Part shown: positions 1 to 64,000 of the stretch, piece after piece | Layout: each line of letters opens with the position of its first letter | Numbering within the stretch: position 1 is the stretch's first letter | Assembly: GCA_024226235.1 (NCBI GenBank) | Contig: JAAELW010000079.1 | Span: forward strand, 366 to 64,365 | DNA length: 64,000 bases | Direction of reading: 5' to 3' | From: a bacterium | GTDB lineage: Bacteria > Myxococcota_A > UBA9160 > UBA6930 | Program-made: the position numbers and the translations under genes | Notes under the pieces: generated by a model | What the model saw: the letters and a program-made list of their open reading frames with translations, nothing else | Told to the model about the DNA's origin: nothing | The model's database searches: none

Positions 1-1214
1 ACCATCCCTACTGGCTCGAGGATCCGGAGTTCAATCTCGAATTCCACGTGCGTCACATCGCCCTCCCCCATCCGGGCGACTGGCGGCAGCTCTGCATCCA
101 GGTGGCGCGGATCCAGTCGCGGCCGATGGACCTGTCCAAGCCGCTCTGGGAGATGTACGTGATCGAAGGGCTCGACAACGTCGATGACGTGCCGACGGGC
201 AGCTTCGCCGTGATGACGAAGATCCACCATGCGGCCATAGACGGGGTGTCCGGGGCCGAACTGGCCGGGGCCATCCACGATATGTCTCCCGATGCCGAGC
301 CTGCGCCGCCGGACGAAGATTGGCAGCCCGAACGGGAGCCCTCCTACCTGGAGATGGCCGCTCGCACCACGCTCAACAACATTCGCAACCCCTTCAGACT
401 CATGCGCACGGCCGGCGAGACCGTTCCGGGCCTCACGAACTTTTTTGGCAGCTCGCCGGAAGACGAGATCGATGAGGTCAAGGAAGTTCCGCGCACCCGT
501 TTCAACGGCACCATCTCGTGCCATCGGGTCGTCGAAGGCCGGAACTTCTCTCTCCAGGACATCCGTGACATCCGGAAGCGTATCCCGGGCGCGACGGTCA
601 ACGACGTGATCCTCACTGTCTGCGGCGGCGCCCTCCGGAAGTACCTCGAATTCCACCGCGAGCTTCCGGACGAACCGCTTGTGGCCATGGCGCCGATCTC
701 GGTCCGCTCGGATGACGAGACTGGAACGGCCGGCAACCGGATCTCGGCGATGTCCGTAACCCTCTACTCCGATGAGGCCGACCCGCTGGAACGCCTGCGC
801 AAGGTGCAACGGGGCACCAAAGCTTCCAAGAAGACTGCTGAAGCGATTGGTGCCCAGACGATGACCGATGTGGCGCAATTCATGCCCGGCATGTTGACCG
901 GATTGGCAGCACGCCTCTACACCCGGCTCGGCCTTGCGAACGCCATCAAACCCTTCTGCAACACCGTCATCACCAACGTGCCGGGGCCGCAGATCCCGCT
1001 CTACTTCACCGGTGCCAGGATGTGCGCCCTCTACGGAATGGGCCCGGTACTGGACGGCATGGGCATCATCCACCCGGTATTCAGTTGCTCGGGTCGTATC
1101 AGCATCTCGGTGACCGCATGCCGGAAGATGCTCCCGGACCCGGGCTTCTACGCCGACTGCATTCGAGCATCCTTCGATGATCTGCTGGAGAAGGCGCTCG
1201 AGCCGGCGCCGTAG
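1..1214 (+). CDS. WS/DGAT-family wax ester synthase / diacylglycerol acyltransferase, 5'-truncated by window edge
   Basis: Frame 3 is open from base 3; the track ORF 48..1214 starts at an internal GTG. The HHxxxDG active-site motif is present as HHAAIDGVSG. A C-terminal TNVPGPQIPLY block is typical of the family. Stop at 1212-1214. Confidence 0.85.
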   Translation, partial: HPYWLEDPEFNLEFHVRHIALPHPGDWRQLCIQVARIQSRPMDLSKPLWEMYVIEGLDNVDDVPTGSFAVMTKIHHAAIDGVSGAELAGAIHDMSPDAEPAPPDEDWQPEREPSYLEMAARTTLNNIRNPFRLMRTAGETVPGLTNFFGSSPEDEIDEVKEVPRTRFNGTISCHRVVEGRNFSLQDIRDIRKRIPGATVNDVILTVCGGALRKYLEFHRELPDEPLVAMAPISVRSDDETGTAGNRISAMSVTLYSDEADPLERLRKVQRGTKASKKTAEAIGAQTMTDVAQFMPGMLTGLAARLYTRLGLANAIKPFCNTVITNVPGPQIPLYFTGARMCALYGMGPVLDGMGIIHPVFSCSGRISISVTACRKMLPDPGFYADCIRASFDDLLEKALEPAP

Positions 1215-1266
1215 CTCCCCTTCGGGACTGAGTCGGGTTTCGTGCTACTCCTCGCCCGTGAGCAGA

Positions 1267-3528
1267 ATGGCAGTCCTTGCATTCCTGGCTGGAGCGCTCG
1301 GATGCGGATCAACTGAACAAAGCGTCCAGTCATCCGCAGAAACTCCTGAATACGTCGGGGCGCAAGCCTGCGCGAACTGCCATCCCGAAGAAATGGGGCT
1401 CTGGCGAGGCTCCCACCACGATCTCGCCATGCAGGAAGCCGACGCACAGACAGTCCTCGGCGACTTCGAGGATCTGACCTTCGAGCATCGCGGTGAACAC
1501 TTCCGCTTCCACCAACAGGGAGACCGGTTCTTCGTAGAGACCGCGGGTGCGGATGGAGTGACGGACGACTTCGAAATCGGCTTCACATTTGGTGTGGAGC
1601 CGCTGCAGCAGTACCTCGTGCGGCTACCCGGCGGTCGATTGCAGGCGTTGGGAGTGGCATGGGATACGCGGCCAGCAGCGGTTGGAGGCCAGCGCTGGTT
1701 TCACCTGCAGCCCGACGAAGCGATCCCGCCAGGCGATGTCTTGCACTGGACCGGTCCGGCCGGAAACTGGAATGCGATGTGCGCAGACTGTCACTCGACG
1801 AATCTCCAGAAGGGCTACCAGCTGGACGGAGACCGCTACGAGACGCATTGGTCCGAGCTCGACGTCGCGTGCGAGGCCTGTCATGGCCCCGGCTCAGCAC
1901 ATCTCGCCTGGGTTGATTCCGGTGCAGACGCCTCACTGGATGGAGCGGGGCTCGAGGTTCCGCTCGGAAGCAAACGCGTCTGGCAGCTCCGGGAAGAAGC
2001 GCGAATCGCGAGCCGGGCGCCGCCCTCCGAGCCGGGAGGGAGAGGCGAGATCGATGTGTGTGCACCGTGCCACTCCCGCCGCTCCCGGATCGCCGAAGCC
2101 GCGCACGGCGACACTTTTCTCGACCTGTATCGGCCTGCCTTGATCGACGAGGGCTTGTATCACGCGGACGGTCAGATCGAGGACGAGGTCTACGTATGGG
2201 GCTCCTTCGTGCAGAGCCGGATGTACTCGGCAGGGGTCACTTGCAGTGACTGCCACGATCCCCATGGCCTCCGGATCGCCGAGCCGGACGCCGTATGCGC
2301 CGGCTGCCATAGGGCCGAGGCCTTCGACACGCCCGCGCATCACCATCATCCGCCGGGCTCGGCGGGGGCGAGCTGCGTCGCGTGCCACATGCCTTCGCGT
2401 ACCTACATGGTCGTGGATGACCGCCGCGACCACGGCTTTCGCGTGCCACGGCCCGGTGTAAGCGAGCGGATCGGAGCACCGGATCCGTGTACGAGCTGCC
2501 ACTCGGAACGAAGCACTGGCTGGGCTGCTGAAACGATCGCGGATTGGAACGGAGGCTCCGCGGCCCCGCGCGTCCATCCGGGTGAGGTACTTCATGCGGG
2601 TCGACGCCAACTTCCGGGTGCGGCTGCGTCTCTGGCGTCTCTGGCGGACGACCGGGCCCGACCCTCCATCTTGCGCGCGTCGGCTCTCCGATTGCTCGGT
2701 GCCCAACAAGACCCAGCCTGGCTTCCGACACTGCTCGCCGGCCTTCGGGACCCGGAGCCTCTCGTGCGCCTGGTGGCGACCGAGGCTGTGGAAGTGCTTC
2801 CGCCGCGGGATCGTTGGATTGCGCTCGAACCCATGCTGCGCGACGAAGTCGGTACTGTGCGCATCGAGGCTGCCCGGGTCCTTGCACCTCTGCGACGGGG
2901 CATCACCGATCCGCGGGCTTCCAGAAATCTGGATTCTGCGCTCGAGGAGTATCGGGAAGCCCAGCTGCAGAACGCCGATCGACCCGAGAGCCACGTGAAC
3001 CTGGGCCTGTTGCACGACCGGCTCGGTGAGGCCAAGCTGGCCCAGCGTGCCTACCAAACCGCGGTGCGCGTAGGCCCCTGGTTCATGCCGGGCTACATCA
3101 ACCTCGCGGAACTCCACCGTACCCAGGGGCGCGAGCCCGATAGCGAGCGGGTACTGCGGCAGGCACTGACCCACCATCCAGACAGCGCCGACGCACTCCA
3201 TGCGCTCGGTCTCCTGCTCGTTCGACACGGGAAACTCGATCAGGCGCTCGTGTCCCTGGAACGCGCCAGCATCCTGGCCCCGGGCAACCCGCGCTACGCC
3301 TACGCCCATGGCATCGCGCTGAGCTCCACTGGCGACCTGGAAGCAGGGCTGGACGTGCTGGCCCGGGCTCACGAGCGGCACCCGGGCAACCCGGACCTTC
3401 TGGTCGCCCTTGCCACACTGCATCGCGACGCAGGCCAACTGGCCACCGCACGAATCCACGCACAGAAGCTCCTTGCTTTGCGACCCGACGATCCGGGCGC
3501 CCAGGCGCTCATGCGCCAGCTGGAATAG
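1267..3528 (+). CDS. Multihaem c-type cytochrome (8 CxxCH) fused to a HEAT/TPR-repeat C-terminal half; probable lipoprotein
   Basis: Eight haem motifs: CANCH, CADCH, CEACH, CAPCH, CSDCH, CAGCH, CVACH, CTSCH. ATG at 1267 gives MAVLAFLAGALGCGS (signal peptide plus Cys). The track start 1177 overlaps the previous gene. The last ~300 aa read as TPR-like repeats. Confidence 0.85.
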   Translation: MAVLAFLAGALGCGSTEQSVQSSAETPEYVGAQACANCHPEEMGLWRGSHHDLAMQEADAQTVLGDFEDLTFEHRGEHFRFHQQGDRFFVETAGADGVTDDFEIGFTFGVEPLQQYLVRLPGGRLQALGVAWDTRPAAVGGQRWFHLQPDEAIPPGDVLHWTGPAGNWNAMCADCHSTNLQKGYQLDGDRYETHWSELDVACEACHGPGSAHLAWVDSGADASLDGAGLEVPLGSKRVWQLREEARIASRAPPSEPGGRGEIDVCAPCHSRRSRIAEAAHGDTFLDLYRPALIDEGLYHADGQIEDEVYVWGSFVQSRMYSAGVTCSDCHDPHGLRIAEPDAVCAGCHRAEAFDTPAHHHHPPGSAGASCVACHMPSRTYMVVDDRRDHGFRVPRPGVSERIGAPDPCTSCHSERSTGWAAETIADWNGGSAAPRVHPGEVLHAGRRQLPGAAASLASLADDRARPSILRASALRLLGAQQDPAWLPTLLAGLRDPEPLVRLVATEAVEVLPPRDRWIALEPMLRDEVGTVRIEAARVLAPLRRGITDPRASRNLDSALEEYREAQLQNADRPESHVNLGLLHDRLGEAKLAQRAYQTAVRVGPWFMPGYINLAELHRTQGREPDSERVLRQALTHHPDSADALHALGLLLVRHGKLDQALVSLERASILAPGNPRYAYAHGIALSSTGDLEAGLDVLARAHERHPGNPDLLVALATLHRDAGQLATARIHAQKLLALRPDDPGAQALMRQLE

Positions 3529-3548
3529 CTGCAATCCTCTGGCGTACC

Positions 3549-5837
3549 ATGCTCAGGCTCATCTTCATCTTGCTCCTTGCCTCACCCTCGTTCGCGGAAG
3601 AGGTGCAAACCGACGCCCCCGAGGAGGTTCCGTCCGGCATCACGCTGCACATCACGAAGCGAGCGCAGCCACTCGAAGAGAGGGAAGTGACGAGCTCGCT
3701 CGCCACACTCGATCGGGAGGAGATTCGCTACCGCAGCATCGAGCGTCTCTCGGATTTCCTTGCCCGTGTTCCCAATGTGCAGGTCCAGGGCACTTCCGGT
3801 CCGATCGCCATCCGAGGTATCGCACCCAGCCAGGTTTCGGGCTCCCCCGGCGGCCTGACCTCTCCCGTCGCTCAGCACGTGAACGGCATCTTCAAGCCCG
3901 CAGGTGAGATCTCCTACATCGGCCAGTTCTTCGACCTGGAGCGGTTGGAACTGATACGCGGGCCTTCGGGGACCGTGTACGGCCGGTCGGCAACGGCCGG
4001 CGCTCTGGATCTTCGTTGGAGGCGGCCCCATGCCAGTTGGGAGGCATTCGGCGACGTCACCGGGTCGCGCCCCGATGCCGTACTGTTCCGAGGCGGGTTG
4101 AACCTTCCGCTGCTCGGCCAGGGAGACGAGCGGCTGCTCGCCCGCATCTCCCTGCAACGCGAGCGGGCAGACGGTTTCCAGGACGACCCCTCCCTTCGCA
4201 GCAGCCGCGACCCCGAGAATGCCGACGATCTCTCCGCGCGAGCGATCATCACCTCGAAGCTCGGAAACGATTTCTCCGCGGAGCTGCGCGGCCACTACCA
4301 CCACTCGGACGCACTGGGCCTGCAGAGCCGGCCGGCGACCAGCGAATTCCCGCTCGGTGCATTGGCCACACCCTTTGGCGTGTTCGCCACCGATCCGTTT
4401 GCCGGCGCCGCTCAGACCTCGAGCGATCCATTGAAGGTGCGCAGCCGCTCGACGCAACTCGGCGACCCGGTGCTACGGGTACGCGCGATCGATGGTGAGC
4501 TTCGCTGGCGCCTGCCCAGATTGCCCGCGCTTGGCCGACCGCACTTCACAATCCTCGGCGGCTGGGAGAGGCGCGAGCAGGAGAGCGTCTTCGATGTGGA
4601 CGGAACCGAACTCGTCATTGCGGAAGGGGCTATGGACAGCCGCGCCACCACCTGGACCGGTGAGGCCCGCATCGCAACGGACCCGGAGTTACGGAACTAC
4701 CACGCCTTGATCGGTGCGTTCGCATTCCAGGACAGGAGCCACGAAGCCTCCCAGAACCTCACGCCGTTCGGCCCTTTCGACGTAGAGTCACGAAACCGCG
4801 AACGGGGCTTCGCGGTGTTCGCAAGTGGCGGCATCCAGCCCTTCGCGATGCTCGAGCGTGGGCCCGACATCGAGTTGTTCGGTGGTGTGCGCTGGAATCG
4901 CGACAAGTCCCGGGTGGTCGAGACGATCGCGACGGGGCCACTCTCGCCCGGCGGGCAGCTCGACGGAAACGCCGCCTTCGAGGAGGTCACCAGCGAGGCA
5001 GGTCTGCGTTGGCAGGCATCGCCAAACCAGATGCTCTACGCCAAGTGGGCGCGTGGCTACAAACCGGGCCTGCTCGAACTCATCGTGGCCACCGGTACCA
5101 CGAACGCGGTCGATCCGGAAATCGTCGAGACCTTCGAGATCGGAACGCGCAGCCGACTTCTCGGAGGCCGTGTACAGCTCGATCTGACCGGCTTCTTGAG
5201 TTACTACGACGATCTCCAGGTCTTGCAGATCCGAGGGCTGCAGGTCCTGACCGAGAATGCAGCCGAGGCCACGATCTGGGGCATCGAAGCCAGCCTCTCC
5301 GTCGAACCCTTGCCGGGCTGGCAGGTCCGGCTCTCCGCTGCCCATCTGGATGCCACGTTCGACGAGTTCTGCTCCGATGATCCGGCCCAGTTCTTCGCTG
5401 TGTCCGAGCCCGGCTGCCCCGATGCCACGCCGGGAACGATCTTCAACGGGCAGAGCAACCTGGAAGGCAACCAACTCCAGGACGCGCCGCGGTGGAAAGC
5501 ATCGATCTATACCACCTACGCATTTTCACTCGGCGCGCACGGCACATTGAGACCCGTGGCGGAATTCACCTGGACGGACGGCAGCTATCTGCGTCCGTTC
5601 AATCTCGACACGGATCGCCGCAACTCCACGACCTCGACGGATTTGAGATTGATCTGGATGGATGCGAGCGAGCGGGTCTCCGCGGAGATCTTCGTCGAGA
5701 ACCTGGGAAATGATGTGGTCTACGCACGCCGCAGTGTGCTGCCGGAGTTCGCCGGTGGCTTTCCGGTGGGCCTGGGGCTGCTTCCACCGCGCCGCTTCGG
5801 CATCCGACTCGGCTTTCGCTGGGGCAGTCGTCCCTGA
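3549..5837 (+). CDS. TonB-dependent outer-membrane receptor
   Basis: Signal peptide MLRLIFILLLASPSFA. Plug-like block ERLELIRGPSGTVYG. Long beta-barrel-type sequence ending FGIRLGFRW. Starts 20 nt after the cytochrome gene. Confidence 0.85.
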   Translation: MLRLIFILLLASPSFAEEVQTDAPEEVPSGITLHITKRAQPLEEREVTSSLATLDREEIRYRSIERLSDFLARVPNVQVQGTSGPIAIRGIAPSQVSGSPGGLTSPVAQHVNGIFKPAGEISYIGQFFDLERLELIRGPSGTVYGRSATAGALDLRWRRPHASWEAFGDVTGSRPDAVLFRGGLNLPLLGQGDERLLARISLQRERADGFQDDPSLRSSRDPENADDLSARAIITSKLGNDFSAELRGHYHHSDALGLQSRPATSEFPLGALATPFGVFATDPFAGAAQTSSDPLKVRSRSTQLGDPVLRVRAIDGELRWRLPRLPALGRPHFTILGGWERREQESVFDVDGTELVIAEGAMDSRATTWTGEARIATDPELRNYHALIGAFAFQDRSHEASQNLTPFGPFDVESRNRERGFAVFASGGIQPFAMLERGPDIELFGGVRWNRDKSRVVETIATGPLSPGGQLDGNAAFEEVTSEAGLRWQASPNQMLYAKWARGYKPGLLELIVATGTTNAVDPEIVETFEIGTRSRLLGGRVQLDLTGFLSYYDDLQVLQIRGLQVLTENAAEATIWGIEASLSVEPLPGWQVRLSAAHLDATFDEFCSDDPAQFFAVSEPGCPDATPGTIFNGQSNLEGNQLQDAPRWKASIYTTYAFSLGAHGTLRPVAEFTWTDGSYLRPFNLDTDRRNSTTSTDLRLIWMDASERVSAEIFVENLGNDVVYARRSVLPEFAGGFPVGLGLLPPRRFGIRLGFRWGSRP

Positions 5838-5860
5838 CCCGACCATCGGCACAAACGACT

Positions 5861-5887
5861 CGAGCCGAAGGCTTTGCCTCCGGCTCG
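5861..5887. terminator. Imperfect hairpin between convergent genes (candidate bidirectional terminator)
   Basis: CGAGCCG-A-AGGC-TTT-GCCT-C-CGGCTCG sits between the TonB receptor stop (5837) and the PEP-CTERM gene stop (5929). T-rich run on the + side (cgtcatttgtgg). Confidence 0.45.
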
Positions 5888-5928
5888 CGTCATTTGTGGA
5901 ATGCGTTCCCGACGGTTGAATCTTTCCG

Positions 5929-6384
5929 TCAGGAGCGTCGAGACCGTCGGGCTCGGGTGAGGGCAAGGCTGCCGACCCCAAGGCCGAGGAGTGCCAAAGT
6001 TCCGGGCTCGGGCACGTTCGGCGGCACCGTCGTCGCAAAGGTCAACACGATGTTCCCCTTGTGGCGCAACGTGAAATCGAGCTCATTGCCATACATGGTG
6101 ATCGTCTTCTGCCACGTTCGACCACTCGGCTTGGTGATCAGATAATGGACTTCGGTTTCCATATCGGATGGATCATCGGCGAGGTAGCCGAGATCTCCCA
6201 GAGAGACCGTGAATTTGGCCCACCCCTGACCCTCCGTCGCCTGGAACTCGATGCTGGTCTCGTCAACCTGGTCCACAGTCGCCTGCTTGGTGCCGTACAC
6301 ATCGATACTCAAGGCCTGAGCACTGCCGGCCCACAGCAGGCCTGCACCCAACACCAACCCGATCATCATCAACATCTTCCGCAT
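5929..6384 (-). CDS. PEP-CTERM sorting-domain secreted protein
   Basis: C-terminus VPEPGTLALLGLGVGSLALTRARRSRRS matches the PEP motif, TM helix and basic tail. The internal ATG at 6384 gives signal peptide MRKMLMMIGLVLGAGLLWAGSAQA. The upstream 47 codons of the track ORF look non-coding. Confidence 0.8.
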   Translation of the reverse strand: MRKMLMMIGLVLGAGLLWAGSAQALSIDVYGTKQATVDQVDETSIEFQATEGQGWAKFTVSLGDLGYLADDPSDMETEVHYLITKPSGRTWQKTITMYGNELDFTLRHKGNIVLTFATTVPPNVPEPGTLALLGLGVGSLALTRARRSRRS

Positions 6385-6476
6385 GGGATCCCTCCAGCCG
6401 CACAATCGCGGATTCAAACTCGTACGAATGCGTGGTTCGGGATCCGTGTTTGTGTCACTCGGAAGTGAGGTTTTTG

Positions 6477-6501
6477 CCCCCCCCTGGGGGGGGAGAGGGG
6501 G
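6477..6501. repeat. C8-T-G8 homopolymer palindrome followed by AGA-G5
   Basis: Read directly: cccccccc t gggggggg aga ggggg. It lies in the divergent intergenic region 6385-6621. Confidence 0.9.
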
Positions 6502-6621
6502 CATTTGTGCCGAATCCACTCTCAACGTCTGCGGCTGATCCGCCGACCTTTCCTTCGGTCAGCCGCGGCTTCCACTCGACAAGAGGCTTTTGGCCCCAGA
6601 TCCCAGGAGGAACCCATTCCG

Positions 6622-6939
6622 ATGCGATCCATGCCCAGAGCCGCAGCCTGCGCGTTCAGCGCAATCTCACTCGCCTGCTTCATCGAAGTCTCCGGCTCGT
6701 CGTCCGGTACGTTTCCCGGCTCTGGCGGGCTCGAGTCCTCCCTCGAGGCCGAGTTCGGGTCCAGGGCGGGCGGCGCCTCCGCAAGCATCCAATGCCCCTC
6801 TGGCCTGACCGGAACCCAGGGCCACCAGATCGCCTGCCACGGTGAGACCTCGGACGGGTTCACGCTCGAGATCGTCGTTCTGGAGCGCGGCGGGGACGAC
6901 TACCGCTGGGATGTCGTCGAGAGCGTCCCGATCCGCTGA
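6622..6939 (+). CDS. Small secreted hypothetical protein (105 aa)
   Basis: ATG at 6622 is preceded by AGGAGG (6606-6611). N-terminal signal-like MRSMPRAAACAFSAISLACFIEV. Two Cys in the mature part (IQCPSG..IACHGE). Confidence 0.55.
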   Translation: MRSMPRAAACAFSAISLACFIEVSGSSSGTFPGSGGLESSLEAEFGSRAGGASASIQCPSGLTGTQGHQIACHGETSDGFTLEIVVLERGGDDYRWDVVESVPIR

Positions 6940-7020
6940 GCGAGGGACTGGCAGCCCAGGGTCAGCGATGCGGGCCCTTCCCGGCGCATGTTCGTCTCGG
7001 AACGTGCCGGGGCTGCGTCT

Positions 7021-7647
7021 TCACCGACGACCCGCACCCGGGCCATACCGTCCATGGCACCAGAAGACCAACCAGCTGAACACAGGGACCATCAGCACCC
7101 ACGGTAGTTGGGTCTGAAAGGTGATCGCGCGACCCCCGATCTCGAAGAGAACGAAGTTGAACCATGGTCCGGTTGGGATCAGGGGCGCCCAGGACAGTGG
7201 CAACCCGGGCTTCACCTGGTCGTGGATCATGTACTCCACGTAGATGTTCTGTCCAACGAACACGATGGACAAGACCATCAAGGCCGGCCATTTCCACGCC
7301 TTGAAGGCGGTATCCCGAAAACCGTAGATCAGCCAGATCAGAAACAGTCCGATCAGGCAGATCGCTGCGTCGAACAATGAGGTCAGAACCCAATTCAGGT
7401 TCTGCGGAATGGCCTCCGACATGGCCGGTGCGCGGCGGGCGTCCACGGGCAGCCCCCCGACCAGACCAAAGGTGTACCAGACCTCCCAACCCAGTGCGCA
7501 GAGCAGGAACGAGTAGGCATAGACCGCCATCACCCACCGGGGCAGCCTCCCGAAATGGTACAGAGCAATCGTCACCACCAGCGGGACGAATGCCGCGAGG
7601 TAGAGATTCCTCACCACGAAGGCTTGCTGCTCGGTCAGTTCCATCAT
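7021..7647 (-). CDS. Integral membrane protein, function unknown
   Basis: 208-aa ORF with several hydrophobic Trp/Phe-rich helices (FVPLVVTIALY, WVMAVYAYSFLLCALGW, LTSLFDAAICLIGLFLIWLIY and others). Codon bias is typical of the window. Confidence 0.6.
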   Translation of the reverse strand: MMELTEQQAFVVRNLYLAAFVPLVVTIALYHFGRLPRWVMAVYAYSFLLCALGWEVWYTFGLVGGLPVDARRAPAMSEAIPQNLNWVLTSLFDAAICLIGLFLIWLIYGFRDTAFKAWKWPALMVLSIVFVGQNIYVEYMIHDQVKPGLPLSWAPLIPTGPWFNFVLFEIGGRAITFQTQLPWVLMVPVFSWLVFWCHGRYGPGAGRR

Positions 7648-7727
7648 CGATCCGCCCTGGAGTCAGAGTGTGTCGGCATCCGCGGCCAATTCGTCAACGA
7701 ATGGTGTATGCCCGCATGCGGGCTGGG

Positions 7728-8714
7728 TCAGCCGGCCGGTACGACCTCGGGAAGTACCTGCTCGGCCAACAACTCGAGGCTCCGCCAGGCCAGCTTCGGA
7801 GGCAGGCCACCGCAAAGAGGGTGGAGCAGGAGCAGACCGTGGCCGCGGATGTACTCGACGGCCTGGGCCGGCGTGAAGATGCGATAGGGACCCATCGAGG
7901 CGCGCAGCTCATCCACCGTCTTCGCAATCGACTTCGAGACCGATTTGCTCTCCCCGCCCATCCACGCTCCATAGGCCCGGGCGTCGTGGAGGAGATGGGG
8001 TCCCATCTCCTCCCAGGCGCGATCGACATCTTCTGCAACAAACGCAGACGTCACCGTGTCGGAGGGCGGGTTGATGCAGAGCCCGGGTTCGCGACCCAGC
8101 TTGCGGCACTGCGCCGCATAGTACTCGGTGAGCCCGGGGTTCAGGCCCTGGGCCAACATCCCCATACCAAAACGCGCGGCCCGGCGCGCGGCGGCCTGAC
8201 TGTTGCCCCCCATCAAGAGCGTCGGCCCTCCCGGCGTGTGGGGATGCGGTCGCACGCAGATCGTCTCTCCGCGGTAGTCGAACGGCTCTCCGGTGAATGC
8301 CTTTGCGAGCACCTCGAGGCATTCATCCATCCGCCGGCCCCGATCCTTGAAATCGAGCCCGAACATCGCGTACTCGCTGGGCACGTAACCGACCGCAGTG
8401 ACGTAGCTGACCCGGCCGCCACTGGTGAGATCCAGCACCGCCATATCCTCGGCCAGGCGCACCGGATCGTGGAGCGGTAGGACCAACGCTCCAATCTGGA
8501 TGCCGATGTTCGCGGTTCTGGCCGCCATCGCGGAGGCCAGGATCATCGGTGAGGGGAGGTATCCGTCCTCAGAGCCGTGGTGCTCGGAGATCACGATCTG
8601 AACGCAGCCGCGGGCCTCGGCCCAGGCAGTCATCTCGAGTGCTGTCCGATACAGCTCCTCGGTCGTCGCCGACCCGAAGCCCGGCGCCCTCATATCGAAG
8701 CGCATGATGAACAC
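7728..8714 (-). CDS. LLM-class (luciferase-like) flavin-dependent oxidoreductase
   Basis: N-terminal FDMRAP...AEARGCVQIVISEHHGSEDGYLPSP and overall TIM-barrel LLM pattern. GTG start at 8714 is preceded by GGGAG. Confidence 0.8.
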   Translation of the reverse strand: MFIMRFDMRAPGFGSATTEELYRTALEMTAWAEARGCVQIVISEHHGSEDGYLPSPMILASAMAARTANIGIQIGALVLPLHDPVRLAEDMAVLDLTSGGRVSYVTAVGYVPSEYAMFGLDFKDRGRRMDECLEVLAKAFTGEPFDYRGETICVRPHPHTPGGPTLLMGGNSQAAARRAARFGMGMLAQGLNPGLTEYYAAQCRKLGREPGLCINPPSDTVTSAFVAEDVDRAWEEMGPHLLHDARAYGAWMGGESKSVSKSIAKTVDELRASMGPYRIFTPAQAVEYIRGHGLLLLHPLCGGLPPKLAWRSLELLAEQVLPEVVPAG

Positions 8715-8777
8715 GACATCTCCCGATTCCGGATGCCGCGGCGCACTGGATCAGAACGCCACCGGGTGTCTGGGTTT

Positions 8778-10457
8778 CTAGCCGGCCGGAGCGACCATCT
8801 TCGCATAGCCCGCGATGAACGGTGACAGACTCACGTCGTCGACCTCGACGTTGATGATCGACGGCTTCCCGTTGGCGGCGGCGCGGCGGATCGCCGGCAG
8901 GATTTCATCCGGATCCGTCACCCGTTCACCATGGCCATCCCACATGGCGGTCATCTTCTCGTAGGCGCGCATATGTTGCAGTTCGGTATTGCACTGCCCC
9001 TTGCCGGAGATCTCTGTGGGCCGGATGTACTTCTCTGCCAGGCGGATCATCCCCCAGCCCGAGTCGTTGGAGATGACGCAGACTACGGGGATGCCCAGCC
9101 TCGCCATGGTATCCATCTCCATCGGATAGAAACCGAAGCTCCCATCGCCCGTGTACCACAGCACCGGCTTCCGGTTCGCGGCCCAGGCTCCGATCACCAG
9201 GCCAGGGCCCGTGCCGATCGTACCATTGGCTCCCGTCGCATGGATCTGCCCCGGGCGTGCCGCCGTCGACGCCATCCCCATCCACACACTGGCCTCGCCG
9301 CCGTCGATGACGAGATCCCAGTCCCGCGCGTCTTGCTCCAGGAATCTGGCCACCTCCCCCGCGCAGCGGGCCGGATGGACGGGCACACTCGCGTCGCGAA
9401 ACGGCTCGGGCAGGCTGGCCGCTCCGCGACTCTTGTCCGCCCCCGTCCAGGGGTCGCCTGAATTCGGCTCGCACTTGGCTTTGACCGATTCCAGGAGCTG
9501 AGCAGCAATCGGACCCGAACCTCCGACGATTCCCAGGTCTGCGCGAACGTTGAAGCCGATCTGCCTCCGATCGGTGTGTACCTGAATGACCTTCGCGCCG
9601 TCGGGAATCAACCGGCCCGATGCCAGTCTGAAATCGAACCTGCAGCTCATGGCCAGCACGACATCGGCGCCCGCCATGGAGTTGGTCTTCAAGAGTGGAT
9701 TGGCCAATTCGTCGCCGAACAATCCACGGCAGACGTTTCCCGCGATACCCACCGGCATCTTCAGATGCTTCGACAGCTCTGCGATAGCCCCCGCATGCTC
9801 GCCCATCGACCACCGGGCTCCATCGTCGATGATCATCGCCGGACGTTTCGCATTCGCCAGCAGATCGGCCGCCTCCTCGATCCGCTGCGTTTCTCCCTGG
9901 GGAATCGCTATGCGATCGTTGCTTGCCGGGAATCGGACGCTCTTCTCTTCCACCTCGGCAAACACGAGATCCGTGGGCACCTCCAGGTAGACCGGTCCCG
10001 GCGTCGAATCCATCGCATGACGAAAGGCCATGGACACGTATTCGGGAATGCGCTCGGTGCTGGTGATCTTCTTGGCCCACTTGCAGCACGATTCCATCAG
10101 GGTCAGGGTCGACATGTCCTGCAGATCACCCGCATCGCGCTTGCTCATCGCCACGGCCCCGCCGATCTGCAGCAGCGGAATGCTCATGGACTCCGCTTCC
10201 ATCATCCCGGCCGGCGTATTGGCGACACCCGGCCCCGCAGTCGTCACCACCACGGCCGGCTTTCCCGAGGCGCGCGTGTAGGCGATGCAGGCATACACGG
10301 CGGCACATTCATGGCGCGTATCGATCAGCTCGATGCCCGCTTCCCGCATCCCGTAGAAGATCGGCATGATATGTCCGCCGGTCAGGACGAATGCCTTCTC
10401 CACACCCTCATTGGCCAGGGCCTTCCCAAACAACGCTCCGCCGTCGATTGCACTCAT
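8778..10457 (-). CDS. Thiamine-diphosphate enzyme of the acetolactate synthase / oxalyl-CoA decarboxylase / 2-hydroxyacyl-CoA lyase superfamily
   Basis: N-terminal GALFGKALANEGVEKAFVLTGGHIMPIFYG (Pyr domain). C-terminal GTIGTGPGLVIGAW...YTGDGSFGFYPMEMDT..ISNDSGWG (ThDP motif GDGS...N). ATG at 10457 is preceded by GGAGGG. The track start 10526 adds 23 unlikely residues. Confidence 0.85.
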   Translation of the reverse strand: MSAIDGGALFGKALANEGVEKAFVLTGGHIMPIFYGMREAGIELIDTRHECAAVYACIAYTRASGKPAVVVTTAGPGVANTPAGMMEAESMSIPLLQIGGAVAMSKRDAGDLQDMSTLTLMESCCKWAKKITSTERIPEYVSMAFRHAMDSTPGPVYLEVPTDLVFAEVEEKSVRFPASNDRIAIPQGETQRIEEAADLLANAKRPAMIIDDGARWSMGEHAGAIAELSKHLKMPVGIAGNVCRGLFGDELANPLLKTNSMAGADVVLAMSCRFDFRLASGRLIPDGAKVIQVHTDRRQIGFNVRADLGIVGGSGPIAAQLLESVKAKCEPNSGDPWTGADKSRGAASLPEPFRDASVPVHPARCAGEVARFLEQDARDWDLVIDGGEASVWMGMASTAARPGQIHATGANGTIGTGPGLVIGAWAANRKPVLWYTGDGSFGFYPMEMDTMARLGIPVVCVISNDSGWGMIRLAEKYIRPTEISGKGQCNTELQHMRAYEKMTAMWDGHGERVTDPDEILPAIRRAAANGKPSIINVEVDDVSLSPFIAGYAKMVAPAG

Positions 10458-10616
10458 CTCGAATCCCTCCAGGCCGACCGGGTCTTCCGCCGTCCATTTG
10501 CGCTGGAGCGTAGCCGCGATGCCCATCCGATTCGAATTGCGGCGACCGTGCCCTTGTGGAGGGCCTGCGGTCGGCGGGGCATCATGTCTCCCCCGTGTCC
10601 TACCGAAGAGAGACGG

Positions 10617-11369
10617 ATGGCAGGACCTGGTGAACTGGGGATCGCGGCGTTCATCCTGGCCAGCCTGGTCGTGGGCAGCCGACTGATCCTGCTGGCGCGA
10701 CGCACCCGATGTCTACCCGAGTTGGCCCTGGGTGTCGGGCTCTTCACGCTCGGCGGAGTCGACTACCTGCTCAACATGGCTGCGCGGTCCGAAGCGCTTC
10801 TGCCGGACGCCGGGCGTGCCCTCGCCATGATCGCCGCCGTCCACTGTGGAGCCATTGGCATCATCGCAATCGCCGTCTTCACGACTCGGGTCTTCCACCC
10901 CGGTAGTCGAATCGCCGCAGCACTGGTCGGCGCCGCGGGGCTGGCGCTCATCGCTTGCGGAATCGCTCAGGGTCTGACGACCGGCTATCTGGTGGTGGCC
11001 ACCCATGAAGACCCGGCTCTGTTCATTCGAGTCTTCAACCTGATCCAGGCAGCCATCCTGGCGTGGACTGCGGTCGATGCATCCCGCTACGGACGCAAAC
11101 TCGGGCGTCGTGTCAGCCTGGGACTGGAGGATCCGGTGGTATCGGATCGCATCCGTCTGTGGAGCCGGGCGGCGATGATCGCCAGCGGCATCTATGTCAT
11201 CTATGCCGCCGGCGAAGCGCTGGGCGGGGACCTGCTTGCCTCGTCAATCTGGAACCCCGTCCTCGCAGGGCTCGGCTTCAGTTCGGCGACCTGCCTGTGG
11301 CTGGCGTTCTTCCCTCCGCTCGCATATGGACGCTGGATCCGCGAGCGCTCTGCCCGAGCGACGGACTAG
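10617..11369 (+). CDS. Integral membrane protein, function unknown (250 aa)
   Basis: Only the 3' third of track ORF 9576..11369 is plausible; the rest is antisense to the ThDP gene. ATG at 10617 opens ~7 hydrophobic helices (GIAAFILASLVVGSRLILL, GVGLFTLGGVDYLL and others). Confidence 0.6.
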   Translation: MAGPGELGIAAFILASLVVGSRLILLARRTRCLPELALGVGLFTLGGVDYLLNMAARSEALLPDAGRALAMIAAVHCGAIGIIAIAVFTTRVFHPGSRIAAALVGAAGLALIACGIAQGLTTGYLVVATHEDPALFIRVFNLIQAAILAWTAVDASRYGRKLGRRVSLGLEDPVVSDRIRLWSRAAMIASGIYVIYAAGEALGGDLLASSIWNPVLAGLGFSSATCLWLAFFPPLAYGRWIRERSARATD

Positions 11370-11569
11370 CCGCTCGACCCGGGCGCCCACGATTCCGAGG
11401 GTACGGTGAACCTCGGCAGCCCTTGCGTCGGTGTTCGAACCCCAGGACTCCGTTGCCTCGATGTCCTTCTCCGCCACAAAGCGGATGCTGGATTCGCCTG
11501 CCTCGGTGCGGTGGAGGCGAAGCGATGTAGAGTTGGGGGGGCCCGGTTCACCGGCTGGAGGAGACGTGC

Positions 11570-12295
11570 ATGACACAGCAGGAAGAGATTCGCCTGCCGG
11601 TCGCCGGCGGCCGGGACATTCTCGCCCATCTCGCGCTCCCGGAGGGCTCGCAGGGACCGGTTCCGGGCGTGCTGATTCTGCACGAGATCCTGGGATTGAA
11701 CGACGACATCCGTCGGATCGCTGGACGGTTCGCCGAGGCGGGCTACGCCGCCCTGGCACCCGACCTCTTCGAAGGACGTGGCCCCAAACCTGTGTGCATC
11801 GTGCGCATCGCGGCCAATATCGCGAAGGGAGAGGGTCCTGCGGTGGATGACATGTTCGCCGCGCGCAGCTGGCTGGCGGAACATCCCCAGATCGACGGCG
11901 AGCGCCTCGCGGTTGCGGGGTTTTGCATGGGAGGTGGCTTTGCTCTGCTGCTCGGCAGCATCGCGGATTTTCGAGTGGCCTCCCCTCACTACGGCGACGT
12001 GAAACGCGATCCGGAGTCGTACCGCGACATCTGCCCGGTCGTTGGTGGGTACGGCGGACGGGACATGGTCTTCGCCCGCAAGGGCCACCTGCTCAAGTCA
12101 CACCTGGAAGCTCTCGGTGTGCCACACGACGTCAAGATCTACGACGAAGCGGGCCATAGCTACATGAGTCAACACGCCCCTTGGATGATGGCCGTGGCAC
12201 CTTTCACGCCGCTGCGCGCACGCTACGACGAGGCGGCTGCGGAGGATAGCTGGCGGCGTATCCTGACCTTCTTCGACGCGCACCTCAATTCATGA
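11570..12295 (+). CDS. Dienelactone hydrolase family alpha/beta hydrolase
   Basis: PGVLILHEILGLNDDIRRIAGRFAEAGYAALAPDLF plus nucleophile-elbow-like GFCMGG. SD GGAGGAG lies upstream of the ATG. Confidence 0.8.
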   Translation: MTQQEEIRLPVAGGRDILAHLALPEGSQGPVPGVLILHEILGLNDDIRRIAGRFAEAGYAALAPDLFEGRGPKPVCIVRIAANIAKGEGPAVDDMFAARSWLAEHPQIDGERLAVAGFCMGGGFALLLGSIADFRVASPHYGDVKRDPESYRDICPVVGGYGGRDMVFARKGHLLKSHLEALGVPHDVKIYDEAGHSYMSQHAPWMMAVAPFTPLRARYDEAAAEDSWRRILTFFDAHLNS

Positions 12296-12428
12296 AGGCG
12301 CAGAACCTGATTCGATGCCTGTCACCGAATAGATGATCGCCCCGTCGAGCACGGACGGAGCATGCGCAAGGCTCGCAACTAGTTCCCTGGGAATACCTGC
12401 CGGGTTCACCGGCCGCTGGAGGAATCAG

Positions 12429-13286
12429 ATGAAGAAGCACGAACTCAACGAATCGTTTCGCTGGGAGGATCACCGGGGTCCCTTCCGCCTGATCGATTCC
12501 GATCAGGCCCGGCAATTCGACGAACAGGGTTTCCTGGTATTCGAGAACGTCTTCGACGCGGGTGTGATCGATGCCCTCACCAGGGAACTCGACCCCATCG
12601 AGCGCGAGCTCGAGGATGTGGTTCGCGAACACCTCGGCGGAAAGATGTTCATCGTCCGCGCGGGAGAGATCACCTTCACGCCACATGCTGTGACCCGGTC
12701 ACCAAGAGCCAGGGGGCTTACGCAGTGCCAGTTCTTCCGCGATCTGGTGCACGATCTGCTCGGCAACGATGTACGCCTCTACTGGGACCAGACGGTCTAC
12801 AAGAAGCCGGGTACGGTCGATGACTTCCCGTGGCATCAGGACAACGGATACAACTTCGTCGAGCCGCAGCAGTATCTGACCTGCTGGGTGGCATTGACGG
12901 ATGCCGACGAGGAGAACGGCTGCCCGGTGGTACTTCCCGGATTCCATCGAGATGGCACTTGGGACCACGAGAAGACCGACCTTGGCTTCGACTGTGGCGT
13001 GGACGAGAGCGGATCCGAAACCATCGCCGCTCCCGTCAAGGCGGGCAGCGTGGTGGTCTTCTCATCGCTCACGCCACACAAGACGGGGCCGAACCTGACC
13101 ACGGACCGGCCCCGCAAGGCCTACGTGGTTCAGTTTGCTCCGGACGGTGCGAGTACCATCAGCCAAGAGGGCGGCGACATCGTGCGCACCCTCTGCAACG
13201 CCCCCGAGCGGCAGTATCCCGTCCTGGTGGGCGGTGCGGCTCCGCCCGATGATGGCGCAGCGGAATCGGGCGAGTCGCCCGGCTAG
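12429..13286 (+). CDS. Phytanoyl-CoA dioxygenase (PhyH) family Fe(II)/2-oxoglutarate oxygenase
   Basis: QARQFDEQGFLVFENVF opening, WHQDNGY (HxD facial-triad region) and a later TPHKTGPN (His). ATG at 12429 is preceded by GGAGG. Confidence 0.8.
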   Translation: MKKHELNESFRWEDHRGPFRLIDSDQARQFDEQGFLVFENVFDAGVIDALTRELDPIERELEDVVREHLGGKMFIVRAGEITFTPHAVTRSPRARGLTQCQFFRDLVHDLLGNDVRLYWDQTVYKKPGTVDDFPWHQDNGYNFVEPQQYLTCWVALTDADEENGCPVVLPGFHRDGTWDHEKTDLGFDCGVDESGSETIAAPVKAGSVVVFSSLTPHKTGPNLTTDRPRKAYVVQFAPDGASTISQEGGDIVRTLCNAPERQYPVLVGGAAPPDDGAAESGESPG

Positions 13287-13811
13287 TCAGAAGGGCTTCA
13301 CGATCGCGATGAAGAACATCAGGGGGATCAAGACGATGACCACGGGCTCGCTGATCCGGAGAAAGGTCCAATGCTGGCCCATCTTGCGCTCGTGGAGTTC
13401 CATGTCTCCCGATATCCGGATCCGCCTCTTGTTGCCCCCCAGATGTGAGAGGTGGATGTCCACGATTTCCATGGGCACGATCAGGAAGATGCCGATCCAG
13501 AGCATCGCCGTGATGTAGCTCCAGCGCGTCAGGTCGAATCCACCCGCGATCAGCATCAGAATCGCCGTCAGGACGAGAATCGCGAAGGCCACGTGCTCGA
13601 GCATTGCCCCTCGATCGAAGGCCTCCATCATGTGGTTTCGGACCTCCCGAGCCTTCGGGTCGTCGGGCTTTCGTTGTGCACGACGCAGAGCCGGCTTCAG
13701 ATACCATACCCAGGCCACCGACGTGCTGAAGGACCAGATCGCGGCGACCAGGACGTGCACCGACTTGATGACGGCGTAGTGGGGCGAGAGCCATACTCTC
13801 AGCTCATCCAT
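13287..13811 (-). CDS. Small integral membrane protein, function unknown
   Basis: 174 aa with 4 hydrophobic helices. Its stop abuts the PhyH stop (convergent). Confidence 0.55.
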   Translation of the reverse strand: MDELRVWLSPHYAVIKSVHVLVAAIWSFSTSVAWVWYLKPALRRAQRKPDDPKAREVRNHMMEAFDRGAMLEHVAFAILVLTAILMLIAGGFDLTRWSYITAMLWIGIFLIVPMEIVDIHLSHLGGNKRRIRISGDMELHERKMGQHWTFLRISEPVVIVLIPLMFFIAIVKPF

Positions 13812-13821
13812 CGGCTTCCTC

Positions 13822-14487
13822 TCACGAATCCGAATCGTCGCTGGATGCGATTTCGTCGACCGCGGCCATCACATCCATCGAACCCGTCCCGTCTTCGGGC
13901 GCGGGAACCTCGGTGATCGGATCGTCGACATCATCGAACTCGAGTCGGAGAGCGCGGCACATCGTGGCGTGCAGGTCGTAGGTGCATGTGATGTAGGTAA
14001 GTTCGAGGATCTCGATCTCACTCAGCTCTTTGCGCAGGGCGTCGAAGACGGGATCCGGGACCCGGCCACCCTCGAGCACGAGGCAATCCGTGTAGGCGAG
14101 AACTGCGCGCTCGATCGGCGAGAAGCACGTGGCGACCGACCAGGCCGGGACGGCCGCGATCTGCTCTTCGCTGAGCCCCGCATCGCGACCCGCCTTGCAA
14201 TGCTGGGAGAACACGAAACGACTTCCCCGCGCATAGCCGGCGCGCGTTTGCCCCAGCTCGCGCAGCCTCGCCGAGAGCACGCGTTTGGGGCTGCGATAGA
14301 AGCCGAAACCCGCTACCGCGTGGTCGAAACAATCCGGCACACCGGCAAAGACGGTCCACCAATTGCCCGGTGTTCCCGTGGCCGTCCCGGGCGATTCGAC
14401 CGGATCACGATCTCCGAACAGCATTTCGTAGATCGTCTTCGCACCCGCGTGGGCCTCGTGCTTGGGGACTTCTCGTAGTCGGGGCAT
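13822..14487 (-). CDS. Carboxymuconolactone decarboxylase (AhpD-like) family protein with acidic C-terminal tail
   Basis: Pattern ..RELGQTRAGYARGSRFVFSQHCKAGRDAGLSEEQIAAV..ERAVLAYTD.. is typical of the CMD family. Start taken at the internal ATG 14487 (MPRLREVP). Confidence 0.7.
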   Translation of the reverse strand: MPRLREVPKHEAHAGAKTIYEMLFGDRDPVESPGTATGTPGNWWTVFAGVPDCFDHAVAGFGFYRSPKRVLSARLRELGQTRAGYARGSRFVFSQHCKAGRDAGLSEEQIAAVPAWSVATCFSPIERAVLAYTDCLVLEGGRVPDPVFDALRKELSEIEILELTYITCTYDLHATMCRALRLEFDDVDDPITEVPAPEDGTGSMDVMAAVDEIASSDDSDS

Positions 14488-14641
14488 TGCGGACTCCCAT
14501 CCTGATTCGAGCTTCGCGGACATCCGGATCTTCCCGTCGCCCATGCGAAATGGTGCGACCGACGATAGCCCGTCGACAGATCTGGCGATTGTCGCAAGGG
14601 AGCCCCGAGGCCAGAGCACCCACCTTGCTGAACCGCTGGCC

Positions 14642-15727
14642 TCAGGCCAGTGTCGCCTCCCGCGGGTCGGCGAAGGTCAAGCCGCGTTCCTGGAATTCGG
14701 CCCGTTTCTCCTGAGCACTGGAATGCCGCGTGTGAAGGTTCTCCACAGTCTTGGCAGCCCTGTCGACGCGCCAACCCTGGGCCAGGTAGCCATCCACGTG
14801 ACGCTCCGGCACCAATCCGACCCGCAGCAGATTCGGAAGTACGGTGTCGGAAATCGGATCCGCGAGACCGTCCAGATCCAGGTGTTGCTGATCGGAGATC
14901 TCGTCCAGAAACTTCGGCATGAAGCTCGCGAAGTCGACATCCGTCGTCGCCAGAGCTCCGAGCATTGAGGTGAAGCCCGGCTTGCCGGCTCGGCCCCCAA
15001 TGCGCACGATGGCATCGTAGGCCCAATCCTCGAGGCGCTCCCGAACACCGGGGGCCAGGGCGGGTATGCGATCTTGAAGTGTGATCACGCCATAGGCGAC
15101 GTGGCGCGACTCGTCATCGCGAACGTTGCCGATGAAGCTCTTGAAGACAGGCTCCACACCGAGTTCGCTACCGAGCCGAAAGAACGACAGCGCCACGCTC
15201 TCGATGATGACCTGCATCCCCACGCACTTCGCCTCCCAGTCGCGCTCGGCCAGGAGTTCTTCCAGGATGATCTTCAGATCCGGATCGATGGGAAAGCGGC
15301 CCCCCTGGCACTCGAGGTAGCGGGCAAAGACCTCGACGTGGCGGGCTTCATCCACCACCTGGACCGAGGCCGCGAGCTTCGCATTGACATCGGGCACGAC
15401 GTTGACCAGCTGCCCACATGTCATCATGGCCGCTTGCTCGCCGTGAAGGACCTGGGAGACCATGAAGAGATGAAGCACACGAAAGAGCTGCGTCTGCTGT
15501 TCAGAGGGGAGTTCTTGTACACAGGCAAGGCGTGACATGAAATCCGATCGCCGGTCGATGACATCGACGCCCGGCTCGAATTTCCCCCAATCCACATCGA
15601 GATCTGCATCCCACTGATGTCTCTTGGCCTGCGCATAGAGGGTTTGCAGCTTGTCATCTCCAAAATCGTAGTCGTCTTTGAAGTGGCTCTGCAGTCGCGC
15701 CTCCGTGCTGAAGCGAGATAGATCCAT
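14642..15727 (-). CDS. Ferritin-like diiron-carboxylate oxidase/oxygenase
   Basis: Four-helix ligand pattern is visible: LHGEQAA (E), DEARHVEVF (ExxH), IIESVAL (E), DESRHVAYG (ExxH). Confidence 0.7.
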   Translation of the reverse strand: MDLSRFSTEARLQSHFKDDYDFGDDKLQTLYAQAKRHQWDADLDVDWGKFEPGVDVIDRRSDFMSRLACVQELPSEQQTQLFRVLHLFMVSQVLHGEQAAMMTCGQLVNVVPDVNAKLAASVQVVDEARHVEVFARYLECQGGRFPIDPDLKIILEELLAERDWEAKCVGMQVIIESVALSFFRLGSELGVEPVFKSFIGNVRDDESRHVAYGVITLQDRIPALAPGVRERLEDWAYDAIVRIGGRAGKPGFTSMLGALATTDVDFASFMPKFLDEISDQQHLDLDGLADPISDTVLPNLLRVGLVPERHVDGYLAQGWRVDRAAKTVENLHTRHSSAQEKRAEFQERGLTFADPREATLA

Positions 15728-15745
15728 TGCGGCTTCTCCTGAATT

Positions 15746-15777
15746 CGTTCCGTTGAACTCGCGTTTCGTTGAACTCG
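15746..15777 (-). promoter_or_regulatory. Abutting 16-nt tandem direct repeat just upstream of the diiron gene start
   Basis: + strand CGTTCCGTTGAACTCG (15746-15761) then CGTTTCGTTGAACTCG (15762-15777), one mismatch. It lies 19-50 nt upstream of the ATG at 15727. Confidence 0.5.
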
Positions 15778-15980
15778 AATTGGACCCGGCCTGGGCCCTG
15801 GGTTGGTTGCATCCTTCAGCTGCCAGGCCTTGTGGAATCGATCATCTGCCAGCTCGTTCTCGAGACAATGGCACGTCCGAGCTTCCGCAACCGCCAGGAA
15901 TTGCGAAACATCTGTAATATCCCTCTACCGGCTCACGCCGTGAGCCTGCTGGCAGCACCGTCTACCCGATCGATCCATCC

Positions 15981-17324
15981 CTATCCGATCCGTACGCCCT
16001 GCTTCTCTATGGCCTTCTGGACCTGCGAGAGGTTCACATGCCTGCACGGCACGCGTTGCTGAACGGCTATGGCGGCGGCTACGCCCGCACCCTGCCCCGT
16101 GACTGTGCAGCACATCATCTGCCGTGTGGCCGAGGAGGCCGCCTTCTCAGCGGAGACGGATCTTCCAGCAACCAGGAGGTTTTCGACCCGCTGCGGAACG
16201 ACGATGCGGTAGGGAACCTGGAAGTAGCGTCCCGTGGTCGGCATGATGACCTCACCATAGGCGTCCAGGAACTCGGGAAAAATCCCGATGCTGTCGTCGA
16301 ATCGAGCCTGGTTCTTCACGTCTTGCTCGCTGAGGACATACTCTCCGTCTATCCTTCTCGACTCCCGGGTTCCCAGCGACGAGTTGAACGATCTGAGTCT
16401 GGCGTTCTGGAAACCGGGCGCGTATTTCTTCAATGCCTCCAGCGCCCAGATCGCCTTCTGGCGACCGTCCATTTCCGCCCGGGTCAGCTCCCAGACGTCG
16501 ATCGAATCCACACTCAACGTGTGGGCTACGTTGATATTCGTGGCTTCTCCAGCCTCCGTGAGGCCGCCCCAGTAGCCACCGATCGTCGCGTTGGCGGGGA
16601 TCTCCCCGGCTTCCTTGGCCCGATTGAACGGCTCCACGATCCATGTGGAAAACAGGTCGTCTTCCTTGCCCGATGTCCTGTTCGCCCAGTCAGCCAGACG
16701 CGAAGGGTTTTCGCGTACGTATGCGAGAAACTCCGACACGTCCACACCGCTGCAACCAAAGGTCGTCGTCACGGGCATCCGTTCTTCCTTCGGAAGAACG
16801 GAGTACGGCGCGCCGGCACGATGGGCCAGGTCGGCATCTCCCGTGGCATCGATCACGCAACTGGCCAGGATGGCCTGCCTGCCCGACTTGCTTTCAGTGA
16901 TCACGCCCCTCACGCTGCTGCCATCCATGATCGCGTCGACACTGAAGCAGTGCAGGATGGGAACGATGCCGGCCTCCCCCACCAACACATCGGCCACGTA
17001 CTTGAACATGTCTGCGTCCAGGAGTTGTCCCATACCGTCGGGATCGTCGAGGCTGGCTCCCATCTCCAGAGCCCGATGCTCGAACTCCACCCCGATCCCC
17101 CCGGCATCCACGGTCGCTTCGTGTCGATACCAGGCGATGGTTCCGACCATGGCCTGGGTGATATTGCCGCCAAAGCAACCATGGCGCTCCACCAGCATCG
17201 TCTCGACGCCAGTTCGTGCAGATGCCAGCGCCGCAGAGAGTCCGGCCGGGCCGCTGCCCACGACCAGAACCCCGGTTTCTGCGATGACGGGAACCCGTCT
17301 CGACGACTCCGTGATCTCTTTCAC
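15981..17324 (-). CDS. FAD-dependent oxidoreductase (GIDA/FAD_oxidored-like)
   Basis: Dinucleotide fold VLVVGSGPAGLSAALASARTG..VERHGCFGGN at the N-terminus. Confidence 0.8.
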   Translation of the reverse strand: MKEITESSRRVPVIAETGVLVVGSGPAGLSAALASARTGVETMLVERHGCFGGNITQAMVGTIAWYRHEATVDAGGIGVEFEHRALEMGASLDDPDGMGQLLDADMFKYVADVLVGEAGIVPILHCFSVDAIMDGSSVRGVITESKSGRQAILASCVIDATGDADLAHRAGAPYSVLPKEERMPVTTTFGCSGVDVSEFLAYVRENPSRLADWANRTSGKEDDLFSTWIVEPFNRAKEAGEIPANATIGGYWGGLTEAGEATNINVAHTLSVDSIDVWELTRAEMDGRQKAIWALEALKKYAPGFQNARLRSFNSSLGTRESRRIDGEYVLSEQDVKNQARFDDSIGIFPEFLDAYGEVIMPTTGRYFQVPYRIVVPQRVENLLVAGRSVSAEKAASSATRQMMCCTVTGQGAGVAAAIAVQQRVPCRHVNLSQVQKAIEKQGVRIG

Positions 17325-17427
17325 TTCGACCCTCTTTCAGGATGACCTGAAGCCGTTCGTTTGTGCATTCGGACGGCTCGGCGACGCTGACAGCGAACAC
17401 CCGCAGAACACGGAAGGCCCAGCTCCA

Positions 17428-18492
17428 TCAAAGGACCTCGCTCATCTCGACGGGCCGATTCTCCGCGGCCGAGCGCTCGGCCGCCACCCCCATCGCAACG
17501 GCCCTTAGCCCATCATCAGCACTGACCTCGGGAGGCGTTCCGTTGCGAACCGACTCCAGGAAGGCCAGGTGCTGGTAGTAGGTCGCTCCGTGGTGCGTAC
17601 CGGATTCGAGCACCTTCGCTTCGACCGAGACTTCTTCGATCTCGACGCTGCGGGGCTTCCGCTTCCCGATCACCAGGTTCGACTCCGGGATGAAACACTC
17701 GAGCTTTCCCTCGTCTCCGGTCGCGGTGATTTCCTCCATGTGGCGAGACCCCTCGGCGAACATGCAGAGGTCGAGCATGGCCCGCGCCCCGCCCTCGAAA
17801 TCGACGACTACGAACGCGTTGTCGAGGATGTCGGGTACCCGGCCCTGGTATTCCTCGTCGAGATGGTTCACATCCTGAGCGCCCGAAGCGTAGATCCGAA
17901 CCGGCTCCGAGCCCATGATCAGCCGCATCAGGTCGAAGAAGTGGCAGCACTTCTCGACCAACGTTCCTCCGGTGTTTTCCGAGAATCGATTCCAATCCCC
18001 CACCTTGGTCAGGAAGGGCATCCTGTGCTCCCGAATCGCGAGCATGCGGAGCTTCCCGGCCGTCCCCTTTCGCAGCTCCTCGATCAGACGCGCCAGCGGC
18101 GCCATGAAGCGATACTCCATGCCGACCCAGACGACTCCCGGGTGCACAGCGGCCCTCTCGGCAATCCTCTGCGCGTCCTCGACCGTGGTGCAGAGCGGCT
18201 TTTCCACGAGGATGGGTTTGCCGGTCGCGAATACGTCCTCGATCACTCGGGCGTGCGTGTGGTTTGGCGATGCAACCAACAGCACGTCGACCGGAGCCTT
18301 GCTGAGCAGGTCACGGTAGTCCGTGTACTCCTCGACCCCATTCGGGGCGAGAGCCCTGGCCCAGGACCGCGACTTCGCATCGGGATCGGCGAACGCGGTC
18401 ACTTCCGCCCCAGGCAGGATGTCGATGTTGCGAATGTGCTCGTGACCCATCATGCCGGCCCCGATGATCCCGTAGCGAATGATCTCGTCCAT
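17428..18492 (-). CDS. Gfo/Idh/MocA family NAD(P)-dependent oxidoreductase
   Basis: IRYGIIGAGMMGHEHIRNI Rossmann start, EKPL motif (ILVEKPLCTT) and a C-terminal alpha/beta domain. Confidence 0.85.
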   Translation of the reverse strand: MDEIIRYGIIGAGMMGHEHIRNIDILPGAEVTAFADPDAKSRSWARALAPNGVEEYTDYRDLLSKAPVDVLLVASPNHTHARVIEDVFATGKPILVEKPLCTTVEDAQRIAERAAVHPGVVWVGMEYRFMAPLARLIEELRKGTAGKLRMLAIREHRMPFLTKVGDWNRFSENTGGTLVEKCCHFFDLMRLIMGSEPVRIYASGAQDVNHLDEEYQGRVPDILDNAFVVVDFEGGARAMLDLCMFAEGSRHMEEITATGDEGKLECFIPESNLVIGKRKPRSVEIEEVSVEAKVLESGTHHGATYYQHLAFLESVRNGTPPEVSADDGLRAVAMGVAAERSAAENRPVEMSEVL

Positions 18493-18546
18493 TTCCTCTC
18501 CCTCTGCCTCTGCTGAGCAACTGATCAGGCAACCGAGGATCGACAG

Positions 18547-18888
18547 CTACCCGGAATGCGCACACAAGAAATAGCTCAGGGATCGGATGCGGCCTTCCTC
18601 CACGATGAAGAGATCGACCGCATGAATGCTCACTTCATCGGATAGATCGATGTAGACCTCAGCCGCTACGCGGGCGCCATCCGCCAGAAGAGGCCCAGCC
18701 GAGCGTGGGCTCGGACCGGCGCGCTCGATCGTATTTTCGTAGAACTCGCGAATCGCGTCCTTTCCCGTCCTGGTCGTGCCGAGGCCAACCAACGTCGCGT
18801 CGTCGTGAAACAGGTCCACGACCGCCTTGTCACCGGCGCGCATCCTCGAAAAATACTCGGCAACCACGCTCTTCGGATCGCTGGCCAT
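18547..18888 (-). CDS. SnoaL/NTF2-like (ketosteroid-isomerase-fold) small protein
   Basis: 113 aa. VVAEYFSRMRAGDKAVVDLFHDDATLV...GKDAIREFYE is typical of the NTF2-like fold. Confidence 0.7.
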   Translation of the reverse strand: MASDPKSVVAEYFSRMRAGDKAVVDLFHDDATLVGLGTTRTGKDAIREFYENTIERAGPSPRSAGPLLADGARVAAEVYIDLSDEVSIHAVDLFIVEEGRIRSLSYFLCAHSG

Positions 18889-18924
18889 CTTTGTTCCCCT
18901 TCTTGTGGCGAATTGCTCCAGCCG

Positions 18925-20598
18925 TCACGCCTCCTCGACGAAGGGATTGTGCGCTTCGCCGAGCAGAACGTGCTTCATCACCTTGCCGGTCGCATTGCGA
19001 GGGAGAGCCTCGTACCGGAACTCCCATTTCGAGGGCACCTTGAAGTAGGCCAGGGTCTCCGCCACCCATTCCGCGAGAGCATCCGGATCGGGAGACGCAC
19101 CGTCCTCCGGAACCACCACCGCTTTCACCTCCTGTCCGAGCTCGAGGTGATCCGATCCCACGATCGCCACCTCCCGCACGTCCGGATGAGCCTCCAATCG
19201 AAGCTCGATCTCCGCGGGGTACACGTTTTCTCCACCGCGCAGGATCAGATCGCGTTTGCGGGAGTTCAAATACAGATAGCCCTCCTCCAAGCGACCCCAG
19301 TCTCCGGTATCGAGCCAGCCGTCCGCGATCAGGGCCTCCGCAGTGGCCTCCGGCCGACGCCAATACTCCAGCATGACCATCGGGCCGCGGATGAAGACCC
19401 CTCCCTCATCTCCCTCCGGCACGGGCTTGCCCTGTTCGTCGCGAATTTCGATCTCCACGGTGGGAAGCGCCCTACCCACCGAGTAGGGGCGCGTCTTCAG
19501 CTCGTCACCAAATATCAGTGTCGCCAGCGCAGTGCACTCGGTAAGCCCGTAGCCCAGACCCAGGCTGTGGCTTGCTGCAGGAAACACTTCGCGGATGCGC
19601 TCCTGGAGTTCGGGGGACATGGGCGCGCCACCGGATCCAATGCCGCGAAGGCTGGAGAGATCGTGGTCTTCCACTTCTGGATGAAACGCCACGCGATGGG
19701 CCATGGTTCCCATCGGCCCCCAGTTCGTCACGCGCTCGCGTTCGATCGTTTCCATCACGCGCACCGGGTCGAAGCGTCCCGACATCCACACCGTGGTGGC
19801 ACCGCTCATCAGCATGGTGACCGCACCCGTATAGAGCCCCGAAGCGTGGAAGAGCGGCGTGTTGACCAGCACGACGGTGGGCAGTGGCAGGGTCGCCTGT
19901 GGCTCCGGAATTGGCGTCGACAAGGTGACCCGCAGGCCATGGAAGAACTGGAGCCCCGCGAGGGAGATGATGTTGCGGTGGCTATGAACCGCGCCCTTGG
20001 GCCTGCCGGTGGTGCCACTGGTGTAGATGATGACCGCCGGGTCGTCCTCGGCGATCGGCTGGTCGGGAAGCGGCGCGTCGGGATCGCGATTCCAGAGTGC
20101 TTCGAACTCCGACTCGATCTCCACGACCGGAAACGAGAGGGAAACTCCGCGGATCCGCTCGAGGCGGCGCCGATCGCCTATCAACAGCCGGGGATCGCAA
20201 TCCTCGAGACCGAAGAGGATCTCGTCGCGAGCCCACCAGCCGTTCAGTCCCACCGCCACCGCACCCAGACTGGTGGTGGCCCAGAAGGCAACGATCCATT
20301 CCGGGCAGTTGGCGGCCAGGATCGCGACCCGGTCACCGCGGCCAACGCCGTAATCCTCCGCCAGGGTCCTTGCCACGGAAGCCACGGCTCGAAAGTGCTC
20401 AGCGTAGGAGATACGTCGGTCCTCGTAGAGGAGGCACTCCTTGTCGCCGTGGATCACAGAAGCCTCCAGAACTGCACGCAGCGATGGCATGCGCTGTTCG
20501 AAGACACTCAGGGTACGACCGAGAACCTCCGCTCGGCCGACCTCGAAGGGGGCCCCTGGGCCCTGGAGCTGTGTCTCGATTTCTTCCAGGCTGGGCAT
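18925..20598 (-). CDS. Acyl-CoA synthetase (AMP-forming, class I adenylate-forming)
   Basis: IIYTSGTTGRPKGAV P-loop, GYGLTE, DGWLDTGD, and C-terminal NATGKVMK. Confidence 0.9.
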   Translation of the reverse strand: MPSLEEIETQLQGPGAPFEVGRAEVLGRTLSVFEQRMPSLRAVLEASVIHGDKECLLYEDRRISYAEHFRAVASVARTLAEDYGVGRGDRVAILAANCPEWIVAFWATTSLGAVAVGLNGWWARDEILFGLEDCDPRLLIGDRRRLERIRGVSLSFPVVEIESEFEALWNRDPDAPLPDQPIAEDDPAVIIYTSGTTGRPKGAVHSHRNIISLAGLQFFHGLRVTLSTPIPEPQATLPLPTVVLVNTPLFHASGLYTGAVTMLMSGATTVWMSGRFDPVRVMETIERERVTNWGPMGTMAHRVAFHPEVEDHDLSSLRGIGSGGAPMSPELQERIREVFPAASHSLGLGYGLTECTALATLIFGDELKTRPYSVGRALPTVEIEIRDEQGKPVPEGDEGGVFIRGPMVMLEYWRRPEATAEALIADGWLDTGDWGRLEEGYLYLNSRKRDLILRGGENVYPAEIELRLEAHPDVREVAIVGSDHLELGQEVKAVVVPEDGASPDPDALAEWVAETLAYFKVPSKWEFRYEALPRNATGKVMKHVLLGEAHNPFVEEA

Positions 20599-20657
20599 CG
20601 TGCTGTCCTTGTCCTCGGTATCCGGGCCAGGCCGCTCCGCCAGACCTCTCGCGGGAT

Positions 20658-21458
20658 CTATTCGCCCTTGAAATCGGGCTTTCGCTTCTCCTTGAAGGCG
20701 CGTGGTCCTTCGCGGGCGTCCTTGGTGGCGAAGACGGGGCCGCCGATCTCGATCTCCTTCGCGAGCGCATCGGTCTCGCTGTAGCTCTCGTCGATCTCGC
20801 GCAGCATCTTCATGAGCGCACGGATCGAAACGGGGCCGTTGTCGCAGATCACCTCGGCGATCTTCTTCGCTTCAGCCAGAGCCTGGCCCGCAGGCACGAT
20901 CCGCCCCACCAGGCCATAGGCCAGCGCCTCCTCTGCAGTCACATGTCGCGCCGTGAGCAGGATCTCGGCCGCCAGCGTGTAGGGAATCTGTCGACGCAAT
21001 CGCACGCTGGACCCGCCGAGGGGAAAGAGCCCGCGCTTGGCCTCGGTGACACCGAAAATCGCGCCCTCACCCGCTACACGAATGTCGGTGCCCTGGAGGA
21101 TCTCGGTCCCTCCCGCCACCGCGAAACCTTCCACGGCTGCGATGATGGGCTTCATCGGTCGGTTGGCCCGGAGGAGCGCCTGCCAGTGGAGATCGGGCAC
21201 CTCGGCCATCAGCTCGTCGAGTTCTTCATCCCGTTCACCGCCTCCCCCCATGGCCTTGAGGTCAGCTCCTGCACAGAAGACATCGCCACGACCGGTGAGA
21301 ATCGCGACACGCAGGTCGGGGTCCTCGTCGAGCATTCGCCAGGCGCGGTACATGCCCGCCAGCATTCCGCCGCTCAGGGCATTCTTCGCCTCGGGACGGT
21401 TGAGGGTGACGACAAGCGTGTGGCCTTCGCGCTCGAGCAGACAATGGTCGGTGTTCAC
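20658..21458 (-). CDS. Enoyl-CoA hydratase/isomerase (crotonase) family
   Basis: LNRPEAKNAL, FCAGADL, AGGTEILQGTDIRVA, EGPRAFKEKRKP. Clear paralogue of 32817-33620. Confidence 0.9.
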   Translation of the reverse strand: MNTDHCLLEREGHTLVVTLNRPEAKNALSGGMLAGMYRAWRMLDEDPDLRVAILTGRGDVFCAGADLKAMGGGGERDEELDELMAEVPDLHWQALLRANRPMKPIIAAVEGFAVAGGTEILQGTDIRVAGEGAIFGVTEAKRGLFPLGGSSVRLRRQIPYTLAAEILLTARHVTAEEALAYGLVGRIVPAGQALAEAKKIAEVICDNGPVSIRALMKMLREIDESYSETDALAKEIEIGGPVFATKDAREGPRAFKEKRKPDFKGE

Positions 21459-21497
21459 GGGGGCTCCTGAAAATCCTGGGGATCTGTACTGTGCTGC

Positions 21498-22661
21498 CTA
21501 CTCCGGCAACCCGAGGATGGTGACGGCGCAGACCGAGCCGGGGCCGCCCAGGTTGTGGGCCATTCCGAGGCGCGCGTTCTCCACCTGGGCCCCGTCGGCG
21601 CGGCCCTGGAGTTGTTTGGTGATCTCGCAGAGCATCCGACAACCCGTGGCTCCGATCGGATGCCCGAAGCACTTGAGACCACCACTGGCGTTGATCGCAA
21701 CCTTGCCGCCAACGTCCGCGTAACCCTCACGCACGAACTTCGCTGCCTCACCTCGCTCGCAGAATCCGAGATCCTGGATGTTCAGGAGTTCCGTGATGGT
21801 GAAGCAGTCGTGCACTTCGGCCAGATCGATCTCCTCAGCGGGGTTCTTGATCCCCGCCTCCGCATACGCCTGTCTCGCCGCATTCTCGGTGGCTGGGAAG
21901 CCCAGCCAGTCGTAGGCTTCCCGATACATCGGCAGGAAGACGTCCATGCTCAGCACGCTTGCCTTGGTCAGCGCATGATCATGCTTGTGCTTGCTCTTCT
22001 TGGCGATCTCGGGCCGGGTGATCACGACTGCGGCGGCCCCATCGGACATCGCGCAGGCATCGAAACGGCCCAGCGGCCAGGCGATCATCGGCGCGTTGAG
22101 TGCCGTCTCCAGGGTGATCTCCCGCTGGAAGTGGGCCTTGGAATGCTGGGCTCCGTTCTTGTGGTTCTTGACCGCCACTCGGGCGAGATCCTCCCGATCC
22201 CAGCCGTGCTCGTGAAAGGACCGCGTGGCTGCCAGCGCGAACATGCCCGGAGCACTGGAGCCGCGAAACACCGGATGCCCCATGTCCACGGGCAGACCGG
22301 ATCCACCGACGTCCATCAGCTTCTCCACTCCGCAGGCCAGCACCACATCATAGGCTCCGGAAGCGACCGCAAAGCAGGCGTTGCGGAAGGCGTCCATGCC
22401 CGAGGCACAGAAGTTCTCCACGCGCGTGGTCGGCCTTCCAAATAGCTTGAGGGGCTCGGCAGCAACACTGCCACTCAGGCCGGTGAAGTCATAGAGGTTG
22501 CCCACCCAGGTCGCTTCGATGTCATCCGGGGTGATCCCGGCATCGTCCATCGCCTCATACGCGGCCTCCACGATGAGATCTTCGGCGTCCTTCTCCCATT
22601 GCTCACCGAATTTCGTGCAACCAACGCCGATGATGGCTGTCTTGTCCTTCATGCTTCCCAT
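21498..22661 (-). CDS. SCPx/archaeal-type thiolase with intact catalytic residues
   Basis: Nucleophile block VENFCASGMDAF and C-terminal NASGGLKCFGHPIGATG are both present. Confidence 0.85.
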   Translation of the reverse strand: MGSMKDKTAIIGVGCTKFGEQWEKDAEDLIVEAAYEAMDDAGITPDDIEATWVGNLYDFTGLSGSVAAEPLKLFGRPTTRVENFCASGMDAFRNACFAVASGAYDVVLACGVEKLMDVGGSGLPVDMGHPVFRGSSAPGMFALAATRSFHEHGWDREDLARVAVKNHKNGAQHSKAHFQREITLETALNAPMIAWPLGRFDACAMSDGAAAVVITRPEIAKKSKHKHDHALTKASVLSMDVFLPMYREAYDWLGFPATENAARQAYAEAGIKNPAEEIDLAEVHDCFTITELLNIQDLGFCERGEAAKFVREGYADVGGKVAINASGGLKCFGHPIGATGCRMLCEITKQLQGRADGAQVENARLGMAHNLGGPGSVCAVTILGLPE

Positions 22662-22705
22662 GGGATTCCCCTCTCACTTCTTCGCGTTGTCCGTATCGCT
22701 CGCTG

Positions 22706-24121
22706 CTAGGAAGCCGCCTGCGGTACGGGCCGGCATTTCCAGTAGTAGTTGTGAAAGCTCGATGCCTCGTGCAATCGGCGGAAGACCACCTCTGCGGACA
22801 TGCCGATCTCGACCTCTTCCGGGTCACCGTCGGTCATCGAGAGGAAGAGGCGGCCTCCTCCCTCCAGATCCAGCACCAGGCGGGGAACGGGCACGTTCAC
22901 GTACTTGCCATCCTCGAGGTGATCGAGTGTGAAGGTGAAGACCGTGCCGGTCTTGGCCAGCTTGATCTCCTCGATCTCGTCCTTGGTCCCACACTCGCCG
23001 CACACGCGGGGAATCGGGTACAGCACAGCACCGCAACTAGTGCAGCGACCCGCGTGGAAGTTCAGCACCACCTTGATGTCCCGCCAGTAGGTAACGGCTG
23101 AACCACGTGGGTCGACGTCGGTAACCTTCATGAGCTTGCGGAAGCGGGCGTACGAAGTGTAGTTGGGCAGGTTCCTCTTCTGGAGGAGATGTCCGGTCAG
23201 TCCCTTCCGGCCAATGACGGGGGCGAAGTCATCGTCGAGGTCCACCAGGAAGGCATCAGCGCCGTCACCATGGTTCACCACCAGCAGCTTGTCGCCGGCC
23301 TTGGCCTGTTCCAGGGCCCCGGCGAGCATCATCAGTACCAGCGGAGATCCCGGATTGCCCACCGACATGAAGAGCATGTCCTGAAGCTTCGCAGCGTCCA
23401 GACCCAGACTTCGGGCTACCTTCCCCTGGCTTCCCGGATCGCCGGCCGTGATGATTGCGTTGGCGAGATCACCGGGAGCCAGATTCTCGTGGTCGAGAAG
23501 CGCTTTCCCCGCCTCGACGGCGCTCTTCAGATATCCGTATTTGGTCTCCACCTTGGGCTCGAAGGAGCGGATGTAGCGGTCTTCGCTGCGTCGCCAGAAC
23601 CCAAGCTGTTCGCCCGAGGTAGACTCGAAACCGCGCAGCGTTGCAGGCCCTCGTTTGGAGATCAGGATCGCACCGGCCCCATCCCCGAGTAGCTGTTCCC
23701 ACATCGATTCCGGTTCACCGAGACGGCAGTCCGCCGCGACCACCAGGATGCTCCCGGCCGAGCCGGAATCGACAGCATCGACCGCCGCGCGCAAAGCCGT
23801 ACTCGCCGCACGCAGTGAGCCGGTGAAGTCAGCGGTATTGATGTCCCTGCCCATGTCGAGGGCGGCGGCGATCACGCCCGCGCACTGTTTCTCGTCGTAG
23901 GGAGAAGTCGTAGTGGCAAAGTACAGGCCATCGATGGTCGTCGGGTCCAGACCCGTCAGGCAATCCGCACCCGCTGCCACCGCCATCGTGAGACTGTCCT
24001 CGTCGGCATTCGCAACGGACCGCTCGCCGGGAACTGCCGGAACTCCCCACGCACTCGCCATCTCCTGCCTGGAAAGCCTGAACAGGGGGATGTACGCACC
24101 GAATGATGCAATCTTGGCCAT
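22706..24121 (-). CDS. HMG-CoA-synthase-like (thiolase-fold) domain fused to a C-terminal DUF35 zinc-ribbon/OB-fold domain
   Basis: The N-terminus MAKIASFGAYIPLFRLSRQEM..DEDSLTMAV resembles archaeal HMGCS. The C-terminus has CTSCGAVLYPIPRVCGECG followed by an OB-like segment. ATG at 24121; the track start 24274 adds 51 implausible residues. Confidence 0.75.
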   Translation of the reverse strand: MAKIASFGAYIPLFRLSRQEMASAWGVPAVPGERSVANADEDSLTMAVAAGADCLTGLDPTTIDGLYFATTTSPYDEKQCAGVIAAALDMGRDINTADFTGSLRAASTALRAAVDAVDSGSAGSILVVAADCRLGEPESMWEQLLGDGAGAILISKRGPATLRGFESTSGEQLGFWRRSEDRYIRSFEPKVETKYGYLKSAVEAGKALLDHENLAPGDLANAIITAGDPGSQGKVARSLGLDAAKLQDMLFMSVGNPGSPLVLMMLAGALEQAKAGDKLLVVNHGDGADAFLVDLDDDFAPVIGRKGLTGHLLQKRNLPNYTSYARFRKLMKVTDVDPRGSAVTYWRDIKVVLNFHAGRCTSCGAVLYPIPRVCGECGTKDEIEEIKLAKTGTVFTFTLDHLEDGKYVNVPVPRLVLDLEGGGRLFLSMTDGDPEEVEIGMSAEVVFRRLHEASSFHNYYWKCRPVPQAAS

Positions 24122-24254
24122 GGTTTCTTCCTCTTCGAGTAATCGGCGATCGGTCCGTTCTCGTTCGTCCGAGGCAACGTGGAAACGGGACTGTATACGA
24201 TTCTGCCACGGATCCATCGGAGTGTGATCACCCGCTCCATCCGTTTCGAATTCG

Positions 24255-24296
24255 GGAAATGAGGGCCACTTCATTTCCTTGGGGGCAGGGGGGGGG
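24255..24296. repeat. 8-bp-stem hairpin followed by a G5-CA-G9 tract abutting the stop codon of the upstream ligase gene
   Basis: GGAAATGA (24255-62) pairs with TCATTTCC (24271-78). Then tt ggggg ca ggggggggg (24281-24296). The ligase stop (cta on +) is at 24298-24300. Confidence 0.85.
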
Positions 24297-24297
24297 C

Positions 24298-25917
24298 CTA
24301 GCCGGAGATTCCGAGCCGCTCCATCGCTTCCTCTCGCGTGCGCTTGAAATCGGCCTTGCCCGAGGGTGATCGGTAGACTTCAGCTACCCGCACCACGTGC
24401 TTGGGCGCCTTGAAACCGGCCAGGGATGCCTTCACGTGCTCGATGATCGCCGCGCTGTCCAACTCGCCTCCGTGGCTGGAGACGACGGCGGTGATGGCCT
24501 CGCCCCAGCGATCGTCGGGAACACCGACCACCACCGCGTCCTTCACACCGTCGAAACGCTTGACTACCTCTTCCACTTCTTCGGGGAAGACCTTCTCTCC
24601 CCCTGTATTGATGCATACCGAGCCGCGGCCGAGCAGACTGAGAGTGACCCCGTCCTCGTCGACCTCGGCCCAATCGCCGGGAACCGAAAAGCGGCCGGCC
24701 TCGCATTCGACAAAGGTCGCGGCAGTCTTCTCCGGGTCCTTGTAGTAGCCGAGGGGCTGGATGCCACCGACGCCGACCAGCCCGCGCGCCCCGGGTTCAC
24801 TCTCGATGAGTTCGAGGTTCTCGGTGAAGAGCCTCGTGGAGTCCGACAGCTGGAACTTTCCCGTCTGCACCGAGCCCGCCGCGGTGGTGAAGCTGATGCC
24901 AAGGCCGACGGCCTCCGAGGACCCGAATGCATCGGCCAGCACCAGGCCCGAGTGGTGGGCCAACAAACGCTGCTTCGTCTCCTCGCTCCACATCACTCCG
25001 GACGATGCGATCATGAACACGCTGCTGATGTCGTACGCGTCGGGATGCTCCTCGAGTTCCTTGGCCATGGGCTTGGCAAAGGGATCACCCACGATGGTGA
25101 TGGAGTTGATCTTCTCCGCACCCACGGTGCGCCACAGCTCAGCCGGATCGAACTTCCTGGGGTTCCCGAGGACGACCACGACGCCTCCACTGAACCAGGC
25201 AATCATCGCCTGAAACCAGCCCGTACCGTGCATCAGCGGCGGGCCGATCAGCGAGCGGTAGCGGACGGGCGGATTTTCCACGTAAGCGCGGTAGGCCTCT
25301 TCGGTCTCAGGAGTGGGGCCCGCACCGCCGCCGCCAAAGCGGGTAAAGATGTCGGCCTGACGCCACATCACTCCCTTGGGCAACCCGGTGGTGCCACCGG
25401 TGTAGAGGAGCATCAGATCGTCCGAACCATGTCTGGCCTCGACCGCGGGGCGATCGGTTTCAGCGGTGGCTTCGTAAGGTGCGGCACCGGCAATCGAGGC
25501 GATGTCATAGTCTCCGGCCTCTTCGACTACGAGCACACCCACGACCCGGGGCAGGTCGGGCAGCACCTTCTCGAGTAACGGGGCGAATTCCTCGTGCACC
25601 ACCACGATCTCGGCATCCGAGTTGTCGAGCAGGTAACGCAGCTCGTCTGCCTGGTAGCGATAGTTGACGTTGACGGGGACCAACGAGGACTTGAACGCCG
25701 CGTAGATGGACTCCATGTAGGCCGGATGGTTGTAGGTATAGACGGCGACCTTGCCCTGGCGTGTCGCACCGCACCCGGTCATCCACGCCGAGATGTTTCG
25801 GGCTCGACGTTCGACCTGGCTCCAGGTCATGCGTCGATCGCCCTGGATCAAGCTCTCTTCGTCAGCGCGGATTTCGGCGACGATGTCGAGAGCTTGGGCG
25901 AGGTTGCCGATGACCAT
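24298..25917 (-). CDS. Acyl-CoA synthetase (FadD-like, medium/long or polycyclic acyl substrate type)
   Basis: LLYTGGTTGLPKGVMW P-loop and C-terminal SPSGKADF. Paralogue of 28660-30297. Confidence 0.9.
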   Translation of the reverse strand: MVIGNLAQALDIVAEIRADEESLIQGDRRMTWSQVERRARNISAWMTGCGATRQGKVAVYTYNHPAYMESIYAAFKSSLVPVNVNYRYQADELRYLLDNSDAEIVVVHEEFAPLLEKVLPDLPRVVGVLVVEEAGDYDIASIAGAAPYEATAETDRPAVEARHGSDDLMLLYTGGTTGLPKGVMWRQADIFTRFGGGGAGPTPETEEAYRAYVENPPVRYRSLIGPPLMHGTGWFQAMIAWFSGGVVVVLGNPRKFDPAELWRTVGAEKINSITIVGDPFAKPMAKELEEHPDAYDISSVFMIASSGVMWSEETKQRLLAHHSGLVLADAFGSSEAVGLGISFTTAAGSVQTGKFQLSDSTRLFTENLELIESEPGARGLVGVGGIQPLGYYKDPEKTAATFVECEAGRFSVPGDWAEVDEDGVTLSLLGRGSVCINTGGEKVFPEEVEEVVKRFDGVKDAVVVGVPDDRWGEAITAVVSSHGGELDSAAIIEHVKASLAGFKAPKHVVRVAEVYRSPSGKADFKRTREEAMERLGISG

Positions 25918-25953
25918 TGCGAACTCCTTCTCTGCTGCGATCTGCCCTTGTGT

Positions 25954-27078
25954 TCATTCCTCGAGCAGCGTTGTCATTCGTTCCACGGTGTCGAAGAGTT
26001 CATCGATCACATCGGAGACCACCTTCCGAGCCGATCGCACCTGATTCATGCTGCCCACGACCTGGCCTGCAATCGTGACCGTCAGCTCCGCCGCAGTGGC
26101 ATTGCCCGCCAGTGCCGCTCTGAACGCGCGCTGCGTCGCGTCCGAGGTGGCCAGAAGCTGCAGCGGCATGGGCAACGTTCCAGGTGAGTTCGGCCCCTCC
26201 CACTCTTCGGTCCAGCCGCTGCGCAGCATACGTGCCGGCTTGCCGGTAATGCTGCGTGAGCGGACCGTGTCGCTCGAACTGGCCGCAAGCAGCCGATCGG
26301 TCACGAGAGGCTCCGCGTCGCTCTCTTTCGTCGTGAGCCAGATCGAGCCCATCCACACTCCCTGCGCACCGAGAGCCATCGCCGCCGCCATCTGGCGCCC
26401 GGAGCCGATCCCGCCGGCCGCGAGAACCGGCAGGGGCGCCACCGCATCGACCACCTCCGGCACCAACACCATCGTCGAAACCTCCCCCGTGTGGCCACCC
26501 GCCTCGGTCCCGGCGGCCACGATGATGTCGACACCCGCGGCCTTCTGATTCTTGGCCTGATCCGCGCGCCCTACCAGTGCTGCCACCTGCACCCCCGCTG
26601 CGTGCGCGCGCGCGATCACATCGGCCGGCGGCGGACCGAGAGCATTCGCGAGCAGCTTGATCGGATGGCTCATCGCGACGTCGACCAGCGCCCGGCCCAT
26701 GTTGTCCGACCAGCCGAGCAGGCTCTCGAAATGCGGCGCATCCTCGGATAGCGGGGGAACATCGTACCGGGCGAGCAACTCCTCCAGGAATCGCTTGTGC
26801 TCGTCGGGGATCAGCTTTTCGAGATCCAGCTTCTCGAGGCCACCCTGCTCCTTGCCCACGTAGGCGGCGGGGATCACGACATCGACTCCGTAGGGCTTCC
26901 CATTGACGTTCTCGTCGATCCACGTCAGTTCGCGCTCGAGCTCGTCGGGCGTGAAGACCAGCGCGCCGAGCACACCCATGCCCCCCGCATTCGTCACCGC
27001 GGCCACCACATCGCGACAGTGGCTGAAGGCGAAGATCGGATACTCGATTCCGAGCGATTCGCAGATGGAGACGCGCAT
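25954..27078 (-). CDS. Nitronate monooxygenase / FabK-like FMN oxidoreductase (NMO family)
   Basis: LGIEYPIFAFSHCRDVVAAVTNAGGMGVLG opening and a later AAGGIGSGRQMAAAMALGAQGVWMGS. ATG at 27078 (MRVSICE) with GGAG upstream. Confidence 0.8.
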   Translation of the reverse strand: MRVSICESLGIEYPIFAFSHCRDVVAAVTNAGGMGVLGALVFTPDELERELTWIDENVNGKPYGVDVVIPAAYVGKEQGGLEKLDLEKLIPDEHKRFLEELLARYDVPPLSEDAPHFESLLGWSDNMGRALVDVAMSHPIKLLANALGPPPADVIARAHAAGVQVAALVGRADQAKNQKAAGVDIIVAAGTEAGGHTGEVSTMVLVPEVVDAVAPLPVLAAGGIGSGRQMAAAMALGAQGVWMGSIWLTTKESDAEPLVTDRLLAASSSDTVRSRSITGKPARMLRSGWTEEWEGPNSPGTLPMPLQLLATSDATQRAFRAALAGNATAAELTVTIAGQVVGSMNQVRSARKVVSDVIDELFDTVERMTTLLEE

Positions 27079-27294
27079 TTTGGATGCTCCAATTCCAGGG
27101 CTTGATGGGATTCCGGCGTTGCCTGGATTCTTCTGTGGCATTCGACTCGAGTCAAGGAGGGTGGCCAGAGCCTTCTCTGCGGTGTCATCGAGAAGGAGGT
27201 AACGTGTGGCCACAAAAGGGCGTCATGGCGAGCGGCGCCGGGTCCGTTCCCATGGCTCTCAATCAGCCCTGAACAGACTCGAAAGGCCGTCGGT

Positions 27295-28635
27295 TTGTCA
27301 CGAGAACTCGATCTCAGCGTAGACCCGGCCAAGGAGTATCAGCGCAAGCTGATCGCAGCGGATGAGGCCGCCGGCATGGTGAACTCCGGAGAGTTGATCT
27401 ACATGCCGAGCACCCACCAGCCTCCAGCCATCCTGGCCGCATTGGCGGCGCGCGAGGAAGAACTGGAAGACGTCGCGATTCGCAGTGTCGTGATTCCGAA
27501 CATGGGATGGTTCCGCGAAGACGCACGCAAAGCCTGGAACCTGCAGGTCCAGTACGCCATGGCGCCCGACAACCGCGAGGCGCTGACCGATCGACTGATC
27601 GACTTCCACCCCTTTCACATGATTCAGCAGCACAAGGCAGCGGACTTCCGACCCGAGGAGGGTCGGCCCATCGACATCCTGATGCTGGTCGTATCCCCGC
27701 CGAACGAAAAGGGCTATGTCTGCATCGGCAACGCGTGTTGGGATGCGGTCACCAGTGTCGCCAGGGCGGGCAAGGTGATCGTCGAGATTTCACCGGCCAT
27801 CCCGCGAACGTGTGGCGACGCCTGGATCCACGTCTCACAGATCGATGCCTTCGTGTCGGGAGATCGCGTGCGCCTGGCCGCACCAGATCCCGACCCGGCC
27901 AGCTTCCCCGATGTGGATCGCAGGATCGCCGCCAACGTCAAGAGCCTCGTACGGGATGGCGACACCTTGCAGATCGGCCTCGGCAAACACACAGCGGCCT
28001 TGGCACTGCTCGGCGCTTTCGACGATGCCAACGATCTGGGGTTCTTTGCTGAACTCACGATCCCGGGCACAGTGAATCTTGCAAGGCGGGGCATCATCAA
28101 TTCCAGGCGCGCGGATGTCCACCCCAACCAATTCATCGCCTGTTGCATGGGCAATAGCCCCGAAGACCTCGAATACATCGAGAACAACCCCTTCTTCCAG
28201 ATGAAATCATACGAGCACACCAACGACCCGCGCGTCATCGCCCAGCACGAACACATGCTCACCTTGAATGGCGCATTGATGGTCGACCTGAGCGGACAGA
28301 TAGGCGTCTATGCAATCGGCCCCCGGGTCTACAGCGGTACCGGCGGACAGCTGGCCTTTCATCTGGGCGCCTCCATGGCCCGGCAGGGACGTGCCTGCAC
28401 AGTGCTTCCCTCGACGGCCCAGGCCGGAAAGATCTCCACCATCGTCCCGAAGTTCGAGGCGGGACAGATCGTCTCGATCCCACGCGAACTGGCGGACACG
28501 ATCGTGACAGACCACGGCATCGCCAGACTGCACGGCAAGACCGTGCGCGAACGCTCCGAGGAACTCATCCTCGCCGCACATCCGGACCACCGGGATTGGT
28601 TGCGCGACGAGGCCAAGCGTCTCTACTACCCGTGA
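27295..28635 (+). CDS. Acetyl-CoA hydrolase/transferase family CoA-transferase (4-hydroxybutyrate CoA-transferase-like)
   Basis: Family blocks MVDLSGQIG and YSGTGGQLAF. N-terminal EYQRKLIAADEAAGMVNSGELIY. TTG start as given by the track. Confidence 0.8.
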   Translation: MSRELDLSVDPAKEYQRKLIAADEAAGMVNSGELIYMPSTHQPPAILAALAAREEELEDVAIRSVVIPNMGWFREDARKAWNLQVQYAMAPDNREALTDRLIDFHPFHMIQQHKAADFRPEEGRPIDILMLVVSPPNEKGYVCIGNACWDAVTSVARAGKVIVEISPAIPRTCGDAWIHVSQIDAFVSGDRVRLAAPDPDPASFPDVDRRIAANVKSLVRDGDTLQIGLGKHTAALALLGAFDDANDLGFFAELTIPGTVNLARRGIINSRRADVHPNQFIACCMGNSPEDLEYIENNPFFQMKSYEHTNDPRVIAQHEHMLTLNGALMVDLSGQIGVYAIGPRVYSGTGGQLAFHLGASMARQGRACTVLPSTAQAGKISTIVPKFEAGQIVSIPRELADTIVTDHGIARLHGKTVRERSEELILAAHPDHRDWLRDEAKRLYYP

Positions 28636-28659
28636 AGCACCCTTGACGATCGGTCGCAG

Positions 28660-30297
28660 CTACCCCTCGACCAGACCTCGTCTGCTGGCCGCATACGCCT
28701 CGGCCCATTGATAGTCGGGCTTCCCGCTTGGCGCCCGTTGGATCTCGTCGACCACATGCAATTCCCGGGGAACCTTGTATCCGGCGATCTGCGTGCGGAT
28801 CTCCTTCTGTATTTCGTCGAGGGAGATCTTCCTGTCATTCCGCACTGCAACCACTGCAGTCACCTTGCGACCCCAACGTTCATCGGGTGTGCCCACCACC
28901 AGGCAATCGAGAATGTCGGGATGGGCCTTCAACGCCTGCTCGACCTCTTCCGGAAATATCTTCTCACCGCCGGAGTTGATGCAGTTGGAACCGCGACCGA
29001 ATACGGTAATCGACTCATCCTCTTCCAGCTGTGCAGCATCACCGGTCAACAACCAGGCCTTGCCTTCCACTTGAATGACCGTTCTGGCCGTCTTCTCGGG
29101 ATCGCCGTAGTAACCGACAGGGAGATAGCCTGAACGCGCGAAGATCCCCATCTCGCCGGGTTGGGCCCGACGTGCGGGTCGACCCTCTTCTTCGACGATG
29201 ACATCCATGAATTCGCTGCGTGCCACATTGCCGAGACCCGCCGAGGTCTTCCTCTGTCCGCTGTCCATTCCCATCTGGCCCGATTCCGAAGAACCGAAGG
29301 CATTGGTGATGACAACATTGGGGAAGATCCGCTTGAACTCCTGTTGCTTGGAATCAGAGAAGACCGCACCCCCCGAACCGACGCTCAATACACAGCCGAG
29401 CTCCCAGCGATCGGGATTCGCCTTCAAGGTATCCAACAAGGGAACCGCCATGGCATCACCGACGATGGATATGGTGTTGATCTTTTCCTTCTCGACGAGA
29501 TCCCATACCTGCTCACCCTTGATGGACCTGTTCGGGTTGAGCACGAGTTTGTTGCCCGCCAGCATCTGGATACACGCGTACCACCAGCAAGCTCCGTGCA
29601 TCAGAGGGGCCAAAGCAATGCCGGAAAGGGTCAGGCCCTCCGTGGCGCGCGAGACGATGTCCTCGGGCTCGTGACAGGGGCCATCCGGATGAAAATGGCC
29701 ACCACCACCCATCCCAGCGAAGAACACCGATTTGTGCGGCCACATCACACCCTTGGGCATGCCGGTCGTACCACCGGTATAGAGAATGAACAGGTCGTCA
29801 TCAGCGCGCTGTTCGAAATCCCTTTGCGAGCTTCCTCCGCGGATTGCGGCTTCAAATTCTGTCGCACCGATCCCCGCCAATGCGAAGTCACTGCCGTCTT
29901 CCACTGAGATGAACAGCTTCAGGTCCGGAACCGAACCCCGTACCGCCTCGATCGCGGGAATGAATTCCCGACCGTGGATGCATGCCACCAGATCGGCATC
30001 ATCGAAGATGTAGAGAAGCTCCGCATCCACGTAGCGGTAGTTGACGTTGATCGGTACCGCACGGACCTTGAAACAGGCCAACATGCCTTCGAGGTATTCG
30101 TTGCAGTTGTACATGTAGAGACCGACGTGATCCCCAGCCTCGACGCCATGGTCTTTCAGGAAGTGCGCCAGGCGATTGGCACGTTCTTCCAACTCGCCGA
30201 AAGTGGATCGTGCCTCACCGCAGACCAGAGCCTCGCGTTCGGGCATGGCGTCCGCGACGAGTTCGAAGAGGTCGGCAATGTTGAAGGTCCTCTTCAT
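28660..30297 (-). CDS. Acyl-CoA synthetase (FadD-like)
   Basis: ILYTGGTTGMPKGVMW, FGSSESG, and C-terminal APSGKPDY. Confidence 0.9.
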   Translation of the reverse strand: MKRTFNIADLFELVADAMPEREALVCGEARSTFGELEERANRLAHFLKDHGVEAGDHVGLYMYNCNEYLEGMLACFKVRAVPINVNYRYVDAELLYIFDDADLVACIHGREFIPAIEAVRGSVPDLKLFISVEDGSDFALAGIGATEFEAAIRGGSSQRDFEQRADDDLFILYTGGTTGMPKGVMWPHKSVFFAGMGGGGHFHPDGPCHEPEDIVSRATEGLTLSGIALAPLMHGACWWYACIQMLAGNKLVLNPNRSIKGEQVWDLVEKEKINTISIVGDAMAVPLLDTLKANPDRWELGCVLSVGSGGAVFSDSKQQEFKRIFPNVVITNAFGSSESGQMGMDSGQRKTSAGLGNVARSEFMDVIVEEEGRPARRAQPGEMGIFARSGYLPVGYYGDPEKTARTVIQVEGKAWLLTGDAAQLEEDESITVFGRGSNCINSGGEKIFPEEVEQALKAHPDILDCLVVGTPDERWGRKVTAVVAVRNDRKISLDEIQKEIRTQIAGYKVPRELHVVDEIQRAPSGKPDYQWAEAYAASRRGLVEG

Positions 30298-30303
30298 GGC
30301 AGG

Positions 30304-31437
30304 CTAGATCACCCCCGTATCGCGGAATGACGCGATCTCATCGCTGCTGAAGCCCGCCTCGCCGAGCACCTCGTCGCTATGCTCTCCGAGCTTGGCCGGG
30401 CCGGCGCCGAGGTCGGCTGTCGTACGCGAGAAGCGCGGTGCGGGACGTGGTTGCCGAACACCGTCATTCACGGGAAATGCTGCCCGCGCGGCGTTGTGCG
30501 GATGCTCGTGGGCTTCGGACATGGCGAGGACCGGGGCAAAGCAGGCGTCGCTGTTCTCGAATACAGCGCACCACTGGTCCCGGGTCTTCGTCTTGAAGAT
30601 TTCCGACAGTCGCTCCTTGAGGGCCGGCCACTGGCTTTGATCCATCTGCTCGGGCAGGTCGGCACCCGCGAGACCCAGCCGCTCGACGAGGCTGGCGTAG
30701 AACTGGGGTTCGATGGAGCCGATCGACACCCACTTGCCGTCGGCGGTCTCGTATACTTCGTAGAAGTGGGCACCCGAGTCGAGCATGTTCGTACCGCGCT
30801 CCTCGCTCCACCAGCCCGCCTGGTGCGCACCGTAGATACTGGTGAGCAGAAGCGAGACGCCGTCCACCATCGCAGCGTCGACGACCTGCCCCTGACCACT
30901 GCCCTTCGTCTCGAGCAGCGCGCACACGATGCCAAAGGCCATCAGCAATCCGCCTCCCCCGAAATCTCCGACCAGGTTGAGCGGAATGGCGGGCTTCTCT
31001 CCCTTCCGGCCAATCGCGTGAAGAGCACCCGTCAGGGACACGTAGTTGATGTCGTGGCCCGCCTCCTGGGCGAGAGGACCCTCCTGTCCCCATCCCGTCA
31101 TGCGGCCGTAGACGAGACGCGGGTTGCGTTCCAGGCAAGCGTCGGGCCCGATTCCGAGCCTTTCTGTCACGCCCGGGCGGAAGCCTTCGACGAAACCATC
31201 TGCTCCTTCGACGAGACGCATGACGACATCGACGCCCGCTGGCTTCTTCAAATCGACGCAGATACAGCGCTTTCCGCGATTGACGAGATCGGCAGGTCCC
31301 GTGGGAAAGGTGCCACCCCCGGGGCGCTCGATACGGATCACATCCGCCCCCATGTCACCAAGAACCATCGCGGCAAACGGCCCGGGGCCGAGGCCGGATA
31401 TCTCGATGATTCGTGTTCCTTGCAACGGACCCATCAC
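30304..31437 (-). CDS. Alpha-methylacyl-CoA racemase-like family III CoA-transferase-fold protein
   Basis: GPLQGTRIIEISGLGPGPFAAMVLGDMGADVIRIERPG opening plus AGHDINYVSLTGALH, the racemase-type HD(I)NY block. Its stop lies 6 nt upstream of the start (30297) of the downstream ligase gene. Confidence 0.8.
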   Translation of the reverse strand: MMGPLQGTRIIEISGLGPGPFAAMVLGDMGADVIRIERPGGGTFPTGPADLVNRGKRCICVDLKKPAGVDVVMRLVEGADGFVEGFRPGVTERLGIGPDACLERNPRLVYGRMTGWGQEGPLAQEAGHDINYVSLTGALHAIGRKGEKPAIPLNLVGDFGGGGLLMAFGIVCALLETKGSGQGQVVDAAMVDGVSLLLTSIYGAHQAGWWSEERGTNMLDSGAHFYEVYETADGKWVSIGSIEPQFYASLVERLGLAGADLPEQMDQSQWPALKERLSEIFKTKTRDQWCAVFENSDACFAPVLAMSEAHEHPHNAARAAFPVNDGVRQPRPAPRFSRTTADLGAGPAKLGEHSDEVLGEAGFSSDEIASFRDTGVI

Positions 31438-31533
31438 GACTCTCCTTGATCTGTTTGGTCTGCGCGGTGGTCCGGCGAGCAGGGCACGAGGCTTCCGGCC
31501 TCCGCACGTCGGACGATATTCCTGGTTTCGTCT

Positions 31534-32760
31534 CTATCCGACGCGATGCGCCTCGAAAGTCTGCGCGCCAGCGTTCTCGTCGAGCAGATGGCGGGCAATC
31601 GTGAGAATCTGGATTTCGGTCGTTCCTCCGCCCAGCTCGAGAAGCTTGGCATCGCGTACGAGGCGTTCCACCTCGTACTCGGATATGTAGCCGTAGCCCC
31701 CAAGAATGTGGATCGCTTGCTGCGTGACTCGTGAGCCCACTTCTGCAACGTATAGCTTGGCCGCACAAGCATCGATGACCGAACCGGTCTGTTGCTTTGC
31801 ATAGACGATACGACGGCTGTTGCTGATATCCACGTACATGCGTGCGAGGCGTTCCTGTACGAGTTGATAGTTCGCGATCGGCTGACCGCCCTGTTCGCGG
31901 CTCTTCGCATACTCCAGCGCAATCTCGAATGCCTTCTCCGCGAGTGCATAACTCAGCGTCGCGATACCCAGGCGTTCTCCGGCCAGAGACTTGCGGACGT
32001 GATCTCGGTCCTCGACGCCACGGCCCAGGAGGTTGTCCGCGGGCACCTCCACGTCATCGAAGAAGACTTCACCGGTGGGGGAGGTCTTCATTCCCATTTT
32101 GTGGAACGGCTTGCTGGTGGTCACACCCTTCCACTCTCTTTCCACGATGTAGGCCTGAATCGCACCCGTGTCTGCATCCTTGGCATAGACGAGGAAGACA
32201 TCTCCATATGGGGCGTTGGTGATGAAGGTCTTGGAGCCATTCAGGATGTAGGAATCACCGGTCTTCTTTGCCGTCGTCCGCATCGAACCGAAGGCATCCG
32301 ATCCGGCGCCCGGCTCCGTCAAGCACCAACAACCGATCTTCTGCCCGCGCAGCACTGACGGCACGTATTTCTTGATCTGCTCGGGCGTACCATGCTTACG
32401 GATGTTGCCAGCACAGAGCCCGACACTCACGCCCCATGAGCTGCAAAGGCCCGGATTGACGCGAGCCATCTCGATGGTGAGCTGATTTCCCGCAAAGGTG
32501 ACGATCCGTTTCGTTTCCTCGTCATCGTCCGCGGGTTCGGCCGAGCTCTCGCCGTTCTTCACACCACCGGTGCTTTCGAGCCAATCCGCATCGGGAGCCA
32601 GGCCAAGGTCGGCGATCATCTGCTCGATGAAGGGAAAGGGCAGGATCTCCTGGTTCTCGAGCTGCTCGGTCAGAGGCGCGAGTTCGTTCTCCATGTACTT
32701 GCGGAACTGATCGCGGATGCCGCGTTCCATATCTGTGAACTGAACATCGTATACGGCCAT
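31534..32760 (-). CDS. Acyl-CoA dehydrogenase
   Basis: CLTEPGAGSD and C-terminal GGYGYISEYEVERLVRDAKLLELGGGTTEIQ. ATG at 32760 is preceded by GGGAGG. Confidence 0.9.
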   Translation of the reverse strand: MAVYDVQFTDMERGIRDQFRKYMENELAPLTEQLENQEILPFPFIEQMIADLGLAPDADWLESTGGVKNGESSAEPADDDEETKRIVTFAGNQLTIEMARVNPGLCSSWGVSVGLCAGNIRKHGTPEQIKKYVPSVLRGQKIGCWCLTEPGAGSDAFGSMRTTAKKTGDSYILNGSKTFITNAPYGDVFLVYAKDADTGAIQAYIVEREWKGVTTSKPFHKMGMKTSPTGEVFFDDVEVPADNLLGRGVEDRDHVRKSLAGERLGIATLSYALAEKAFEIALEYAKSREQGGQPIANYQLVQERLARMYVDISNSRRIVYAKQQTGSVIDACAAKLYVAEVGSRVTQQAIHILGGYGYISEYEVERLVRDAKLLELGGGTTEIQILTIARHLLDENAGAQTFEAHRVG

Positions 32761-32816
32761 GTCGACCTCCCAGGCCAGCATCGCCGAGCCGCCAACCGTC
32801 GTGCAGTGCGCTCGGC

Positions 32817-33620
32817 TCAGTGTCCCTTGAAGACGGGCTTGCGCTTTTCCAGGAAGGCGCGCGGTCCCTCGACTGCGTCCTTTGATTGCAAGACCGGCAT
32901 GCCGTAGCCGGTTTCGATCCCGAAGGCCTGCTCCTCGGGCAGCATGTCGGTCTCGCGCAATGTCGCGAGAATGGCCGTCACCGCGAGGGGGCCGTTCTCG
33001 GCAATGCGCTCGGCGATCTCCCGGGCCTTGGCAACGGCCTGGCCATCGGGCACGACGTGATTGATCAAGCCCAGCTCGAAGGCCCGTGCCGCGGTGAAGT
33101 CCTCGCCCACGAGAAGGATCTCGGCCGCGACCGCATAGGGGATCTGGCGGCGCAGCCGCACGACCGAGCCTGCCATCGGAAACAGCCCGCGCTGCACTTC
33201 GGTGACTCCGAACATGGCACTCTCGCCGGCGACGCGGATGTCGGTGCCCTGCAGGATCTCGGTCCCGCCCGCGCGCGCGAAACCCTCGGCGGCCAGAATC
33301 ACCGGTTTCTTCGGTCGGTGGGTCTTGAGCCAGGCACCCATGATCAGCGGCGGCTCACCCACGGCCCGCTTCATCCAATCGTTCTCGAGCTTTCCTGCCG
33401 TGAGCTTGGAGATCTCCGAGAGATCCATCCCAGCACAGAAGGTGTCCCCCTTCCCCGTGAGAATGGCGACGCGAAGATCATCATCGGCGTCCAGCTGGAG
33501 CCAGGCGTCATAGAGACGACACATGGCCTCGCAGTTGACCGCGTTCTTCTTCTCCGGGCGGTTCAAGGTGACGGTCAGGATCGCTCCGTCCTTCTCGACA
33601 AGCACAGCGGGGGCGGACAT
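32817..33620 (-). CDS. Enoyl-CoA hydratase/isomerase (crotonase) family
   Basis: LNRPEKKNAV, FCAGMDL, AGGTEILQGTDIRVA, EGPRAFLEKRKP. Confidence 0.9.
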   Translation of the reverse strand: MSAPAVLVEKDGAILTVTLNRPEKKNAVNCEAMCRLYDAWLQLDADDDLRVAILTGKGDTFCAGMDLSEISKLTAGKLENDWMKRAVGEPPLIMGAWLKTHRPKKPVILAAEGFARAGGTEILQGTDIRVAGESAMFGVTEVQRGLFPMAGSVVRLRRQIPYAVAAEILLVGEDFTAARAFELGLINHVVPDGQAVAKAREIAERIAENGPLAVTAILATLRETDMLPEEQAFGIETGYGMPVLQSKDAVEGPRAFLEKRKPVFKGH

Positions 33621-33671
33621 TGAATCTCCTCATGCTCGGGGCGTACCGGCTGTCACTGTGACAGATCCGGA

Positions 33672-34826
33672 TCAACTGAAGCTCGGGTTCGGATCCGAAC
33701 TCACGATCCACATCGCGAAGTAATTCGAGGCTCCACCGTAGGCGTGACCGAGGGCAACACGTGCGCCATCCACCTGGTAGTCGCCAGCGGTACCGCGGAC
33801 CTGGTTTGCAGCTTCGAGGCAGCGAACCATCCCCGACGCACCGATCGCGTTGGAAGAGAGAACACCGCCCGACATGTTCACCGGGAAATCACCACCGAGC
33901 TCGGTCGCACCCGAGTCGGTCATCTTCCAGCCGTCGCCCTCGTCGGCGATCAGGTGGCCTTCGAGCCACATCGGTTCGAACCAGCTGAAGGGGACATAGA
34001 GCTCGGCACAATCGATCTGGCGACGCGGATCGGTGATACCGGCCTTCTTGTACAAGGCCTTCGCACACTCCACACCCGCTGCCGGCTTCACCGGATCGCG
34101 GCCGGGGAATACCGTGAATTCGGTCCGCTTCGCATGAGCGAGCACCCAGGCGGGAGGTCGCGGCGTTCGCTTCGCACCGGCAACCGTCGTAATCACCATG
34201 GCCGCCGCACCGTCGGAGGAAGGGCACGCCTCGAAGAAGTGGAGGGGATCCCAGAGCATCGGGCTCTCCTTCACCTTCTCGATTGTAATTCCCTCCATCT
34301 GCAGATGTGCGTACGGATTCTTGAGCGCGTTCAAGCGATCCTTGACCGCGACCTTCCAGCCAATGTGCGGAGGCGCGCCACTCCTCTTGATGTACTCGCG
34401 AATCCATGGAGCGAAAGAACCGCCGGCACCGGCTCCTCCGCTACGGCCGCCACTCAGCGCCCACATGAAGTCGCCCTCGCTCTGCTTCTCGTACGCCAGG
34501 GTGAGAACCGTCTCATACATGCCGCTCTCGACAAGCGTCGCCGCGCTGATGGCGGTGGATGCGCCCACCGAGCCCGCAGTGTGGACGCGGTGAATGGGCT
34601 TGCCCACCGCATTCAGAGCATCCGCGAGCGATAGCTCGGGCATCATCACGCCCTCGAGGGCATCCGGAGCCTTGCCGATCACGACCGCATCGATGTCCGC
34701 AAAAGTCAGTTCCGCATCCTCGAGCGCGCGCAATGCAGCCTCGCGGACGAGACCATCCAGCGAGAGCGGGAGGCAACGGTCGTACTTGGTCTGCCCGAGT
34801 CCGACGACTCCACAGCGCTCGGCCAT
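33672..34826 (-). CDS. Thiolase-fold protein lacking the canonical nucleophile (Ltp-type, candidate retro-aldolase subunit)
   Basis: SCPx-like fold, but the nucleophile block reads VHTAGSVGASTAI (no Cys). The C-terminal block reads NMSGGVLSSNAIGASG (no GHP). Confidence 0.75.
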   Translation of the reverse strand: MAERCGVVGLGQTKYDRCLPLSLDGLVREAALRALEDAELTFADIDAVVIGKAPDALEGVMMPELSLADALNAVGKPIHRVHTAGSVGASTAISAATLVESGMYETVLTLAYEKQSEGDFMWALSGGRSGGAGAGGSFAPWIREYIKRSGAPPHIGWKVAVKDRLNALKNPYAHLQMEGITIEKVKESPMLWDPLHFFEACPSSDGAAAMVITTVAGAKRTPRPPAWVLAHAKRTEFTVFPGRDPVKPAAGVECAKALYKKAGITDPRRQIDCAELYVPFSWFEPMWLEGHLIADEGDGWKMTDSGATELGGDFPVNMSGGVLSSNAIGASGMVRCLEAANQVRGTAGDYQVDGARVALGHAYGGASNYFAMWIVSSDPNPSFS

Positions 34827-35887
34827 CAGGACTCTCCTTCCAGAATGCAGAGCAGGTTCTGCTGCAGTGCGGGTCCACTGGCCGCATGCCCGAGACCGCG
34901 TCCCGCTTCACCCGCGCGGATTCGGCGCGCCAGTTCGATGACTCGTGTCAGACCGGTCGCCATCACCGGATGACCACAGAGCGGCCCGCCGGAGGGGTTG
35001 ATCCTGGTGTGGTCGCCGAGGTCGAGTGCCTGGCGCAGAACGATCTCCTCGGGGCTGTAGCGAACGCAGAGCTCCGCCATATCGAGAGAGCCCGGGTCGA
35101 GACCCAGATGGCGCGCTGCAATACGCGACGATGGGGAGTCCGTCAGGTCGCGCAGGCCCAGGTGGTGGGATTCGATGCGATGGTCGATGCCGCGGATCCA
35201 AACCGGCTTCTCGCAAAGCTCGCGCGCACGGTGACCACGCGCGATGAGCATGGCCGATGCGCCATCGGAGATGGGCGGCAGGTCGTGTTTGCGGAGCGGC
35301 GAGGCATAGTACGGCTCTTCCAGCAGGTTTTCGGCGGGGATGTCCTTGGCGACCTGCGCGTATGGATTCGAAAGGGCATCGCGCCGGCTTCGCGAGACGA
35401 CCTCCGCGAAATCGCGCTCGCTGGCCTTCCCGGCCTGGAGCAAAGCGCTGGCCTGAAGTCCGGCCACGGAAACCGGATCGAGGCCGATCGGCGCATGAAC
35501 ATAGGGATCGGCCTGGAGAGGGAAGATCTCCCGCGGAGTGCCCGGCGACGATTTTCCGGAACCCGCGACCAGCGCGAGATCGATGTCCCCCATCTGGAGG
35601 CGCACGAACGCCTCGAAGAGCGCCCAGGCCCCATCCATCTCGACATGGGACTCATAGACCGGCGGCCAGGCACCAAAGCCGTCCACATTCGCGATGAAGC
35701 AGAATGGAGAGCCCGAAAGGTAGTCACTGCTGCCGGCAATCGTGAAATCGATCTGGTGCCGGTCGAGCCCGGTTTCCTCCAGAATCTGGTTCACGAGCCC
35801 CATCAACATCGACGGCTCGGTATCGGGGTAGCTTCGAACACAGGGCGTCTGCGCATAGGCGACGATCGCAATCTCTTCGGCCAACAC
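34826..35887 (-). CDS. Thiolase-fold protein lacking the N-terminal nucleophile Cys (partner subunit)
   Basis: The nucleophile region reads HVEMDGAWALFEA (no Cys). The C-terminal NPSGGPLCGHPVMATG is retained. Its stop overlaps the next gene's start by 1 nt (TGATG). Confidence 0.75.
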   Translation of the reverse strand: MLAEEIAIVAYAQTPCVRSYPDTEPSMLMGLVNQILEETGLDRHQIDFTIAGSSDYLSGSPFCFIANVDGFGAWPPVYESHVEMDGAWALFEAFVRLQMGDIDLALVAGSGKSSPGTPREIFPLQADPYVHAPIGLDPVSVAGLQASALLQAGKASERDFAEVVSRSRRDALSNPYAQVAKDIPAENLLEEPYYASPLRKHDLPPISDGASAMLIARGHRARELCEKPVWIRGIDHRIESHHLGLRDLTDSPSSRIAARHLGLDPGSLDMAELCVRYSPEEIVLRQALDLGDHTRINPSGGPLCGHPVMATGLTRVIELARRIRAGEAGRGLGHAASGPALQQNLLCILEGES

Positions 35888-36885
35888 TAGATCTGCTCCG
35901 GAAATTCTTCACGGGGAACGTCGGGCTCACCGGTGGGCTCCCAGCGCTCGATCACGTTCCCAGTGGTGAAGATCATCCAGCTGTTGTCCACGTTGTCGAC
36001 GTTGCGCTCGGCGACGGGCTTGAAAATCGCACGCAGGCGCATTCCCTCTCGGAACTCGTCCACGGGAATGTTGTAGATGTTCTGCATGGTGAGGGGTTGG
36101 TCCGAGCCGTCGAGGAAGATCGATGCGCTGACATAGGGCTCCGTCTCCGTCTGGCCCTTGTACTGGATCGGCGTGATCACCGTAAAGGAGGTGGCCGTGC
36201 CCGTGGGAGCGAGTTCCACGTCGTCAGCCTCGGTCATCAGCACGCGCGCCATTGGGTCGTAGCCCTTGCCCGGAATGGAGACACTGCCACTCACGGGGCT
36301 ACGCTGCCCAATGAACTTCCCATCGAGCAGCCCCTGCGCATAGCGAGCGCGGGACGGGTAGAGGTTCTCGTCGAACGTGAGCGAAATCAGGTGCGTGCTG
36401 ATTTCTACCTCACCCTCACCCGGCTCGATGGCCATGTCCAGCGCATCGGCTTCGGGCACGAAATAGACATCGCTGATTGCACCGGTGCGTTCCTCGCGGA
36501 ACTGCGCCTTCACCCGCATGCCGTTCGACATGGCCTCCGGGCCCGAAGCCTTGACAGCGTGGGTCATCGCGGTGTCGGCCCCGTCCAGCTTCACCTGCGC
36601 AAACGCAAAGGGTTCCCGGAAAGGATGTTTGCGCGAAGGCTCGGCAATCCATGTCCAGAACTCGACACACCCCATGGGCCCGACTTCGACGAAGTCCGGG
36701 CTCAGGGTCTCGCCCGTTTCCGGGTCGAACTCAAGCGGCGGACAGAGGACGCGACTCCCACATCGGATACCCAGGATGCGACCATCACGGAGTGCGGTCA
36801 GGAAGGGTCCGATCACGGGGCCGAGGGTCCGGGTGTAGGGATACTCGAGGGTAAAGGAGGTAGGAAATTCCGACATGGCCACCAT
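35887..36885 (-). CDS. Tandem double DUF35/OB-fold protein (degenerate zinc ribbons)
   Basis: 332 aa. The first half has RCGSRVLCPP..EFDPETGE plus an OB-like segment. The second half repeats the OB-like pattern without Cys. There is a 1-nt stop/start overlap with the downstream thiolase-fold gene. Confidence 0.65.
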   Translation of the reverse strand: MVAMSEFPTSFTLEYPYTRTLGPVIGPFLTALRDGRILGIRCGSRVLCPPLEFDPETGETLSPDFVEVGPMGCVEFWTWIAEPSRKHPFREPFAFAQVKLDGADTAMTHAVKASGPEAMSNGMRVKAQFREERTGAISDVYFVPEADALDMAIEPGEGEVEISTHLISLTFDENLYPSRARYAQGLLDGKFIGQRSPVSGSVSIPGKGYDPMARVLMTEADDVELAPTGTATSFTVITPIQYKGQTETEPYVSASIFLDGSDQPLTMQNIYNIPVDEFREGMRLRAIFKPVAERNVDNVDNSWMIFTTGNVIERWEPTGEPDVPREEFPEQI

Positions 36886-36942
36886 GTTCTTGTTGCGAGA
36901 TCAGTTGGCGCGTGGCCACAGATCCGGTTGTCAGCCCTCGCT

Positions 36943-38523
36943 TCAGGGAGCCAGGTATTGGGCGGCCAGCTCCGCTGCGTTGAGTCCGCCGGCCATCGCG
37001 TTGCTGACACCTCCCCCCGGACGGACCCAATGGCCACACAGAAAGATGTTCTCGACGGGTGATCGCTGCGGGATGGAATCCTGCACCTGGTTTGGCGAGT
37101 AGCGCCAACCCACGTAGGCACCGCCGCGATTCTCGGTAAACCGCTCGATCGTGACGGGTGTCGCCAGCTCCAGCACCTCGGCGTGCTTCTCGAGATCGGG
37201 GATACCGAGAGCCCGCTCCATCTTCTCGATCAGCTGCGGGAGCAGGCGATCCTTCAGGGCCTTGTAGGCGCGACCGCGGTGCCGATCCGTACCGAGCGCT
37301 TCTTCGTAGATCTCCGGTGACGCGAGAAGCATCGTAGCCACGATGCTCTTGCCCTTGGGGCAACAGGTCGGATCGATATTGCTGTAGATCGTCGCCGCCG
37401 CCCAGGGAAGATCCGAGTAGTCGCCGCTGACGGCGCCCTTCACGAAGAATGGTGAGTCGCCGCCAGCCTTCCAACTGCGAGAGATCTCGCAGTCGGTGAT
37501 GCCCATGGCGGGCAGGTCCAGGTCGAGACCCGCGAAGAGAGTCAGAGCGGAGATGCTCGGGCGCCGCTGGTTGATGCCTCGTACATACTCGTCGGGCAGG
37601 GTCCCCTGCGGACACAGTCTGCTCGCAAATGCAGTCACATCCCCCCCGTGAATCACAGTACGCGCCCGCGCCGAGATCGAGCGGCCTGCTCTCCGTCGCG
37701 AGACGATGCCCGAGGCACGGCCCCCGTCGAAGCTGATCTCACTGACACCCTGGTCGAGAAGCAGCGTGCCACCTCGCTCCTCGAAGAGCTCGGCGAGCAC
37801 CTGGGTCATCCGCCCCGAGCCACCCTTCGGATAGTAGGCCTGGCCACCGCCGACGCGAAACACCAGATCGCACATGATGGCAAGACTGGCATCGAGTTCG
37901 TTCGAACTCGTGCCCAGGAAACCGCTCGGGATGGCGAGCATCAGCTCGATCAGATCGGGATCCGAAACGTGTTCCCTCAACACCTCCGGAGCCTTCCTTC
38001 CGCCGAGGCCTGAATAAAGCTCCACTTCTTCGGCCAGCTTGCTGGATTCCTCGACAACCAGGTCCTCGCCGGCGTCTTGAGCCGTCAACAGGGCCTCGGC
38101 CATGGAACCGTACTTCCCATAGAAGCTGCGTATGCCCTCCTGCTCGTCGGGAAAGTTCTTGATCAGCATCTCGACGTGTCCGTCCAGAGCCCAGGGAAGC
38201 GTGACATCCGTGCCGCGCTCCTCGTCCACCCTGCGCCCGAAATCGTCGAGATGAATGAACTCGACGCGCTCCTGTGCGCCGATCCGCTCGAGAAGCCGGT
38301 AGGTCATCCCCCCCGGAGCACAGCCATTGATCACGTGGTTCGACGCCTCGAAGCGGTAGCCTTTGCGCTCGAAGTTCACGGTGCATCCACCAGGTACGCC
38401 GTGTTTCTCGAGCATCAGCACGCGATGCCCAGAAGCCGCCAGTGAGTTTCCCGCCATCAGGCCGGCCAATCCCGCACCGATCACGATCGCGTCGAACTCG
38501 CCGAGGTCTTCGATCTCAGTCAT
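36943..38523 (-). CDS. CrtI/phytoene-desaturase-family (RetSat-like) NAD(P)/FAD-dependent oxidoreductase
   Basis: FDAIVIGAGLAGLMAGNSLAASGHRVLMLEKHGVPGG, with C-terminal ..FLCGHWVRPGGGV. ATG at 38523 is preceded by GAGGAG. Confidence 0.8.
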   Translation of the reverse strand: MTEIEDLGEFDAIVIGAGLAGLMAGNSLAASGHRVLMLEKHGVPGGCTVNFERKGYRFEASNHVINGCAPGGMTYRLLERIGAQERVEFIHLDDFGRRVDEERGTDVTLPWALDGHVEMLIKNFPDEQEGIRSFYGKYGSMAEALLTAQDAGEDLVVEESSKLAEEVELYSGLGGRKAPEVLREHVSDPDLIELMLAIPSGFLGTSSNELDASLAIMCDLVFRVGGGQAYYPKGGSGRMTQVLAELFEERGGTLLLDQGVSEISFDGGRASGIVSRRRAGRSISARARTVIHGGDVTAFASRLCPQGTLPDEYVRGINQRRPSISALTLFAGLDLDLPAMGITDCEISRSWKAGGDSPFFVKGAVSGDYSDLPWAAATIYSNIDPTCCPKGKSIVATMLLASPEIYEEALGTDRHRGRAYKALKDRLLPQLIEKMERALGIPDLEKHAEVLELATPVTIERFTENRGGAYVGWRYSPNQVQDSIPQRSPVENIFLCGHWVRPGGGVSNAMAGGLNAAELAAQYLAP

Positions 38524-38710
38524 GCAAGGCTCCTCTTGGTGCCGATCCGGCGTCAGGGCACAGGGCTCTCTCCGCACGGAATCTGGAATCAGGCCCCCGA
38601 CGATAGACCGGTTCGGGATCTCCGGACAAGTGGACCAATATCCACCGGGTCCGGGGACCCCGCTGCAGGCTGTTTCGTGACCGGGAGCCCGAACCTGGAG
38701 ATATCCCCTG

Positions 38711-39259
38711 CTAGTCGATGAACGCCCACAGAAGCCGCCGGCTCTTCGCGTCGAGGCCGTCCGGGTTCGGCACCAGGTAGAGATCTCCAGCGACATCCTT
38801 GATCAGGAGTCCGTCCCCTGACATCCCCCGGGGCCACTCATCCCGAAGCGTCTGGAAGCTCCGCATGCCCTGGGCGGTCCGGACGCGGAATCTGCGGATC
38901 TCGATCTCCTCTTCCACTTCGAGCACGGCCTCGACGACGAACACGAAGCCCGCCTCGAGAAGCGCCGTCCCGAGCGCCCGCTGCGCCGTGTACGGGAGAT
39001 CGCTGAGATCGCGCACGAGCGCCACCTCGTCTTCGTCGCGATCGCGGAGCGAGACGAAGCGAGTGGGTTTCGACCAGGGGAAGCAGCGCACCGGGCGCAC
39101 CGAGCATGTGCGATCGGCAGTGCGTGCCCACAGCTGACCGTCGGAGCCGCGCCAGAGTTCGACGCCCGGCATCGGCCGCCGCGGAGCCTGATGGGTAACG
39201 GCCCGTCCCCGCCGCGCGCGTGTCAGGTCCTTCTTCTCTCTCTTCTGGATATCGGTCAT
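38711..39259 (-). CDS. DUF1854 family protein
   Basis: Pattern CFPWSKPTRFVSLRD..DEVALVRDLSDL......LLIKDVAGDLYLVPNPDGLDAKSRRLLWAFID matches my recollection of DUF1854. It starts 10 nt after the ABC gene stop. Confidence 0.7.
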   Translation of the reverse strand: MTDIQKREKKDLTRARRGRAVTHQAPRRPMPGVELWRGSDGQLWARTADRTCSVRPVRCFPWSKPTRFVSLRDRDEDEVALVRDLSDLPYTAQRALGTALLEAGFVFVVEAVLEVEEEIEIRRFRVRTAQGMRSFQTLRDEWPRGMSGDGLLIKDVAGDLYLVPNPDGLDAKSRRLLWAFID

Positions 39260-39269
39260 GGTCGTCCTC

Positions 39270-41576
39270 TCACTCGTTCTCTTGACCTTGGAGTTGCTGC
39301 TGCAACTGCCAGAGGTGCCGGAATGTCCCGTCGGGTTTCTCCAGCAGTTCGGTGGGCGTCCCACTCTCGGTGAGCCGCCCGTCTTCGATCACGAAGATGC
39401 GATCGGCTCTTCGCAAGGTGGAGAGCCTGTGCGCGATTGCGAACACGGTGCGCCCGGAGGTCAGTCGCTCGAGAGCTTCCTGGATCTTGAACTCGGTCTC
39501 GGTATCGACCGAGCTGGTCGCCTCGTCGAGCACCAGGATGCGCGGATCGTGCAGGATGGCCCGGGCGATCGAGATGCGCTGACGTTCCCCGCCAGAGAGC
39601 GTCTGCCCGCGTTCACCTACCATCGTCTCGTAGCCACTGGGCAACTTGCAGAGGAAATCGTGAGCGTTTGCGGTCGTGGCGGCCTCGACCACATCGTCCA
39701 CACTCGCCTCCGGCGAGCCGTAACGGATGTTCTCCATCACCGTCCCATGAAAGAGGTACGGATCCTGGAGGACCATCCCGAGCTGCCGCCGGAAGCTGCC
39801 CGTTTCGAGCTGCCGCACGTCGATGCCGTCGATCAGCACGCACCCGCCGGTCACGTCGTAGAAGCGTGCTAGCAGGTTCGTCACCGTGGTCTTCCCACCG
39901 CCGGACGGGCCGACGAGACCGACCATCTCCCCGGACTCCACCGCGAACGAGATCCCCTGTACCACCTGGCGCACGCCGTCATAGCCGAACGTCACGTTCT
40001 GGAACTCGACCTTGCCTTCGAGGGGCTCGAGCCGCACGGGGCGACCCTTGTCGACCACCTGGGGCTCCGTATCCAGGACCTCGAAAATGCGATGGGCCGA
40101 GCTGGTCGCCCGGTTCATGATGCGCGCCATCTGCCCGATGATCTCGATCGGCTGGATGAACATGGTCATGTAGAGCAGGAACGCGATGAACGTCCCCGAA
40201 GTGAGAGTGGCCTCCAGGCCGGAATCGCCCGGCAGCACCCGCGGCAGAGCGAACACCCAGACGAGCACGACCATCCCGCGCACTGCCAACATCAATGCCG
40301 GCCAGAACGACGTCCAGACTTCGTGAATTCGATTGAACTCATCGGTCACGTTGTGATTGCGAGCACCGAAACGCTGCTTCTCCCTGCCCTCCTGATGGAA
40401 GGCCTTCACGACCTTCATGCCCGGAACCGTGTCGGACACGATGTCCGTCAGCGCGCTCCACTTGCGCCAGGCCCTCAGGAACAGGCGGTTCATTCGATGG
40501 CCGTGGATGTAGACCCACAGACACAGGAACGGCACCGGCAATGTCATGATCAACCCGAGCTTCCAATCCAGGTGGATCAGCACCGCCGAGAGCCCGACCA
40601 ACATCACCAACGAGAGCGATACATCGACGATCCCGAGCGCCAGGAACTCCCAGAGCCGGTCCGTATCCGCAGTCACCCGGGTGATCAGGCTGCCGGTCTT
40701 CTTGCGCGAGTAGAACGAGAGCGACAGCTTCTGCAGGTGCTCGTAGAGCTCGGTGCGGAGATCCCGCGCCACGTGTTCGCCCAGTACGGCCATCCATCGC
40801 AGGCGCGCCCAGGCCGCCAGCTGCCGCAGGAAGTAGCTTCCGGCGATGGCGCCAACCGCGGTCCAGGCGACTTGCTCCACCTCGGCGAGGGTCTTCACCC
40901 CATCCTGGACCGGACGAATCACCTCGTCGACGAGGAAGCCCGTCAGGTAGGGCGGCACGAGCGAGAGCGCTGTCAGTACCGCTGCCGATGCCATGCCGAA
41001 GATGACCTTCCCCCGATAGGGCTGCAGGTAGCCCAGCAGGCGCCAGACGACGGCCAGATCGTTTCCCGCAACGAGGGCCTGCGCCTCCCGGATGGGCCCG
41101 GCAACGCTGTCCACATACTCTCCGTCAGCATCCGCAGAAAGTTCCGCCGGCGAGCCTTCGAGAGCGCGTTCGACCAGGAACTGCAGACTTTCCATCGCAC
41201 GCCGCTGACGGTGGGTAAAACGCACCCGGGCGAGCGCCGGCTGCCCGGGCTCACCGAGAAAGCGCAATGTATTGCAGGTGAGGCCCGGATCGAGCCGCAT
41301 CGCGTGGATCGCCTCGCGGGCAAACGTCTGCACTTCGAGCTCGCCGCTGACGGCACGGGCAATGGCCACATGGCGCGGCCCGAGGGCGACCCACGATTCG
41401 GTGAGCTTCAGGCTTCCGTCGAGGTCGGCCAGCGCATACAGCTGAACCGGATCGCCACCCCAGCCATCCTCGATGGCCTGGCGCACGGCTCGCGGCATCG
41501 AGATGGGCTGATCGGTGTAGCGCTCGAGGATCTGGCGGTCTGTATTGACGGGTGTTCGGGTCGAGTGGGTGAGCAT
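39270..41576 (-). CDS. ABC exporter, fused permease/ATPase, with a ~170-aa N-terminal cytoplasmic extension
   Basis: Six-helix TMD, Walker A GPSGGGKTT, signature LSGGERQRI, Walker B ILVLDEATS. The first ~170 aa have no TM helix. Confidence 0.9.
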   Translation of the reverse strand: MLTHSTRTPVNTDRQILERYTDQPISMPRAVRQAIEDGWGGDPVQLYALADLDGSLKLTESWVALGPRHVAIARAVSGELEVQTFAREAIHAMRLDPGLTCNTLRFLGEPGQPALARVRFTHRQRRAMESLQFLVERALEGSPAELSADADGEYVDSVAGPIREAQALVAGNDLAVVWRLLGYLQPYRGKVIFGMASAAVLTALSLVPPYLTGFLVDEVIRPVQDGVKTLAEVEQVAWTAVGAIAGSYFLRQLAAWARLRWMAVLGEHVARDLRTELYEHLQKLSLSFYSRKKTGSLITRVTADTDRLWEFLALGIVDVSLSLVMLVGLSAVLIHLDWKLGLIMTLPVPFLCLWVYIHGHRMNRLFLRAWRKWSALTDIVSDTVPGMKVVKAFHQEGREKQRFGARNHNVTDEFNRIHEVWTSFWPALMLAVRGMVVLVWVFALPRVLPGDSGLEATLTSGTFIAFLLYMTMFIQPIEIIGQMARIMNRATSSAHRIFEVLDTEPQVVDKGRPVRLEPLEGKVEFQNVTFGYDGVRQVVQGISFAVESGEMVGLVGPSGGGKTTVTNLLARFYDVTGGCVLIDGIDVRQLETGSFRRQLGMVLQDPYLFHGTVMENIRYGSPEASVDDVVEAATTANAHDFLCKLPSGYETMVGERGQTLSGGERQRISIARAILHDPRILVLDEATSSVDTETEFKIQEALERLTSGRTVFAIAHRLSTLRRADRIFVIEDGRLTESGTPTELLEKPDGTFRHLWQLQQQLQGQENE

Positions 41577-41626
41577 CGGATGGGCTTTCTTGCCCGGGTC
41601 CGAGCCCTGGAAGGTCGATCAAACGA

Positions 41627-41662
41627 AAACGGCCTTCCGGGCTCGCACCCGGAAGGCCGTTT
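41627..41662 (-). terminator. Rho-independent terminator (minus-strand direction)
   Basis: Perfect 15-bp stem AAACGGCCTTCCGGG / CCCGGAAGGCCGTTT with a 6-nt loop. On the minus transcript it is followed by UUUUCGUUUG. It sits between the small ORF stop (41677) and the ABC start (41576). Confidence 0.85.
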
Positions 41663-41676
41663 GAAACGGCGGATTC

Positions 41677-41859
41677 CTAGGGTGCTGGGATTCTGCGAAT
41701 GGGCTGGTGCTTCTTGGCCGGACCACGGGGAACCCCGAAGAGGGACAGGCGATCGTCACCGATGAGGATGACGGGGGCGCAACACGCACCAGCGGCCGTG
41801 ACGACCGCATCGCGTTCCCGGATTTGCTGGCTCCGGGTCTGCCTCATGATCTGACTCAT
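41677..41859 (-). CDS. Small basic ORF (60 aa) with an adjacent Cys-Cys pair; hypothetical
   Basis: Sequence MSQIMRQTRSQQIRERDAVVTAAGACCAPVILIGDDRLSLFGVPRGPAKKHQPIRRIPAP. GGAGG lies 14 nt upstream, a promoter-like element upstream, and a strong terminator directly downstream. Third-position GC is about 73% by my count, similar to neighbouring genes. Confidence 0.45.
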   Translation of the reverse strand: MSQIMRQTRSQQIRERDAVVTAAGACCAPVILIGDDRLSLFGVPRGPAKKHQPIRRIPAP

Positions 41860-41893
41860 GGTCTGTGGGTACACCTCCGGCAGTTGAAAATGC

Positions 41894-41922
41894 ACCATAG
41901 TCGGGTGCCCAGGCCAAAGCAA
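41894..41922 (-). promoter_or_regulatory. Sigma70-like promoter candidate for the small ORF / ABC leader
   Basis: Minus strand reads TTGCTT (41922-41917), 17 nt, then TATGGT (41899-41894). It is about 35 nt upstream of the small-ORF ATG. Confidence 0.45.
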
Positions 41923-41954
41923 GCGAGAACTTGGACGCGCTACCCTCGACCACC

Positions 41955-43157
41955 ATGTGTGATACCGCTGTCCGAGTGCTTCCGGATCGCGTGCTGTTCG
42001 CGAAGAACTCGGACCGCGATCCGAACGAAGCCCAGCTCTTGGAGTGGCAGCCGGCCCGCGAGCACCGGGCCGGCTCGCCGTTGCGCTGCACCTGGATCCG
42101 GATTCCCCAAGCCCGGCGAACTCATGCGGTGCTGCTCTCGCGGCCCTTCTGGATGTGGGGCGCCGAGATCGGCGCAAACGAGCATGGCGTGGTGATCGGC
42201 AACGAGGCCGTATTCACCAATCAGCCCCTCGGACCGGCCAGCCTGACGGGGATGGATCTGCTTCGACTGGGGCTCGAGCGCGCATCGAGCGCCGAGCAGG
42301 CCCTCGCCGTGATCACCCAACTGCTCGCAGAGCACGGCCAGGGCGGAGGCTGCGGACATGAAGACCGCTCCTTCTCGTACCACAACAGCTACATCATCGC
42401 GGATCCTCGCTGCGCGTTCGTGCTCGAGACCGCCGGCCAGGAATGGACCAGCGAGCGGGTCGTAGGTGCGAGAAGCATCTCGAACGGACTCACGATCGAG
42501 CCCTTCGCAAACCGATACATGGATGGTCTTCGGACGAAGGCGGCCAGCGCGCGAGCGCGGCGCGCTTGCACCGAAGCACGCGCCGCCGTTGCCAAGACCC
42601 CTGCCGACATGATGGCGCTCCTGCGAGACCACGGGAGCCACCACATCGGGCCGCAATACGCGAAATTCAATGGCGGAATGGGTGCACCGTGTGTCCATGC
42701 AGGGGGCCTCGTAGTGAACTCACAAACGACGGGTTCTTGGGTCGCCGAACTCTCCCCGGATCGGGTTTCCCACTGGGTCACCGCTACCGCAGCGCCCTGC
42801 ACATCGCTGTTCAAGCCAATCGCGGTGGACGAACCCCTCGACCTGGGCCCGGAACCCACGGACCAATACGATCCGACGACACTCTGGTGGCGACACGAAC
42901 GCCTGCACCGGCAGTTGATGCGGGACCCGGAAGGCCTGATGAGCGCGATCGTCCAGGAACGCGACCACATCGAAGCGGGTTGGCTGGGGGAGCCTCCGAA
43001 CCCGGAAAAGGCCTTTGCCGAAGGTGACCGGCTGCTTGAAAATTGGACCGACCGCGCATTGGCTGCCAGCATGTCGGACCGGCGGCCCTTCTGGGCCCGC
43101 CGGTACTGGAAGAGTCGCGCCGATCGAGCGGGCTTCCCGGGTGATGGAAGGGGCTGA
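41955..43157 (+). CDS. Ntn-hydrolase, peptidase C69 / secernin-like (N-terminal Cys nucleophile)
   Basis: ATG at 41955 gives MCDTAVRVLPDRVLFAKNSDRDPNE, with Cys directly after Met as in C69/secernin-type Ntn hydrolases. Later block WGAEIGANEHGVVIGNEAV. Confidence 0.7.
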   Translation: MCDTAVRVLPDRVLFAKNSDRDPNEAQLLEWQPAREHRAGSPLRCTWIRIPQARRTHAVLLSRPFWMWGAEIGANEHGVVIGNEAVFTNQPLGPASLTGMDLLRLGLERASSAEQALAVITQLLAEHGQGGGCGHEDRSFSYHNSYIIADPRCAFVLETAGQEWTSERVVGARSISNGLTIEPFANRYMDGLRTKAASARARRACTEARAAVAKTPADMMALLRDHGSHHIGPQYAKFNGGMGAPCVHAGGLVVNSQTTGSWVAELSPDRVSHWVTATAAPCTSLFKPIAVDEPLDLGPEPTDQYDPTTLWWRHERLHRQLMRDPEGLMSAIVQERDHIEAGWLGEPPNPEKAFAEGDRLLENWTDRALAASMSDRRPFWARRYWKSRADRAGFPGDGRG

Positions 43158-43287
43158 GCGTCTGGTGCTGCAGTTCGAGATCGGTTGACATCCCCGCAAC
43201 GTCCTGGATCCTTGGTGATTCCGGCTCCCGGCCCCGGCACGATGGACGCGCCACTGGGACTCCACTGAAACACCCCTGGAGGGACCC

Positions 43288-44316
43288 ATGGCAAACCGCC
43301 CTTCGAACGATCCGCGCACCGTCGCAGTCGTCGGGGCCACCGGAGCCGTCGGGGAGGTCGTTCTACGGCTCCTGGCCGAACGCGACTTTCCGGTGGGCGA
43401 ACTGCGGGCGCTGGCGAGCGAACGCTCCGCCGGAAGGACTGTCGCGTTTGCTGGCCGAGACGTGGTCGTCCAGGAGGCCCGGCCGGAAGCCTTCGACGGC
43501 GTCGATTTCGCATTCTTCGCAGCGACCGGGAGCCTTTCGAAGACACTGGCTCCCGAGGTCGCAAAACGCGGTGGCATTGCGATCGACAAGTCGAATACCT
43601 GGCGTCTGAACGATGAGGTTCCGCTGGTGGTACCGGAGATCAACCCGGACGCGCTGGAAAAGCACAAGGGCATCGTCGCATGCCCCAACTGCACGACCAT
43701 CGGGTTCGTCATGGCACTCGAGCCCCTCCACCGGGAGGCCGGAGTGAAATCGGTCGTCGTCACCACCTTGCAGGCGGTCAGCGGGTCGGGCAAGCCGGGC
43801 ATCGAAGAGCTGACGCGCCAGAAGGCGGAGATCGATCGCGGCGAAGCACCGACCCCGGACTTCTATCCCATACCGATCGCCGACAATGCCCTTCCCCTCT
43901 GCGAGAGCTTTCGCGAGGACGGCTATTCCACCGAAGAGATCAAGCTGCTGAACGAGACTCGAAAGATCATGAGCGCGCCCCAGATGGATGTGTCCATGAC
44001 CTGCGTGCGGGTACCCGTGCCGATCGGCCACTCGGCGACCCTGTTGGTCGAAACCGAGCGAACGATCTCTCCGGAGCGTGCCCGTGAGGTTCTCTCGGCC
44101 TTCCCCGGAGTCGAGGTGATGGACGATCCTTCGGAAAACGTCTTCCCGACGGCCATGGATGTAAGTGGCCGCGACGAAGTGCTCGTCGGACGTGTGCGCA
44201 AGGACCTGGCAAGCGATCGGCTCTGGCTGTGGCAGGTTTCGGACAACCTCCGCAAGGGCGCAGCGACGAACGCGATCCAGATCGCCGAAGAGATGATTCG
44301 TCGCGGCCTGAAGTAG
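43288..44316 (+). CDS. asd: Aspartate-semialdehyde dehydrogenase
   Basis: VAVVGATGAVGEVVLRLL Rossmann start, active-site block IVACPNCTTIG, and RVPVPIGHS later. Confidence 0.9.
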   Translation: MANRPSNDPRTVAVVGATGAVGEVVLRLLAERDFPVGELRALASERSAGRTVAFAGRDVVVQEARPEAFDGVDFAFFAATGSLSKTLAPEVAKRGGIAIDKSNTWRLNDEVPLVVPEINPDALEKHKGIVACPNCTTIGFVMALEPLHREAGVKSVVVTTLQAVSGSGKPGIEELTRQKAEIDRGEAPTPDFYPIPIADNALPLCESFREDGYSTEEIKLLNETRKIMSAPQMDVSMTCVRVPVPIGHSATLLVETERTISPERAREVLSAFPGVEVMDDPSENVFPTAMDVSGRDEVLVGRVRKDLASDRLWLWQVSDNLRKGAATNAIQIAEEMIRRGLK

Positions 44317-44322
44317 GCGACG

Positions 44323-44742
44323 ATGCCTTCCAATGGAGAACCCGGCGCCGCCACACACAGGGTGCTGCTTCGCTATATCGCCTTTCAACTTCCGGGATTG
44401 GCCGTGTTCTCTCTGGGTGCGACAGCTGCGGTCGAGTGGATGGAGCTGCCTTTGAACGTGGCGCTCACGGCGGTTGGGTTGTGGATGGTGAAGGACGCGG
44501 TGATGTTCCGCTTCGTGCGCAAGGCCTACGAGCCTGGCGACGGGCGAACACCGCGTGACGTGCGCGATTGCCGTGGAGTGGCAACCGAAGAACTCGGGCC
44601 GGAGGGCTACGTGCGCATAGGTTCCGAGCTGTGGCGCGCCCGCGTCACAGAGGGTTGCCCGCCGATCGCCGAGGGAGGGGCCATCCGCGTGCTCGAGGTT
44701 CGCGGCCTGACCGTCGTCGTAGATCGCGAGCCCCGGGAATGA
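44323..44742 (+). CDS. NfeD-family membrane protein (C-terminal OB domain)
   Basis: Two hydrophobic helices followed by GYVRIGSELWRARV..GGAIRVLEVRGLTVVV. It starts 6 nt after asd. Confidence 0.7.
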   Translation: MPSNGEPGAATHRVLLRYIAFQLPGLAVFSLGATAAVEWMELPLNVALTAVGLWMVKDAVMFRFVRKAYEPGDGRTPRDVRDCRGVATEELGPEGYVRIGSELWRARVTEGCPPIAEGGAIRVLEVRGLTVVVDREPRE

Positions 44743-45581
44743 AGGGAGCGGCTGCGTTCGACCGGCTGCTCGAGCTGCTGAAGCTCGAGACCCTGGATCG
44801 GGATCTATTCGTCGGTGGCACGCCTCGCGGGGAGGGACGACTCTTTGGTGGGCTCGTAGCTGCCCAGGCTGCCGTCGCGGCGATGGAAACCGTCGAGAAT
44901 CGGTCGCTGCATTCCCTGCATGCGTATTTCTTGCGACCGGGTCGGCATGAAACGCCGATCCGCTTCGTCGTTCACCGGATTCGCGACGGTGGCTCCTTCA
45001 CCACCCGACGGGTAGTCGCCTATCAAGCGGGCGAGGCCATCTTCAATCTGTCCACGAGCTTCGCAAGACCCGAGGAGGGCATCTCTCACCAGACGCCACC
45101 GCCGGAAGCGCCCGGCCCCGAGGGCCTACCCGATTGGGAAGAGCTGCGGGCCCGCATGCTGGGCAAGCCGGACGCTGTACGTCACCAGCCGATCGAGGTA
45201 CGCGTCTGCGACCCGGACGATCCGGATGGGGCTCCCCAGGAACCTCGCAAGCGCATCTGGTTCCGTCCGACTGGCACCGTGCCCGAAGACCCGCGCATCC
45301 ACACGGCACTGCTCGTCTACGCGAGCGACCGCACGCTGATCTCCACGGCCTCGCGCCCCCACGGCCTGTGCTGGGGGAAGCGCATGGTGGCGAGCCTCGA
45401 CCACGCGATGTGGATCCACCGGGAACCGCGTTTCGACGACTGGGTGCTCTACGCTTCGGAGAGCCCCGTAGCTCATGCGGCTCGCGGCCTGGTATTCGGC
45501 GGGATGTACGACCGCGAGGGGCACCGCATCGCTTCTGTGGCTCAAGAAGGGCTGATCCGCGCTCCACGACCGTCGTCCTAG
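44739..45581 (+). CDS. tesB: Acyl-CoA thioesterase II
   Basis: LLELLKLETLDRDLFVG...GRLFGGLVAAQA...SLHAYFLRPG...DGGSFTTRRV. The ATG overlaps the NfeD stop (ATGA). The track ORF start 44568 is spurious. Confidence 0.85.
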   Translation: MKGAAAFDRLLELLKLETLDRDLFVGGTPRGEGRLFGGLVAAQAAVAAMETVENRSLHSLHAYFLRPGRHETPIRFVVHRIRDGGSFTTRRVVAYQAGEAIFNLSTSFARPEEGISHQTPPPEAPGPEGLPDWEELRARMLGKPDAVRHQPIEVRVCDPDDPDGAPQEPRKRIWFRPTGTVPEDPRIHTALLVYASDRTLISTASRPHGLCWGKRMVASLDHAMWIHREPRFDDWVLYASESPVAHAARGLVFGGMYDREGHRIASVAQEGLIRAPRPSS

Positions 45582-46003
45582 AGCAGGTAGGTCTGCTCCT
45601 CCGAGAGCGGCGACGAACCGATGGCGTTGAAGGTGCTCACCTTGAAGAACCCGGAAGACGTGCCTTTGGGGAACAGCAAGTGGACCTCGATCCCACCTGG
45701 CTTCGAAGCGTCGCGAGTCACCTCGGTGAACAGGGTGAGCTCCGTCCCGTCGATCTGGGTCACGTTGTACTCGATCACTTCCACGATCCCAGTCCCGAGA
45801 TCGTAGGTCGAGAACGACCCGAAGGTGATGGCAGCCACATCCTCGGGCTGCCCCGCATCAACTCTCCAGATGGTCAGTCCAACGACTTGGCTATCCTCGA
45901 AATCGGGGATCTCGATGTGCAGGGCTCGGAGGTTGCAGCCGGTTGCGATCGTACTCGTGGCCAACAGCAGGGCCAGGCCGAAAAAGCGCAGTGTGCGTCC
46001 CAT
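45578..46003 (-). CDS. Probable lipoprotein, function unknown
   Basis: ATG at 46003 is preceded by GAGGGA and gives MGRTLRFFGLALLLATSTIATGC. Its stop codon shares the palindrome CTAG (45578-45581) with the convergent tesB stop. Confidence 0.55.
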   Translation of the reverse strand: MGRTLRFFGLALLLATSTIATGCNLRALHIEIPDFEDSQVVGLTIWRVDAGQPEDVAAITFGSFSTYDLGTGIVEVIEYNVTQIDGTELTLFTEVTRDASKPGGIEVHLLFPKGTSSGFFKVSTFNAIGSSPLSEEQTYLL

Positions 46004-46174
46004 GACTATTTCCCTCATTCAATTCTCGATGTTGATCGGAAAGGCAGGGACCCAAAAAAGTGATTGGGGGCACCAACCCCCACCAGAATCGAAAGAGAAG
46101 CCCCGAGGGGGCGCCGACAGCCGTGAACCCATCAAGGCGCTGAGCCGTATCTAGTTGCGCGCCTGGGAGAAGAA

Positions 46175-46507
46175 ATGCCGATGAATCGCATCGATCTGGA
46201 AGACCGACCGAAGGCCTTGACCGAATGGCATCGGGGCCACCCCGAGGGCCGGATTGCCGGAGTCTGCGCGGGGCTGGCGGCCGAATTCGACATCCCCATC
46301 ACGCTCGTACGTGCGGGTTTCCTGCTCGGCGGCCTGCTGGGCCCGTCGGTGATCCTGACCGTCGGCCTCTACGGCGTCCTGTGGTTCCTGATGCCCGGGC
46401 AGCCCAGTGCCGAATCCGGCCTCGACAGGGTCGTTGACGCGATCACCTCGCTGAGTGGTGAGGCAAGAGAGCACGTGGAACGCTCGGACGCAGACTTCGA
46501 CCGATAG
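46175..46507 (+). CDS. PspC-domain membrane protein
   Basis: GRIAGVCAGLAAEFDIPITLVRAGFLL followed by a TM helix. Confidence 0.75.
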   Translation: MPMNRIDLEDRPKALTEWHRGHPEGRIAGVCAGLAAEFDIPITLVRAGFLLGGLLGPSVILTVGLYGVLWFLMPGQPSAESGLDRVVDAITSLSGEAREHVERSDADFDR

Positions 46508-46544
46508 AAGAGTTCCGATCAACGGCTGCGTGTACGATTGCCCC

Positions 46545-47306
46545 ATGAATGCAGAGATGGGAGCGATCGAGCGTGCGGCTTTCGATGCCTGGCCCGCAGC
46601 GGAGGTCCAGGAACTCGGTAGCTGGCGTCTACGCTTCAACCATGGGGTGACGAACAGGGGCAATTCGGTCTGGCCAGGAGGCCCGGAGTGTCCGGACGTC
46701 CGCGAAATCGACGAAAACCTGGATGCGGCAGAGGGTTTCTACCGTGAGCGCGGGTGCCCTGCCCTGTTCCAGCTCACGCCTCTCGCCCAACCGGGAAGCC
46801 TCGACAGCAGACTCGAAACGCGTGGCTACCAGAGGGTGTCACCGGTTCACGTCCAATCCGCCGAAGCCTTGCCGGTTGCCGAGCTACCCATCCGCACCGC
46901 ACTGCACACCGGTTGTGATGACCAGCCCTCACCCGCCTGGATCGATCTGGCGACCCACCGTGGGCGCTATTCCGGAACCCAGGCCGACATCTTCCTCGCG
47001 ATGCTCGAGAAGTTGGGAGGTCGAGCAGGTTTCGGCTGGGCCGGCGAGGGAGACGAGATCGCTGCGACGGGAATGGTCGTCGCCGCTCCACCCTGGGCCG
47101 GCATCTTCGCAATGCGCACACAGGAAATCGCACGAGGCCAGGGACTCGGCCGGTCCGTACTCGTCGCGCTCGCTCGCTGGGCAACCAGCCGAGGCGCTCG
47201 CCACCTCTACCTCCAGGTCGAGCAGGACAACGCGCCTGCGCAATCCCTCTATCAGAGAGCAGGCTTCGAGCTCCGCTACCCCTACCACTATCGAAGGGCT
47301 CCCTAG
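46545..47306 (+). CDS. GNAT-family N-acetyltransferase
   Basis: The C-terminal half has the acetyl-CoA site pattern ..RTQEIARGQGLGRSVLVAL..ARHLYLQVEQDNAPAQSLYQRAGF. Start at the internal ATG 46545. Confidence 0.75.
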   Translation: MNAEMGAIERAAFDAWPAAEVQELGSWRLRFNHGVTNRGNSVWPGGPECPDVREIDENLDAAEGFYRERGCPALFQLTPLAQPGSLDSRLETRGYQRVSPVHVQSAEALPVAELPIRTALHTGCDDQPSPAWIDLATHRGRYSGTQADIFLAMLEKLGGRAGFGWAGEGDEIAATGMVVAAPPWAGIFAMRTQEIARGQGLGRSVLVALARWATSRGARHLYLQVEQDNAPAQSLYQRAGFELRYPYHYRRAP

Positions 47307-47337
47307 ACGCAGCGGAGGAGACGCTCCTCTGTTGCGT
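47307..47337. terminator. Hairpin between convergent genes (candidate bidirectional terminator)
   Basis: ACGCAGCGGAGGAG-acg-CTCCTCTGTTGCGT: a 14-bp stem with two G-U pairs on the + transcript, followed by UUUA. It fills the whole gap between the GNAT and lyase stops. Confidence 0.5.
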
Positions 47338-48384
47338 TTACAGGGAGTAGGCTTTGGCCATCTCGGGATCGCGGGCGGCGATGAGTTTGGCGAGCTCGAC
47401 CATCACCTTGCATTGCTTGACGGTGGCGTCGTCCTGCATCTTGCCGTCGATCATCACGGTGCCAGAGCCGTCACCCATTTCGTCGATCACCTTCACTGCC
47501 CAGGCCACTTCGTCCGGCGGCGGACTGAAGACGTTGCGAGCGATGTCGATCTGCTTCGGGTGGAGCGACCAGGCACCGACGCAACCCATCAGGAATGCGT
47601 TGCGGAACTGGTCTTCGCAGGCGAGGGAATCGGCGATGTCACCGAAGGGGCCGTAGAACGGCAGGATGCCGGTAGCCGCACAGGCATCGACCATGCGTGC
47701 CAGCGTGTAGTGCCAGAGATCCTGCTGGGCGACGGCCCGCGGAGCGTTCTCGTCTTCCTTCGGATCCTCACGCACCAGGTAGCCTGGATGGCCGCCACCG
47801 ACGCGCGTCGTCTTCATACGGCGGCTCGCCGCCAGGTCCGCCGGCCCCAGACTCATGCCTTGCATTCGCGGGCTCGCGAGGGCGATCTCCTCGACATTGG
47901 CTACGCCCTGGGCGGTCTCGAGAATGGCGTGTACGAGGATCGGCCGCTCGAGTGAATGCTTGGCTTCGAGCTGCGCGAGCAGCTGATCCACGTAGTGGAT
48001 GTCCCAGGGGCCTTCGACCTTGGGGATCATCACCACGTCGAGTTTGTCGCCGGCCTCAGCAACGATTTGCAACATGTCGTCCAGGAACCAAGGGCTGTCG
48101 AGGCTGTTCACCCGCGACCAGAACTGGGTCGTCCCGAAATCCGTATCCCGCGCGATCTTGCACAGACCCTCGCGAGCGGCCTCCTTGTTCTTCACGTCGA
48201 TCGCGTCCTCGAGGTTGGCGAGGATGATGTCCACCTTCTTGGCGATGTCCGGCACCTTCACGGCCATGCGCGGATTCGAGGGATCGAAGAAGTGGATCAT
48301 CCGCGAGGGACGCGCCGGAATATCGATCCAGGGCGTGGGTGCACCGATGGCGAGGGGCCTGCCGATGTTTCGGGGGTTGCGCAT
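47338..48384 (-). CDS. mcl: L-malyl-CoA / beta-methylmalyl-CoA lyase-like (HpcH/HpaI-CitE family)
   Basis: 348 aa from ATG 48384 (AGGAG upstream). Long collinear blocks match my recollection of Chloroflexus/Rhodobacter Mcl: [65 protein letters not shown]. Confidence 0.75.
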
Positions 48385-48442
48385 GGGTTTCTCCTGCTTC
48401 GAGGCGTGCAAAAGGAATGGCGGGCGATTCTAGCGAATAGGC

Positions 48443-51400
48443 CTATACGGTCACTGGGGGTAGGGGAGCCTTGGGCTTGCGGTGGAGCTTGGCCCGCAGC
48501 CACTCGAGACCGTCATCGAGCACCAGGTAGAAAACAGGCACGATCAGCAGCGTGAGCGCAGTCGACGAGATCATTCCTGCACCCGTGGCCACGGCCATCG
48601 GCGCACGGCTCTCGGAGCCGGGGCCAATGCCGAGTGCAGCGGGAGCCACACCAAAGATCATCGAAAGTGCGGTCATCAGCACGGGCCGCATGCGAATCGG
48701 CGCGGCGGTCGTCATCGCTGTAACCTTGTCCATGCCCTGTTCGCGCAACTGGTTGGCGTAGTCCACCAACAGGATGGAATTCTTCGTCGCGAGCCCGAAG
48801 AGCAGGATGATGCCGATCATCGAGAAGATGTTCAGCGTCATCCCCCTGAGGAAGAGCCCCCCGTAAGCGCCGACCATGGCCAGAGGCAGGGCGAACATGA
48901 CCGTCAGCGGGTGGACCAGGCTCTCGAACTGAGCGGCCAGGATCATGTAGATGACGAGGATGGCCAGCACCATCGCAAAACCCAACTCCTGGAACGAAGC
49001 AAGGAACTCCTCGGAACCACCCGAAGCGATGAGCCTCACATCTTCGGGAAGGATGTCAGCGGCGATCGCGTGGGCCTCGGCCAGAGCCTTCCCCAGGTCC
49101 TTGCCCTCCAGATTCGCCGAGATCTTCACGCTTCGCTGACGATTCGTCCGGGTGATCGTCGATGGAGCTGCGGTCTTCTCGATCTTCACGAGGTTTCGAA
49201 GCTCGATCACATCCCCTGTCCGTGTACGGACGTAGAGGCCGAGAATCGACTGCGGATCGTCGCGATCCTCCTGCTCGAGGCGCATGCGAATGTCGTAACG
49301 GTTCCCCGCCTCCTTGAACGTCCCGACGCGAAGGCCACCTATCATCGCCTGCACGGTGGATGCCAGCTGGTCGGCATCGACACCGAGCGATGCAGCCTTC
49401 TCACGGTCTGGAATGACCCGGACCTCAGGACTGCCCAGCTTCAAGCTCTTGTTGAGACCCACGTAGCCACCGCGCGCACGGAGTTCATCGATCAGCTTCT
49501 CCCCCAGTTGGTCGAGGGTCGAGAGTTCGACGTTGCCCTGAAGCTCCACCTCCATATCGCTGCTGTCGGAGCTGCCGCCGAAACCAGACATATCGCTCAC
49601 GCGAACCTTCATTCCTGGGATTTCAGAGAGAACCTCCCGCGCCTCACGAACGATCTCCTGAGCGCTGCGTTCCCGCTCAGCTCGATTCTTGAACATGACG
49701 AACATGATGCCCCGGGTGGGATCCGAGCCGCTGCTCGATCCCCCGGTACCAGCACCAGCGAACGCACCAGCAACCTCCGGCTGGCTGAGCACCCAATCCT
49801 CGGCGCGTTTCAGCATCTCCAGGGTTCCTTCCGGGCTCGTCCCGGGCGGTGTCTCGATGGTGATGAACATGCGCCCTTCGTCCGAAGACGGAAAGAACTC
49901 GGCTCCGAGCTGACCCGCCAGACCGAAGGCGGCAAAGAACGTGAGAGTTGCCACCAGGAGCGTGACCGCCCTGTGCTCGACCGACCAGCCGAGCATCTTC
50001 CGGTAGCCGCGTTCCAGCGCATCCAACCAACGTTCGAAGGTGTCGTAGATGCTGCCGTGGGCTCTCTTCTTGGGTGGCGGAATGCGTGCTGCAAGCATGG
50101 GTGTCAAGGTCAGCGCAACGAAAAGCGAGATCATCACGGCGGCGGCCACCGTCGCGCCGAATTCGCCCAGGAAATTTCCGACTAGTCCATCCACGAAGAT
50201 CACCGGAAGGAACACCACGGCGATGGAGACGGTTGCGGCAGTCGCGGCAAACGCCACCTCGCGAGCACCCTTCGACGCAGCGACATGTGGCTCCTCGCCA
50301 AGATCCCTATGGCGCTCGATGTTCTCGAGCACCACGATGGCGTCGTCGATGACCACGCCCACCGCCAGCGTGAGAGCCAACAACGTCATCGAGTTGAGCG
50401 TGTAGTCGAGCATCCACATCACGCTGAAGGTCGTGATCAGTGAAAACGGGATCGCCAACGCCACCACCAGAGTCGGACGGAAGCGGCGAAGGAATACGAA
50501 GACTGTCAGCGTCGCGAGCAGTGCACCGAACCAGAGGCTGAAGATCGCCTCCTCCACGGATTCGCGGACCGAACGGGAGAAATCCGCGACTCCGTCCCCT
50601 TCCTTGAAGCGCATGTCCTCCGGCAACGTCTCCTGGATCTTCGCGAGCCGACGGCGAACCTCATCGGCCACGGCAACCGTATTTCCGTCGGAGGTCTTCA
50701 CCACTCCGATTCCGACTGCCGGCCCACCGTCGTAGCGCGAGTAGTAGCGTTGGTCCTCGACGCCATCTTCCACACGGGCCACATCCCGGAGGCGAATCGG
50801 AGCCCCGTTCTCGAAGGCAAGCACCATGTCCGCGAGTTCATCGACCGTCCGGTATTCGGCATCGGTCTTCACGGAGAACTCGACCATGCCACCTTCGACC
50901 ACACCGCCGGGCCGCTCGATATGCTCGCGCCGAAGACTCGTGATCACGTCGGTTGCCGCAAGACCGCGGGCGCGCAATGCGTTGCCATCCAGCCAGATAC
51001 GAATCTCGCGATTCAGCTCTCCGAAGACCTCGATCCCGGCGACGCCGGTGATCGTCTCGACGAGGGGTTTGACCTGATGCTTGACGAACTCGCTGGCCTC
51101 GCTCTGGGGGCGCGGGCTGAGAAGCGGCACCCACATGATCGGAAAGCCGCCGAAATCGAACTTGCTGACGACGGGTGGTTCCATCTCCTCGGGCAGATCG
51201 AAGCGAGCCCGTTCCACCCGATCGCGCACGTCCTGGGTGGCTGCATCGAGATCCGTGCCGAGCACGAACTCGACCGAGATCGAAGTCCGCCCCTGCCTGG
51301 ATTGGGACGAAAGCCTCCGAACGCCTTCGATCGTGTTCAGATGCTCCTCGAGCGGGTCCGTGACGTCCTCCTCCATCACCTCGGGGCTCGCACCCTCCAG

Positions 51401-51550
51401 GAGCCCGGTCACGCCCACGACGGGGAACTCCATGTCCGGGTAGGCGTTGACGCCGAGGCGCACGAAGCCAAGCACACCGAACACGATCAGCGAGAGCGAC
51501 ACCATCCACGTGAGGATGGGTCGCCGGATGAAGAGATCGATCCAGTTCAA
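48443..51550 (-). CDS. RND efflux transporter, inner-membrane permease (AcrB/HAE family)
   Basis: 1035 aa. N-terminal FIRRPILTWMVSL, twelve TM helices and two large loops. Confidence 0.9.
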   Translation of the reverse strand: MNWIDLFIRRPILTWMVSLSLIVFGVLGFVRLGVNAYPDMEFPVVGVTGLLEGASPEVMEEDVTDPLEEHLNTIEGVRRLSSQSRQGRTSISVEFVLGTDLDAATQDVRDRVERARFDLPEEMEPPVVSKFDFGGFPIMWVPLLSPRPQSEASEFVKHQVKPLVETITGVAGIEVFGELNREIRIWLDGNALRARGLAATDVITSLRREHIERPGGVVEGGMVEFSVKTDAEYRTVDELADMVLAFENGAPIRLRDVARVEDGVEDQRYYSRYDGGPAVGIGVVKTSDGNTVAVADEVRRRLAKIQETLPEDMRFKEGDGVADFSRSVRESVEEAIFSLWFGALLATLTVFVFLRRFRPTLVVALAIPFSLITTFSVMWMLDYTLNSMTLLALTLAVGVVIDDAIVVLENIERHRDLGEEPHVAASKGAREVAFAATAATVSIAVVFLPVIFVDGLVGNFLGEFGATVAAAVMISLFVALTLTPMLAARIPPPKKRAHGSIYDTFERWLDALERGYRKMLGWSVEHRAVTLLVATLTFFAAFGLAGQLGAEFFPSSDEGRMFITIETPPGTSPEGTLEMLKRAEDWVLSQPEVAGAFAGAGTGGSSSGSDPTRGIMFVMFKNRAERERSAQEIVREAREVLSEIPGMKVRVSDMSGFGGSSDSSDMEVELQGNVELSTLDQLGEKLIDELRARGGYVGLNKSLKLGSPEVRVIPDREKAASLGVDADQLASTVQAMIGGLRVGTFKEAGNRYDIRMRLEQEDRDDPQSILGLYVRTRTGDVIELRNLVKIEKTAAPSTITRTNRQRSVKISANLEGKDLGKALAEAHAIAADILPEDVRLIASGGSEEFLASFQELGFAMVLAILVIYMILAAQFESLVHPLTVMFALPLAMVGAYGGLFLRGMTLNIFSMIGIILLFGLATKNSILLVDYANQLREQGMDKVTAMTTAAPIRMRPVLMTALSMIFGVAPAALGIGPGSESRAPMAVATGAGMISSTALTLLIVPVFYLVLDDGLEWLRAKLHRKPKAPLPPVTV

Positions 51551-52710
51551 CGCAAGGCCTTCGAAGGCGCGGCACTGCCCGCCGCCATGTCAGGTGCGTC
51601 GGCCGCCACGTTCATCTCACTCCGCTCTTCACTTCCATCCGGATTCCGTCGCGAGACGAGCATGTCATCGGAGAGCGCTGCGTGGCCACGAACCACGATC
51701 ACATCCCCGACGCCCAGCCCAGAGATGATCTCGATCTGCCCCCCCAGATGAATTCCTGCCTCGACGGCCACCCGATGCACCCGATTCTCCGCGTCCACCG
51801 TGTAGACGATCTGGCCTTCGGCCCGCAGCAGCACGGCTTGCTGCGGCACGACCAACGCCTTCTCGCGTGTCGCTACGCCGAGATCCGCTCGCGCAAACAG
51901 ACCGGGCCGCAGGCGCCCATCGCCATTCGAAATCCGCGCCTTCACCCGCAACGTCCGCGTTCGTCGATCGATCCGCGGAGAGATGACCGAGACCTCACCC
52001 GTGAAGATCTCCTCCGGATACGGAGAAACACGAACGGCGACCTTCATCCCGAGCCGCACGCGTGCTGAATCCCGCTCTGCGACACTGAATTCGACCTCGA
52101 TCGGATCGAGCGCGACCAGGTCGAAGAGCTCTTGCCCGACCCGCACGTACTCTCCCCTGGAAACCTCCCGGGAGGCGATCAGCCCTGAGAATGGCGCGCG
52201 CACCTGGCTGTCTTCTACCGCCCGAGCCGCGACGCCAACCCGTGCTCCTGCCGCCTGCCTGCGGGAACGGGCCAGGGAAAGGGCCGTCTTCGCCTTGTCC
52301 AATGCCTGACTGGACGCGATCTTGCGATCGAAGAGCTGCTGCCTTCGGACCAGCTCGCGCTGCTGCTCCTCCAGATTCGCCACGGCTTCGGCGAGACGCG
52401 CGCGAGCATCGGCCAACTCGAGTTCGCGCTTCTGCGGATCGATCGAGAGCAGCAGATCGCCCTCTTCGACCCTGTCGCCTTCGTCGATCTGGAGCTCGGT
52501 AATCCGTCCGGCCACCTCGGATGCAAGAGTCGCCGAATCCTTGGCCAGGAGCTCGCCCGTGGCTTCGATCTGCTCCTCGAGCGTCACGAGTTCCACCTCC
52601 TGCACGACCACGGGACGAGCCGTAATGTTGATGTCTTGCGGTGCATCGGAGCACGCAAGGGCCGCGAGCGCGAGACACCCGACCCATCTCGGATTTGCGA
52701 GACCTAGCAT
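51547..52710 (-). CDS. RND periplasmic adaptor (membrane fusion protein, HlyD family)
   Basis: Signal peptide with Cys (LAALACS), a coiled-coil segment and beta-barrel blocks (VRAPFSGLI). 4-nt overlap with the permease gene. Confidence 0.85.
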   Translation of the reverse strand: MLGLANPRWVGCLALAALACSDAPQDINITARPVVVQEVELVTLEEQIEATGELLAKDSATLASEVAGRITELQIDEGDRVEEGDLLLSIDPQKRELELADARARLAEAVANLEEQQRELVRRQQLFDRKIASSQALDKAKTALSLARSRRQAAGARVGVAARAVEDSQVRAPFSGLIASREVSRGEYVRVGQELFDLVALDPIEVEFSVAERDSARVRLGMKVAVRVSPYPEEIFTGEVSVISPRIDRRTRTLRVKARISNGDGRLRPGLFARADLGVATREKALVVPQQAVLLRAEGQIVYTVDAENRVHRVAVEAGIHLGGQIEIISGLGVGDVIVVRGHAALSDDMLVSRRNPDGSEERSEMNVAADAPDMAAGSAAPSKALR

Positions 52711-53342
52711 TTCGATTCCCTCTTCCCTCTGCGGCTGACCTTGCCTCGGACGGGCTCGACCAGCCCGCGCAGCAACGCGCCGATGGCGTCCTCATCAAGA
52801 GTCTTCGACCAGGGTCGGTCCGGTCGATGGATGCGACCGGAAATCAGCCCATGACACAGCGCCCAGAGTGCCTGTGCGGCGCTCTGCGGATTCCCGGTGC
52901 GCAACCGGCCTTCCTCCCAGAGCCGCCCCCAGATCTGCTCGAAGCGGGTACGGGCCTCGTCGATCACTTCCGGGGGTTGCCAGTCCTGGCCCCGCGGAAG
53001 GAAGTGCAGCTGATAGTGGTTCGGATGACGGATGCCGTAGCGCACGAAGATCTGCGCCAGCCGGGTCAGATCTTCGATCAGATCCCCACTTTGCGGTGCA
53101 CGATCGAATTGTTCCAGGAGCTGCTCGAAGCCCTGAGCGAGGAGCGCATCCAGCAGACCATCCTTGTCCCCGAAGTGCTGATAGATCGTGGGGGCCGTGT
53201 AGCCACAACGCTCGACCAGGCGACGGATGGAGAAGGCATCCTGTCCCCCTTCCGAAAGCAGGGCCTCACTGGCGTCCAGGATCGCATGCCGCGCTTCGGC
53301 GCGACGCTCGCGCCGGCGCTCTTGTTGGGTCTGGGCACTCAT
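52704..53342 (-). CDS. TetR/AcrR-family transcriptional regulator
   Basis: HTH block AFSIRRLVERCGYTAPTIYQHFGDKDGLL. Start taken at ATG 53342 (MSAQTQQERRR). Its 3' end overlaps the adaptor gene start by 7 nt. Confidence 0.85.
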   Translation of the reverse strand: MSAQTQQERRRERRAEARHAILDASEALLSEGGQDAFSIRRLVERCGYTAPTIYQHFGDKDGLLDALLAQGFEQLLEQFDRAPQSGDLIEDLTRLAQIFVRYGIRHPNHYQLHFLPRGQDWQPPEVIDEARTRFEQIWGRLWEEGRLRTGNPQSAAQALWALCHGLISGRIHRPDRPWSKTLDEDAIGALLRGLVEPVRGKVSRRGKRESKC

Positions 53343-53375
53343 GCTGGATGGGGATTCGGGGTCCGGGGGCGCGGG

Positions 53376-53390
53376 TTGAACGCCGTTCAA
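53376..53390. promoter_or_regulatory. 15-bp palindrome upstream of the TetR/RND operon (candidate operator)
   Basis: TTGAAC-GCC-GTTCAA read directly, 34 nt upstream of the preferred TetR start. Confidence 0.4.
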
Positions 53391-53442
53391 GATAGCTAAC
53401 AGCGTTAAACCTTCAAGGCAGACAGGCGGATGGGTGGGCCGA

Positions 53443-54564
53443 TCAGGCAGCGTCCGCGGCGATCAGCTTGCCCAGGCGGCGTAGCTGTTGGCTCTCACCG
53501 CCAAGGGTGAGTTCGATGTGTCGGGCGTAGAGGTAGTAGCGATGCAACGGGTACTCACGGTCGACGCCGACGCCACCGTGGAGGTGGACAGCAGCCCGAA
53601 CGATCCGTGCACCGCCGTCCGCGGCCCAAGCCTTGGCGACGGCCGTCTCTGCCGCCGCGCTCTTGCCCTCGTGAATCCGCCAGGCCGCCTGGAGGGAGGT
53701 GAGCCGCACGGCCTCGGTGTCGATGAACGCGTCGGCAGCGCGTTGCCCAACCGCTTGAAAGGTGGCGATCGGCTGATCGAACTGCTTGCGCGTCTTGGTG
53801 TACTCGGCGGTCAGCCGCAACGCTTCCCGGCAGACCCCCGCGGCCAACGCTGAGAGCGCCGCCGTCGCTCTTAGAGCGATCCAGCGCACGATCTCACGAC
53901 CCTGCGACGCGTCGCCCAGCAGAGCGTCCCCTCCTACCCGTACGCCGGTAAGCGCGAAGGCGGATTCCGGCTGAGCCGAGGTCGTCTTCAGGTCTTCTCG
54001 CGTGAGTCCCGAAACCCCGGCCCTGACCAGGAACACTGCCACGTCGTCTCCCAGACGCGCCGGGACCAGGATCGCATCCGCGAGTGGGCCGGCCGGAACG
54101 CAGATCTTCTCGCCCTCCAGCACCCAGCCATCGCCCTCGGCCCGAGCCGTGGTGCCCGGCTCGTCGATCTCACGGAAGGGCTCCACCAGTGCACTGGTCA
54201 CGATCGTCTCGCCCCGGGCGATGCCCGGAAGCCATGCTTCCTTCTGGGCGTCATTGCCGAACTGCACCAGGGGCATCGCTCCGAGCACGCTGCTCTCGAG
54301 CAACGGCACCGGCGCGACGCTCCGGCCGACCTCCTCCAGGATCCCGGTGATCTCGAGGAAGCCGAGCCCCGCCCCGCCGAACTCTTCGGGCACGACCACT
54401 CCCACCAGGCCCGCCTCCACGAGCTTGTCCCAGAGCCCAGGATCGAAACGTGGGCCGCCGCTCCGCTCAGTGGCCTGAAGGGCCTCCTGGCTGCAGTGGT
54501 CCTCGAGAATCTGGCGTGCGAGCTCGATCACCGCCGCCTGGTCGTCGCTGTATCGGAAGTCCAT
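53443..54564 (-). CDS. Acyl-CoA dehydrogenase family protein (second of an adjacent pair)
   Basis: MDFRYSDDQAAVIELARQIL opening with C-terminal HLHGGVGVDREYPLHRYY. The track ORF start 54936 is spurious. Confidence 0.85.
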   Translation of the reverse strand: MDFRYSDDQAAVIELARQILEDHCSQEALQATERSGGPRFDPGLWDKLVEAGLVGVVVPEEFGGAGLGFLEITGILEEVGRSVAPVPLLESSVLGAMPLVQFGNDAQKEAWLPGIARGETIVTSALVEPFREIDEPGTTARAEGDGWVLEGEKICVPAGPLADAILVPARLGDDVAVFLVRAGVSGLTREDLKTTSAQPESAFALTGVRVGGDALLGDASQGREIVRWIALRATAALSALAAGVCREALRLTAEYTKTRKQFDQPIATFQAVGQRAADAFIDTEAVRLTSLQAAWRIHEGKSAAAETAVAKAWAADGGARIVRAAVHLHGGVGVDREYPLHRYYLYARHIELTLGGESQQLRRLGKLIAADAA

Positions 54565-54587
54565 CGTCTGTTGTCTCCACGCTCTCG

Positions 54588-55769
54588 CTAGTGCCTGGGA
54601 ATCCGAGGAAGACCCAATCCGAACAATCCGATCAGGTCGCGCTGGATTTCGTTGGTCCCGCCGCCGAAGGTGAGGATCACCAACGCGCGGTAGTAGGTCT
54701 CGCAACTGCCCTTGGCGACGGCGTGCGCCGAGCCCCGGACCAGGTAGCCCGGCTGCTCCAGCACCTCCATCATCAGCCGAAGCGCATCCATGAAGAACTC
54801 CGTGCCGAAGACCTTCGTCGACGAGGCATCCGCTGCGGACAGCGTGCCTTGCTCGGCCGACCAGGCCACCTTCCAGTTGATCAGCCGCAGGAACGAGATG
54901 CCCTTGTAGACCTTCGCCAGGTTGAGCTGCACCCAATCCTCGTCGATCAATCGACGCCCGTCGGGCAGCTCGGTCTCACGCGCGTAGGCGACGACGCTGT
55001 CGTAGCAGCCCTCGATCATGCCGGTGGAGCAGATCGTCACGCGCTCGTGGTTGAGCTGATTGGTGATCAACTTCCAGCCCCTGTTGAGGCCGCCGACGAT
55101 GTTCTTCGCCGGGACCCTGGCGTTCTCGAAGAAGACCTGATTGATGTTGTGCTCGGAGAGCAGATCGAGAGGTTGGATCTCGATGCCTTCGGTGTTCTTG
55201 AGGTCCACGATGATCATCGAGATGCCCGCGTGCTTGGGAGCCTCGGGGTCGGTTCGCACGGCGAGCCAGCAGTAGTCTGCACCCCCCGCGAGACTGGTCC
55301 AGGTCTTCTGCCCGTTGATCAGATACTCGTCACCATCGAGCTCGGCACGGCACTGCAGCGACGCAAGGTCCGTACCCGCCCCCGGTTCCGAGTAGCCGAT
55401 GCAGAACTCCACCTCGCCGGCCGCGATCTTCGGCAGATAGAATTGCTTCTGCTCCTCGGTCCCGAAGGCCATCAGGGTGGGGCCCACCGTATTGGTCGAG
55501 AGCATCGGGATCGGTGCACCACAGCGCATCGATTCGTCGAAGAAGATGAAATGATCGATCTCGCCGCGACCGCGTCCGCCGTATTGTTCGGGCCAGCCGA
55601 AACACAGCCATCCATCCCTGGCCATCTGCTTGCGAATCGCCTTGGTCCGCGATCCGAAGCCGTGCTCTTCCGCCAGCTCAGCCCGGACCTCCGGGGTCAG
55701 GAGCTTGTCGTAGTAGGCGCGCAGCTCTTTGCGCAACGCCTCCTGCTCTTCACTGTATCCGATGTACAT
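54588..55769 (-). CDS. Acyl-CoA dehydrogenase family protein (first of an adjacent pair)
   Basis: MYIGYSEEQEALRKELRAYY opening, GYSEPGAGTD, and C-terminal TFGGGTNEIQRDLI. GGAGAAAG lies upstream of ATG 55769. Confidence 0.85.
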   Translation of the reverse strand: MYIGYSEEQEALRKELRAYYDKLLTPEVRAELAEEHGFGSRTKAIRKQMARDGWLCFGWPEQYGGRGRGEIDHFIFFDESMRCGAPIPMLSTNTVGPTLMAFGTEEQKQFYLPKIAAGEVEFCIGYSEPGAGTDLASLQCRAELDGDEYLINGQKTWTSLAGGADYCWLAVRTDPEAPKHAGISMIIVDLKNTEGIEIQPLDLLSEHNINQVFFENARVPAKNIVGGLNRGWKLITNQLNHERVTICSTGMIEGCYDSVVAYARETELPDGRRLIDEDWVQLNLAKVYKGISFLRLINWKVAWSAEQGTLSAADASSTKVFGTEFFMDALRLMMEVLEQPGYLVRGSAHAVAKGSCETYYRALVILTFGGGTNEIQRDLIGLFGLGLPRIPRH

Positions 55770-55812
55770 GGTCTTTCTCCGTGGCTGCCAGTCATTCGAG
55801 GGTGAGGCACGC

Positions 55813-58191
55813 TCAGACGCCCTGCGGCCATTCGCCAATCACCTTCTCTGCTCTGAGCGCTTCGATCTGTGCGTCATCATGGCCGAGCTCGCGCAGGATC
55901 TCGGCATTGTGTTGGCCGAGCACCGGCGCCGCGCATTGCAGCCAGCTCTCGATACTCGCAAAGCGGAAGGGCACCGCCATCGTCGCCTGGGTACCCACGA
56001 TCGGGTGCGAAACCTCCTCGTGGAACCCGCGCGCAACCAACTGTGGGTGCTCGGCCAGGCTGCGAGGATCCACGACGGGGGCAGCCGGCACGCCGACGGC
56101 GATCAGCTCCGCGACGCAGCGATCGCGATCGAGGCTCGAAAACACCTCTGCCAGCCGCCGGTCGAGGGCATCCCGATGACGGTGTCGCTCCGTTAGCTCG
56201 GGTCCCGCACCGGTCGCCCAGGCCGGACGACCGAGCCAATCGACGAGCGCTGCCCACTGGGCCTCAGTGGCAACAGAGAGGGCCAGCCATTGCTGGCTCG
56301 TAGCAGGGTCGTGCCCCCTGCAGGCGTAGAGGCCCTGCGGAGCGGTCTCGGGGCTCCGGTTCCCCTGGCGTTCCATCAGGTGCCCGTGTCCCGTGTATTC
56401 GATCACCTGCTCGGCGGTGACGTTCAGAACGGCTTCCAGCATCGCGCATTCCACGAAGTGGCCGCGCTGGTCACGGTCGCACTCGGCCATCGCGACGAGC
56501 AGCGCAAAGGCGGCGTGCATGCCCGCAATCGGATCACATGGACCGCGCTGGATGCGCGGTTGGTCCTCCACGTGGCCCGTCAGCCAGGAGAGTCCAGCCA
56601 TCTGCTCCATGGTCGCCGCAAAGCCCACGAACTCGCGCCAAGGCCCGTCGAGACCAAAGGCCGGCATGCGGACGTAGTGGCAGCGCGGATTCAGCGCCTG
56701 CACCTTCTCCCAGCTGATATCGAAGCCATCCATCACCCGGGGGCTGAAGTTCTCGATCAGTACGTCCGCTTCGGCGACCAGCGACTCGAAGATCGCCATG
56801 CCCTTCGGCTGGGAGATGTCGAGCGCCAGACCGCGCTTGTTCGAGTTCGCGGAGAGGAAGACGAAGCTGCACTCCCACCAGTTCTCGTGCTGTGCGGCGA
56901 AGGTTCCGCCCACCGCACGGGCGCCGTCCATGCGCTGAACGGACTCGACGTGGATGACGTCGGCCCCGAGCGTGGCCATCATCTGCGTGGCGATCGGACC
57001 CGCCCACCAGGTCGTCGTATCGAGGATCCGGAGGCCCTGCAGGGGCAGACGCCTCTTGCCGGACTCGGGCGCCGGCTTGGCTTCGCGGGGCTCGATACGA
57101 CCCTGGTGTTCACCCAGGGCGGGCGCGGGTCGCGGAGGCTCGGGGGGCTGCCCGTCGATCCGATAGGGCAGACGGGGTCGGCGGAATCCACCGGACGGAT
57201 CCTCGATGAAGACGCCGCGCGCCCGCATCTGTTCGTGCTCGAGAACGGTCTGACCATTGCAGATCGGAGCGACGGGGATGCGAAGCATCTGTGCGAGTTT
57301 GATGATCTCCTCGCTGTCGTGCGTGTGGGTGTAGGCGTGGACGATCTCCTCCCAGTCCTCCAGCCGTGAGAGACGTTGCACGAACGCATCGAACTCGCCG
57401 GATTCGCGCAGATCCGGCCGTTCGATCATCAGCAGGAAGTCGGACATCTGCTGCGCCGAGTAGGTGGTGAAGCCGACGAAGCCATCCCGGGTGGGTTCGA
57501 TGGAGGGCGTTTCCATGTTCGGCAGCGAACCGACGACAGGCGGGCGTCCGAGAATGCCCCACATCAAGTCGAGGTAGCAGTTGGTCACCAGCGCAGTCGC
57601 TTCGTGCAGAGAGAAGTCGATGTGCTCACCGTGGCCGGTCGCCAGGCTATTCCGCACGGCGGCAAGCGCCGCCACCGCAGCGAAGCAGCCACCGGTCCAC
57701 TCGGACACGCGCCCACCCGCCTGGTAGGGCTCCGCACCAGGACGCCCCCTCGCTCCGAGTGAGCCGCTCTCTGCCTGGATCGTGAAGTCAGTGGAAGGTC
57801 GGCCGGCCAAAGGTCCCGTCAGCCCGAAGGGCGTGATCGAGAGGACGACGAGCGCCGGATGGCGCCCGCAAAGAGCGTTCCGATCGTAGGCGCCCGGCGG
57901 GAGATCCTCGATCAGGAGTTCGGCACCTGTGAGCAGCGCTTCGAACTCTTGCGAGGGGTCGTCGTCGAGACGGCCGATCACACCGCGTTTCGAGGCGTGC
58001 AGGTAGCGGAATAGCCCACCGTCCTCGTCCCCGAGCTCGGCGCTGGAGGCTGTCCACCGGCGCAGCGCATCCCCGTCGGGCGGTTCGACCTTGATCACGT
58101 CCGCGCCCGCGTCGGCAAACATCTTGCCGACGTACGAGCCGGCGATGCCGCTTGCGAGGTCGATCACCCGGATGTCCTTCAGACCCTCCAC
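55813..58191 (-). CDS. Tandem fusion of two family III (CaiB/BaiF) CoA-transferase domains
   Basis: Domain 1 opens IRVIDLASGIAGSYVGKMFADAGADVIKVEPPDG. A Pro-rich linker GQPPEPPRPAPALGEHQGRIEPREAKPAP follows. Domain 2 opens LRILDTTTWWAGPIATQMMATLGADVIHVES. The start is uncertain: the ORF is open to ATG 58341, but the first 50 residues look non-coding, so GTG 58191 is preferred. Confidence 0.8.
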   Translation of the reverse strand: MEGLKDIRVIDLASGIAGSYVGKMFADAGADVIKVEPPDGDALRRWTASSAELGDEDGGLFRYLHASKRGVIGRLDDDPSQEFEALLTGAELLIEDLPPGAYDRNALCGRHPALVVLSITPFGLTGPLAGRPSTDFTIQAESGSLGARGRPGAEPYQAGGRVSEWTGGCFAAVAALAAVRNSLATGHGEHIDFSLHEATALVTNCYLDLMWGILGRPPVVGSLPNMETPSIEPTRDGFVGFTTYSAQQMSDFLLMIERPDLRESGEFDAFVQRLSRLEDWEEIVHAYTHTHDSEEIIKLAQMLRIPVAPICNGQTVLEHEQMRARGVFIEDPSGGFRRPRLPYRIDGQPPEPPRPAPALGEHQGRIEPREAKPAPESGKRRLPLQGLRILDTTTWWAGPIATQMMATLGADVIHVESVQRMDGARAVGGTFAAQHENWWECSFVFLSANSNKRGLALDISQPKGMAIFESLVAEADVLIENFSPRVMDGFDISWEKVQALNPRCHYVRMPAFGLDGPWREFVGFAATMEQMAGLSWLTGHVEDQPRIQRGPCDPIAGMHAAFALLVAMAECDRDQRGHFVECAMLEAVLNVTAEQVIEYTGHGHLMERQGNRSPETAPQGLYACRGHDPATSQQWLALSVATEAQWAALVDWLGRPAWATGAGPELTERHRHRDALDRRLAEVFSSLDRDRCVAELIAVGVPAAPVVDPRSLAEHPQLVARGFHEEVSHPIVGTQATMAVPFRFASIESWLQCAAPVLGQHNAEILRELGHDDAQIEALRAEKVIGEWPQGV

Positions 58192-58255
58192 CCAGGCTAC
58201 CGACGTGTCTCGCGGGTCATTCCCTCTCCTCTCGGACTCCAGCCTTCGGGCGATT

Positions 58256-58297
58256 GAATCGGACGAGAGTCTGAAGTATCGTACGCTTGTCCGATTC
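58256..58297. promoter_or_regulatory. 9-bp inverted repeat pair in the divergent TetR / CoA-transferase control region
   Basis: GAATCGGAC (58256-64) and GTCCGATTC (58289-97), separated by 24 nt. A second inverted repeat, CAGCAG-n9-CTGCTG, lies just downstream. Confidence 0.35.
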
Positions 58298-58378
58298 GCC
58301 GGGCAACCATCCGATCCGTCCACCTGCAGCAGTTCGCCCATCTGCTGGAGGCTGTTGCAAGGGAGGGGGCCACGTCGC

Positions 58379-58999
58379 GTGTCGAAGGCGCCCCTCGAAC
58401 TGCTCCAGACCTACCGCCGCACCCAGATCCTGAAAGCCGCGAGCGAAGTGATCAGCGAAAGCGGTTACGACCGATCCTCGGTCGACCAGATCGCCAAGCG
58501 CGCCGGTCTCAGCCGCAGCACCATCTACGAGTATTTCCCGTCGAAGGACGAGATCCTGAAGGGATGCTTCGCCGCCCAACGCGAGGATCTCGCCGAGTCG
58601 CTGGCCCGACGCATCGACCGCGCCAGCGGAATGGAGCAGCAGCTCGCGGCCTTCTTCGAAATCTGTCTGTCACGAGTCGACCGGAACCGCGAGTTCTTCC
58701 GGGCGATCGCGTTCCCGATCCCCCTCTACGAGGCCACAGCCCAGGAAGGGCCGGGCAGCACGGAGTTCGCGCTGGTGCTCAAGAACTTCAACGACGAAAT
58801 GGACCGGATCCTCGACGACGGTCTCGGGCGAGGCGAACTCCGGCAGCCGGTCGGGCCAGCGGAGCGGGACAGCCTGGGCACGCTCCTCGTGGGCGCGATG
58901 AGCGCTCGGAGCCGGCTCGACGCACCGCCTCCGATCGAAGAGTCGGCCGCCTCGCTCGCGAGCTTCGCCCTTCGCGGCCTGGGCTTCGCGCTCGACTAG
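58379..58999 (+). CDS. TetR-family transcriptional regulator
   Basis: GTG at 58379 is preceded by GGGAGGGGG. HTH block YDRSSVDQIAKRAGLSRSTIYEYFPSKDEIL. Confidence 0.85.
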   Translation: MSKAPLELLQTYRRTQILKAASEVISESGYDRSSVDQIAKRAGLSRSTIYEYFPSKDEILKGCFAAQREDLAESLARRIDRASGMEQQLAAFFEICLSRVDRNREFFRAIAFPIPLYEATAQEGPGSTEFALVLKNFNDEMDRILDDGLGRGELRQPVGPAERDSLGTLLVGAMSARSRLDAPPPIEESAASLASFALRGLGFALD

Positions 59000-59058
59000 C
59001 ACACTCATTCGCCGACGATCGCGATCGATCGCGGCACCCTTGACCCCTCGAATGGACG

Positions 59059-59634
59059 ATGACCGAAACCGAAATGGACGAACTGAGAGAACGACTCGAG
59101 AAGTACGTCGGCAAGCCAATGGGCGCGGCGGCAGTTGCACCCGACCCGGTCAACCTGCCGATGATTCGGCATTGGGTGGCCGCGTTGGACGACCAGAACC
59201 CCGTGTACCTCGATCAGGAAGCGGCAGCCGGGAGTCGCTTCGGTGGGATCGTCGCCCCTCCGGCCATGCTGCAGGCCTGGACGATGCCCAGCCCCAAGAT
59301 CGAGGGCATCGCGGAGCGCGGCGGTGCGCCCAGGGAGAGTCGGGGCGAGAATCCGATTTCCATTCTCGACGAGGCCGGCTACGTCGGCACGCTGGCGACC
59401 AACTCCGAGCTCGAATTCCTCCGCTATCTGCGGCCGGGCGACCACCTCCACACGACCATGGAGCTCGAATCCATTTCGAGCCGCAAGAACACCAGCCTCG
59501 GACAGGGCTACTTCATCACCTGGGTGACGAACTACTTCGCGGGCGACGAGGAAATCGTGGGCAAGCAGCTCTTCCGCATTCTCAAGTTCGACCCAAGCAG
59601 CATCGACCCCAGCAGCCTGAAAGGTTCAGGATGA
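59059..59634 (+). CDS. Hot-dog fold protein, MaoC N-terminal-like (ChsH-type hydratase subunit)
   Basis: 191 aa. VNLPMIRHWVAALDDQNPVY and hot-dog-like beta segments. Its stop overlaps the next gene's start (ATGA). Confidence 0.7.
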   Translation: MTETEMDELRERLEKYVGKPMGAAAVAPDPVNLPMIRHWVAALDDQNPVYLDQEAAAGSRFGGIVAPPAMLQAWTMPSPKIEGIAERGGAPRESRGENPISILDEAGYVGTLATNSELEFLRYLRPGDHLHTTMELESISSRKNTSLGQGYFITWVTNYFAGDEEIVGKQLFRILKFDPSSIDPSSLKGSG

Positions 59635-60056
59635 AGACCGCGATCCCCAGTAGCAACGTCAAGGTCGGTCACGAGCTTCCCGAGTTCGCGCTTCCGGTCA
59701 CCTCGACGGTGATCGTCGCGGGCGCGATCGCATCGCGCGACTTCATGCCCGCACATCACGATCCCGAGTACGCCCGCGGTCAGGGAGCACCTGACATCTT
59801 CATGAACATCCTCACGACCAACGGCTACGTTGCGCGCTACGTGACCGATTGGGCCGGGTCGGAGGCGATGATCCGCACCATCCGGATCCGACTCGGGGGG
59901 CCCGCGGTCCCGGGCCAGCTCCTGCGCTTCACGGGGCAAGTGACGGCTGTGGGTGAGGAGGCCGACGAGCGAGTGATCGAGGTGACACTTCGCGCCGTCA
60001 ACGATCTCGGTGAACACGCCACGGGGACCGTCGTGGTCACCCTGCCGCTCACATGA
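59631..60056 (+). CDS. MaoC-like (R)-specific enoyl-CoA hydratase subunit
   Basis: 141 aa. SRDFMPAHHDPEYA resembles the MaoC hydratase motif. There is an ATGA overlap on both sides. Confidence 0.75.
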   Translation: MKTAIPSSNVKVGHELPEFALPVTSTVIVAGAIASRDFMPAHHDPEYARGQGAPDIFMNILTTNGYVARYVTDWAGSEAMIRTIRIRLGGPAVPGQLLRFTGQVTAVGEEADERVIEVTLRAVNDLGEHATGTVVVTLPLT

Positions 60057-61276
60057 CTGGACGCAAAGCACACATCGTCGGCGTCGGAGAGACGCTCTAC
60101 ACACGCTGGGGCAAGATCGGCGACGTGACGGAGCACGCCCTCGCATGCCAGGCGATCGGTCGCGCCGTCGAGGACGCGGGGCTCGACCTATCCGACGTCG
60201 ACGGCCTCGCTTCCTTCGCCGAGGACCGCAACGAGGCGACCTTCCTCGCGGCGGAGCTTGGGCTCCCCTCGCTGCGCTTCGCCAACATGGTTTGGCTGCC
60301 CGGTGGAGGAGGTGGCTGCGCCGCGGTGGGCAACGCGGCGATGGCAGTGGAAACCGGCCAGGCCGAAGTGGTCGTGGTCTACCGTTCGCTCTGTCAGGGG
60401 CAGTTCTTCCGCTTCGGGGCCGCGGGCAGGGACCCGACAGCGCCGGTCGATCCGGCCCCGCCGACCGTCAAGCCGGCAGGCTCCCTGATGCTGGCCTCGA
60501 TGGGCTTCGCCATGCCCTACGGCCTGCTGATGGCCGCTGCCGCCTACGCCCTGCCGACCCGTCGCCACATGCATCTCTACGGCACCACGACCGAGCAGCT
60601 CGGAATGTTGGCAGTGACCTTTCGGGAGCACGCCAGCCGCAATCCCCGCGCGGTGATGGGCGGGCGCCCGATGACCTTGGCCGACCACCAGGCTTCTCCG
60701 ATGATCGCCGACCCGCACCGCCTGTTCGACTGCTGCCTCGAAAGTGACGGCGCCTGCGCCGTGGTCGTCACCACCGAGGAGCGCGCACGCGATCTCGCGA
60801 AGCGGCCCGTAGAGATCCTCGCGAGCGTGCAGGGTGCACCCAAGGGCTACGGCTTCGGCCCCTTCACCAACGCCAACATCGCCGACGAGATCTACGCTAC
60901 CGGCGGCACCGAGGAGATGGCGAATCGACTCTGGGAAAAGGCCGGTCTCGGCCCGAGCGATGTCGACGTCGCCGAGATCTACGACCACTTCACCGGCTGT
61001 GTCCTGATGCAGCTCGAGGACTACGGCTTCTGCAAGAGAGGGGAAGGTGGACCCTTCATCGAGAGCGGCGCACTCGCCTGGCGAGGTGGAAGCCTGCCCA
61101 CCAACACCCACGGCGGAAGCCTCTCCGAGGCCTACATCCACGGTCTCAACCACGTCGTCGAGGGTGTCCGCGCGCTGCGCGGTGAATCGACCAGTCCCGT
61201 CGAGGGCGCCGAAGTCGGCCTCGTCACGAGCGGAGCCTGCGTTCCATCGAGCGCCGTCTTGCTCGGGCGACGCTAG
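60053..61276 (+). CDS. Thiolase-fold lipid-transfer-protein (Ltp)-type enzyme
   Basis: KAHIVGVGETLYTRWG opening. GGGGGCAAVGNAA retains a Cys, but the C-terminal block reads NTHGGSLSEAYIHGLNH (no GHP), as in Ltp2-like aldolase/thiolase proteins. Confidence 0.8.
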   Translation: MTGRKAHIVGVGETLYTRWGKIGDVTEHALACQAIGRAVEDAGLDLSDVDGLASFAEDRNEATFLAAELGLPSLRFANMVWLPGGGGGCAAVGNAAMAVETGQAEVVVVYRSLCQGQFFRFGAAGRDPTAPVDPAPPTVKPAGSLMLASMGFAMPYGLLMAAAAYALPTRRHMHLYGTTTEQLGMLAVTFREHASRNPRAVMGGRPMTLADHQASPMIADPHRLFDCCLESDGACAVVVTTEERARDLAKRPVEILASVQGAPKGYGFGPFTNANIADEIYATGGTEEMANRLWEKAGLGPSDVDVAEIYDHFTGCVLMQLEDYGFCKRGEGGPFIESGALAWRGGSLPTNTHGGSLSEAYIHGLNHVVEGVRALRGESTSPVEGAEVGLVTSGACVPSSAVLLGRR

Positions 61277-61284
61277 GGGAACAG

Positions 61285-61728
61285 ATGAGCGAGCGTTTCT
61301 TTCCCGACAGCATGCCGCCGCCGCTGGCGGATTCTACGACGCTCCCCTGGTGGGAGGCAGCAGCGGATCATCGCCTGGTCGTGCAGCGCTGCACACCGTG
61401 TGGGCACACCCGCCTACCTCCGGCGCCCATCTGTCCGGAGTGTCGATCCACCGAGTCCGACTGGCAGGAGGTATCCGGCCGCGGCCGTGTCTACACCTAC
61501 ACTGCGGTCCACCGGCCGATCGCCGCCGGACAGGAACTGCCCTTCATCATCGCGGTGATCTCGCTCGAGGATGCCGGCGGTCTGCGGATCATCTCGAACC
61601 TGGTCGGCACCCCACCCGAGGCGGTCACGATCGACATGCCGGTCGAGTTGGTCTGGGAAGACATGAGCGCCGAGCTGTCCATTCCACGTTTCCGCCCCGT
61701 TCCGACCCCCCCTTCCGATGAAGACTGA
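61285..61728 (+). CDS. Stand-alone DUF35 zinc-ribbon/OB-fold protein
   Basis: CTPCGHTRLPPAPICPECRS ribbon followed by the OB segment GRGRVYTYTAVH. Confidence 0.8.
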   Translation: MSERFFPDSMPPPLADSTTLPWWEAAADHRLVVQRCTPCGHTRLPPAPICPECRSTESDWQEVSGRGRVYTYTAVHRPIAAGQELPFIIAVISLEDAGGLRIISNLVGTPPEAVTIDMPVELVWEDMSAELSIPRFRPVPTPPSDED

Positions 61729-61768
61729 TCACTGATGGCTGGAAGATCCCCCCCCTGCAGGAGAAGAC

Positions 61769-63235
61769 ATGACCACCGAATCCACTCCCACCAATCTCCG
61801 CTTCCTGATCATCGGAGCTGGAATGTCCGGAATCCTCAGCGCCATCAAGCTGCGAGAGGCCGGCATCGACAACTTCGCGATCTACGAGAAGGCGGATCGC
61901 CTGGGTGGAACCTGGCGAGAGAACGAGTACGCGGGTGTGGCCTGCGACGTGCCCTCGCATCTCTACAGCTACTCGTTCTCCCCGAACCCGGAGTGGACTC
62001 ATCGCTTCTCGCCCGGCGCCGAGATCCAGGCCTATTTCGAAGAGGTCGCGCGTGGCTACGGCGTGGACTCGCTGATCCAATACGGCAAGGAGATCACCCG
62101 CTGCGAGTACCGGGACGGACGATGGCGAATCGAGATGACCGACGGATCGAGCGACGAAGGCGACTTCGTCATCGCGGCGACTGGCGTCCTCCACCACCCT
62201 GCCTACCCCGACATCGAAGGCCTCGAATCCTTCGGGGGCACGACCTTCCACAGCGCACGTTGGAATCACGACGAGTCATTGAAGGGCAAGCGTGTCGGGC
62301 TCATCGGAACGGGCTCGACCGCGATCCAGATCGTGTCGGCGCTGATCGACGAGGTCGGGGAACTCTCCGTCTTCCAGCGCACCCCCCAATGGGTGCTGCC
62401 CGTCGAGAACACTGCCTACTCCGAGGACGAGAAGGCCGAGTTCCGCAAGAACCCCGCGGCGATGCGGGAGATCCGGGACGAGATCGCTCGCCAGTTCGTC
62501 GATGGCTTCGCCAACATCCTCGGTGACGTGAAATCGCCGCTGCTGGAGCTGATTCACACCACATGCGAGGCCAATCTCAACGACAACGTTCGCGATCCGG
62601 AACTCAAGGAGAAGCTGCGCCCCGACTACAGGGCTGCCTGCAAGCGCCTGATCATGTCTGAGGATTTCTACGATGCCATCCAGAAGCCCAACGCGAAGGT
62701 CGTCGTCGAGGGAATCGAGCGGATCGAGGAATCCGGAGTGCGGACTTCCGACGGACAGCTGCACGAGCTGGACGTACTCATCCTGGCGACTGGGTTCCGC
62801 GTCGATCGTTTCATGCGCCCGATGGAGGTGGTCGGCCGCGGCGGCAAGACTCTCGAAGATGCATGGGACAACGGCCCGATTGCCTACCTGGCGATATCGA
62901 TCCCCGACTTCCCGAACCTCTTCATGCTGAATGGTCCCAACGGACCCGTCGGGAACTTCTCCCTGATCGACGTCGCCGAGCTGCAGTTCTCTTACATCAT
63001 GCAACTGGTCGATCGGGTTCGATCCGGCTCCTGCAAGGAACTCAGCGTCTCGCAAGACGCGATGGATCGCTTCGACGAAGAGCGCAAGAAAGCCGCCAAG
63101 ACGACGATCTGGGCCAGCGGCTGCAAGAGCTGGTATCTCGATGCAGACGGAGTGCCGGCCGCCTGGCCTTGGACGTTCGACCGGTTCCGGCAGGAGATGG
63201 AGGGGCCTCGCCTCGAAGACTACGAGGTGAAGTAA
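61769..63235 (+). CDS. Baeyer-Villiger / flavin-containing monooxygenase (class B)
   Basis: FLIIGAGMSGILSA (FAD), BVMO fingerprint FGGTTFHSARW (FxGxxxHxxxW), and GLIGTGSTAIQ (NADPH). Confidence 0.85.
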   Translation: MTTESTPTNLRFLIIGAGMSGILSAIKLREAGIDNFAIYEKADRLGGTWRENEYAGVACDVPSHLYSYSFSPNPEWTHRFSPGAEIQAYFEEVARGYGVDSLIQYGKEITRCEYRDGRWRIEMTDGSSDEGDFVIAATGVLHHPAYPDIEGLESFGGTTFHSARWNHDESLKGKRVGLIGTGSTAIQIVSALIDEVGELSVFQRTPQWVLPVENTAYSEDEKAEFRKNPAAMREIRDEIARQFVDGFANILGDVKSPLLELIHTTCEANLNDNVRDPELKEKLRPDYRAACKRLIMSEDFYDAIQKPNAKVVVEGIERIEESGVRTSDGQLHELDVLILATGFRVDRFMRPMEVVGRGGKTLEDAWDNGPIAYLAISIPDFPNLFMLNGPNGPVGNFSLIDVAELQFSYIMQLVDRVRSGSCKELSVSQDAMDRFDEERKKAAKTTIWASGCKSWYLDADGVPAAWPWTFDRFRQEMEGPRLEDYEVK

Positions 63236-63308
63236 CTCACCCGAGTGACGGCAGACCCGGGACCACGGGCCCAAGAGGGTCCGATACCCGACGCCTGCTC
63301 CATCTCGC

Positions 63309-64000
63309 TCAGCTGGTCGCCATCAAGAACGAGCCCCGTTTCGGAAAGAGCGCCTCGAGGAGCCCCGGCTCCTTCACCTGGACGTCAGGGAAGGCCGCCT
63401 CCAGCTCCTCGATGGAGCGATGACCCAGGAGCAGGTGAAGGAAGGTGAGATCGGGGAAGGCCGCGTCGCCCGGCTCTTCCGTGCTCGGACGCCATGGCGT
63501 CGCGCGGACGAGACGACCCTTCTGCCATAGAAGACGCACGCCGCTCTTGTAGAAACTCAACGAGAGCGTGCCGTCATGGCCCCCAAAGCACGACTCGGCC
63601 AGGCGAGCTTCGAGCGCCGGTGCCACGTGGAGCAGGAAGCCGGGCAGATCGGCGACCCGCACGTACCAGGCGTAGGGCCGGCGCCGCTTGCCAGCGCCTC
63701 GGAGTACTTCGAATGCCGGGTGATCGGCTCCGAGCGCCAATGCGGCACCGGTGTGCTCGGTCTTGCTGGTCTTTTCCAGCCCGCTCCCGAATTCGCGAAG
63801 GTGGTGCAACGCGGCCATCAGCGGTGGCCTCCAACTGATCCCGTTCGCCACTTCGAGGAAGGGCGTCCAGGTATGCCCGCGGTCGATGAGAATCGGCACA
63901 TGATTGAACACGGCCCGGGGTTCCCCGCTCTCGGTTTCGACGATCTTCAGCGAACGGGTCTGGGTCGTGAGCGGATGACGACCATCGATCTCGAACTTCC
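63309..64000 (-). CDS. Hypothetical protein, 5' end at or beyond the window edge (possibly Eis-like GNAT/SCP2-type C-terminal region)
   Basis: The track ORF 63309..63911 starts at a GTG, but by my reading the same frame stays open to base 63998. Family assignment is a weak impression only. Confidence 0.4.
   Translation of the reverse strand, partial: KFEIDGRHPLTTQTRSLKIVETESGEPRAVFNHVPILIDRGHTWTPFLEVANGISWRPPLMAALHHLREFGSGLEKTSKTEHTGAALALGADHPAFEVLRGAGKRRRPYAWYVRVADLPGFLLHVAPALEARLAESCFGGHDGTLSLSFYKSGVRLLWQKGRLVRATPWRPSTEEPGDAAFPDLTFLHLLLGHRSIEELEAAFPDVQVKEPGLLEALFPKRGSFLMATS

Follow-up and report, generated by a model that had tools for sequence, protein, structure and literature searches.

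Three overlapping genes at positions 33672 to 36885 of a 64 kb stretch of bacterial DNA (the window) raise the question of which reaction two thiolase-fold proteins without the nucleophilic cysteine could carry out when they are encoded together with a double-DUF35 protein. All three open reading frames are present exactly at the positions given in the preliminary description, linked and on the same (−) strand:

ORF1, 35887..36885, (−) strand, 332 aa: tandem double-DUF35 protein (two OB_ChsH2_C units), Rv3521-type; proposed scaffold
ORF2, 34826..35887, (−) strand, 353 aa: Ltp4-type thiolase-fold protein, Glu83 (or Met84) at the nucleophile Cys site; proposed non-canonical partner subunit
ORF3, 33672..34826, (−) strand, 384 aa: Ltp3-type thiolase-fold protein, Gly85 at the nucleophile Cys site; proposed catalytic retro-aldolase subunit

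The ORF1/ORF2 junction (35887) reads ATC TAGTG TTG, the TAG stop and the GTG start sharing the G, and the ORF2/ORF3 junction (34826) reads TCC TGATG GCC, where the ATG of ORF3 shares one nucleotide with the TGA stop of ORF2. The 1-nt overlaps described earlier are present at both junctions, but the TGATG assigned to both occurs only at 34826. The GC3 of the trio is 0.75–0.79 versus a GC2 of 0.45–0.50. Of 600 matching stretches, at least 593 encode a relative of ORF1. Nearly all of 80 loci drawn from at least 593 such stretches display the order OB-fold, Ltp4-like and Ltp3-like gene, as far as enough DNA was available. The overlap between ORF2 and ORF3 (1, 4, or 8 nt) recurs in 52 of 69 loci and that between ORF1 and ORF2 in 31 of 73. 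Because essentially all of the 80 related loci share this order and the junctions overlap, the trio is not a chance arrangement; the three overlapping genes are real.

The same order was found in Nocardia, Amycolatopsis, Saccharopolyspora, Streptomyces, Tsukamurella, Acidimicrobiia, and Myxococcota MAGs. Among the three proteins, conservation is highest for ORF3 (mostly 57–64% identity to cultured actinobacteria), followed by ORF2 (44–52%) and ORF1 (36–42% to the OB-fold proteins preceding ltp4/ltp3 in most of these organisms). In Mycobacterium intermedium, an Rv3520c-type gene (TIGR03559, 518 bits) precedes the OB-fold gene and the genes for Ltp4 (PRK07937, 659 bits) and Ltp3 (PRK08313, 758 bits); the position of the trio directly after the Rv3520c-type gene identifies the locus as Rv3521-ltp4-ltp3. 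An arrangement that had initially been regarded as not seen described is therefore standard and widespread; ltp3 and ltp4 were cited in the preliminary description, but the trio was not recognized there as their locus. The genes themselves are ordinary and have long been annotated as a trio (in mycobacteria, Rv3521, ltp4, and ltp3) with a presumed role in the cleavage of branched lipid or sterol side chains; a search of the literature and the PDB for the trio as a complex returned no paper or structure. Ltp3 and Ltp4 have been termed aldol-lyases needed only for C24-branched sterols, and the genetic evidence on Ltp3 in the degradation of such side chains comes from Rhodococcus and mycobacteria only (PMC6273163, PMC6593523). 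The genes ltp3, ltp4, echA19, and fadD19 are co-induced approximately 70- to 97-fold by phytosterol (PMC6593523). The host is Gram-negative: genes for RND efflux, a TonB receptor, and PEP-CTERM are present in the window. The trio is probably a Gram-negative (Myxococcota or "Deltaproteobacteria" MAG-type) version of the conserved module Rv3521-Ltp4-Ltp3, which is accompanied by FadD19-like, EchA19-like, and acyl-CoA dehydrogenase genes.

Both thiolase-fold proteins are Cys-less Ltp-type proteins, as proposed before, and members of the Ltp4 and Ltp3 subfamilies according to the cutoffs of the respective NCBIfam models: ORF2 scores 458.2 bits with the Ltp4 model NF005924/PRK07937 (cutoff 419; residues 4–352 of 353) and ORF3 570.4 bits with the Ltp3 model NF006180/PRK08313 (cutoff 514; residues 2–379 of 384). 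When aligned to PDB sequences, G85 of ORF3 (HTAGSVGAS) faces the Cys of the SCP2 thiolase 6hsj (NNNCSTGS), and E83 or M84 of ORF2 (HVEMDGAWA) faces the nucleophile Cys of 6esq/7yvy. No shifted cysteine was detected near this position in either protein, which bears out the claim that both lack the nucleophile. The replacing loops are strongly conserved. H82-T-A-G85-S-V-G is found in 72 of 72 relatives of ORF3, none with a Cys, while in the H81-V-E83-M-D85 loop of ORF2, part of the S-H-V-E-M-D signature of the Ltp4 subfamily, H81, E83, and D85 are invariant (75/75) and V82 and M84 nearly so (74/75 and 73/75).

ORF3 contains all Ltp3 family blocks (HTAGSVG, YVPFSW, and SGGVLSSN(P/A)IGASG), with Ala at residue 327, where 68 relatives have Pro. 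Y277-V-P-F-x-W and N326 are shared by 71 of 72 relatives, the remaining one having a gap. In the alignment, Tyr277 takes the place of the HDCF His and thus of the catalytic base of the known aldolases, Tyr294 of TcLtp2 (YDHF) and Tyr302 of CtSal (YDCY). The CGHP block is lost, as noted before: the C-terminal block reads SS-NAIGASG, with Asn326 at the position of the GHP His, which corresponds to Tyr344 in TcLtp2 and Gln352 in CtSal. Neither of the proton donors of these enzymes (Ltp2 Tyr344 or Sal Cys304) is present, the positions being occupied by Asn326 and Pro279, so that the aldolase mechanism is incomplete. None of the catalytic residues of SCP2-type thiolases is kept (G85, P279, N326).

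In ORF2, the base position 274 is a Cys, and H, C, M, Q, T, or Y occur there among the relatives. The proton-donor positions carry His306 and Arg276, both at variable sites, and among the SCP2-type catalytic residues (E83/M84, R276, H306) only the His is retained. The CGHP block reported for ORF2 is present (LCGHPVMATG) but carries little weight, since 59 of 75 relatives have Asn at the His position (G-N-P). Likewise, the HDCF loop reads E-L-C-V-R-Y-S-P instead of the majority form E-L-H-A-P-F-x-H (H in 59 of 75). As both positions vary within the Ltp4 family, these motifs do not define membership.

ORF1 matches Pfam PF01796 in two stretches (59.9 bits), corresponding to two units that are 28% identical to each other:

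ORF1 unit 1, 36436..36885, (−) strand, approximately residues 1–150: OB fold, degenerate zinc ribbon with C42 and C48 as remaining Cys
ORF1 unit 2, 35890..36387, (−) strand, residues 167–332: OB fold, zinc ribbon absent

Searched singly, unit 1 (30.2 bits) and unit 2 (32.8 bits) both exceed the OB_ChsH2_C cutoff of 27.1. The zf-ChsH2 profile gave 12.5 bits for unit 1, below its cutoff of 23.2, and no match for unit 2; for comparison, a stand-alone DUF35 protein in the same window (61285..61728) reached 46.4 bits. The Cys4 (or Cys3His) rubredoxin-like zinc ribbon of DUF35 proteins (PF12172 plus PF01796) is found in neither unit, and unit 2 reads RSPVSG...GYDPMA where relatives carry RCPxCG...ACPxC/D. 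Among 82 family members, the ribbon region of unit 1 contains no Cys in 62, one in 13, and two in seven, and that of unit 2 at least three in 54 and none in 26, the latter group including the clade of ORF1, Nocardia, and M. intermedium. The AF2 model (pLDDT 80) consists of two beta domains, whose mutual placement is left undefined (pTM 0.57). Foldseek searches of the PDB with this model returned DUF35 subunits from thiolase-type complexes as the best 21 matches, led by 6esq_E, 6ok1_D, and 9myr_B. Profiles, model, and structural matches agree with the proposed two tandem OB-fold DUF35 units with degenerate or absent zinc ribbons, and each half is recognizable as such. Two OB_ChsH2_C units on one chain of about 310–335 aa encoded directly upstream of ltp4/ltp3 are characteristic of Rv3521-type proteins, and ORF1 has this organization.

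The following genes accompany the trio in the window:

Phytoene-desaturase-family flavoprotein, 36943..38796, directly upstream of the trio
EchA19-family crotonase, 32817..33620, (−) strand: NCBIfam PRK07799, 350.6 bits (cutoff 316); likely supplier of 3-hydroxyacyl-CoA
Acyl-CoA dehydrogenase, 31534..32781, (−) strand: Pfam Acyl-CoA_dh_N/M/1; same cluster
Family III CoA-transferase-fold protein (alpha-methylacyl-CoA racemase or CoA-transferase type), 30304..31437, (−) strand: Pfam CoA_transf_3, 289 bits
FadD19-like acyl-CoA synthetase, 28660..30297, (−) strand: NCBIfam PRK07798, 665 bits (cutoff 543)
NMO/FabK-like flavoprotein, 25954..27213, (−) strand: Pfam NMO, 180 bits; frequent companion of the module
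Canonical SCP2-type thiolase, 21498..22661: internal control that keeps NFCASG, HDCF, and GHP

FadD19-like, EchA19-like/crotonase, and NMO genes usually adjoin the trio in the retrieved loci. The crotonase is 51–58% identical to the trio-adjacent crotonase of actinobacterial loci, although its score with the EchA19 equivalog model (340 bits) lies under the cutoff of 400. The synthetase is 40–50% identical to the one flanking the trio in 52 of 82 loci, and NMO-like homologues occur beside the trio in many actinobacterial loci (46–58% identity). In one of the loci (L004), homologues of both the NMO-like gene (75% identity) and the acyl-CoA dehydrogenase gene (87%) lie next to the trio. No NCBIfam model exceeded its cutoff for the CoA-transferase-fold protein, which may act as a racemase. 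The window also includes an igr-like set (Ltp2-like aldolase, MaoC pair, and DUF35), a PhyH dioxygenase, a Baeyer–Villiger-type monooxygenase, a wax-ester synthase, and a TPP enzyme similar to 2-hydroxyacyl-CoA lyase, whose score of 218 bits does not reach the cutoff. Genes for steroid-ring degradation were not seen within the 64 kb.

In the mechanism we propose, the synthetase would convert a branched carboxylic acid to its CoA thioester, and the dehydrogenase and the crotonase would form a 3-hydroxyacyl-CoA with an extra alkyl group at C3, for example, from a C24-alkyl sterol side chain. Such a compound is a tertiary alcohol, for which oxidation and thiolysis are impossible. ORF3 might then cleave the C2–C3 bond in a retro-aldol reaction, yielding a ketone and propionyl- or acetyl-CoA. 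Judged from the alignment, Tyr277 could serve as the base, as do TcLtp2 Tyr294 and CtSal Tyr302, and Asn326 could help to hold the enolate. The precedents are the pairs Tyr294/Tyr344 in TcLtp2 and Tyr302/Cys304 in CtSal, each aldolase being bound by DUF35 (PMC12329534, PMC11321319). ORF2, with its invariant H-V-E-M-D and otherwise variable "active-site" loops, would be the partner thiolase-fold subunit, and ORF1 would provide each thiolase-fold protein with one DUF35 clamp. The complex could be a 1:1:1 assembly around an ORF2/ORF3 heterodimer or a 2:2:2 assembly in which two homodimers are bridged. Solved structures show the two DUF35 chains at opposite dimer edges (PMC11321319); with its linker of about 25 residues, one ORF1 chain may be too short to reach across a single dimer. 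Judged from gene linkage, coupling, and analogy, the three proteins may be subunits of one heteromeric enzyme. The idea of an aldolase fed by the adjacent crotonase remains the most reasonable reading of the locus, and we think it rather likely that ORF3 is a retro-aldolase acting on a tertiary 3-hydroxyacyl-CoA, with ORF2 as partner and ORF1 as scaffold, the complex and the substrate being presumed. A more specific version is tentative. According to it, Ltp3, Ltp4, and the tandem-DUF35 protein would be obligate partners in a single complex, both here and in Mycobacterium tuberculosis. Ltp3 would be the sole catalytic subunit, using the Tyr base (YVPF) and Asn without a second Tyr or Cys, and Ltp4 a pseudo-enzyme whose H-V-E-M-D loop shapes or completes the partner site. 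Each of the non-identical DUF35 units would recognize one subunit, and zinc would be dispensable. The Ltp3 site would then be a third, undescribed active-site solution among thiolase-fold retro-aldolases.

The same kind of enzyme may instead act on 3-hydroxy-3-methyl-branched acyl-CoAs derived from isoprenoids (acids from phytol, pristane, or carotenoids), releasing methyl ketones and acetyl- or propionyl-CoA. The PhyH dioxygenase and the TPP lyase-like gene would suit isoprenoid acids and count against the sterol-type substrate, as does the lack of ring-degradation genes in the window. The phytoene-desaturase-family flavoprotein, the Baeyer–Villiger-type monooxygenase, and the wax-ester synthase also speak for an isoprenoid substrate. 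Moreover, many genera that carry the module, Streptomyces and Microbispora among them, are not known to be sterol degraders. Against this stand the Ltp2-like aldolase, MaoC pair, and DUF35 in the window, which are typical of steroid side-chain removal, and the close relatives in MAGs associated with sponges, which are rich in 24-alkyl sterols. The only genetic data for the family also concern C24-branched sterols (PMC6273163, PMC6593523). We consider an isoprenoid substrate possible, but would not presume it.

The trio could also represent two homodimeric enzymes, one Ltp3-type and one Ltp4-type, with separate activities (for example, toward different branch lengths or epimers, or in consecutive steps) and tied 2:2:2 by the tandem DUF35 protein as in PhlABC or the archaeal thiolase/HMG-CoA synthase/DUF35 complex. 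In 6esq, 5m3k, and 9vbt, all among the best structural matches of ORF1, DUF35 proteins form the bridge between two unlike thiolase-fold dimers (PMC12329534), and the loose placement of the two ORF1 units would allow for this. The invariant polar H-V-E-M-D of ORF2 and the approximately 60 positions that at least 95% of relatives have in common exceed the needs of a pure spacer. However, ORF2 has no Tyr base, its HDCF and GHP equivalents are variable, its N-terminal half has lost the match to Pfam Thiolase_N, and it evolves faster than ORF3, which makes a second independent enzyme unlikely. It is very improbable that retro-aldol chemistry is absent altogether and that the trio is instead a decarboxylase of the thiolase fold or a complex that binds lipids or acyl-CoA without catalysis. 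Precedents are the KSQ/CLF proteins, with a Cys-to-Gln exchange, and the trypanosomal SLP (TbSLP), for which malonyl-CoA decarboxylase activity has been reported. The missing acyl-enzyme Cys in both proteins and the carboxylate of Glu83 at or beside the nucleophile position of ORF2 would fit such a role, and the searchable literature yielded no report of either Ltp3 or Ltp4 being active in vitro. A decarboxylase activity of TbSLP is noted in PMC12329534. Yet ORF3 has an invariant Tyr at the aldolase base position, the module usually adjoins a crotonase able to produce 3-hydroxyacyl-CoA, and Ltp3 and Ltp4 are treated as aldol-lyases (PMC6593523).

Compared with SCP2-type (SCPx) thiolases, the retro-aldolase proposed here has the same overall fold and keeps the blocks CPSSDGA and NxSGG, but the nucleophile Cys and the HDCF Cys are missing, as is the GHP His in ORF3. 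The DUF35-held complexes of two different thiolase-superfamily proteins resemble the trio and rank with the best structural matches of ORF1. However, they combine a Cys-bearing thiolase and a KAS III/HMGCS-type protein with single DUF35 chains and perform Claisen or Friedel–Crafts chemistry via an acyl-enzyme, which is impossible for the trio because ORF2 and ORF3 have no nucleophile Cys. TcLtp2–ChsH2(DUF35) (6ok1) and CtSal–Shy(DUF35) (9myr) share with the trio the SCP2-thiolase fold without nucleophile Cys and, with ORF3, an HDCF-equivalent loop beginning with Tyr (YVPF in ORF3, YDHF in Ltp2, YDCY in Sal). A DUF35 partner and a substrate delivered by an adjacent hydratase are also common to them (PMC12329534). 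In contrast to the two different thiolase-fold proteins and the free-standing tandem DUF35 of the trio, these aldolases form homodimers, and their two DUF35 domains are single, identical, and borne on a hydratase. Their DUF35 domains bind zinc, whereas ORF1 has no complete ribbon, and their proton donors are replaced in ORF3 by Asn (Ltp2 Tyr344) and Pro (Sal Cys304). The closest counterpart is the actinobacterial locus Rv3521/Ltp4 (Rv3522)/Ltp3 (Rv3523), which belongs to the cholesterol (KstR) regulon together with fadD19 and echA19 and has the same three families, order, and coupled junctions. ORF2 and ORF3 pass the same NCBIfam models as the M. intermedium proteins, and the Cys-less loops HTAGSVG and HVEMD as well as the FadD19-like synthetase, EchA19-family crotonase, and NMO-like flavoprotein are shared. 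The copy described here differs in its Gram-negative host, in the CVRY/GHP of ORF2 (HAPF/GNP in most relatives), and in having neither zinc ribbon intact, whereas 54 of 82 relatives retain three or four Cys in unit 2; in addition, the crotonase and dehydrogenase genes are located downstream of the trio in one operon-like run.

All three open reading frames of the preliminary description are present on the minus strand of the window:

35887..36885, minus strand, ORF1, tandem double-DUF35/OB protein of the Rv3521 type, 332 aa
34826..35887, minus strand, ORF2, Ltp4-type thiolase-fold protein, 353 aa
33672..34826, minus strand, ORF3, Ltp3-type thiolase-fold protein, 384 aa

The sequence TGATG, which had been assigned to both gene junctions, is found only between ORF2 and ORF3. 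The ORF1/ORF2 junction reads TAGTG, in which the GTG start shares one base with the TAG stop, so that the 1-base overlap is nevertheless real. The codon bias of the three genes is of the coding type (GC3 0.75–0.79), which together with their conservation rules out chance ORFs or pseudogenes. The trio is part of a long co-directional gene run, with genes for a phytoene-desaturase-family flavoprotein, a DUF1854 protein, and an ABC transporter on the 5' side and genes for a crotonase, an acyl-CoA dehydrogenase, a family III CoA-transferase-fold protein, and an acyl-CoA synthetase on the 3' side. In NCBIfam, the crotonase scored above the PRK07799 cutoff and just missed the EchA19 equivalog (340 vs. 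400), and the synthetase exceeded the PRK07798 cutoff. The flavoprotein gene (36943..38796, minus strand; phytoene-desaturase/carotenoid-isomerase family) immediately precedes ORF1 in the same orientation, separated from it by 57 nt. The true start of this 617-aa ORF call is probably located further in, because approximately 100 extra N-terminal residues precede the FAD motif. Among the related loci examined, none had a homologue of it next to the trio.

ORF2 and ORF3 both have the SCP2-thiolase fold and exceed the cutoffs of NCBI curated models (ORF2, PRK07937 "lipid-transfer protein", 458 > 419; ORF3, PRK08313, 570 > 514). In HMMER alignments, the nucleophilic cysteine of solved thiolases is aligned with Gly85 of ORF3 and with Glu83 or Met84 of ORF2, which bears out the proposed absence of this residue from both proteins. 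A shifted nucleophile was also considered and rejected, since neither loop contains or adjoins a cysteine and the loops are invariant among 72–75 relatives. A canonical SCP2-type thiolase encoded in the same window (21498..22661), which served as internal control, has all three motifs intact. The HDCF loop is replaced by YVPF in ORF3 and CVRY in ORF2, and the histidine of the GHP motif is Asn326 in ORF3 and is kept in ORF2. The claim that one protein retains the CGHP block and the other has lost it thus describes the window correctly, but it does not describe a conserved property, because the equivalent motif is GNP in 59 of 75 ORF2 relatives. Similarly, most of these relatives have HAPF instead of CVRY. 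The H-V-E-M-D loop of the ORF2 family, on the other hand, is nearly unchanged (H81, E83, and D85 in 75/75, V82 in 74/75, M84 in 73/75).

H82-T-A-G85-S-V-G does not vary among 72 members of the ORF3 family. Y277-V-P-F-S-W and N326 occur in 71 of them, the remaining one having a gap there. Tyr277 occupies the position of Tyr294 of TcLtp2 (YDHF; PDB 6ok1) and Tyr302 of CtSal (YDCY; PDB 9myr), the proven catalytic bases of these cysteine-less steroid side-chain aldolases (alignment and PMC12329534). Asn326 is found at the position of the Ltp2 acid Tyr344 and of Gln352 in Sal (alignment and PMC12329534), and the alignment revealed no equivalents of the known Ltp2/Sal proton donors in ORF3. The best PDB match for both ORF2 and ORF3 was 4yzo, which indicates that there is no solved Ltp3 or Ltp4 orthologue. 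This "putative acyl-CoA acyltransferase" also lacks the nucleophilic cysteine (aligned loop NTSGSGGSA) and may be another uncharacterised cysteine-less thiolase-fold enzyme.

The description of ORF1 as two tandem OB-fold DUF35 units was confirmed. Each half alone scored above the Pfam cutoff of 27.1 bits for OB_ChsH2_C (30.2 and 32.8 bits), the AF2 model comprised two beta-rich domains (pLDDT 80, pTM 0.57), and the top 21 Foldseek matches in the PDB were without exception DUF35 subunits from complexes of the thiolase type (6esq, 6ok1, 9myr, PhlB, MucABC, and BbsA). A PDB sequence search with ORF1 gave no match at E ≤ 1. The two halves share 28% identity. As proposed, their zinc ribbons are degenerate or absent; the zinc-ribbon model remained below threshold in the first half and had no match in the second. 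A full ribbon in unit 1 was never seen among ORF1 relatives. In unit 2, three to four cysteines are kept in 54 of 82 relatives; the 26 without any include Nocardia, M. intermedium, and the window's clade. Zinc has been lost repeatedly, and the window is no special case in this respect.

ORF1 has 1753 relatives in a large protein database, the best 120 of which share 64–92% identity, and at least 593 stretches encoding such a protein were present among the 600 matches listed in a species-representative genome collection. Gene order was assessed by tblastn with the window's proteins in 80 retrieved loci and two plasmid records. Wherever the contig was long enough, the order was OB protein (ORF1 relative), Ltp4-like protein, Ltp3-like protein. 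This applies to Nocardia, Amycolatopsis, Saccharopolyspora, Streptomyces, Tsukamurella, Microbispora, and Mycobacterium intermedium as well as to marine and sponge-associated Acidimicrobiia and Myxococcota/"Deltaproteobacteria" MAGs. The usual neighbors encode a FadD19-like synthetase, a crotonase, a second synthetase, and an NMO-type flavoprotein. ORF2 and ORF3 overlap by 1, 4, or 8 nt in 52 of 69 loci; ORF1 and ORF2 overlap in 31 of 73 and are otherwise mostly 0–20 nt apart. Three candidate natural fusions, sought as Rosetta-stone evidence (P0146, 613 aa; P0149, 492 aa; P0180, 694 aa) were dismissed as arginine-rich, frame-shifted read-through gene calls.

In M. intermedium, a TIGR03559 "F420_Rv3520c" gene (518 bits) precedes the OB gene on the opposite strand, and PRK07937 (659 bits) and PRK08313 (758 bits) genes follow. 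These matches identify the locus as the Rv3520c/Rv3521/ltp4/ltp3 neighborhood of the mycobacterial cholesterol regulon, in which Rv3521 has been placed before (PMC9782250, PMC1995591). The arrangement, which the preliminary description had regarded as not yet described, is therefore already known, being long annotated and widespread. No reconstitution or structure of the encoded enzyme was found in the searchable literature or the PDB. Full-text searches retrieved no paper presenting Rv3521 as DUF35 partner of Ltp3/Ltp4, although an earlier remark elsewhere is possible; one paper lists it as a hypothetical, potentially DNA-binding protein (PMC9782250).

Identity to cultured actinobacteria is about 57–64% for ORF3, 44–52% for ORF2, and 36–42% for ORF1. 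Among the matches listed, the window is closest to a "Deltaproteobacteria bacterium" MAG (92%), followed by a Myxococcota MAG of eastern tropical North Pacific origin (87%). The RND efflux, TonB-receptor, and PEP-CTERM genes fit a Gram-negative host. Next-closest after the Myxococcota-type loci, among the matches listed, are three retrieved trio loci (L007, L008, and L009; ORF1 61–63%), among which are Acidimicrobiia of sponge-associated or marine origin (Candidatus Poriferisocius, Sva0996 group, an Acidimicrobiales MAG). The grouping of the window's clade with these rather than with classical actinobacteria hints at lateral transfer between marine lineages.

Taken as a whole, the window gives the impression of a catabolic island for lipids, isoprenoids, or sterols. 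The following features accompany the trio:

48..1214, plus strand, WS/DGAT wax-ester synthase, at the window's edge
48443..52710, minus strand, RND efflux pump with membrane-fusion protein and TetR regulator
within 53443..58341, minus strand, pair of adjacent acyl-CoA dehydrogenases resembling heteromeric PimC/PimD
59059..59634 and about 59631..60056, plus strand, MaoC/hot-dog pair of an igr-like operon with ATGA-type overlaps
60053..61276, plus strand, Ltp2-like aldolase (6ok1_A, E = 5.6e-81), YDHF and second catalytic Tyr ("EAYIHG") retained
61285..61728, plus strand, stand-alone DUF35 protein, 147 aa, intact zinc ribbon (zf-ChsH2, 46 bits)
61769..63235, plus strand, Baeyer–Villiger-type flavin monooxygenase

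The igr-like set and the PimC/PimD-like pair fit sterol side-chain catabolism. In the igr-like operon (59059..61728), DUF35 is encoded by its own gene, whereas it forms the C-terminus of ChsH2. The 497-aa ORF call of the dehydrogenase pair probably starts too early, since it matches Pfam only from residue 130 onward; the pair is followed, still within 53443..58341, by an 842-aa protein with two tandem family III CoA-transferase domains. A search of NCBIfam for steroid-specific regulators and enzymes brought up KstR, PimC, and PimD-like matches, all of them below threshold, and, against a sterol substrate, no steroid ring-degradation genes were seen within the 64 kb. Isoprenoid acids would suit the trio as alternative substrates, given the PhyH protein, 2-hydroxyacyl-CoA-lyase-like TPP enzyme, CrtI-family flavoprotein, BVMO-like enzyme, and wax-ester synthase of the window. 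The TPP-dependent enzyme (8778..10526, minus strand; 2-hydroxyacyl-CoA lyase model, 218 bits, under its cutoff) and the PhyH-family dioxygenase (12333..13286, plus strand) lie about 2 kb apart and could act as a pair in the alpha-oxidation of 3-methyl-branched acids.

Synthetase, dehydrogenase, and crotonase would generate a 3-hydroxyacyl-CoA, in which an extra alkyl group on C3 would result in a tertiary alcohol and make the route via dehydrogenase and thiolase impossible. Ltp2 solves the same problem at steroid C17 (PMC12329534, PMC11321319). Ltp3 and Ltp4 have been described as aldol-lyases required for C24-branched sterols only (PMC6273163, PMC6593523), and phytosterol co-induces their genes with echA19 and fadD19 (PMC6593523). 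The comparative data lead to testable assignments: ORF3/Ltp3 would be the catalytic retro-aldolase (Tyr277, Asn326), ORF2/Ltp4 its thiolase-fold partner with the invariant HVEMD loop, and the OB protein a two-headed clamp or scaffold, providing one DUF35 unit for each thiolase-fold protein. The enzyme encoded by the trio is part of the M. tuberculosis cholesterol regulon, and industrial mycobacteria and Rhodococcus cannot remove phytosterol side chains without it. The module is not confined to Actinomycetota but also occurs in sponge-associated bacteria and in marine ones of the Myxococcota type, which is relevant to the question of which organisms break down alkylated sterols or isoprenoid acids at sea.

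A second DUF35 system is encoded at 21498..24274 (minus strand) with 18925..21458. Its 522-aa protein consists of an HMG-CoA-synthase/PhlA-like domain with Leu at the catalytic Cys position (6esq_I, E = 2.5e-26) and a fused C-terminal DUF35 (6esq_E, E = 8e-14). Its neighbors are a canonical SCP2-type thiolase, in which NFCASG, HDCF, and GHP are intact, as well as a crotonase and an AMP-ligase. This system looks like a fused bacterial form of the archaeal thiolase/HMGCS/DUF35 or the PhlABC arrangement. For the trio, the degenerate and variable site of ORF2 favors a 1:1:1 unit built on an ORF2/ORF3 heterodimer, while the geometry of Ltp2, whose DUF35 chains are located at opposite dimer edges (PMC11321319), favors a 2:2:2 complex in which the tandem DUF35 protein would bridge two dimers, one of ORF3 and one of ORF2. 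Such bridging would resemble that by the single DUF35 chains of PhlABC and of the thiolase/HMG-CoA synthase complex, from which ORF1 differs in being a tandem.

Follow-up and report, generated by a model that had tools for sequence, protein, structure and literature searches.

What does the short stretch directly upstream of the ABC exporter gene on the minus strand do? In the window, by which we mean the whole 64-kb stretch of DNA that was analysed, a promoter-like element, a small ORF and a GC-rich hairpin follow one another just before this gene. The original prediction offered two readings. In the first, the ORF is a small, highly expressed peptide gene of the exported or RiPP-like kind. 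In the second, the region is a regulatory leader, either a leader-peptide attenuator or a riboswitch-type attenuator. We find that it belongs to a widespread type of regulatory leader that has so far gone unannotated, with no match in Rfam, Pfam or NCBIfam. It is probably a ribosome-mediated (leader-peptide) transcription attenuator of the ABC-exporter/DUF1854 operon, and the best reading, by analogy, is that it is of the kind known from pheL or BmrB–bmrCD. The features discussed below are as follows.

41894 to 41922, minus strand: promoter-like element, with -35 TTGCTT at 41922-41917, a 17-nt spacer and -10 TATGGT at 41899-41894
41874 to 41878, minus strand: Shine-Dalgarno-like GGAGG, 14 nt 5' of the leader ATG
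41677 to 41859, minus strand: leader ORF (uORF), 60 codons plus UAG, ending in ...IRRIPAP-stop
41775 to 41790, minus strand: ORF-internal conserved nucleotide element GGUGCGUGUUGCGCCC, coding for GACCAP
41645 to 41686, minus strand: predicted antiterminator hairpin, a three-tier fold
41620 to 41662, minus strand: intrinsic-terminator-like hairpin, with a 15-bp stem, loop UGCGAG and tail UCGUUUG at 41626-41620
41602 to 41614, minus strand: downstream segment CCUUCCAGGGCUC, a possible pairing partner, in read-through RNA, of the loop and 3' arm of the terminator (41644-41633)
39270 to 41576, minus strand: putatively regulated gene 1, an ABC exporter with ABC_membrane and ABC_tran (Pfam) and an N-terminal extra domain of ~170 aa
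38711 to 39364, minus strand: putatively regulated gene 2, a DUF1854 protein (PF08909, E = 9e-32)

A conserved unit precedes the ABC–DUF1854 operon

We built a covariance model, R1, from 86 other loci, with the window left out. The only sense-strand match of R1 in the 64-kb window was at 41693-41621 on the minus strand (55.9 bits, E = 6e-12); the other match, on the plus strand at 29 bits, is the palindromic stem itself. There were no R1 matches in ~45 unrelated ABC loci. The features that define the R1 family are a uORF end AGCACCCUAG, a spacer and a GGCCUUYCGGGUGC terminator, all 5' of ABC–DUF1854. This unit precedes orthologous ABC–DUF1854 operons in Myxococcota-like and Gemmatimonadales contigs and occurs in at least 120 metagenome stretches. 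The ABC N-domain gene lies 3' of the motif in 114 of 115 loci, and DUF1854 is found downstream in 49 of the 50 loci that are long enough to show it. In a set of orthologs chosen only for their protein similarity, 14 of 19 distinct upstream regions had the element or a variant. Conservation before the same operon in two phyla argues for the leader-peptide attenuator that had been suggested. Rfam 15 returned only a terminator-like fragment, far below threshold, from the sense strand of the window; eight orthologous loci gave no match at gathering score, and the leader of the variant locus L061 gave none at E <= 1.

The operon itself begins where it had been placed, with the ABC start ATG at 41576, but the gap from the hairpin tail to this ATG is 44 nt rather than 45. 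The true start of the DUF1854 gene is likely the ATG near 39259. The best NCBIfam match of the exporter was NF052233, "cyanophycin metabolism-associated ABC transporter," at 632 bits, below the cutoff of 880. Efflux of a cyanophycin-like amino-acid polymer has been proposed for the ABC–DUF1854 pair (bioRxiv 10.1101/072470). No cyanophycin synthetase was found among the ten largest ORFs of the window.

The proposed promoter, TTGCTT-N17-TATGGT, is present at 41922-41894. It has 7 of 12 consensus matches, which is weak against the E. coli consensus, and a generic consensus scan made no call for it. Across related loci, a TTGNNN-N16-18-TANNNT element lies 32 to 57 nt 5' of the leader ATG in 45 of 51 cases, versus 4 of 51 shuffled controls, and the spacer is 17 nt in 38 of the related loci. 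The window terminator was also left uncalled by a generic scan: there are too few U right after the stem, and the U-tract is interrupted. Because generic scanning called neither element, the support for both comes from the comparison with related loci. The GGAGG is at 41878-41874 on the minus strand, as predicted, and Myxococcota-like relatives carry (A)GGAGG 9 to 17 nt 5' of the leader start. The 14 nt between it and the ATG is a long spacing.

The leader ORF appears to be translated

We confirmed the 60-aa ORF at 41859-41677 and the 14-nt spacer between it and the hairpin (GAATCCGCCGTTTC). Throughout the family the leader ORF has 28 to 74 codons and ends in GCA-CCC-UAG. In 85 of 87 representative loci, the frame that closes at this UAG has an open run of 40 codons or more, whereas the other two frames have one in 42 and 63 of the 87. 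A conserved leader start is in frame with UAG in 57 of 60 cases, ATG triplets are distributed over the three frames as 184, 53 and 16, and the ORF takes 19 different lengths between 84 and 222 nt, every one of them a multiple of 3. Entropy at codon positions 1, 2 and 3 is 0.31, 0.32 and 0.52, and some codons vary synonymously only. Because the start stays in frame across 19 lengths and third positions vary most, the ORF appears to be translated, and these patterns of sequence variation point to selection for translation. What is conserved is the frame and not the peptide, as expected of a leader-peptide attenuator.

The original prediction placed GACCAPV, with its Cys-Cys pair, in the centre of the ORF. 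The residues are present in the ORF, but their role as a peptide motif did not hold up. Of 87 representatives, 57 contain the 3' half of the underlying element GGUGCGUGUUGCGCCC, U[GA][CU]G[CU]CC; it is read in frame 1 in 31 of them, in frame 2 in 24 and in frame 0 in 2, the window being one of these. The element is read in three frames in different lineages, and therefore it is conserved at the level of RNA or DNA. A local hairpin at this element in the window (-7.2 kcal/mol, z = -1.5) is not significant.

No run of codons for one amino acid is consistent across subfamilies: the ends GGGGG, RRR, RRKR and PAP all occur. We rejected an attenuator that senses Arg or Gly codons, since the enriched residues differ by subfamily and a purine-rich leader block is conserved at the nucleotide level, in differing frames. 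Two further ideas concerning the stop codon were also rejected. A programmed +1 frameshift at CCC_UAG would meet no stop before the end of the terminator in 71 of 78 loci, but frame 0 beyond the UAG is open to a similar extent (median 33 codons), +1 stops are scattered with respect to the ABC start, and the Shine-Dalgarno-like spacing (~7 nt) is unsuitable. For UAG read-through coupled to the ABC start, the next frame-0 stop shares bases with the ATG (as ATGA) in 17 of 48 loci, but this follows subfamily structure, and the numbers of distinct distances per frame class (11, 7 and 4) do not differ significantly.

The end of the ORF is predicted to compete with a terminator

The stem of the terminator hairpin is a perfect 15 bp, formed by AAACGGCCTTCCGGG (41662-41648) and CCCGGAAGGCCGTTT (41641-41627). 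This part of the prediction stood, but the tail quoted with it, UUUUCGUUUG, takes in three U that still belong to the end of the stem; the tail proper, which is unpaired, is UCGUUUG at 41626-41620. The window hairpin folds at -31.5 kcal/mol (z = -6.1), and none of 200 shuffles equals it. It is not a dispersed repeat within the window. All 87 representative loci have a hairpin with a U-rich tail; 10 to 12 of 12 stem pairs are kept and, in 83, 5 to 7 U fall within 9 nt past the stem. One pair varies between C-G (56 loci), U-A (28) and U-G (3), which is a compensatory change. We infer that this hairpin stops transcription.

The original prediction suggested looking for alternative pairings that would prevent the terminator, and there is one. 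The outer helix of the predicted antiterminator joins GCACCC (41685-41680), the last two codons of the ORF, to GGGUGC (41650-41645), the top of the terminator 5' arm. A UA bulge made of the first two stop-codon bases is followed by a middle helix, GGAA:UUCC, and by an inner hairpin, GCCGUU-UCA-AACGGC (41670-41656), that occupies the base of the same arm. In the window this fold reaches -21.6 kcal/mol (z = -5.1), and in predicted folding it and the terminator are mutually exclusive. The three-tier arrangement is predicted in 25 of 25 diverse relatives, with differing spacers and inner hairpins. MFE folds of the nascent transcript join GGGUGC to the GCACCC next to the stop in 72 of 87 representatives; once the terminator 3' arm is present, the terminator wins in 84 of 87. 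The antiterminator is ~10 kcal/mol weaker than the terminator in the window and must therefore win kinetically. Further support for a leader-peptide attenuator comes from the last codons of the ORF, which supply the 5' strand of this terminator-excluding structure.

The GCACCC:GGGUGC core helix is nearly invariant and so shows no covariation, and both hexamers were fixed by the metagenome search pattern. CCC-UAG is found in all canonical loci, of which the metagenome set had it fixed by the same pattern. Among the loci fetched by protein similarity, nine have GCA-CCC-UAG and three have other ends. L061 has GCG-CCC-UAG, which retains Ala and places a G-U wobble in the antiterminator helix. L056 has GAA-CCC-UAA and another hairpin, with the Pro-stop retained. 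L186 has GCA-CCG-UAG, and both of its terminator arms have changed to match, which retains Pro, antiterminator and terminator alike. A further variant, L187, has an A-A mismatch in the antiterminator helix; both L186 and L187 come from frameshift-ridden assemblies. Of the marks of conservation looked for in homologous loci, the ORF frame is kept and the terminator has its compensatory pair, but the antiterminator core helix is without covariation.

Other pairings were considered. A longer antiterminator helix extending 5' of GCACCC was no better than with shuffled partners (1.36 versus 1.26 ± 0.05) and was rejected. So was a trp-like 1:2 pause hairpin that would hide GCACCC before GGGUGC is made, as GCACCC is unpaired in 61 of 87 loci. 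Downstream of the terminator, the segment CCUUCCAGGGCUC takes part in a hairpin at 41646-41597 (-26.8 kcal/mol, z = -4.0), and the MFE fold of the whole window leader contains the antiterminator and this hairpin, not the terminator. Similar CCGGGUC-type segments are present in some relatives only.

A proposed attenuation mechanism

We propose that transcription would begin at the promoter near 41890 and that the 60-codon leader ORF would be translated. GCA-CCC-UAG and the GAA that follows would serve as the 5' strand of the antiterminator, with the 5' arm of the terminator as its 3' strand. If the leading ribosome is at the end of the ORF while the terminator is being synthesized, it would cover the antiterminator 5' strand. 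The ribosome probably stays parked there because Ala-Pro-UAG is expected to be a slowly terminating context. With the antiterminator blocked, the 15-bp terminator would form and transcription would end before the ABC gene. If instead the ribosome falls behind, stalls at an earlier point of the ORF or does not load at all, GCACCC would pair with GGGUGC as soon as the latter is made, the three-tier antiterminator would occupy the whole 5' arm, and polymerase would read through into the operon. In this model a ribosome at the stop codon would mean OFF, a direction of logic that, like the slowing of release by Pro-stop, we infer. What delays the ribosome might, by analogy with BmrB–bmrCD, be translation stress or antibiotics that target the ribosome. 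Alternatively, the ribosome may stall within the conserved N-terminal motif.

Alternative explanations

The same RNA switch could be driven differently. In a nascent-peptide termination-arrest sensor, the regulated step would be the duration of arrest at Ala-Pro-UAG: the C-terminal ~20 residues in the tunnel would inhibit release, as in TnaC or the NAP-stop/NSP-stop uORFs, and the arrest would respond to a ligand, a factor or a pulling force, with long arrest leading to termination and fast release to the antiterminator. We consider this possible, at well under even chances. Pro-stop is retained even in the divergent ends of L186 (CCG-UAG) and L056 (CCC-UAA). Among 27 unique leaders of 48 codons, the last 20 codons are under purifying selection, with entropies of 0.07, 0.13 and 0.37 by codon position and many sites that vary synonymously only; the first 13 codons are constrained too and codons 14 to 28 are free, which fits an arrest module and a second motif. 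In most Gemmatimonadales-type loci, a purine-rich GGAGG lies ~7 nt 5' of the P-site codon, in differing frames, and could anchor the ribosome; it is absent in the window. For the NAP-stop and NSP-stop uORFs, toeprinting shows stalling with the stop codon in the A site (PMC10987492). However, the residue at -3 of the leader is not fixed (R, G, P, K, E, H or T), C-terminal sequences differ from subfamily to subfamily, and the triple RNA constraint alone can explain the invariance of GCACCC, as argued for pheL (PMC3082878). In addition, arrest would here mean OFF, which is opposite to every characterised arrest-peptide regulator. We regard as slightly less probable still the stronger claim that the leader is a new class of termination-arrest peptide (x-Ala-Pro-UAG) with arrest as OFF. 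Since the stalled ribosome would sit on the antiterminator strand, the duration of the stall in such a class would directly determine how efficiently the intrinsic terminator works; the arrest would be tuned by a ligand or factor, perhaps through the conserved N-terminal motif (hydrophobic-T-S/P-x-x-R-R) or the C-terminal 20 residues in the tunnel.

It is improbable that the ORF is incidental and that the leader is a riboswitch-like or protein-binding RNA, in which a ligand or protein bound to a site made of AGCACCCUAG, GGGUGC and an internal GGGCGUAUUGCGYCC element stabilises the antiterminator. Several nucleotide blocks are indeed conserved regardless of frame, the base before GCACCC is A whatever the codon, the whole window leader folds better than shuffles (z = -3.6), and an antiterminator weaker than its terminator might need stabilising. 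Against this stand the strong selection for an open, in-frame ORF, with its conserved start and third-position wobble, the lack of any Rfam match in the window or the eight orthologous loci, and an RNAalifold consensus of the whole 3' module that recovered the terminator alone. The riboswitch half of the second original reading was accordingly dropped, for the want of an Rfam match and the clear selection for translation.

Least probable of all, and by our estimate very unlikely, is a stand-alone small-protein or peptide gene (an exported substrate, a RiPP-like precursor or a small regulator) whose own terminator sets stoichiometry. Promoter, Shine-Dalgarno sequence, ORF and terminator do make a complete unit directly 5' of an exporter, purifying selection acts on some portions of the peptide inside a subfamily, and gene callers predict such ORFs in places, all as "hypothetical"; but the window peptide has no detectable homolog, neither it nor five other leaders match a Pfam or NCBIfam family (in keeping with the earlier failure to place it), leader peptides of orthologous loci are hypervariable in sequence and length (28 to 74 aa) and unalignable between subfamilies, the Cys-Cys motif stems from an RNA element that other lineages read in different frames, the domains of the ABC protein are limited to ABC_membrane, ABC_tran and a non-peptidase N-domain with no peptidase (C39) domain, the genes flanking the operon differ between loci with no modification genes conserved beside it, and the stop codon is itself part of the predicted fold that competes with the terminator.

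Relation to known attenuators

The ribosome-mediated attenuator that we favor has its closest counterparts in pheL and BmrB. The end of enterobacterial pheL is an invariant UUC_CCC_UGA, in which the C's of the Pro codon pair with G's of both antiterminator and terminator (PMC3082878). Like pheL-pheA, the leader described here has a short translated ORF followed by an intrinsic terminator (both predicted here), a nucleotide-invariant end with Pro CCC directly before the stop, and a poor termination context at that end; as in pheL, the C's pair with antiterminator G's, so that changes need compensation in several stems (PMC3082878). In contrast to pheL, with its ~15 codons and run of regulatory Phe codons, the leaders here have 28 to 74 codons and no such run, so that no cognate amino acid is obvious. 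A 1:2 pause hairpin was not found either, and the stop is UAG instead of UGA. The regulated genes, in other phyla, are an ABC exporter and DUF1854 rather than a biosynthetic enzyme.

In Bacillus subtilis, the bmrB leader peptide regulates an ABC exporter through attenuation that depends on leader translation, and read-through follows when the ribosome stalls (PMC4191407). The likeness lies in an ORF of ~50 codons that is co-transcribed with an MsbA-like ABC exporter and in alternative stem-loops that include an intrinsic terminator. However, the terminator is inside the bmrB coding region, whereas here the ORF ends 14 to 33 nt before it; bmrB has no sequence similarity to this leader family; and here one gene alone encodes the exporter, which has an additional N-terminal domain and a DUF1854 partner.

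Stalling at termination has been shown for TnaC (PMC8450073) and for the uORFs uDF_NAP-stop and uA_NSP-stop (PMC10987492). These share with our family a Pro-stop end, here x-Ala-Pro-stop, and peptide-level constraint, here on the C-terminal ~20 residues in one subfamily. The known cases block Rho or expose a ribosome-binding site, so that stall is ON, whereas a stop-bound ribosome is predicted here to favor an intrinsic terminator, so that stall would be OFF; the downstream genes are neither Sec/YidC nor tryptophanase. As in trp-type four-segment attenuators, we propose that the position of the ribosome on the leader ORF picks between exclusive hairpins and that a ribosome at the leader stop favors the terminator. 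Unlike in those systems, the terminator in the window would be the middle pairing (2:3), with 1:2 plus 3:4 as the read-through state, and tandem regulatory codons are lacking.

Significance

The leader provides a concrete regulatory element for the ABC–DUF1854 transporter pair, whose function is still guesswork, and an inducer of read-through would point to the purpose of the transporter. It also makes for a widespread, probable leader-peptide attenuator in Gemmatimonadota and Myxococcota, two little-studied soil phyla in which annotation pipelines miss the leader or label its ORF "hypothetical." With its invariant Ala-Pro-UAG placed in the antiterminator strand, the family is a natural system in which to study ribosome "parking" by slow termination at Pro-stop, the same question that was left open for pheL. 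If the arrest-peptide reading were true, the leader would tie the expression of a proposed exporter of amino-acid polymers to a signal from inside the cell.

A conserved leader precedes the ABC exporter

The original prediction placed a promoter, a short ORF and a terminator hairpin immediately upstream of an ABC exporter gene, and the sequence coordinates bear out this layout on the minus strand.

Leader parts in the window
41922-41917 and 41899-41894, minus: promoter-like element, TTGCTT and TATGGT with a 17-nt spacer
41878-41874, minus: SD-like GGAGG, 14 nt before the leader ATG
41859 (ATG) to 41679-41677 (TAG), minus: leader ORF, 60 codons
14 nt, minus: spacer between the leader TAG and the hairpin
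41662-41648 / 41641-41627, minus: hairpin, perfect 15-bp stem with a 6-nt loop and the tail UCGUUUG
41576 (ATG), minus: start of the ABC exporter, 768 aa, 44 nt past the hairpin tail

The U-run first quoted takes in three U's of the stem itself, and the gap to the ABC start had been put 1 nt too long, at 45 nt. The hairpin has a fold energy of -31.5 kcal/mol (z = -6.1) and is no dispersed repeat within the 64-kb window. A generic promoter/terminator scan called neither the window promoter nor the window terminator. Judged without relatives, both are only suggestive.

We collected orthologous loci by ABC-protein similarity alone. These included Deltaproteobacteria- or Myxococcales-labelled MAGs (75 to 83% identity) and Gemmatimonadales MAGs (64%), and their typical upstream layout was a promoter-like element, then an ORF, then a hairpin. 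The ortholog leader ORFs spanned 28 to 74 codons and were dissimilar in sequence, with a common nucleotide ending, AGCACCCUAG; in the hairpin, a conserved GGCCUUYCGGG made up the 5' arm, UGC came next, and the tail was rich in U. Among the 19 different upstream regions, 11 contained the element; its GCACCCUAG block was canonical in 10 and had GCG-CCC in the eleventh, locus L061. Three others were informative variants (L186, L187 and L056), and five regions fetched by ABC similarity (L005 to L008 and L188) lacked the element.

Metagenomes were searched with a DNA pattern made of the two conserved blocks, and at least 120 further stretches matched. Among the matches listed, the motif was followed by an ABC N-domain gene in 114 of 115 loci and by DUF1854 downstream in 49 of 50. 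A covariance model trained on 86 loci, with the window left out, gave a single sense-strand match in the window (41693-41621, 55.9 bits, E = 6e-12); the one further match, at 29 bits, came from the palindromic stem read on the other strand. The model had no match in about 45 unrelated ABC loci, and no Rfam family was matched by the window or by eight orthologous leaders.

The leader ORF is under selection for translation

Among 87 representative leaders less than 90% identical to one another, the frame ending in UAG was open for at least 40 codons in 85, and the other two frames in 42 and 63. A start landmark (ATGAT., ATGTAY and similar), picked blind to frame, occurred 60 times and shared the UAG frame in 57. 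ORF length took 19 different values between 84 and 222 nt, each a multiple of three, and the ATG triplets of the region split 184/53/16 by frame. In 27 unique 48-codon leaders, entropy at the three codon positions was 0.31, 0.32 and 0.52; change was mostly synonymous in the first 13 and last 20 codons, and codons 14 to 28 were essentially unconstrained. In the comparison of homologous loci that the original prediction had proposed, it is the frame and the start that are kept, and the peptide varies.

Peptides could not be aligned across subfamilies except for an N-terminal hydrophobic-T-S/P-x-x-R-R motif and an x-Ala-Pro ending, and we found no codon run common to all subfamilies. That the peptide resembled no known family holds: Pfam and NCBIfam have no family for the leader peptides, and the window peptide has no detectable homolog. 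The commonest leader subfamily is called by gene finders only as "hypothetical protein" in Gemmatimonadales. Judged from these patterns of change, the leader ORF appears to be translated and the peptide itself is mostly beside the point.

The original prediction had also singled out GACCAPV in the centre of the peptide. It is present in the window but does not stand as a peptide feature. The residues come from a nucleotide element that is itself conserved, GGUGCGUGUUGCGCCC (41790-41775, minus; GGGCGUAKUGCGYCC in relatives), whose 3' half occurs in 57 of the 87 representatives and is read in frame 1 in 31 loci (...GRIAS...), in frame 2 in 24 (...VRPG/VCP...) and in frame 0 in two, including the window. 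Because lineages read the element in three frames, Cys-Cys is a by-product of an RNA-level element. Its 3' half (GCGCCC, GUGCCC, GCGUCC) is also complementary to GGGUGC when G-U pairs are allowed; possible roles of the element are those of a pause hairpin or of a second strand for the antiterminator.

The terminator would compete with a predicted antiterminator

GCACCC (41685-41680), the last two codons of the leader, is exactly complementary to GGGUGC (41650-41645), a hexamer made up of the top three pairs of the terminator 5' arm and three bases from the start of the loop. In the window, a three-tier hairpin is predicted for the 42-nt segment running from AGCACCC to GGGUGC (-21.6 kcal/mol, z = -5.1).

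Predicted antiterminator parts (minus strand)
Outer helix, minus: GCACCC:GGGUGC
UA bulge, minus: first two bases of the stop codon
Middle helix, minus: GGAA:UUCC
Inner hairpin, minus: GCCGUU/AACGGC, using up the base of the terminator 5' arm

Since the tiers together sequester the whole terminator 5' arm, the two folds are predicted to be mutually exclusive; the suggested search for alternative antiterminator pairings has in this way yielded one. The architecture was predicted in 25 of 25 diverse relatives despite differing spacer and inner hairpin sequences, with a different middle helix register in UAGGAAG and UAGAAGG types. When the transcript was folded without the 3' arm, the GCACCC next to the stop was the partner of GGGUGC in 72 of the 87 representatives; with the 3' arm added, the terminator prevailed in 84. 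Therefore, the antiterminator must act kinetically, as it does in classical attenuators.

The terminator stem keeps 10 to 12 of 12 pairs across the 87 representatives; one pair varies (C-G in 56, U-A in 28, U-G in 3), and 83 have 5 to 7 U's within 9 nt after the stem. GCACCC:GGGUGC offers no covariation because, outside the natural variants described below, it is invariant, and in the metagenome set it was fixed by the search pattern. A 5' extension of the antiterminator helix had no significance, and we looked for a 1:2 pause hairpin and found none.

In the window (41597-41646, minus), the terminator 3' arm can alternatively pair with a downstream CCUUCCAGGGCUC (41614-41602) in a hairpin of -26.8 kcal/mol (z = -4.0). 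The full-leader MFE structure in the window is the antiterminator plus this hairpin, with the terminator absent, and the read-through RNA is thus predicted to keep the antiterminator conformation. Akin segments occur in some relatives only.

Natural variants

L061-type loci carry GCG-CCC, which keeps Ala and puts a G-U wobble in the helix. In L186 the ending is GCA-CCG-UAG, the 5' arm ...UUUCGG-UGC and the 3' arm CCGAAA; through these coordinated changes Pro is still encoded, and both the antiterminator (GCACCG:CGGUGC) and the terminator are kept. The GGGAGC of L187 puts an A-A mismatch in the helix, which counts against the attenuator model. L186 and L187 must be treated cautiously, as their assemblies carry many frameshifts. 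L056 has GAA-CCC-UAA and a different hairpin, with Pro-stop and an ACCC:GGGU pairing kept.

L056, L057 and L058, which are metagenome contigs, retain this divergent leader. Their ABC gene is cut at 378 aa, with an opposite-strand phage-type integrase directly after it; L056 also has MobC/NikA-like genes, and protein P0028 from this group is labelled Gammaproteobacteria. This looks like a mobile element inserted into the ABC gene. In a Chthoniobacterales MAG (L007:927-1030), an ortholog lacking the canonical motif has a different 24-codon uORF (MIEHFFSVDAARAVNPGMFVGSVR) whose stop is immediately followed by a GUCCGG-CGCA-CCGGAC hairpin and then a run of pyrimidines; this could be a leader of independent design serving the same operon.

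A leader-peptide attenuator is the best-supported reading

Selection on the ORF, the exclusive folds and the association with the operon make a leader-peptide attenuator the best-supported reading, and we consider it probable. A ribosome at the leader end would cover GCACCC, the stop codon and about 10 nt past it; with the antiterminator blocked, the terminator would form and transcription would end. A ribosome delayed upstream, or missing, would let the antiterminator form first and polymerase read through. Pro-stop would be a slow termination context, and on uORFs ending in NAP-stop or NSP-stop the ribosome stalls while the stop codon occupies its A site (PMC10987492); the conserved ending would thus hold the ribosome while polymerase makes the terminator.

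The proposed logic is that of the trp and pheL attenuators and of BmrB-bmrCD, where leader-peptide translation and antibiotic-induced ribosome stalling control an ABC exporter (PMC4191407). Enterobacterial pheL has an invariant ending, UUC_CCC_UGA, whose Pro-codon C's have partners among the G's of both the antiterminator stem and the pause stem; a change there would have to be compensated in several stems, the terminator included, and "Some role for poor termination" was left open (PMC3082878). Its invariant pairing core without covariation is the same situation as GCACCC:GGGUGC here.

The first 13 and last 20 codons are constrained at the peptide level, which leaves room for a variant in which regulation acts on an arrest at the stop codon that depends on the nascent chain, or on a stall within the N-terminal motif. 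A pure riboswitch, the other form of leader originally proposed, is unlikely because translation is under selection. An exported or RiPP-like peptide, the first of the original readings, is unlikely as well, since the peptide varies extremely, the ABC protein lacks a peptidase domain and neighbouring genes are not conserved across loci. Open frames and an apparent 3-nt periodicity had prompted two further ideas, a +1 frameshift at CCC_UAG and a coupling of UAG read-through to the ABC start; both were dropped because GC content and subfamily structure explain these patterns.

Additional elements in Gemmatimonadales-type loci

In Gemmatimonadales-type loci such as L002, L061 and L064, a long-range helix joins CGUGAUCC, which immediately precedes the terminator, to GGAUCACG, the SD region immediately before the ABC ATG (L064:2432-2439 with 2490-2497). 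This helix measures 8 to 13 bp, with covarying flanks (CCG/CGG, GUCG/CGAC, UGUG/CACA, CGCG/CGCG), and the window does not have it. The spacer segment GGAUU can take up the anti-SD CGUGAUCC when the antiterminator is formed, so that ABC transcription and translation would switch together. This predicted exchange suggests coupled transcriptional and translational control in these loci.

These loci also carry a purine-rich, SD-like GGAGG/GAGGA 3 to 7 nt upstream of GCACCC (L064:2389-2397), which the window does not have there. Its conservation spans different reading frames, in which it encodes GG, RR or RG; it lies about 7 nt from the Pro codon, the P-site codon at termination, and might anchor the terminating ribosome. 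In L124, L146, L148 and L184, of the commonest subfamily, an extra insert of about 30 to 40 nt separates the terminator from the ABC start. The insert, which lies between the terminator and the partner of the anti-SD, forms an inverted repeat rich in GC (CCCCCUCUCCUGA...GGAGAGGGGG) and may be a small repeat element.

The downstream operon and the distribution of the element

The first downstream gene encodes an ABC_membrane and ABC_tran exporter with an extra N-terminal domain of about 170 aa, and the second a DUF1854 protein. In NCBIfam, the two proteins score best against the "cyanophycin metabolism-associated" models for an ABC transporter and a DUF1854 protein, in each case below the curated cutoff; no cyanophycin synthetase is among the ten largest ORFs of the window. 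From β-proteobacteria fitness data, Price et al. proposed DUF1854 and the ABC protein as an amino-acid-polymer exporter (bioRxiv 10.1101/072470).

The listed DUF1854 ORF (38711-39364, minus) runs 95 nt into the ABC 3' end, and its start is likely an ATG near 39259 (MTDIQK...). The next ORF (36943-38796, minus) is a FAD-dependent phytoene-desaturase-like oxidoreductase whose true start is probably well within it (MTEIEDL...). The divergent neighbour on the plus strand (41931-43157) is a C69/C45-like Ntn hydrolase, which shares a 378-bp intergenic region with the leader. Its mechanically listed TTG start is probably wrong; we prefer the ATG at 41955, as Met-Cys suits an N-terminal Cys nucleophile. 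The hydrolase is no conserved neighbour in the other loci.

Soil Gemmatimonadota and Myxococcota-like bacteria carry the element widely, in tight association with the ABC-DUF1854 operon. It is unannotated and probably belongs to an already known type of regulator.

Follow-up and report, generated by a model that had tools for sequence, protein, structure and literature searches.

The minus-strand gene at positions 55813 to 58191 of the window (the whole 64,000-nucleotide stretch of DNA analysed here) encodes two complete family III (CaiB/BaiF) CoA-transferase domains in one chain, with a short proline-rich linker between them. We interpret its product as a single-chain counterpart of heteromeric BbsE/BbsF-type CoA-transferases with its active site in the C-terminal half, which would activate a bulky acid without ATP, and we place the probability of this overall explanation at about 60%. 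A preliminary description of the same DNA had proposed the fusion and assigned activity to the N-terminal half. The main value of the present analysis lies in correcting this reading: the fusion is real, its architecture is known, and the active half is most probably the opposite one.

A single reading frame with two family III domains

The gene and its parts are laid out as follows.

55813..58191, minus strand: two-domain family III (CaiB/BaiF) CoA-transferase gene, 792 aa, GTG start at 58191, TGA stop at 55813-55815
57097..58191, minus strand: N-terminal half, residues 1-365, a BbsE-type module without a conserved nucleophile
57046..57096, minus strand: inter-domain linker, residues 366-382 (IEPREAKPAPESGKRRL), the sole dip in pLDDT
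55813..57045, minus strand: C-terminal half, residues 383-792, predicted BbsF-type catalytic module

The frame is open throughout from 58191 to 55813 (792 codons plus TGA); the unnoticed stop or frameshift that, according to the preliminary description, might split the gene was looked for along this interval, and neither was present. The public gene call (P0002) is the identical 792-aa product, a protein search returned about 120 homologues that are collinear with it and 785-808 aa long, and Pfam CoA_transf_3 (PF02515) matched two stretches of the protein (537.9 bits; gathering threshold 23.3), which places it in the superfamily and bears out the earlier proposal of two family III domains in one ~790-aa chain. 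A longer alternative starting at ATG 58341 was ruled out, since VEGLKDIRVID, read from the GTG, is where both the homologues and the public gene call start.

The N half stops at an AP.LGEH motif, ~25 residues short of the C-terminus of a free-standing subunit, and its best PDB match was 9fn0_A (5.7e-34), while that of the C half was 9fn0_B (8.8e-61). The AF2 model of the whole chain has a mean pLDDT of 93.6 and a pTM of 0.95, values which indicate that the two halves are held in a fixed arrangement. Confidence is lowered only in the linker block 371-380 (pLDDT 65), and the region 340-384 that includes the linker varies from 24 to 76 residues in length among relatives. The linker had previously been drawn at nt 57153-57049; residues 347-382 are indeed proline-rich (9 Pro in 36), but the APALGEHQ part belongs to the conserved AP.LGEH motif of domain 1. 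In Foldseek searches, the best matches were BbsEF chains, on which each half could be superposed, with target TM-scores of 0.90-0.92 for the C half against 9fn0_B/D and 9fol_D at 32% identity.

Kinship with BbsEF and spread of the two-domain design

In a maximum-likelihood tree, the N halves without exception clustered with 9fn0_A (100/96) and the C halves with 9fn0_B (99/90), each set as a clade of its own; the homodimeric enzymes fell outside both. From this placement, the protein is predicted to be a single-chain BbsE/BbsF-type heterodimer: its N half is nearest to BbsEF chain A and its C half to chain B/D, and both of the differentiated modules, E-type (Asp-less) and F-type (Asp-bearing), are present here. 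In the nucleophile column, Asp553 of the C half stands opposite Asp178 of chain B/D; the BbsE-type chain A has a Tyr and no Asp, and the N half is likewise Asp-less. The earlier statement that family III enzymes must form homodimers was too strong, as the heteromeric BbsEF exists and its two subunit types correspond to the halves of the present protein. Two-domain enzymes and heteromeric BbsEF would then both combine one lineage of partner modules, which lack the Asp, with one lineage of catalytic modules, which carry it, and this shared pair offers a simple rule by which thousands of double-length "CaiB/BaiF family" proteins could be annotated as one-site enzymes.

Unlike BbsEF, which is made of two polypeptides, the present protein is one chain, and its gene lies among sterol-type acyl-CoA dehydrogenase (ACAD), MaoC hydratase and Ltp2 aldolase genes instead of bss/bbs genes, with neither a BbsCD dehydrogenase nor a crotonase-type BbsH beside it. 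The bbs/bss toluene operon (BbsABCDGH, BssABC) was not found around the gene, and the BbsA-like match of the DUF35 protein was weak, at 37 bits where 250 are required. Lacking this context, the gene is therefore not a BbsEF orthologue.

The two-domain design has already been described and is very common, with 2,401 homologues counted in 2017 (PMC6006322), and the protein studied here is an uncharacterised member of this known class. Its full-length collinear homologues number more than 230 and come from many assemblies and phyla. The source genome encodes at least nine two-domain family members (nine intact paralogues), as well as a genuine split pair in which an E-type gene is followed by an F-type gene (L018). 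A domain-2-only search for close split (two-gene) relatives returned mostly fragments of fused genes. One candidate two-gene form, L013, was rejected as a frameshifted fused gene, its N-part covering residues 1-220 only and its C-part beginning at residue 393. A 798-aa mycobacterial fused protein (L011), which we take to be a Rv1866/Rv1867-like arrangement, has a basal position in both half-clades and resembles the present protein in having an Asp in the C half, with Ser in the N-half column. However, it is only 28% identical, lies in another neighbourhood beside a thiolase-like gene, and is likewise uncharacterised, a literature search for a functional study of Rv1866 having yielded none of use.

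Active-site residues point to the C-terminal half

In family III enzymes, whose two ring-shaped subunits thread through each other in the dimer, the catalytic Asp begins a long central helix (Asp169 in Frc and CaiB, Asp165 in MCT). The residues that bear on the location of the active site are listed below.

56533..56535, minus strand: codon of Asp553, predicted catalytic nucleophile of the C half, aligned with YfdW Asp169 and BbsEF chain B/D Asp178
57700..57702, minus strand: codon of Glu164, N-half residue of the nucleophile column, aligned with the catalytic Asp of 4ed9, YfdE and 10uh
57904..57906, minus strand: codon of Asp96, N-half site of the canonical E-N-F Asn, which is lost (column comparison)
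56749..56751, minus strand: codon of Asn481 of the IENFSPR motif, C half, Asn in 121/121 close and 110/115 distant relatives
57787..57789, minus strand: codon of Asp135 in TDFTIQAESG, helix alpha5, the "YE"/"YD" block of Frc
56617..56619, minus strand: codon of Ala525 in GFAATMEQMAG, Ala in 121/121 close homologues

Alignments place Asp553 of domain 2 and Glu164 of domain 1 in the nucleophile column. The identity of the BbsEF nucleophile was taken from PDB entry titles, that of 9fol naming Asp178 as the "D178-CoA adduct". Asp553 is invariant across 235 full-length relatives (120/120 close and 115/115 distant), and the catalytic Asp of the family is thus found in the C half, where the preliminary description had seen none, and not in the N half with its variable Glu164. 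At position 164, the 121 close homologues (≥57% identity) have A48 E39 S15 G10 D3 Q2, and the 115 distant representatives have E66 D21 plus others; being acidic in 76% of the latter, this residue may have some role. The Asp96 column reads D42 S40 G14 N5 among the same 115 representatives, and the contact between the corresponding Asn and pantetheine has been described for MCT (PMC9196870).

Because Asp553 is invariant while the N half has a variable Glu164 and a lost Asn, the enzyme appears to be asymmetric, with a competent C half. Considering architecture and active-site placement jointly, it is very probable that the C half is the catalytic module and the N half a partner without a conserved nucleophile or pantetheine-contacting Asn. 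The asymmetric, covalent pseudo-dimer suggested earlier would therefore hold as far as one competent and one degenerate half are concerned, but with the halves reversed. The N half is nonetheless not decaying, its mean pairwise identity being nearly that of the C half (0.69 vs 0.70 among close relatives, 0.34 vs 0.40 among distant ones), and domain 1 keeps many invariant residues, including Q139, A140, E141, S144 and R148.

This near-equal conservation could also be read as a sign that both halves are competent, Glu164 acting as an alternative nucleophile so that each chain would have two different sites. We consider this improbable. The N-half nucleophile column is E or D in 87 of the 115 distant representatives, and two paralogues from the same genome (L023 and L024), whose N halves retain the Asp as well as the Asn of the ENF type, may truly carry two active sites. 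Within the protein's own group of orthologues, however, 73 of 121 sequences carry A, S or G at position 164, as an indispensable nucleophile would not allow; Asp96 moreover stands where the Asn that contacts pantetheine would be, and the BbsE-type chain has its Tyr in the nucleophile column. The Frc D169E mutant is reportedly nearly inactive. A structure of this mutant exists (1vgr), and in PtmU4 the changes D430A/E/N cut activity 125-400-fold, so that an Asp-to-Glu replacement nearly abolishes it (PMC6006322).

Gene neighbourhood

The transferase gene lies next to the following genes.

53443..55769, minus strand: two acyl-CoA dehydrogenase genes, directly downstream and co-directional, Pfam ACAD domains
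54588-55769, minus strand: ACAD large subunit, 43 nt past the transferase stop
53443-54570, minus strand: ACAD small subunit, Pfam ACAD
58385..58999, plus strand: divergent TetR-family regulator, Pfam TetR_N 2e-17
59059-59634 and 59631-60056, plus strand: ChsH1/ChsH2-like MaoC hydratase pair, PDB 4wnb/4w78, 1.7e-34 and 5e-28
60053-61276, plus strand: Ltp2-like aldolase, PDB 6ok1_A, 5.6e-81
61285-61728, plus strand: free-standing DUF35 protein, Pfam zf-ChsH2/OB_ChsH2_C
61769..63235, plus strand: Baeyer-Villiger/FMO-type flavin monooxygenase, last in the divergent operon, Pfam FMO-like and Pyr_redox_3

The ACAD large subunit, whose ATG is preceded by a GGAGAAAG Shine-Dalgarno sequence, matches PDB 4x28_A (8.2e-127) and Tcur3483 6wy8 (5.7e-108) and is of the ChsE4/5 type. 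The aldolase match 6ok1 is a lipid-transfer protein which we take to be the Ltp2 aldolase. Together with the hydratase pair, these neighbours strongly match the actinobacterial igr-type enzymes of cholesterol side-chain degradation (ChsE4-ChsE5, ChsH1-ChsH2, Ltp2-DUF35), with the difference that the DUF35 domain is here a separate small protein. In the actinobacterial side-chain pathway, the acids are activated by ATP-dependent FadD ligases, and to our knowledge a two-domain CoA-transferase is no part of the described igr-type operon.

The whole 8-gene layout, including the divergent TetR gene, also occurs in L002 at 77-91% identity. In L003, L007 and L017, a homologue of the monooxygenase is encoded close to the transferase, and Ltp plus DUF35 genes, ACAD pairs or the Baeyer-Villiger monooxygenase recur near homologues in L010, L016 and L017. 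An operon conserved across the family was considered and rejected: among the loci of ~70%-identity homologues, the full module is present only in the closest relative, and the other contexts are varied, with L015 lacking acyl-CoA genes nearby. For this reason, inference of the substrate from the neighbourhood is weak.

Comparison with other two-domain and homodimeric enzymes

The two characterised two-domain enzymes both go beyond simple CoA transfer, DddD having lyase activity as well and PtmU4 acting in sulfur transfer (PMC6006322). The present protein is like them in architecture and Asp position, with tandem family III domains, a variable, poorly conserved linker and, as in PtmU4 with its essential D430, a key Asp (here the predicted Asp553) in the C-terminal domain; it differs in that both of its halves are full length. 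It could thus be a bifunctional enzyme, either a DddD-like transferase/lyase or a PtmU4-like, thioacid-forming sulfur transferase, and the conserved yet Asp-less pocket of the N half, for which plain CoA transfer gives no account, would fit such a role. The surroundings of the gene make this even less probable than two competent halves. The immediate neighbours are the TetR regulator and the two ACADs, and no acyl-CoA synthetase of the PtmA3 type, the partner in the "thioacid cassette", is adjacent, the nearest AMP-binding genes being >25 kb away. Neither a transporter nor ddd-like genes indicative of a DMSP-type context were seen near the gene, and the neighbours form a complete dehydrogenase/hydratase/aldolase set requiring only an acyl-CoA input.

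The fold is shared by the homodimeric enzymes (Frc/YfdW, YfdE, CaiB, SUGCT, Mct), against which each half gave target TM-scores of 0.81-0.93; the catalytic Asp column and the E-N-F motif are common to them and the C half. Whereas they pair two identical chains with two equivalent sites, the present protein unites two modules that have diverged from each other in a single chain, probably with a single site. The preliminary description had regarded Asp135 as the only competent residue and domain 2 as degenerate, and had considered a formyl-CoA transferase-like role alongside a putative 2-hydroxyacyl-CoA lyase. The motifs on which it relied, TDFTIQAESG (134-143) and GFAATMEQMAG (523-533), are present as reported, Ala525 does occupy the place equivalent to Asp135, and domain 2 is moderately similar to Frc/YfdW (1e-45). 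Yet the xDxxxQAxSG block is not the nucleophile block: it corresponds to the "AYENVAQ" block of Frc/YfdW, ~28 residues upstream of the nucleophile, and aligns there with YfdW AYENVAQ and 4ed9 GYDFMIQ. Position 135 is D90/E28 in close homologues, and the BbsF-type chain 9fn0_B likewise has no acidic residue at the Ala525 position (GYGVNLN). The protein also scored below the cut-off of every NCBIfam equivalog model, and far below those of the formyl-CoA transferase models (PRK05398, 297 vs 442 bits; TIGR03253, 284 vs 504 bits). The glycine-rich GGGGQ loop in the small domain of Frc is missing from both halves: opposite YfdW GGNAGGGGQPG, the C half reads QGNRSPETAPQG and the N half VVGSLPNMETPS. 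The proposed lyase, a ThDP enzyme, lies 45 kb away with no linkage to the gene and reached no NCBIfam cut-off, that of 2-hydroxyacyl-CoA lyase included (218 vs 600 bits). With the invariant Asp553 in the nucleophile column of domain 2, we regard this reading as very improbable. The chance that the long frame is an artefact, with an error in sequencing or assembly having joined two neighbouring genes, is negligible: broken versions do occur in long-read assemblies, such as L013 called as two genes, but the full-length homologues and intact paralogues counted above, a linker in frame with both halves, and the confident whole-chain model all speak against it.

Proposed mechanism and role

For the single-chain BbsE/BbsF-type transferase that we favour, analogy with Frc, CaiB and BbsEF suggests that Asp553 would attack the thioester of a donor acyl-CoA to form a mixed anhydride, which would be converted to an Asp-CoA thioester before CoA is passed to the acceptor acid. 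The N half would most likely be an obligatory partner that completes the lone active site and shapes the acid-binding pocket, so that each chain would have one active site. Judging from the gene neighbourhood, the substrate might be a carboxylic acid resembling a sterol side chain, bulky and either branched or alicyclic, and activated without ATP, and the CoA donor a short acyl-CoA, e.g., propionyl-, acetyl- or succinyl-CoA. The product would pass to the adjacent ChsE4/5-like dehydrogenase, then to the ChsH1/2-like hydratase and the Ltp2/DUF35 aldolase, which would regenerate a short acyl-CoA and leave a ketone for the neighbouring Baeyer-Villiger-type monooxygenase. This substrate class and CoA cycle are put forward tentatively, at somewhat less than even odds.

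In the Bbs pathway, succinyl-CoA is the donor for the next round. By a rather unlikely extension of the proposed cycle, the Asp-less N half, with its invariant Q139-A140-E141/S144/R148 surface, could be the selector of a bulky steroid or isoprenoid acid, and the short acyl-CoA released by the aldolase could serve as the next donor, closing an ATP-free CoA cycle, perhaps in a physical complex with Ltp2/DUF35. If so, sterol-type side-chain cleavage would have, in uncultured Myxococcota/"Deltaproteobacteria"-like bacteria, a variant that is started by a CoA-transferase. Apart from this extension, the tie to a ChsE/ChsH/Ltp2-type module suggests that uncultured bacteria may enter the side-chain cleavage of bulky acids by an ATP-saving route. 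As for the partner module itself, the N-half nucleophile columns of one genome span Asp, Glu, Tyr, His and Trp, a range that offers a natural series for probing its function.

A single gene encodes both CoA-transferase domains

The preliminary description had proposed two complete family III (CaiB/BaiF) domains within one polypeptide, encoded by the following gene:

55813-58191, minus strand: two-domain CoA-transferase, GTG start at 58191, TGA stop at 55813-55815, 792 codons in an open frame

This proposal was borne out, since the public gene call (P0002) yields exactly the same 792-aa product, ~120 homologues (785-808 aa) align with it end to end, and the Pfam model CoA_transf_3 matches it twice (537.9 bits). 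Two separate genes at 55813-58191 are ruled out by the single frame and these end-to-end homologues. A longer frame from an ATG at 58341 is conceivable, but both P0002 and the N-terminal consensus of the homologues (MxGLKxLRVVD) start at the transferase segment VEGLKDIRVID. Upstream of this start, a 7-codon mini-ORF (58197-58220, minus strand; ATG ACC CGC GAG ACA CGT CGG TAG, encoding MTRETRR) follows a strong Shine-Dalgarno-like GGAGAGGGA and stops 5 nt before the GTG. As the GTG at 58191 has no obvious ribosome-binding site of its own, termination-reinitiation coupling between the two frames is possible.

The proline-rich linker had been placed at nt 57153-57049 (about residues 347-382). This stretch does contain 9 prolines in 36 residues, but it opens with APALGEHQ, which belongs to domain 1 as its conserved C-terminal AP.LGEH motif. 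The actual linker spans about residues 366-382, the sole place where an AlphaFold2 model of all 792 residues, built from a 78-sequence alignment, loses confidence (pLDDT 65). Across the whole chain, mean pLDDT was 93.6 and pTM 0.95, which implies that the predicted arrangement of the two halves is confidently fixed. The top Foldseek matches were chains D/B of BbsEF, the heteromeric benzylsuccinate CoA-transferase (target TM 0.90-0.92), with the other half matching chain A (0.84), and we infer from homology a threaded, interlocked topology of the halves.

The predicted catalytic aspartate lies in the C-terminal half

Domain 1 had been considered competent and domain 2 degenerate based on the strings TDFTIQAESG and GFAATMEQMAG. 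Both occur as quoted (residues 134-143 and 523-533), but this block aligns with YfdW "AYENVAQ" and 4ed9 "GYDFMIQ" instead of with the nucleophile block. When the nucleophile column was set by HMMER alignments to solved structures and by a MAFFT alignment, it fell ~28 residues further on, just ahead of the long central helix, in agreement with Asp165/Asp169 as described previously (PMC9196870). In this column, the C half (residues 383-792) carries Asp553 (GPCDPIAGMH), aligned with YfdW Asp169 and Asp178 of BbsEF chains B/D, while the N half (residues 1-365) carries Glu164 (GRVSEWTGG). The title of PDB entry 9fol names a "D178-CoA adduct", and by residue count from the alignment Asp178 falls in the 409-residue BbsEF chain.

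Asp553 is invariant both in 121 relatives (57-100% identity) and in a distant set of 115 full-length proteins, each of which represents a 50%-identity cluster and shares 32-54% identity with the transferase (115/115). Position 164 is variable, with A48 E39 S15 G10 D3 Q2 in the same 121 relatives and E66, D21, and others in the distant set. In MCT, the Asn of the E-N-F motif touches the pantetheine arm (PMC9196870). The C half retains this canonical residue as Asn481 (110/115), whereas the N half has Asp96 in its place (Asn in only 5/115). Taken together, the invariant Asp553 and retained Asn481, set against the variable Glu164 and Asp96, indicate at the sequence level an asymmetric enzyme whose predicted catalytic half is the C half. 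The earlier idea of an asymmetric enzyme with one competent half thus stands, with the halves reversed and a different role from the one proposed. A conserved Asp in domain 2, named at the outset as the finding that would overturn the earlier assignment, is what the alignments show.

The two halves group with the BbsE-type and BbsF-type subunits

The N half was nearest to the BbsE-type chain of BbsEF (9fn0_A, 5.7e-34) and the C half to the BbsF-type chain (9fn0_B, 8.8e-61). In a maximum-likelihood tree built from 40 halves of each kind together with reference enzymes, 9fn0_A formed one clade with all N halves (support 100/96) and 9fn0_B another with all C halves (99/90). The homodimeric YfdW, YfdE, and 4ed9 fell outside both, along with the window's single-domain transferase. 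The most fitting description of the transferase is a heterodimer of a BbsE-type and a BbsF-type subunit in a single chain, not a homodimer subunit recently duplicated in tandem. A distant fused protein from a mycobacterium (L011, 28% identity) takes a basal position in both half-clades and displays the same kind of pattern, with Ser in the N-half column and Asp in the C-half one. Both halves are about equally conserved (N vs C, 0.69 vs 0.70 in close and 0.34 vs 0.40 in distant relatives), which marks the N half as a partner under constraint instead of a copy in decay. The 9fn0 chains nest inside the N- and C-half clades, beside the same fused relatives (P0374, P0382). As far as the tree suggests, BbsEF originated when a fused gene was split, or else there was more than one fusion event.

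Two-domain transferases are widespread

The architecture has already been described, and the transferase adds one more uncharacterised protein to a class that is known and very widespread. Dong et al. (PMC6006322) assigned the conserved Asp of two-domain enzymes to the C-terminal domain, found activity of PtmU4 D430A/E/N to be down 125-400-fold, and counted 2,401 two-domain homologues in 2017. Our own survey agrees with this wide occurrence: of the best 150 cluster representatives from a 1.84-billion-protein library, nearly all were fusions of full length, and this held down to 32% identity.

The 5.07-Mb genome that contains the window (G000) encodes at least nine two-domain paralogues that are intact, along with some 15 of the single-domain kind. 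Among the nine, the C-half column is always Asp, and the N-half column is Glu in three, Asp in two, Tyr in two, Trp in one, and His in one. Two paralogues (L023, G000:C534:6200-9100; L024, G000:C430:49500-52300) have Asp and the E-N-x Asn in both halves and, unlike the transferase, may each possess two working active sites. Adjacent single-domain genes at L018 (G000:C534:18300-21000), the first Asp-less with His in the nucleophile column and the second Asp-bearing, form a true split pair of E/F type, in the order seen in the fused forms and in one genome with them. Another locus (L019, G000:C39:17400-21500) holds three family III genes in a row, two with the catalytic Asp and one gapped there. 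On a long-read metagenome contig (L013, 4835-7194), two called pieces match only residues 1-220 and 393-792; this call is a frameshift artefact or pseudogene of a fused gene, rather than a natural split form.

Gene neighbourhood and candidate role

The features considered were:

Downstream of the transferase, 43-nt gap: two acyl-CoA dehydrogenase (ACAD) genes
Divergent from the transferase: a TetR gene, plus an operon encoding a pair of MaoC-type hydratase subunits, a thiolase-fold protein, a small DUF35 protein, and a flavin monooxygenase
8778-10526, minus strand: ThDP enzyme with all three TPP domains, 45 kb from the transferase

The large ACAD subunit matches PDB 4x28 (8.2e-127), which we take to be ChsE4-ChsE5, the hydratase subunits match ChsH1/ChsH2 (1.7e-34 and 5e-28), and for the thiolase-fold protein the match is the "lipid-transfer protein" in PDB 6ok1 (5.6e-81), presumably the Thermomonospora curvata Ltp2 aldolase. 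L002, the closest relative (77% identity), has the same layout of all eight genes. Homologues at ~70% identity occur in varied contexts, often with Ltp and DUF35, ACAD pairs, or a BVMO (L010, L016, L017); none of these was found in the neighbourhood of L015. No ligase accompanies the dehydrogenase, hydratase, and aldolase of the module, and the transferase may be what supplies the acyl-CoA. It would transfer the CoA of a short acyl-CoA to a bulky acid, branched or alicyclic, and the aldolase's short acyl-CoA product could be reused as CoA donor, like succinyl-CoA in the Bbs pathway (PMC10818641). We consider this role, read from the gene neighbourhood alone, tentative and somewhat short of an even chance.

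The formyl-CoA-transferase-like role suggested previously, alongside a 2-hydroxyacyl-CoA lyase, was not upheld. Frc models score the transferase well under their cut-offs, and the Frc GGGGQ loop is missing from both halves in the alignment. The distant ThDP enzyme reaches no NCBIfam cut-off, its best match being an acetolactate-synthase-like model (295 vs 587 bits), with 218 vs 600 bits for the 2-hydroxyacyl-CoA lyase model.

In the genome as a whole, a single KshA_C match (3-ketosteroid 9-alpha-hydroxylase-type Rieske; G000:C62:26681-27262) exceeds the cut-off, a weak hint that steroid-like rings are perhaps attacked. Within the window, 17428-36885 is dense in acyl-CoA metabolism genes, including three AMP-binding ligases, two crotonases, several thiolase-fold/DUF35 sets, a single-domain family III CoA-transferase (30304-31437), an acetyl-CoA hydrolase/transferase, and a nitronate-monooxygenase-like gene.
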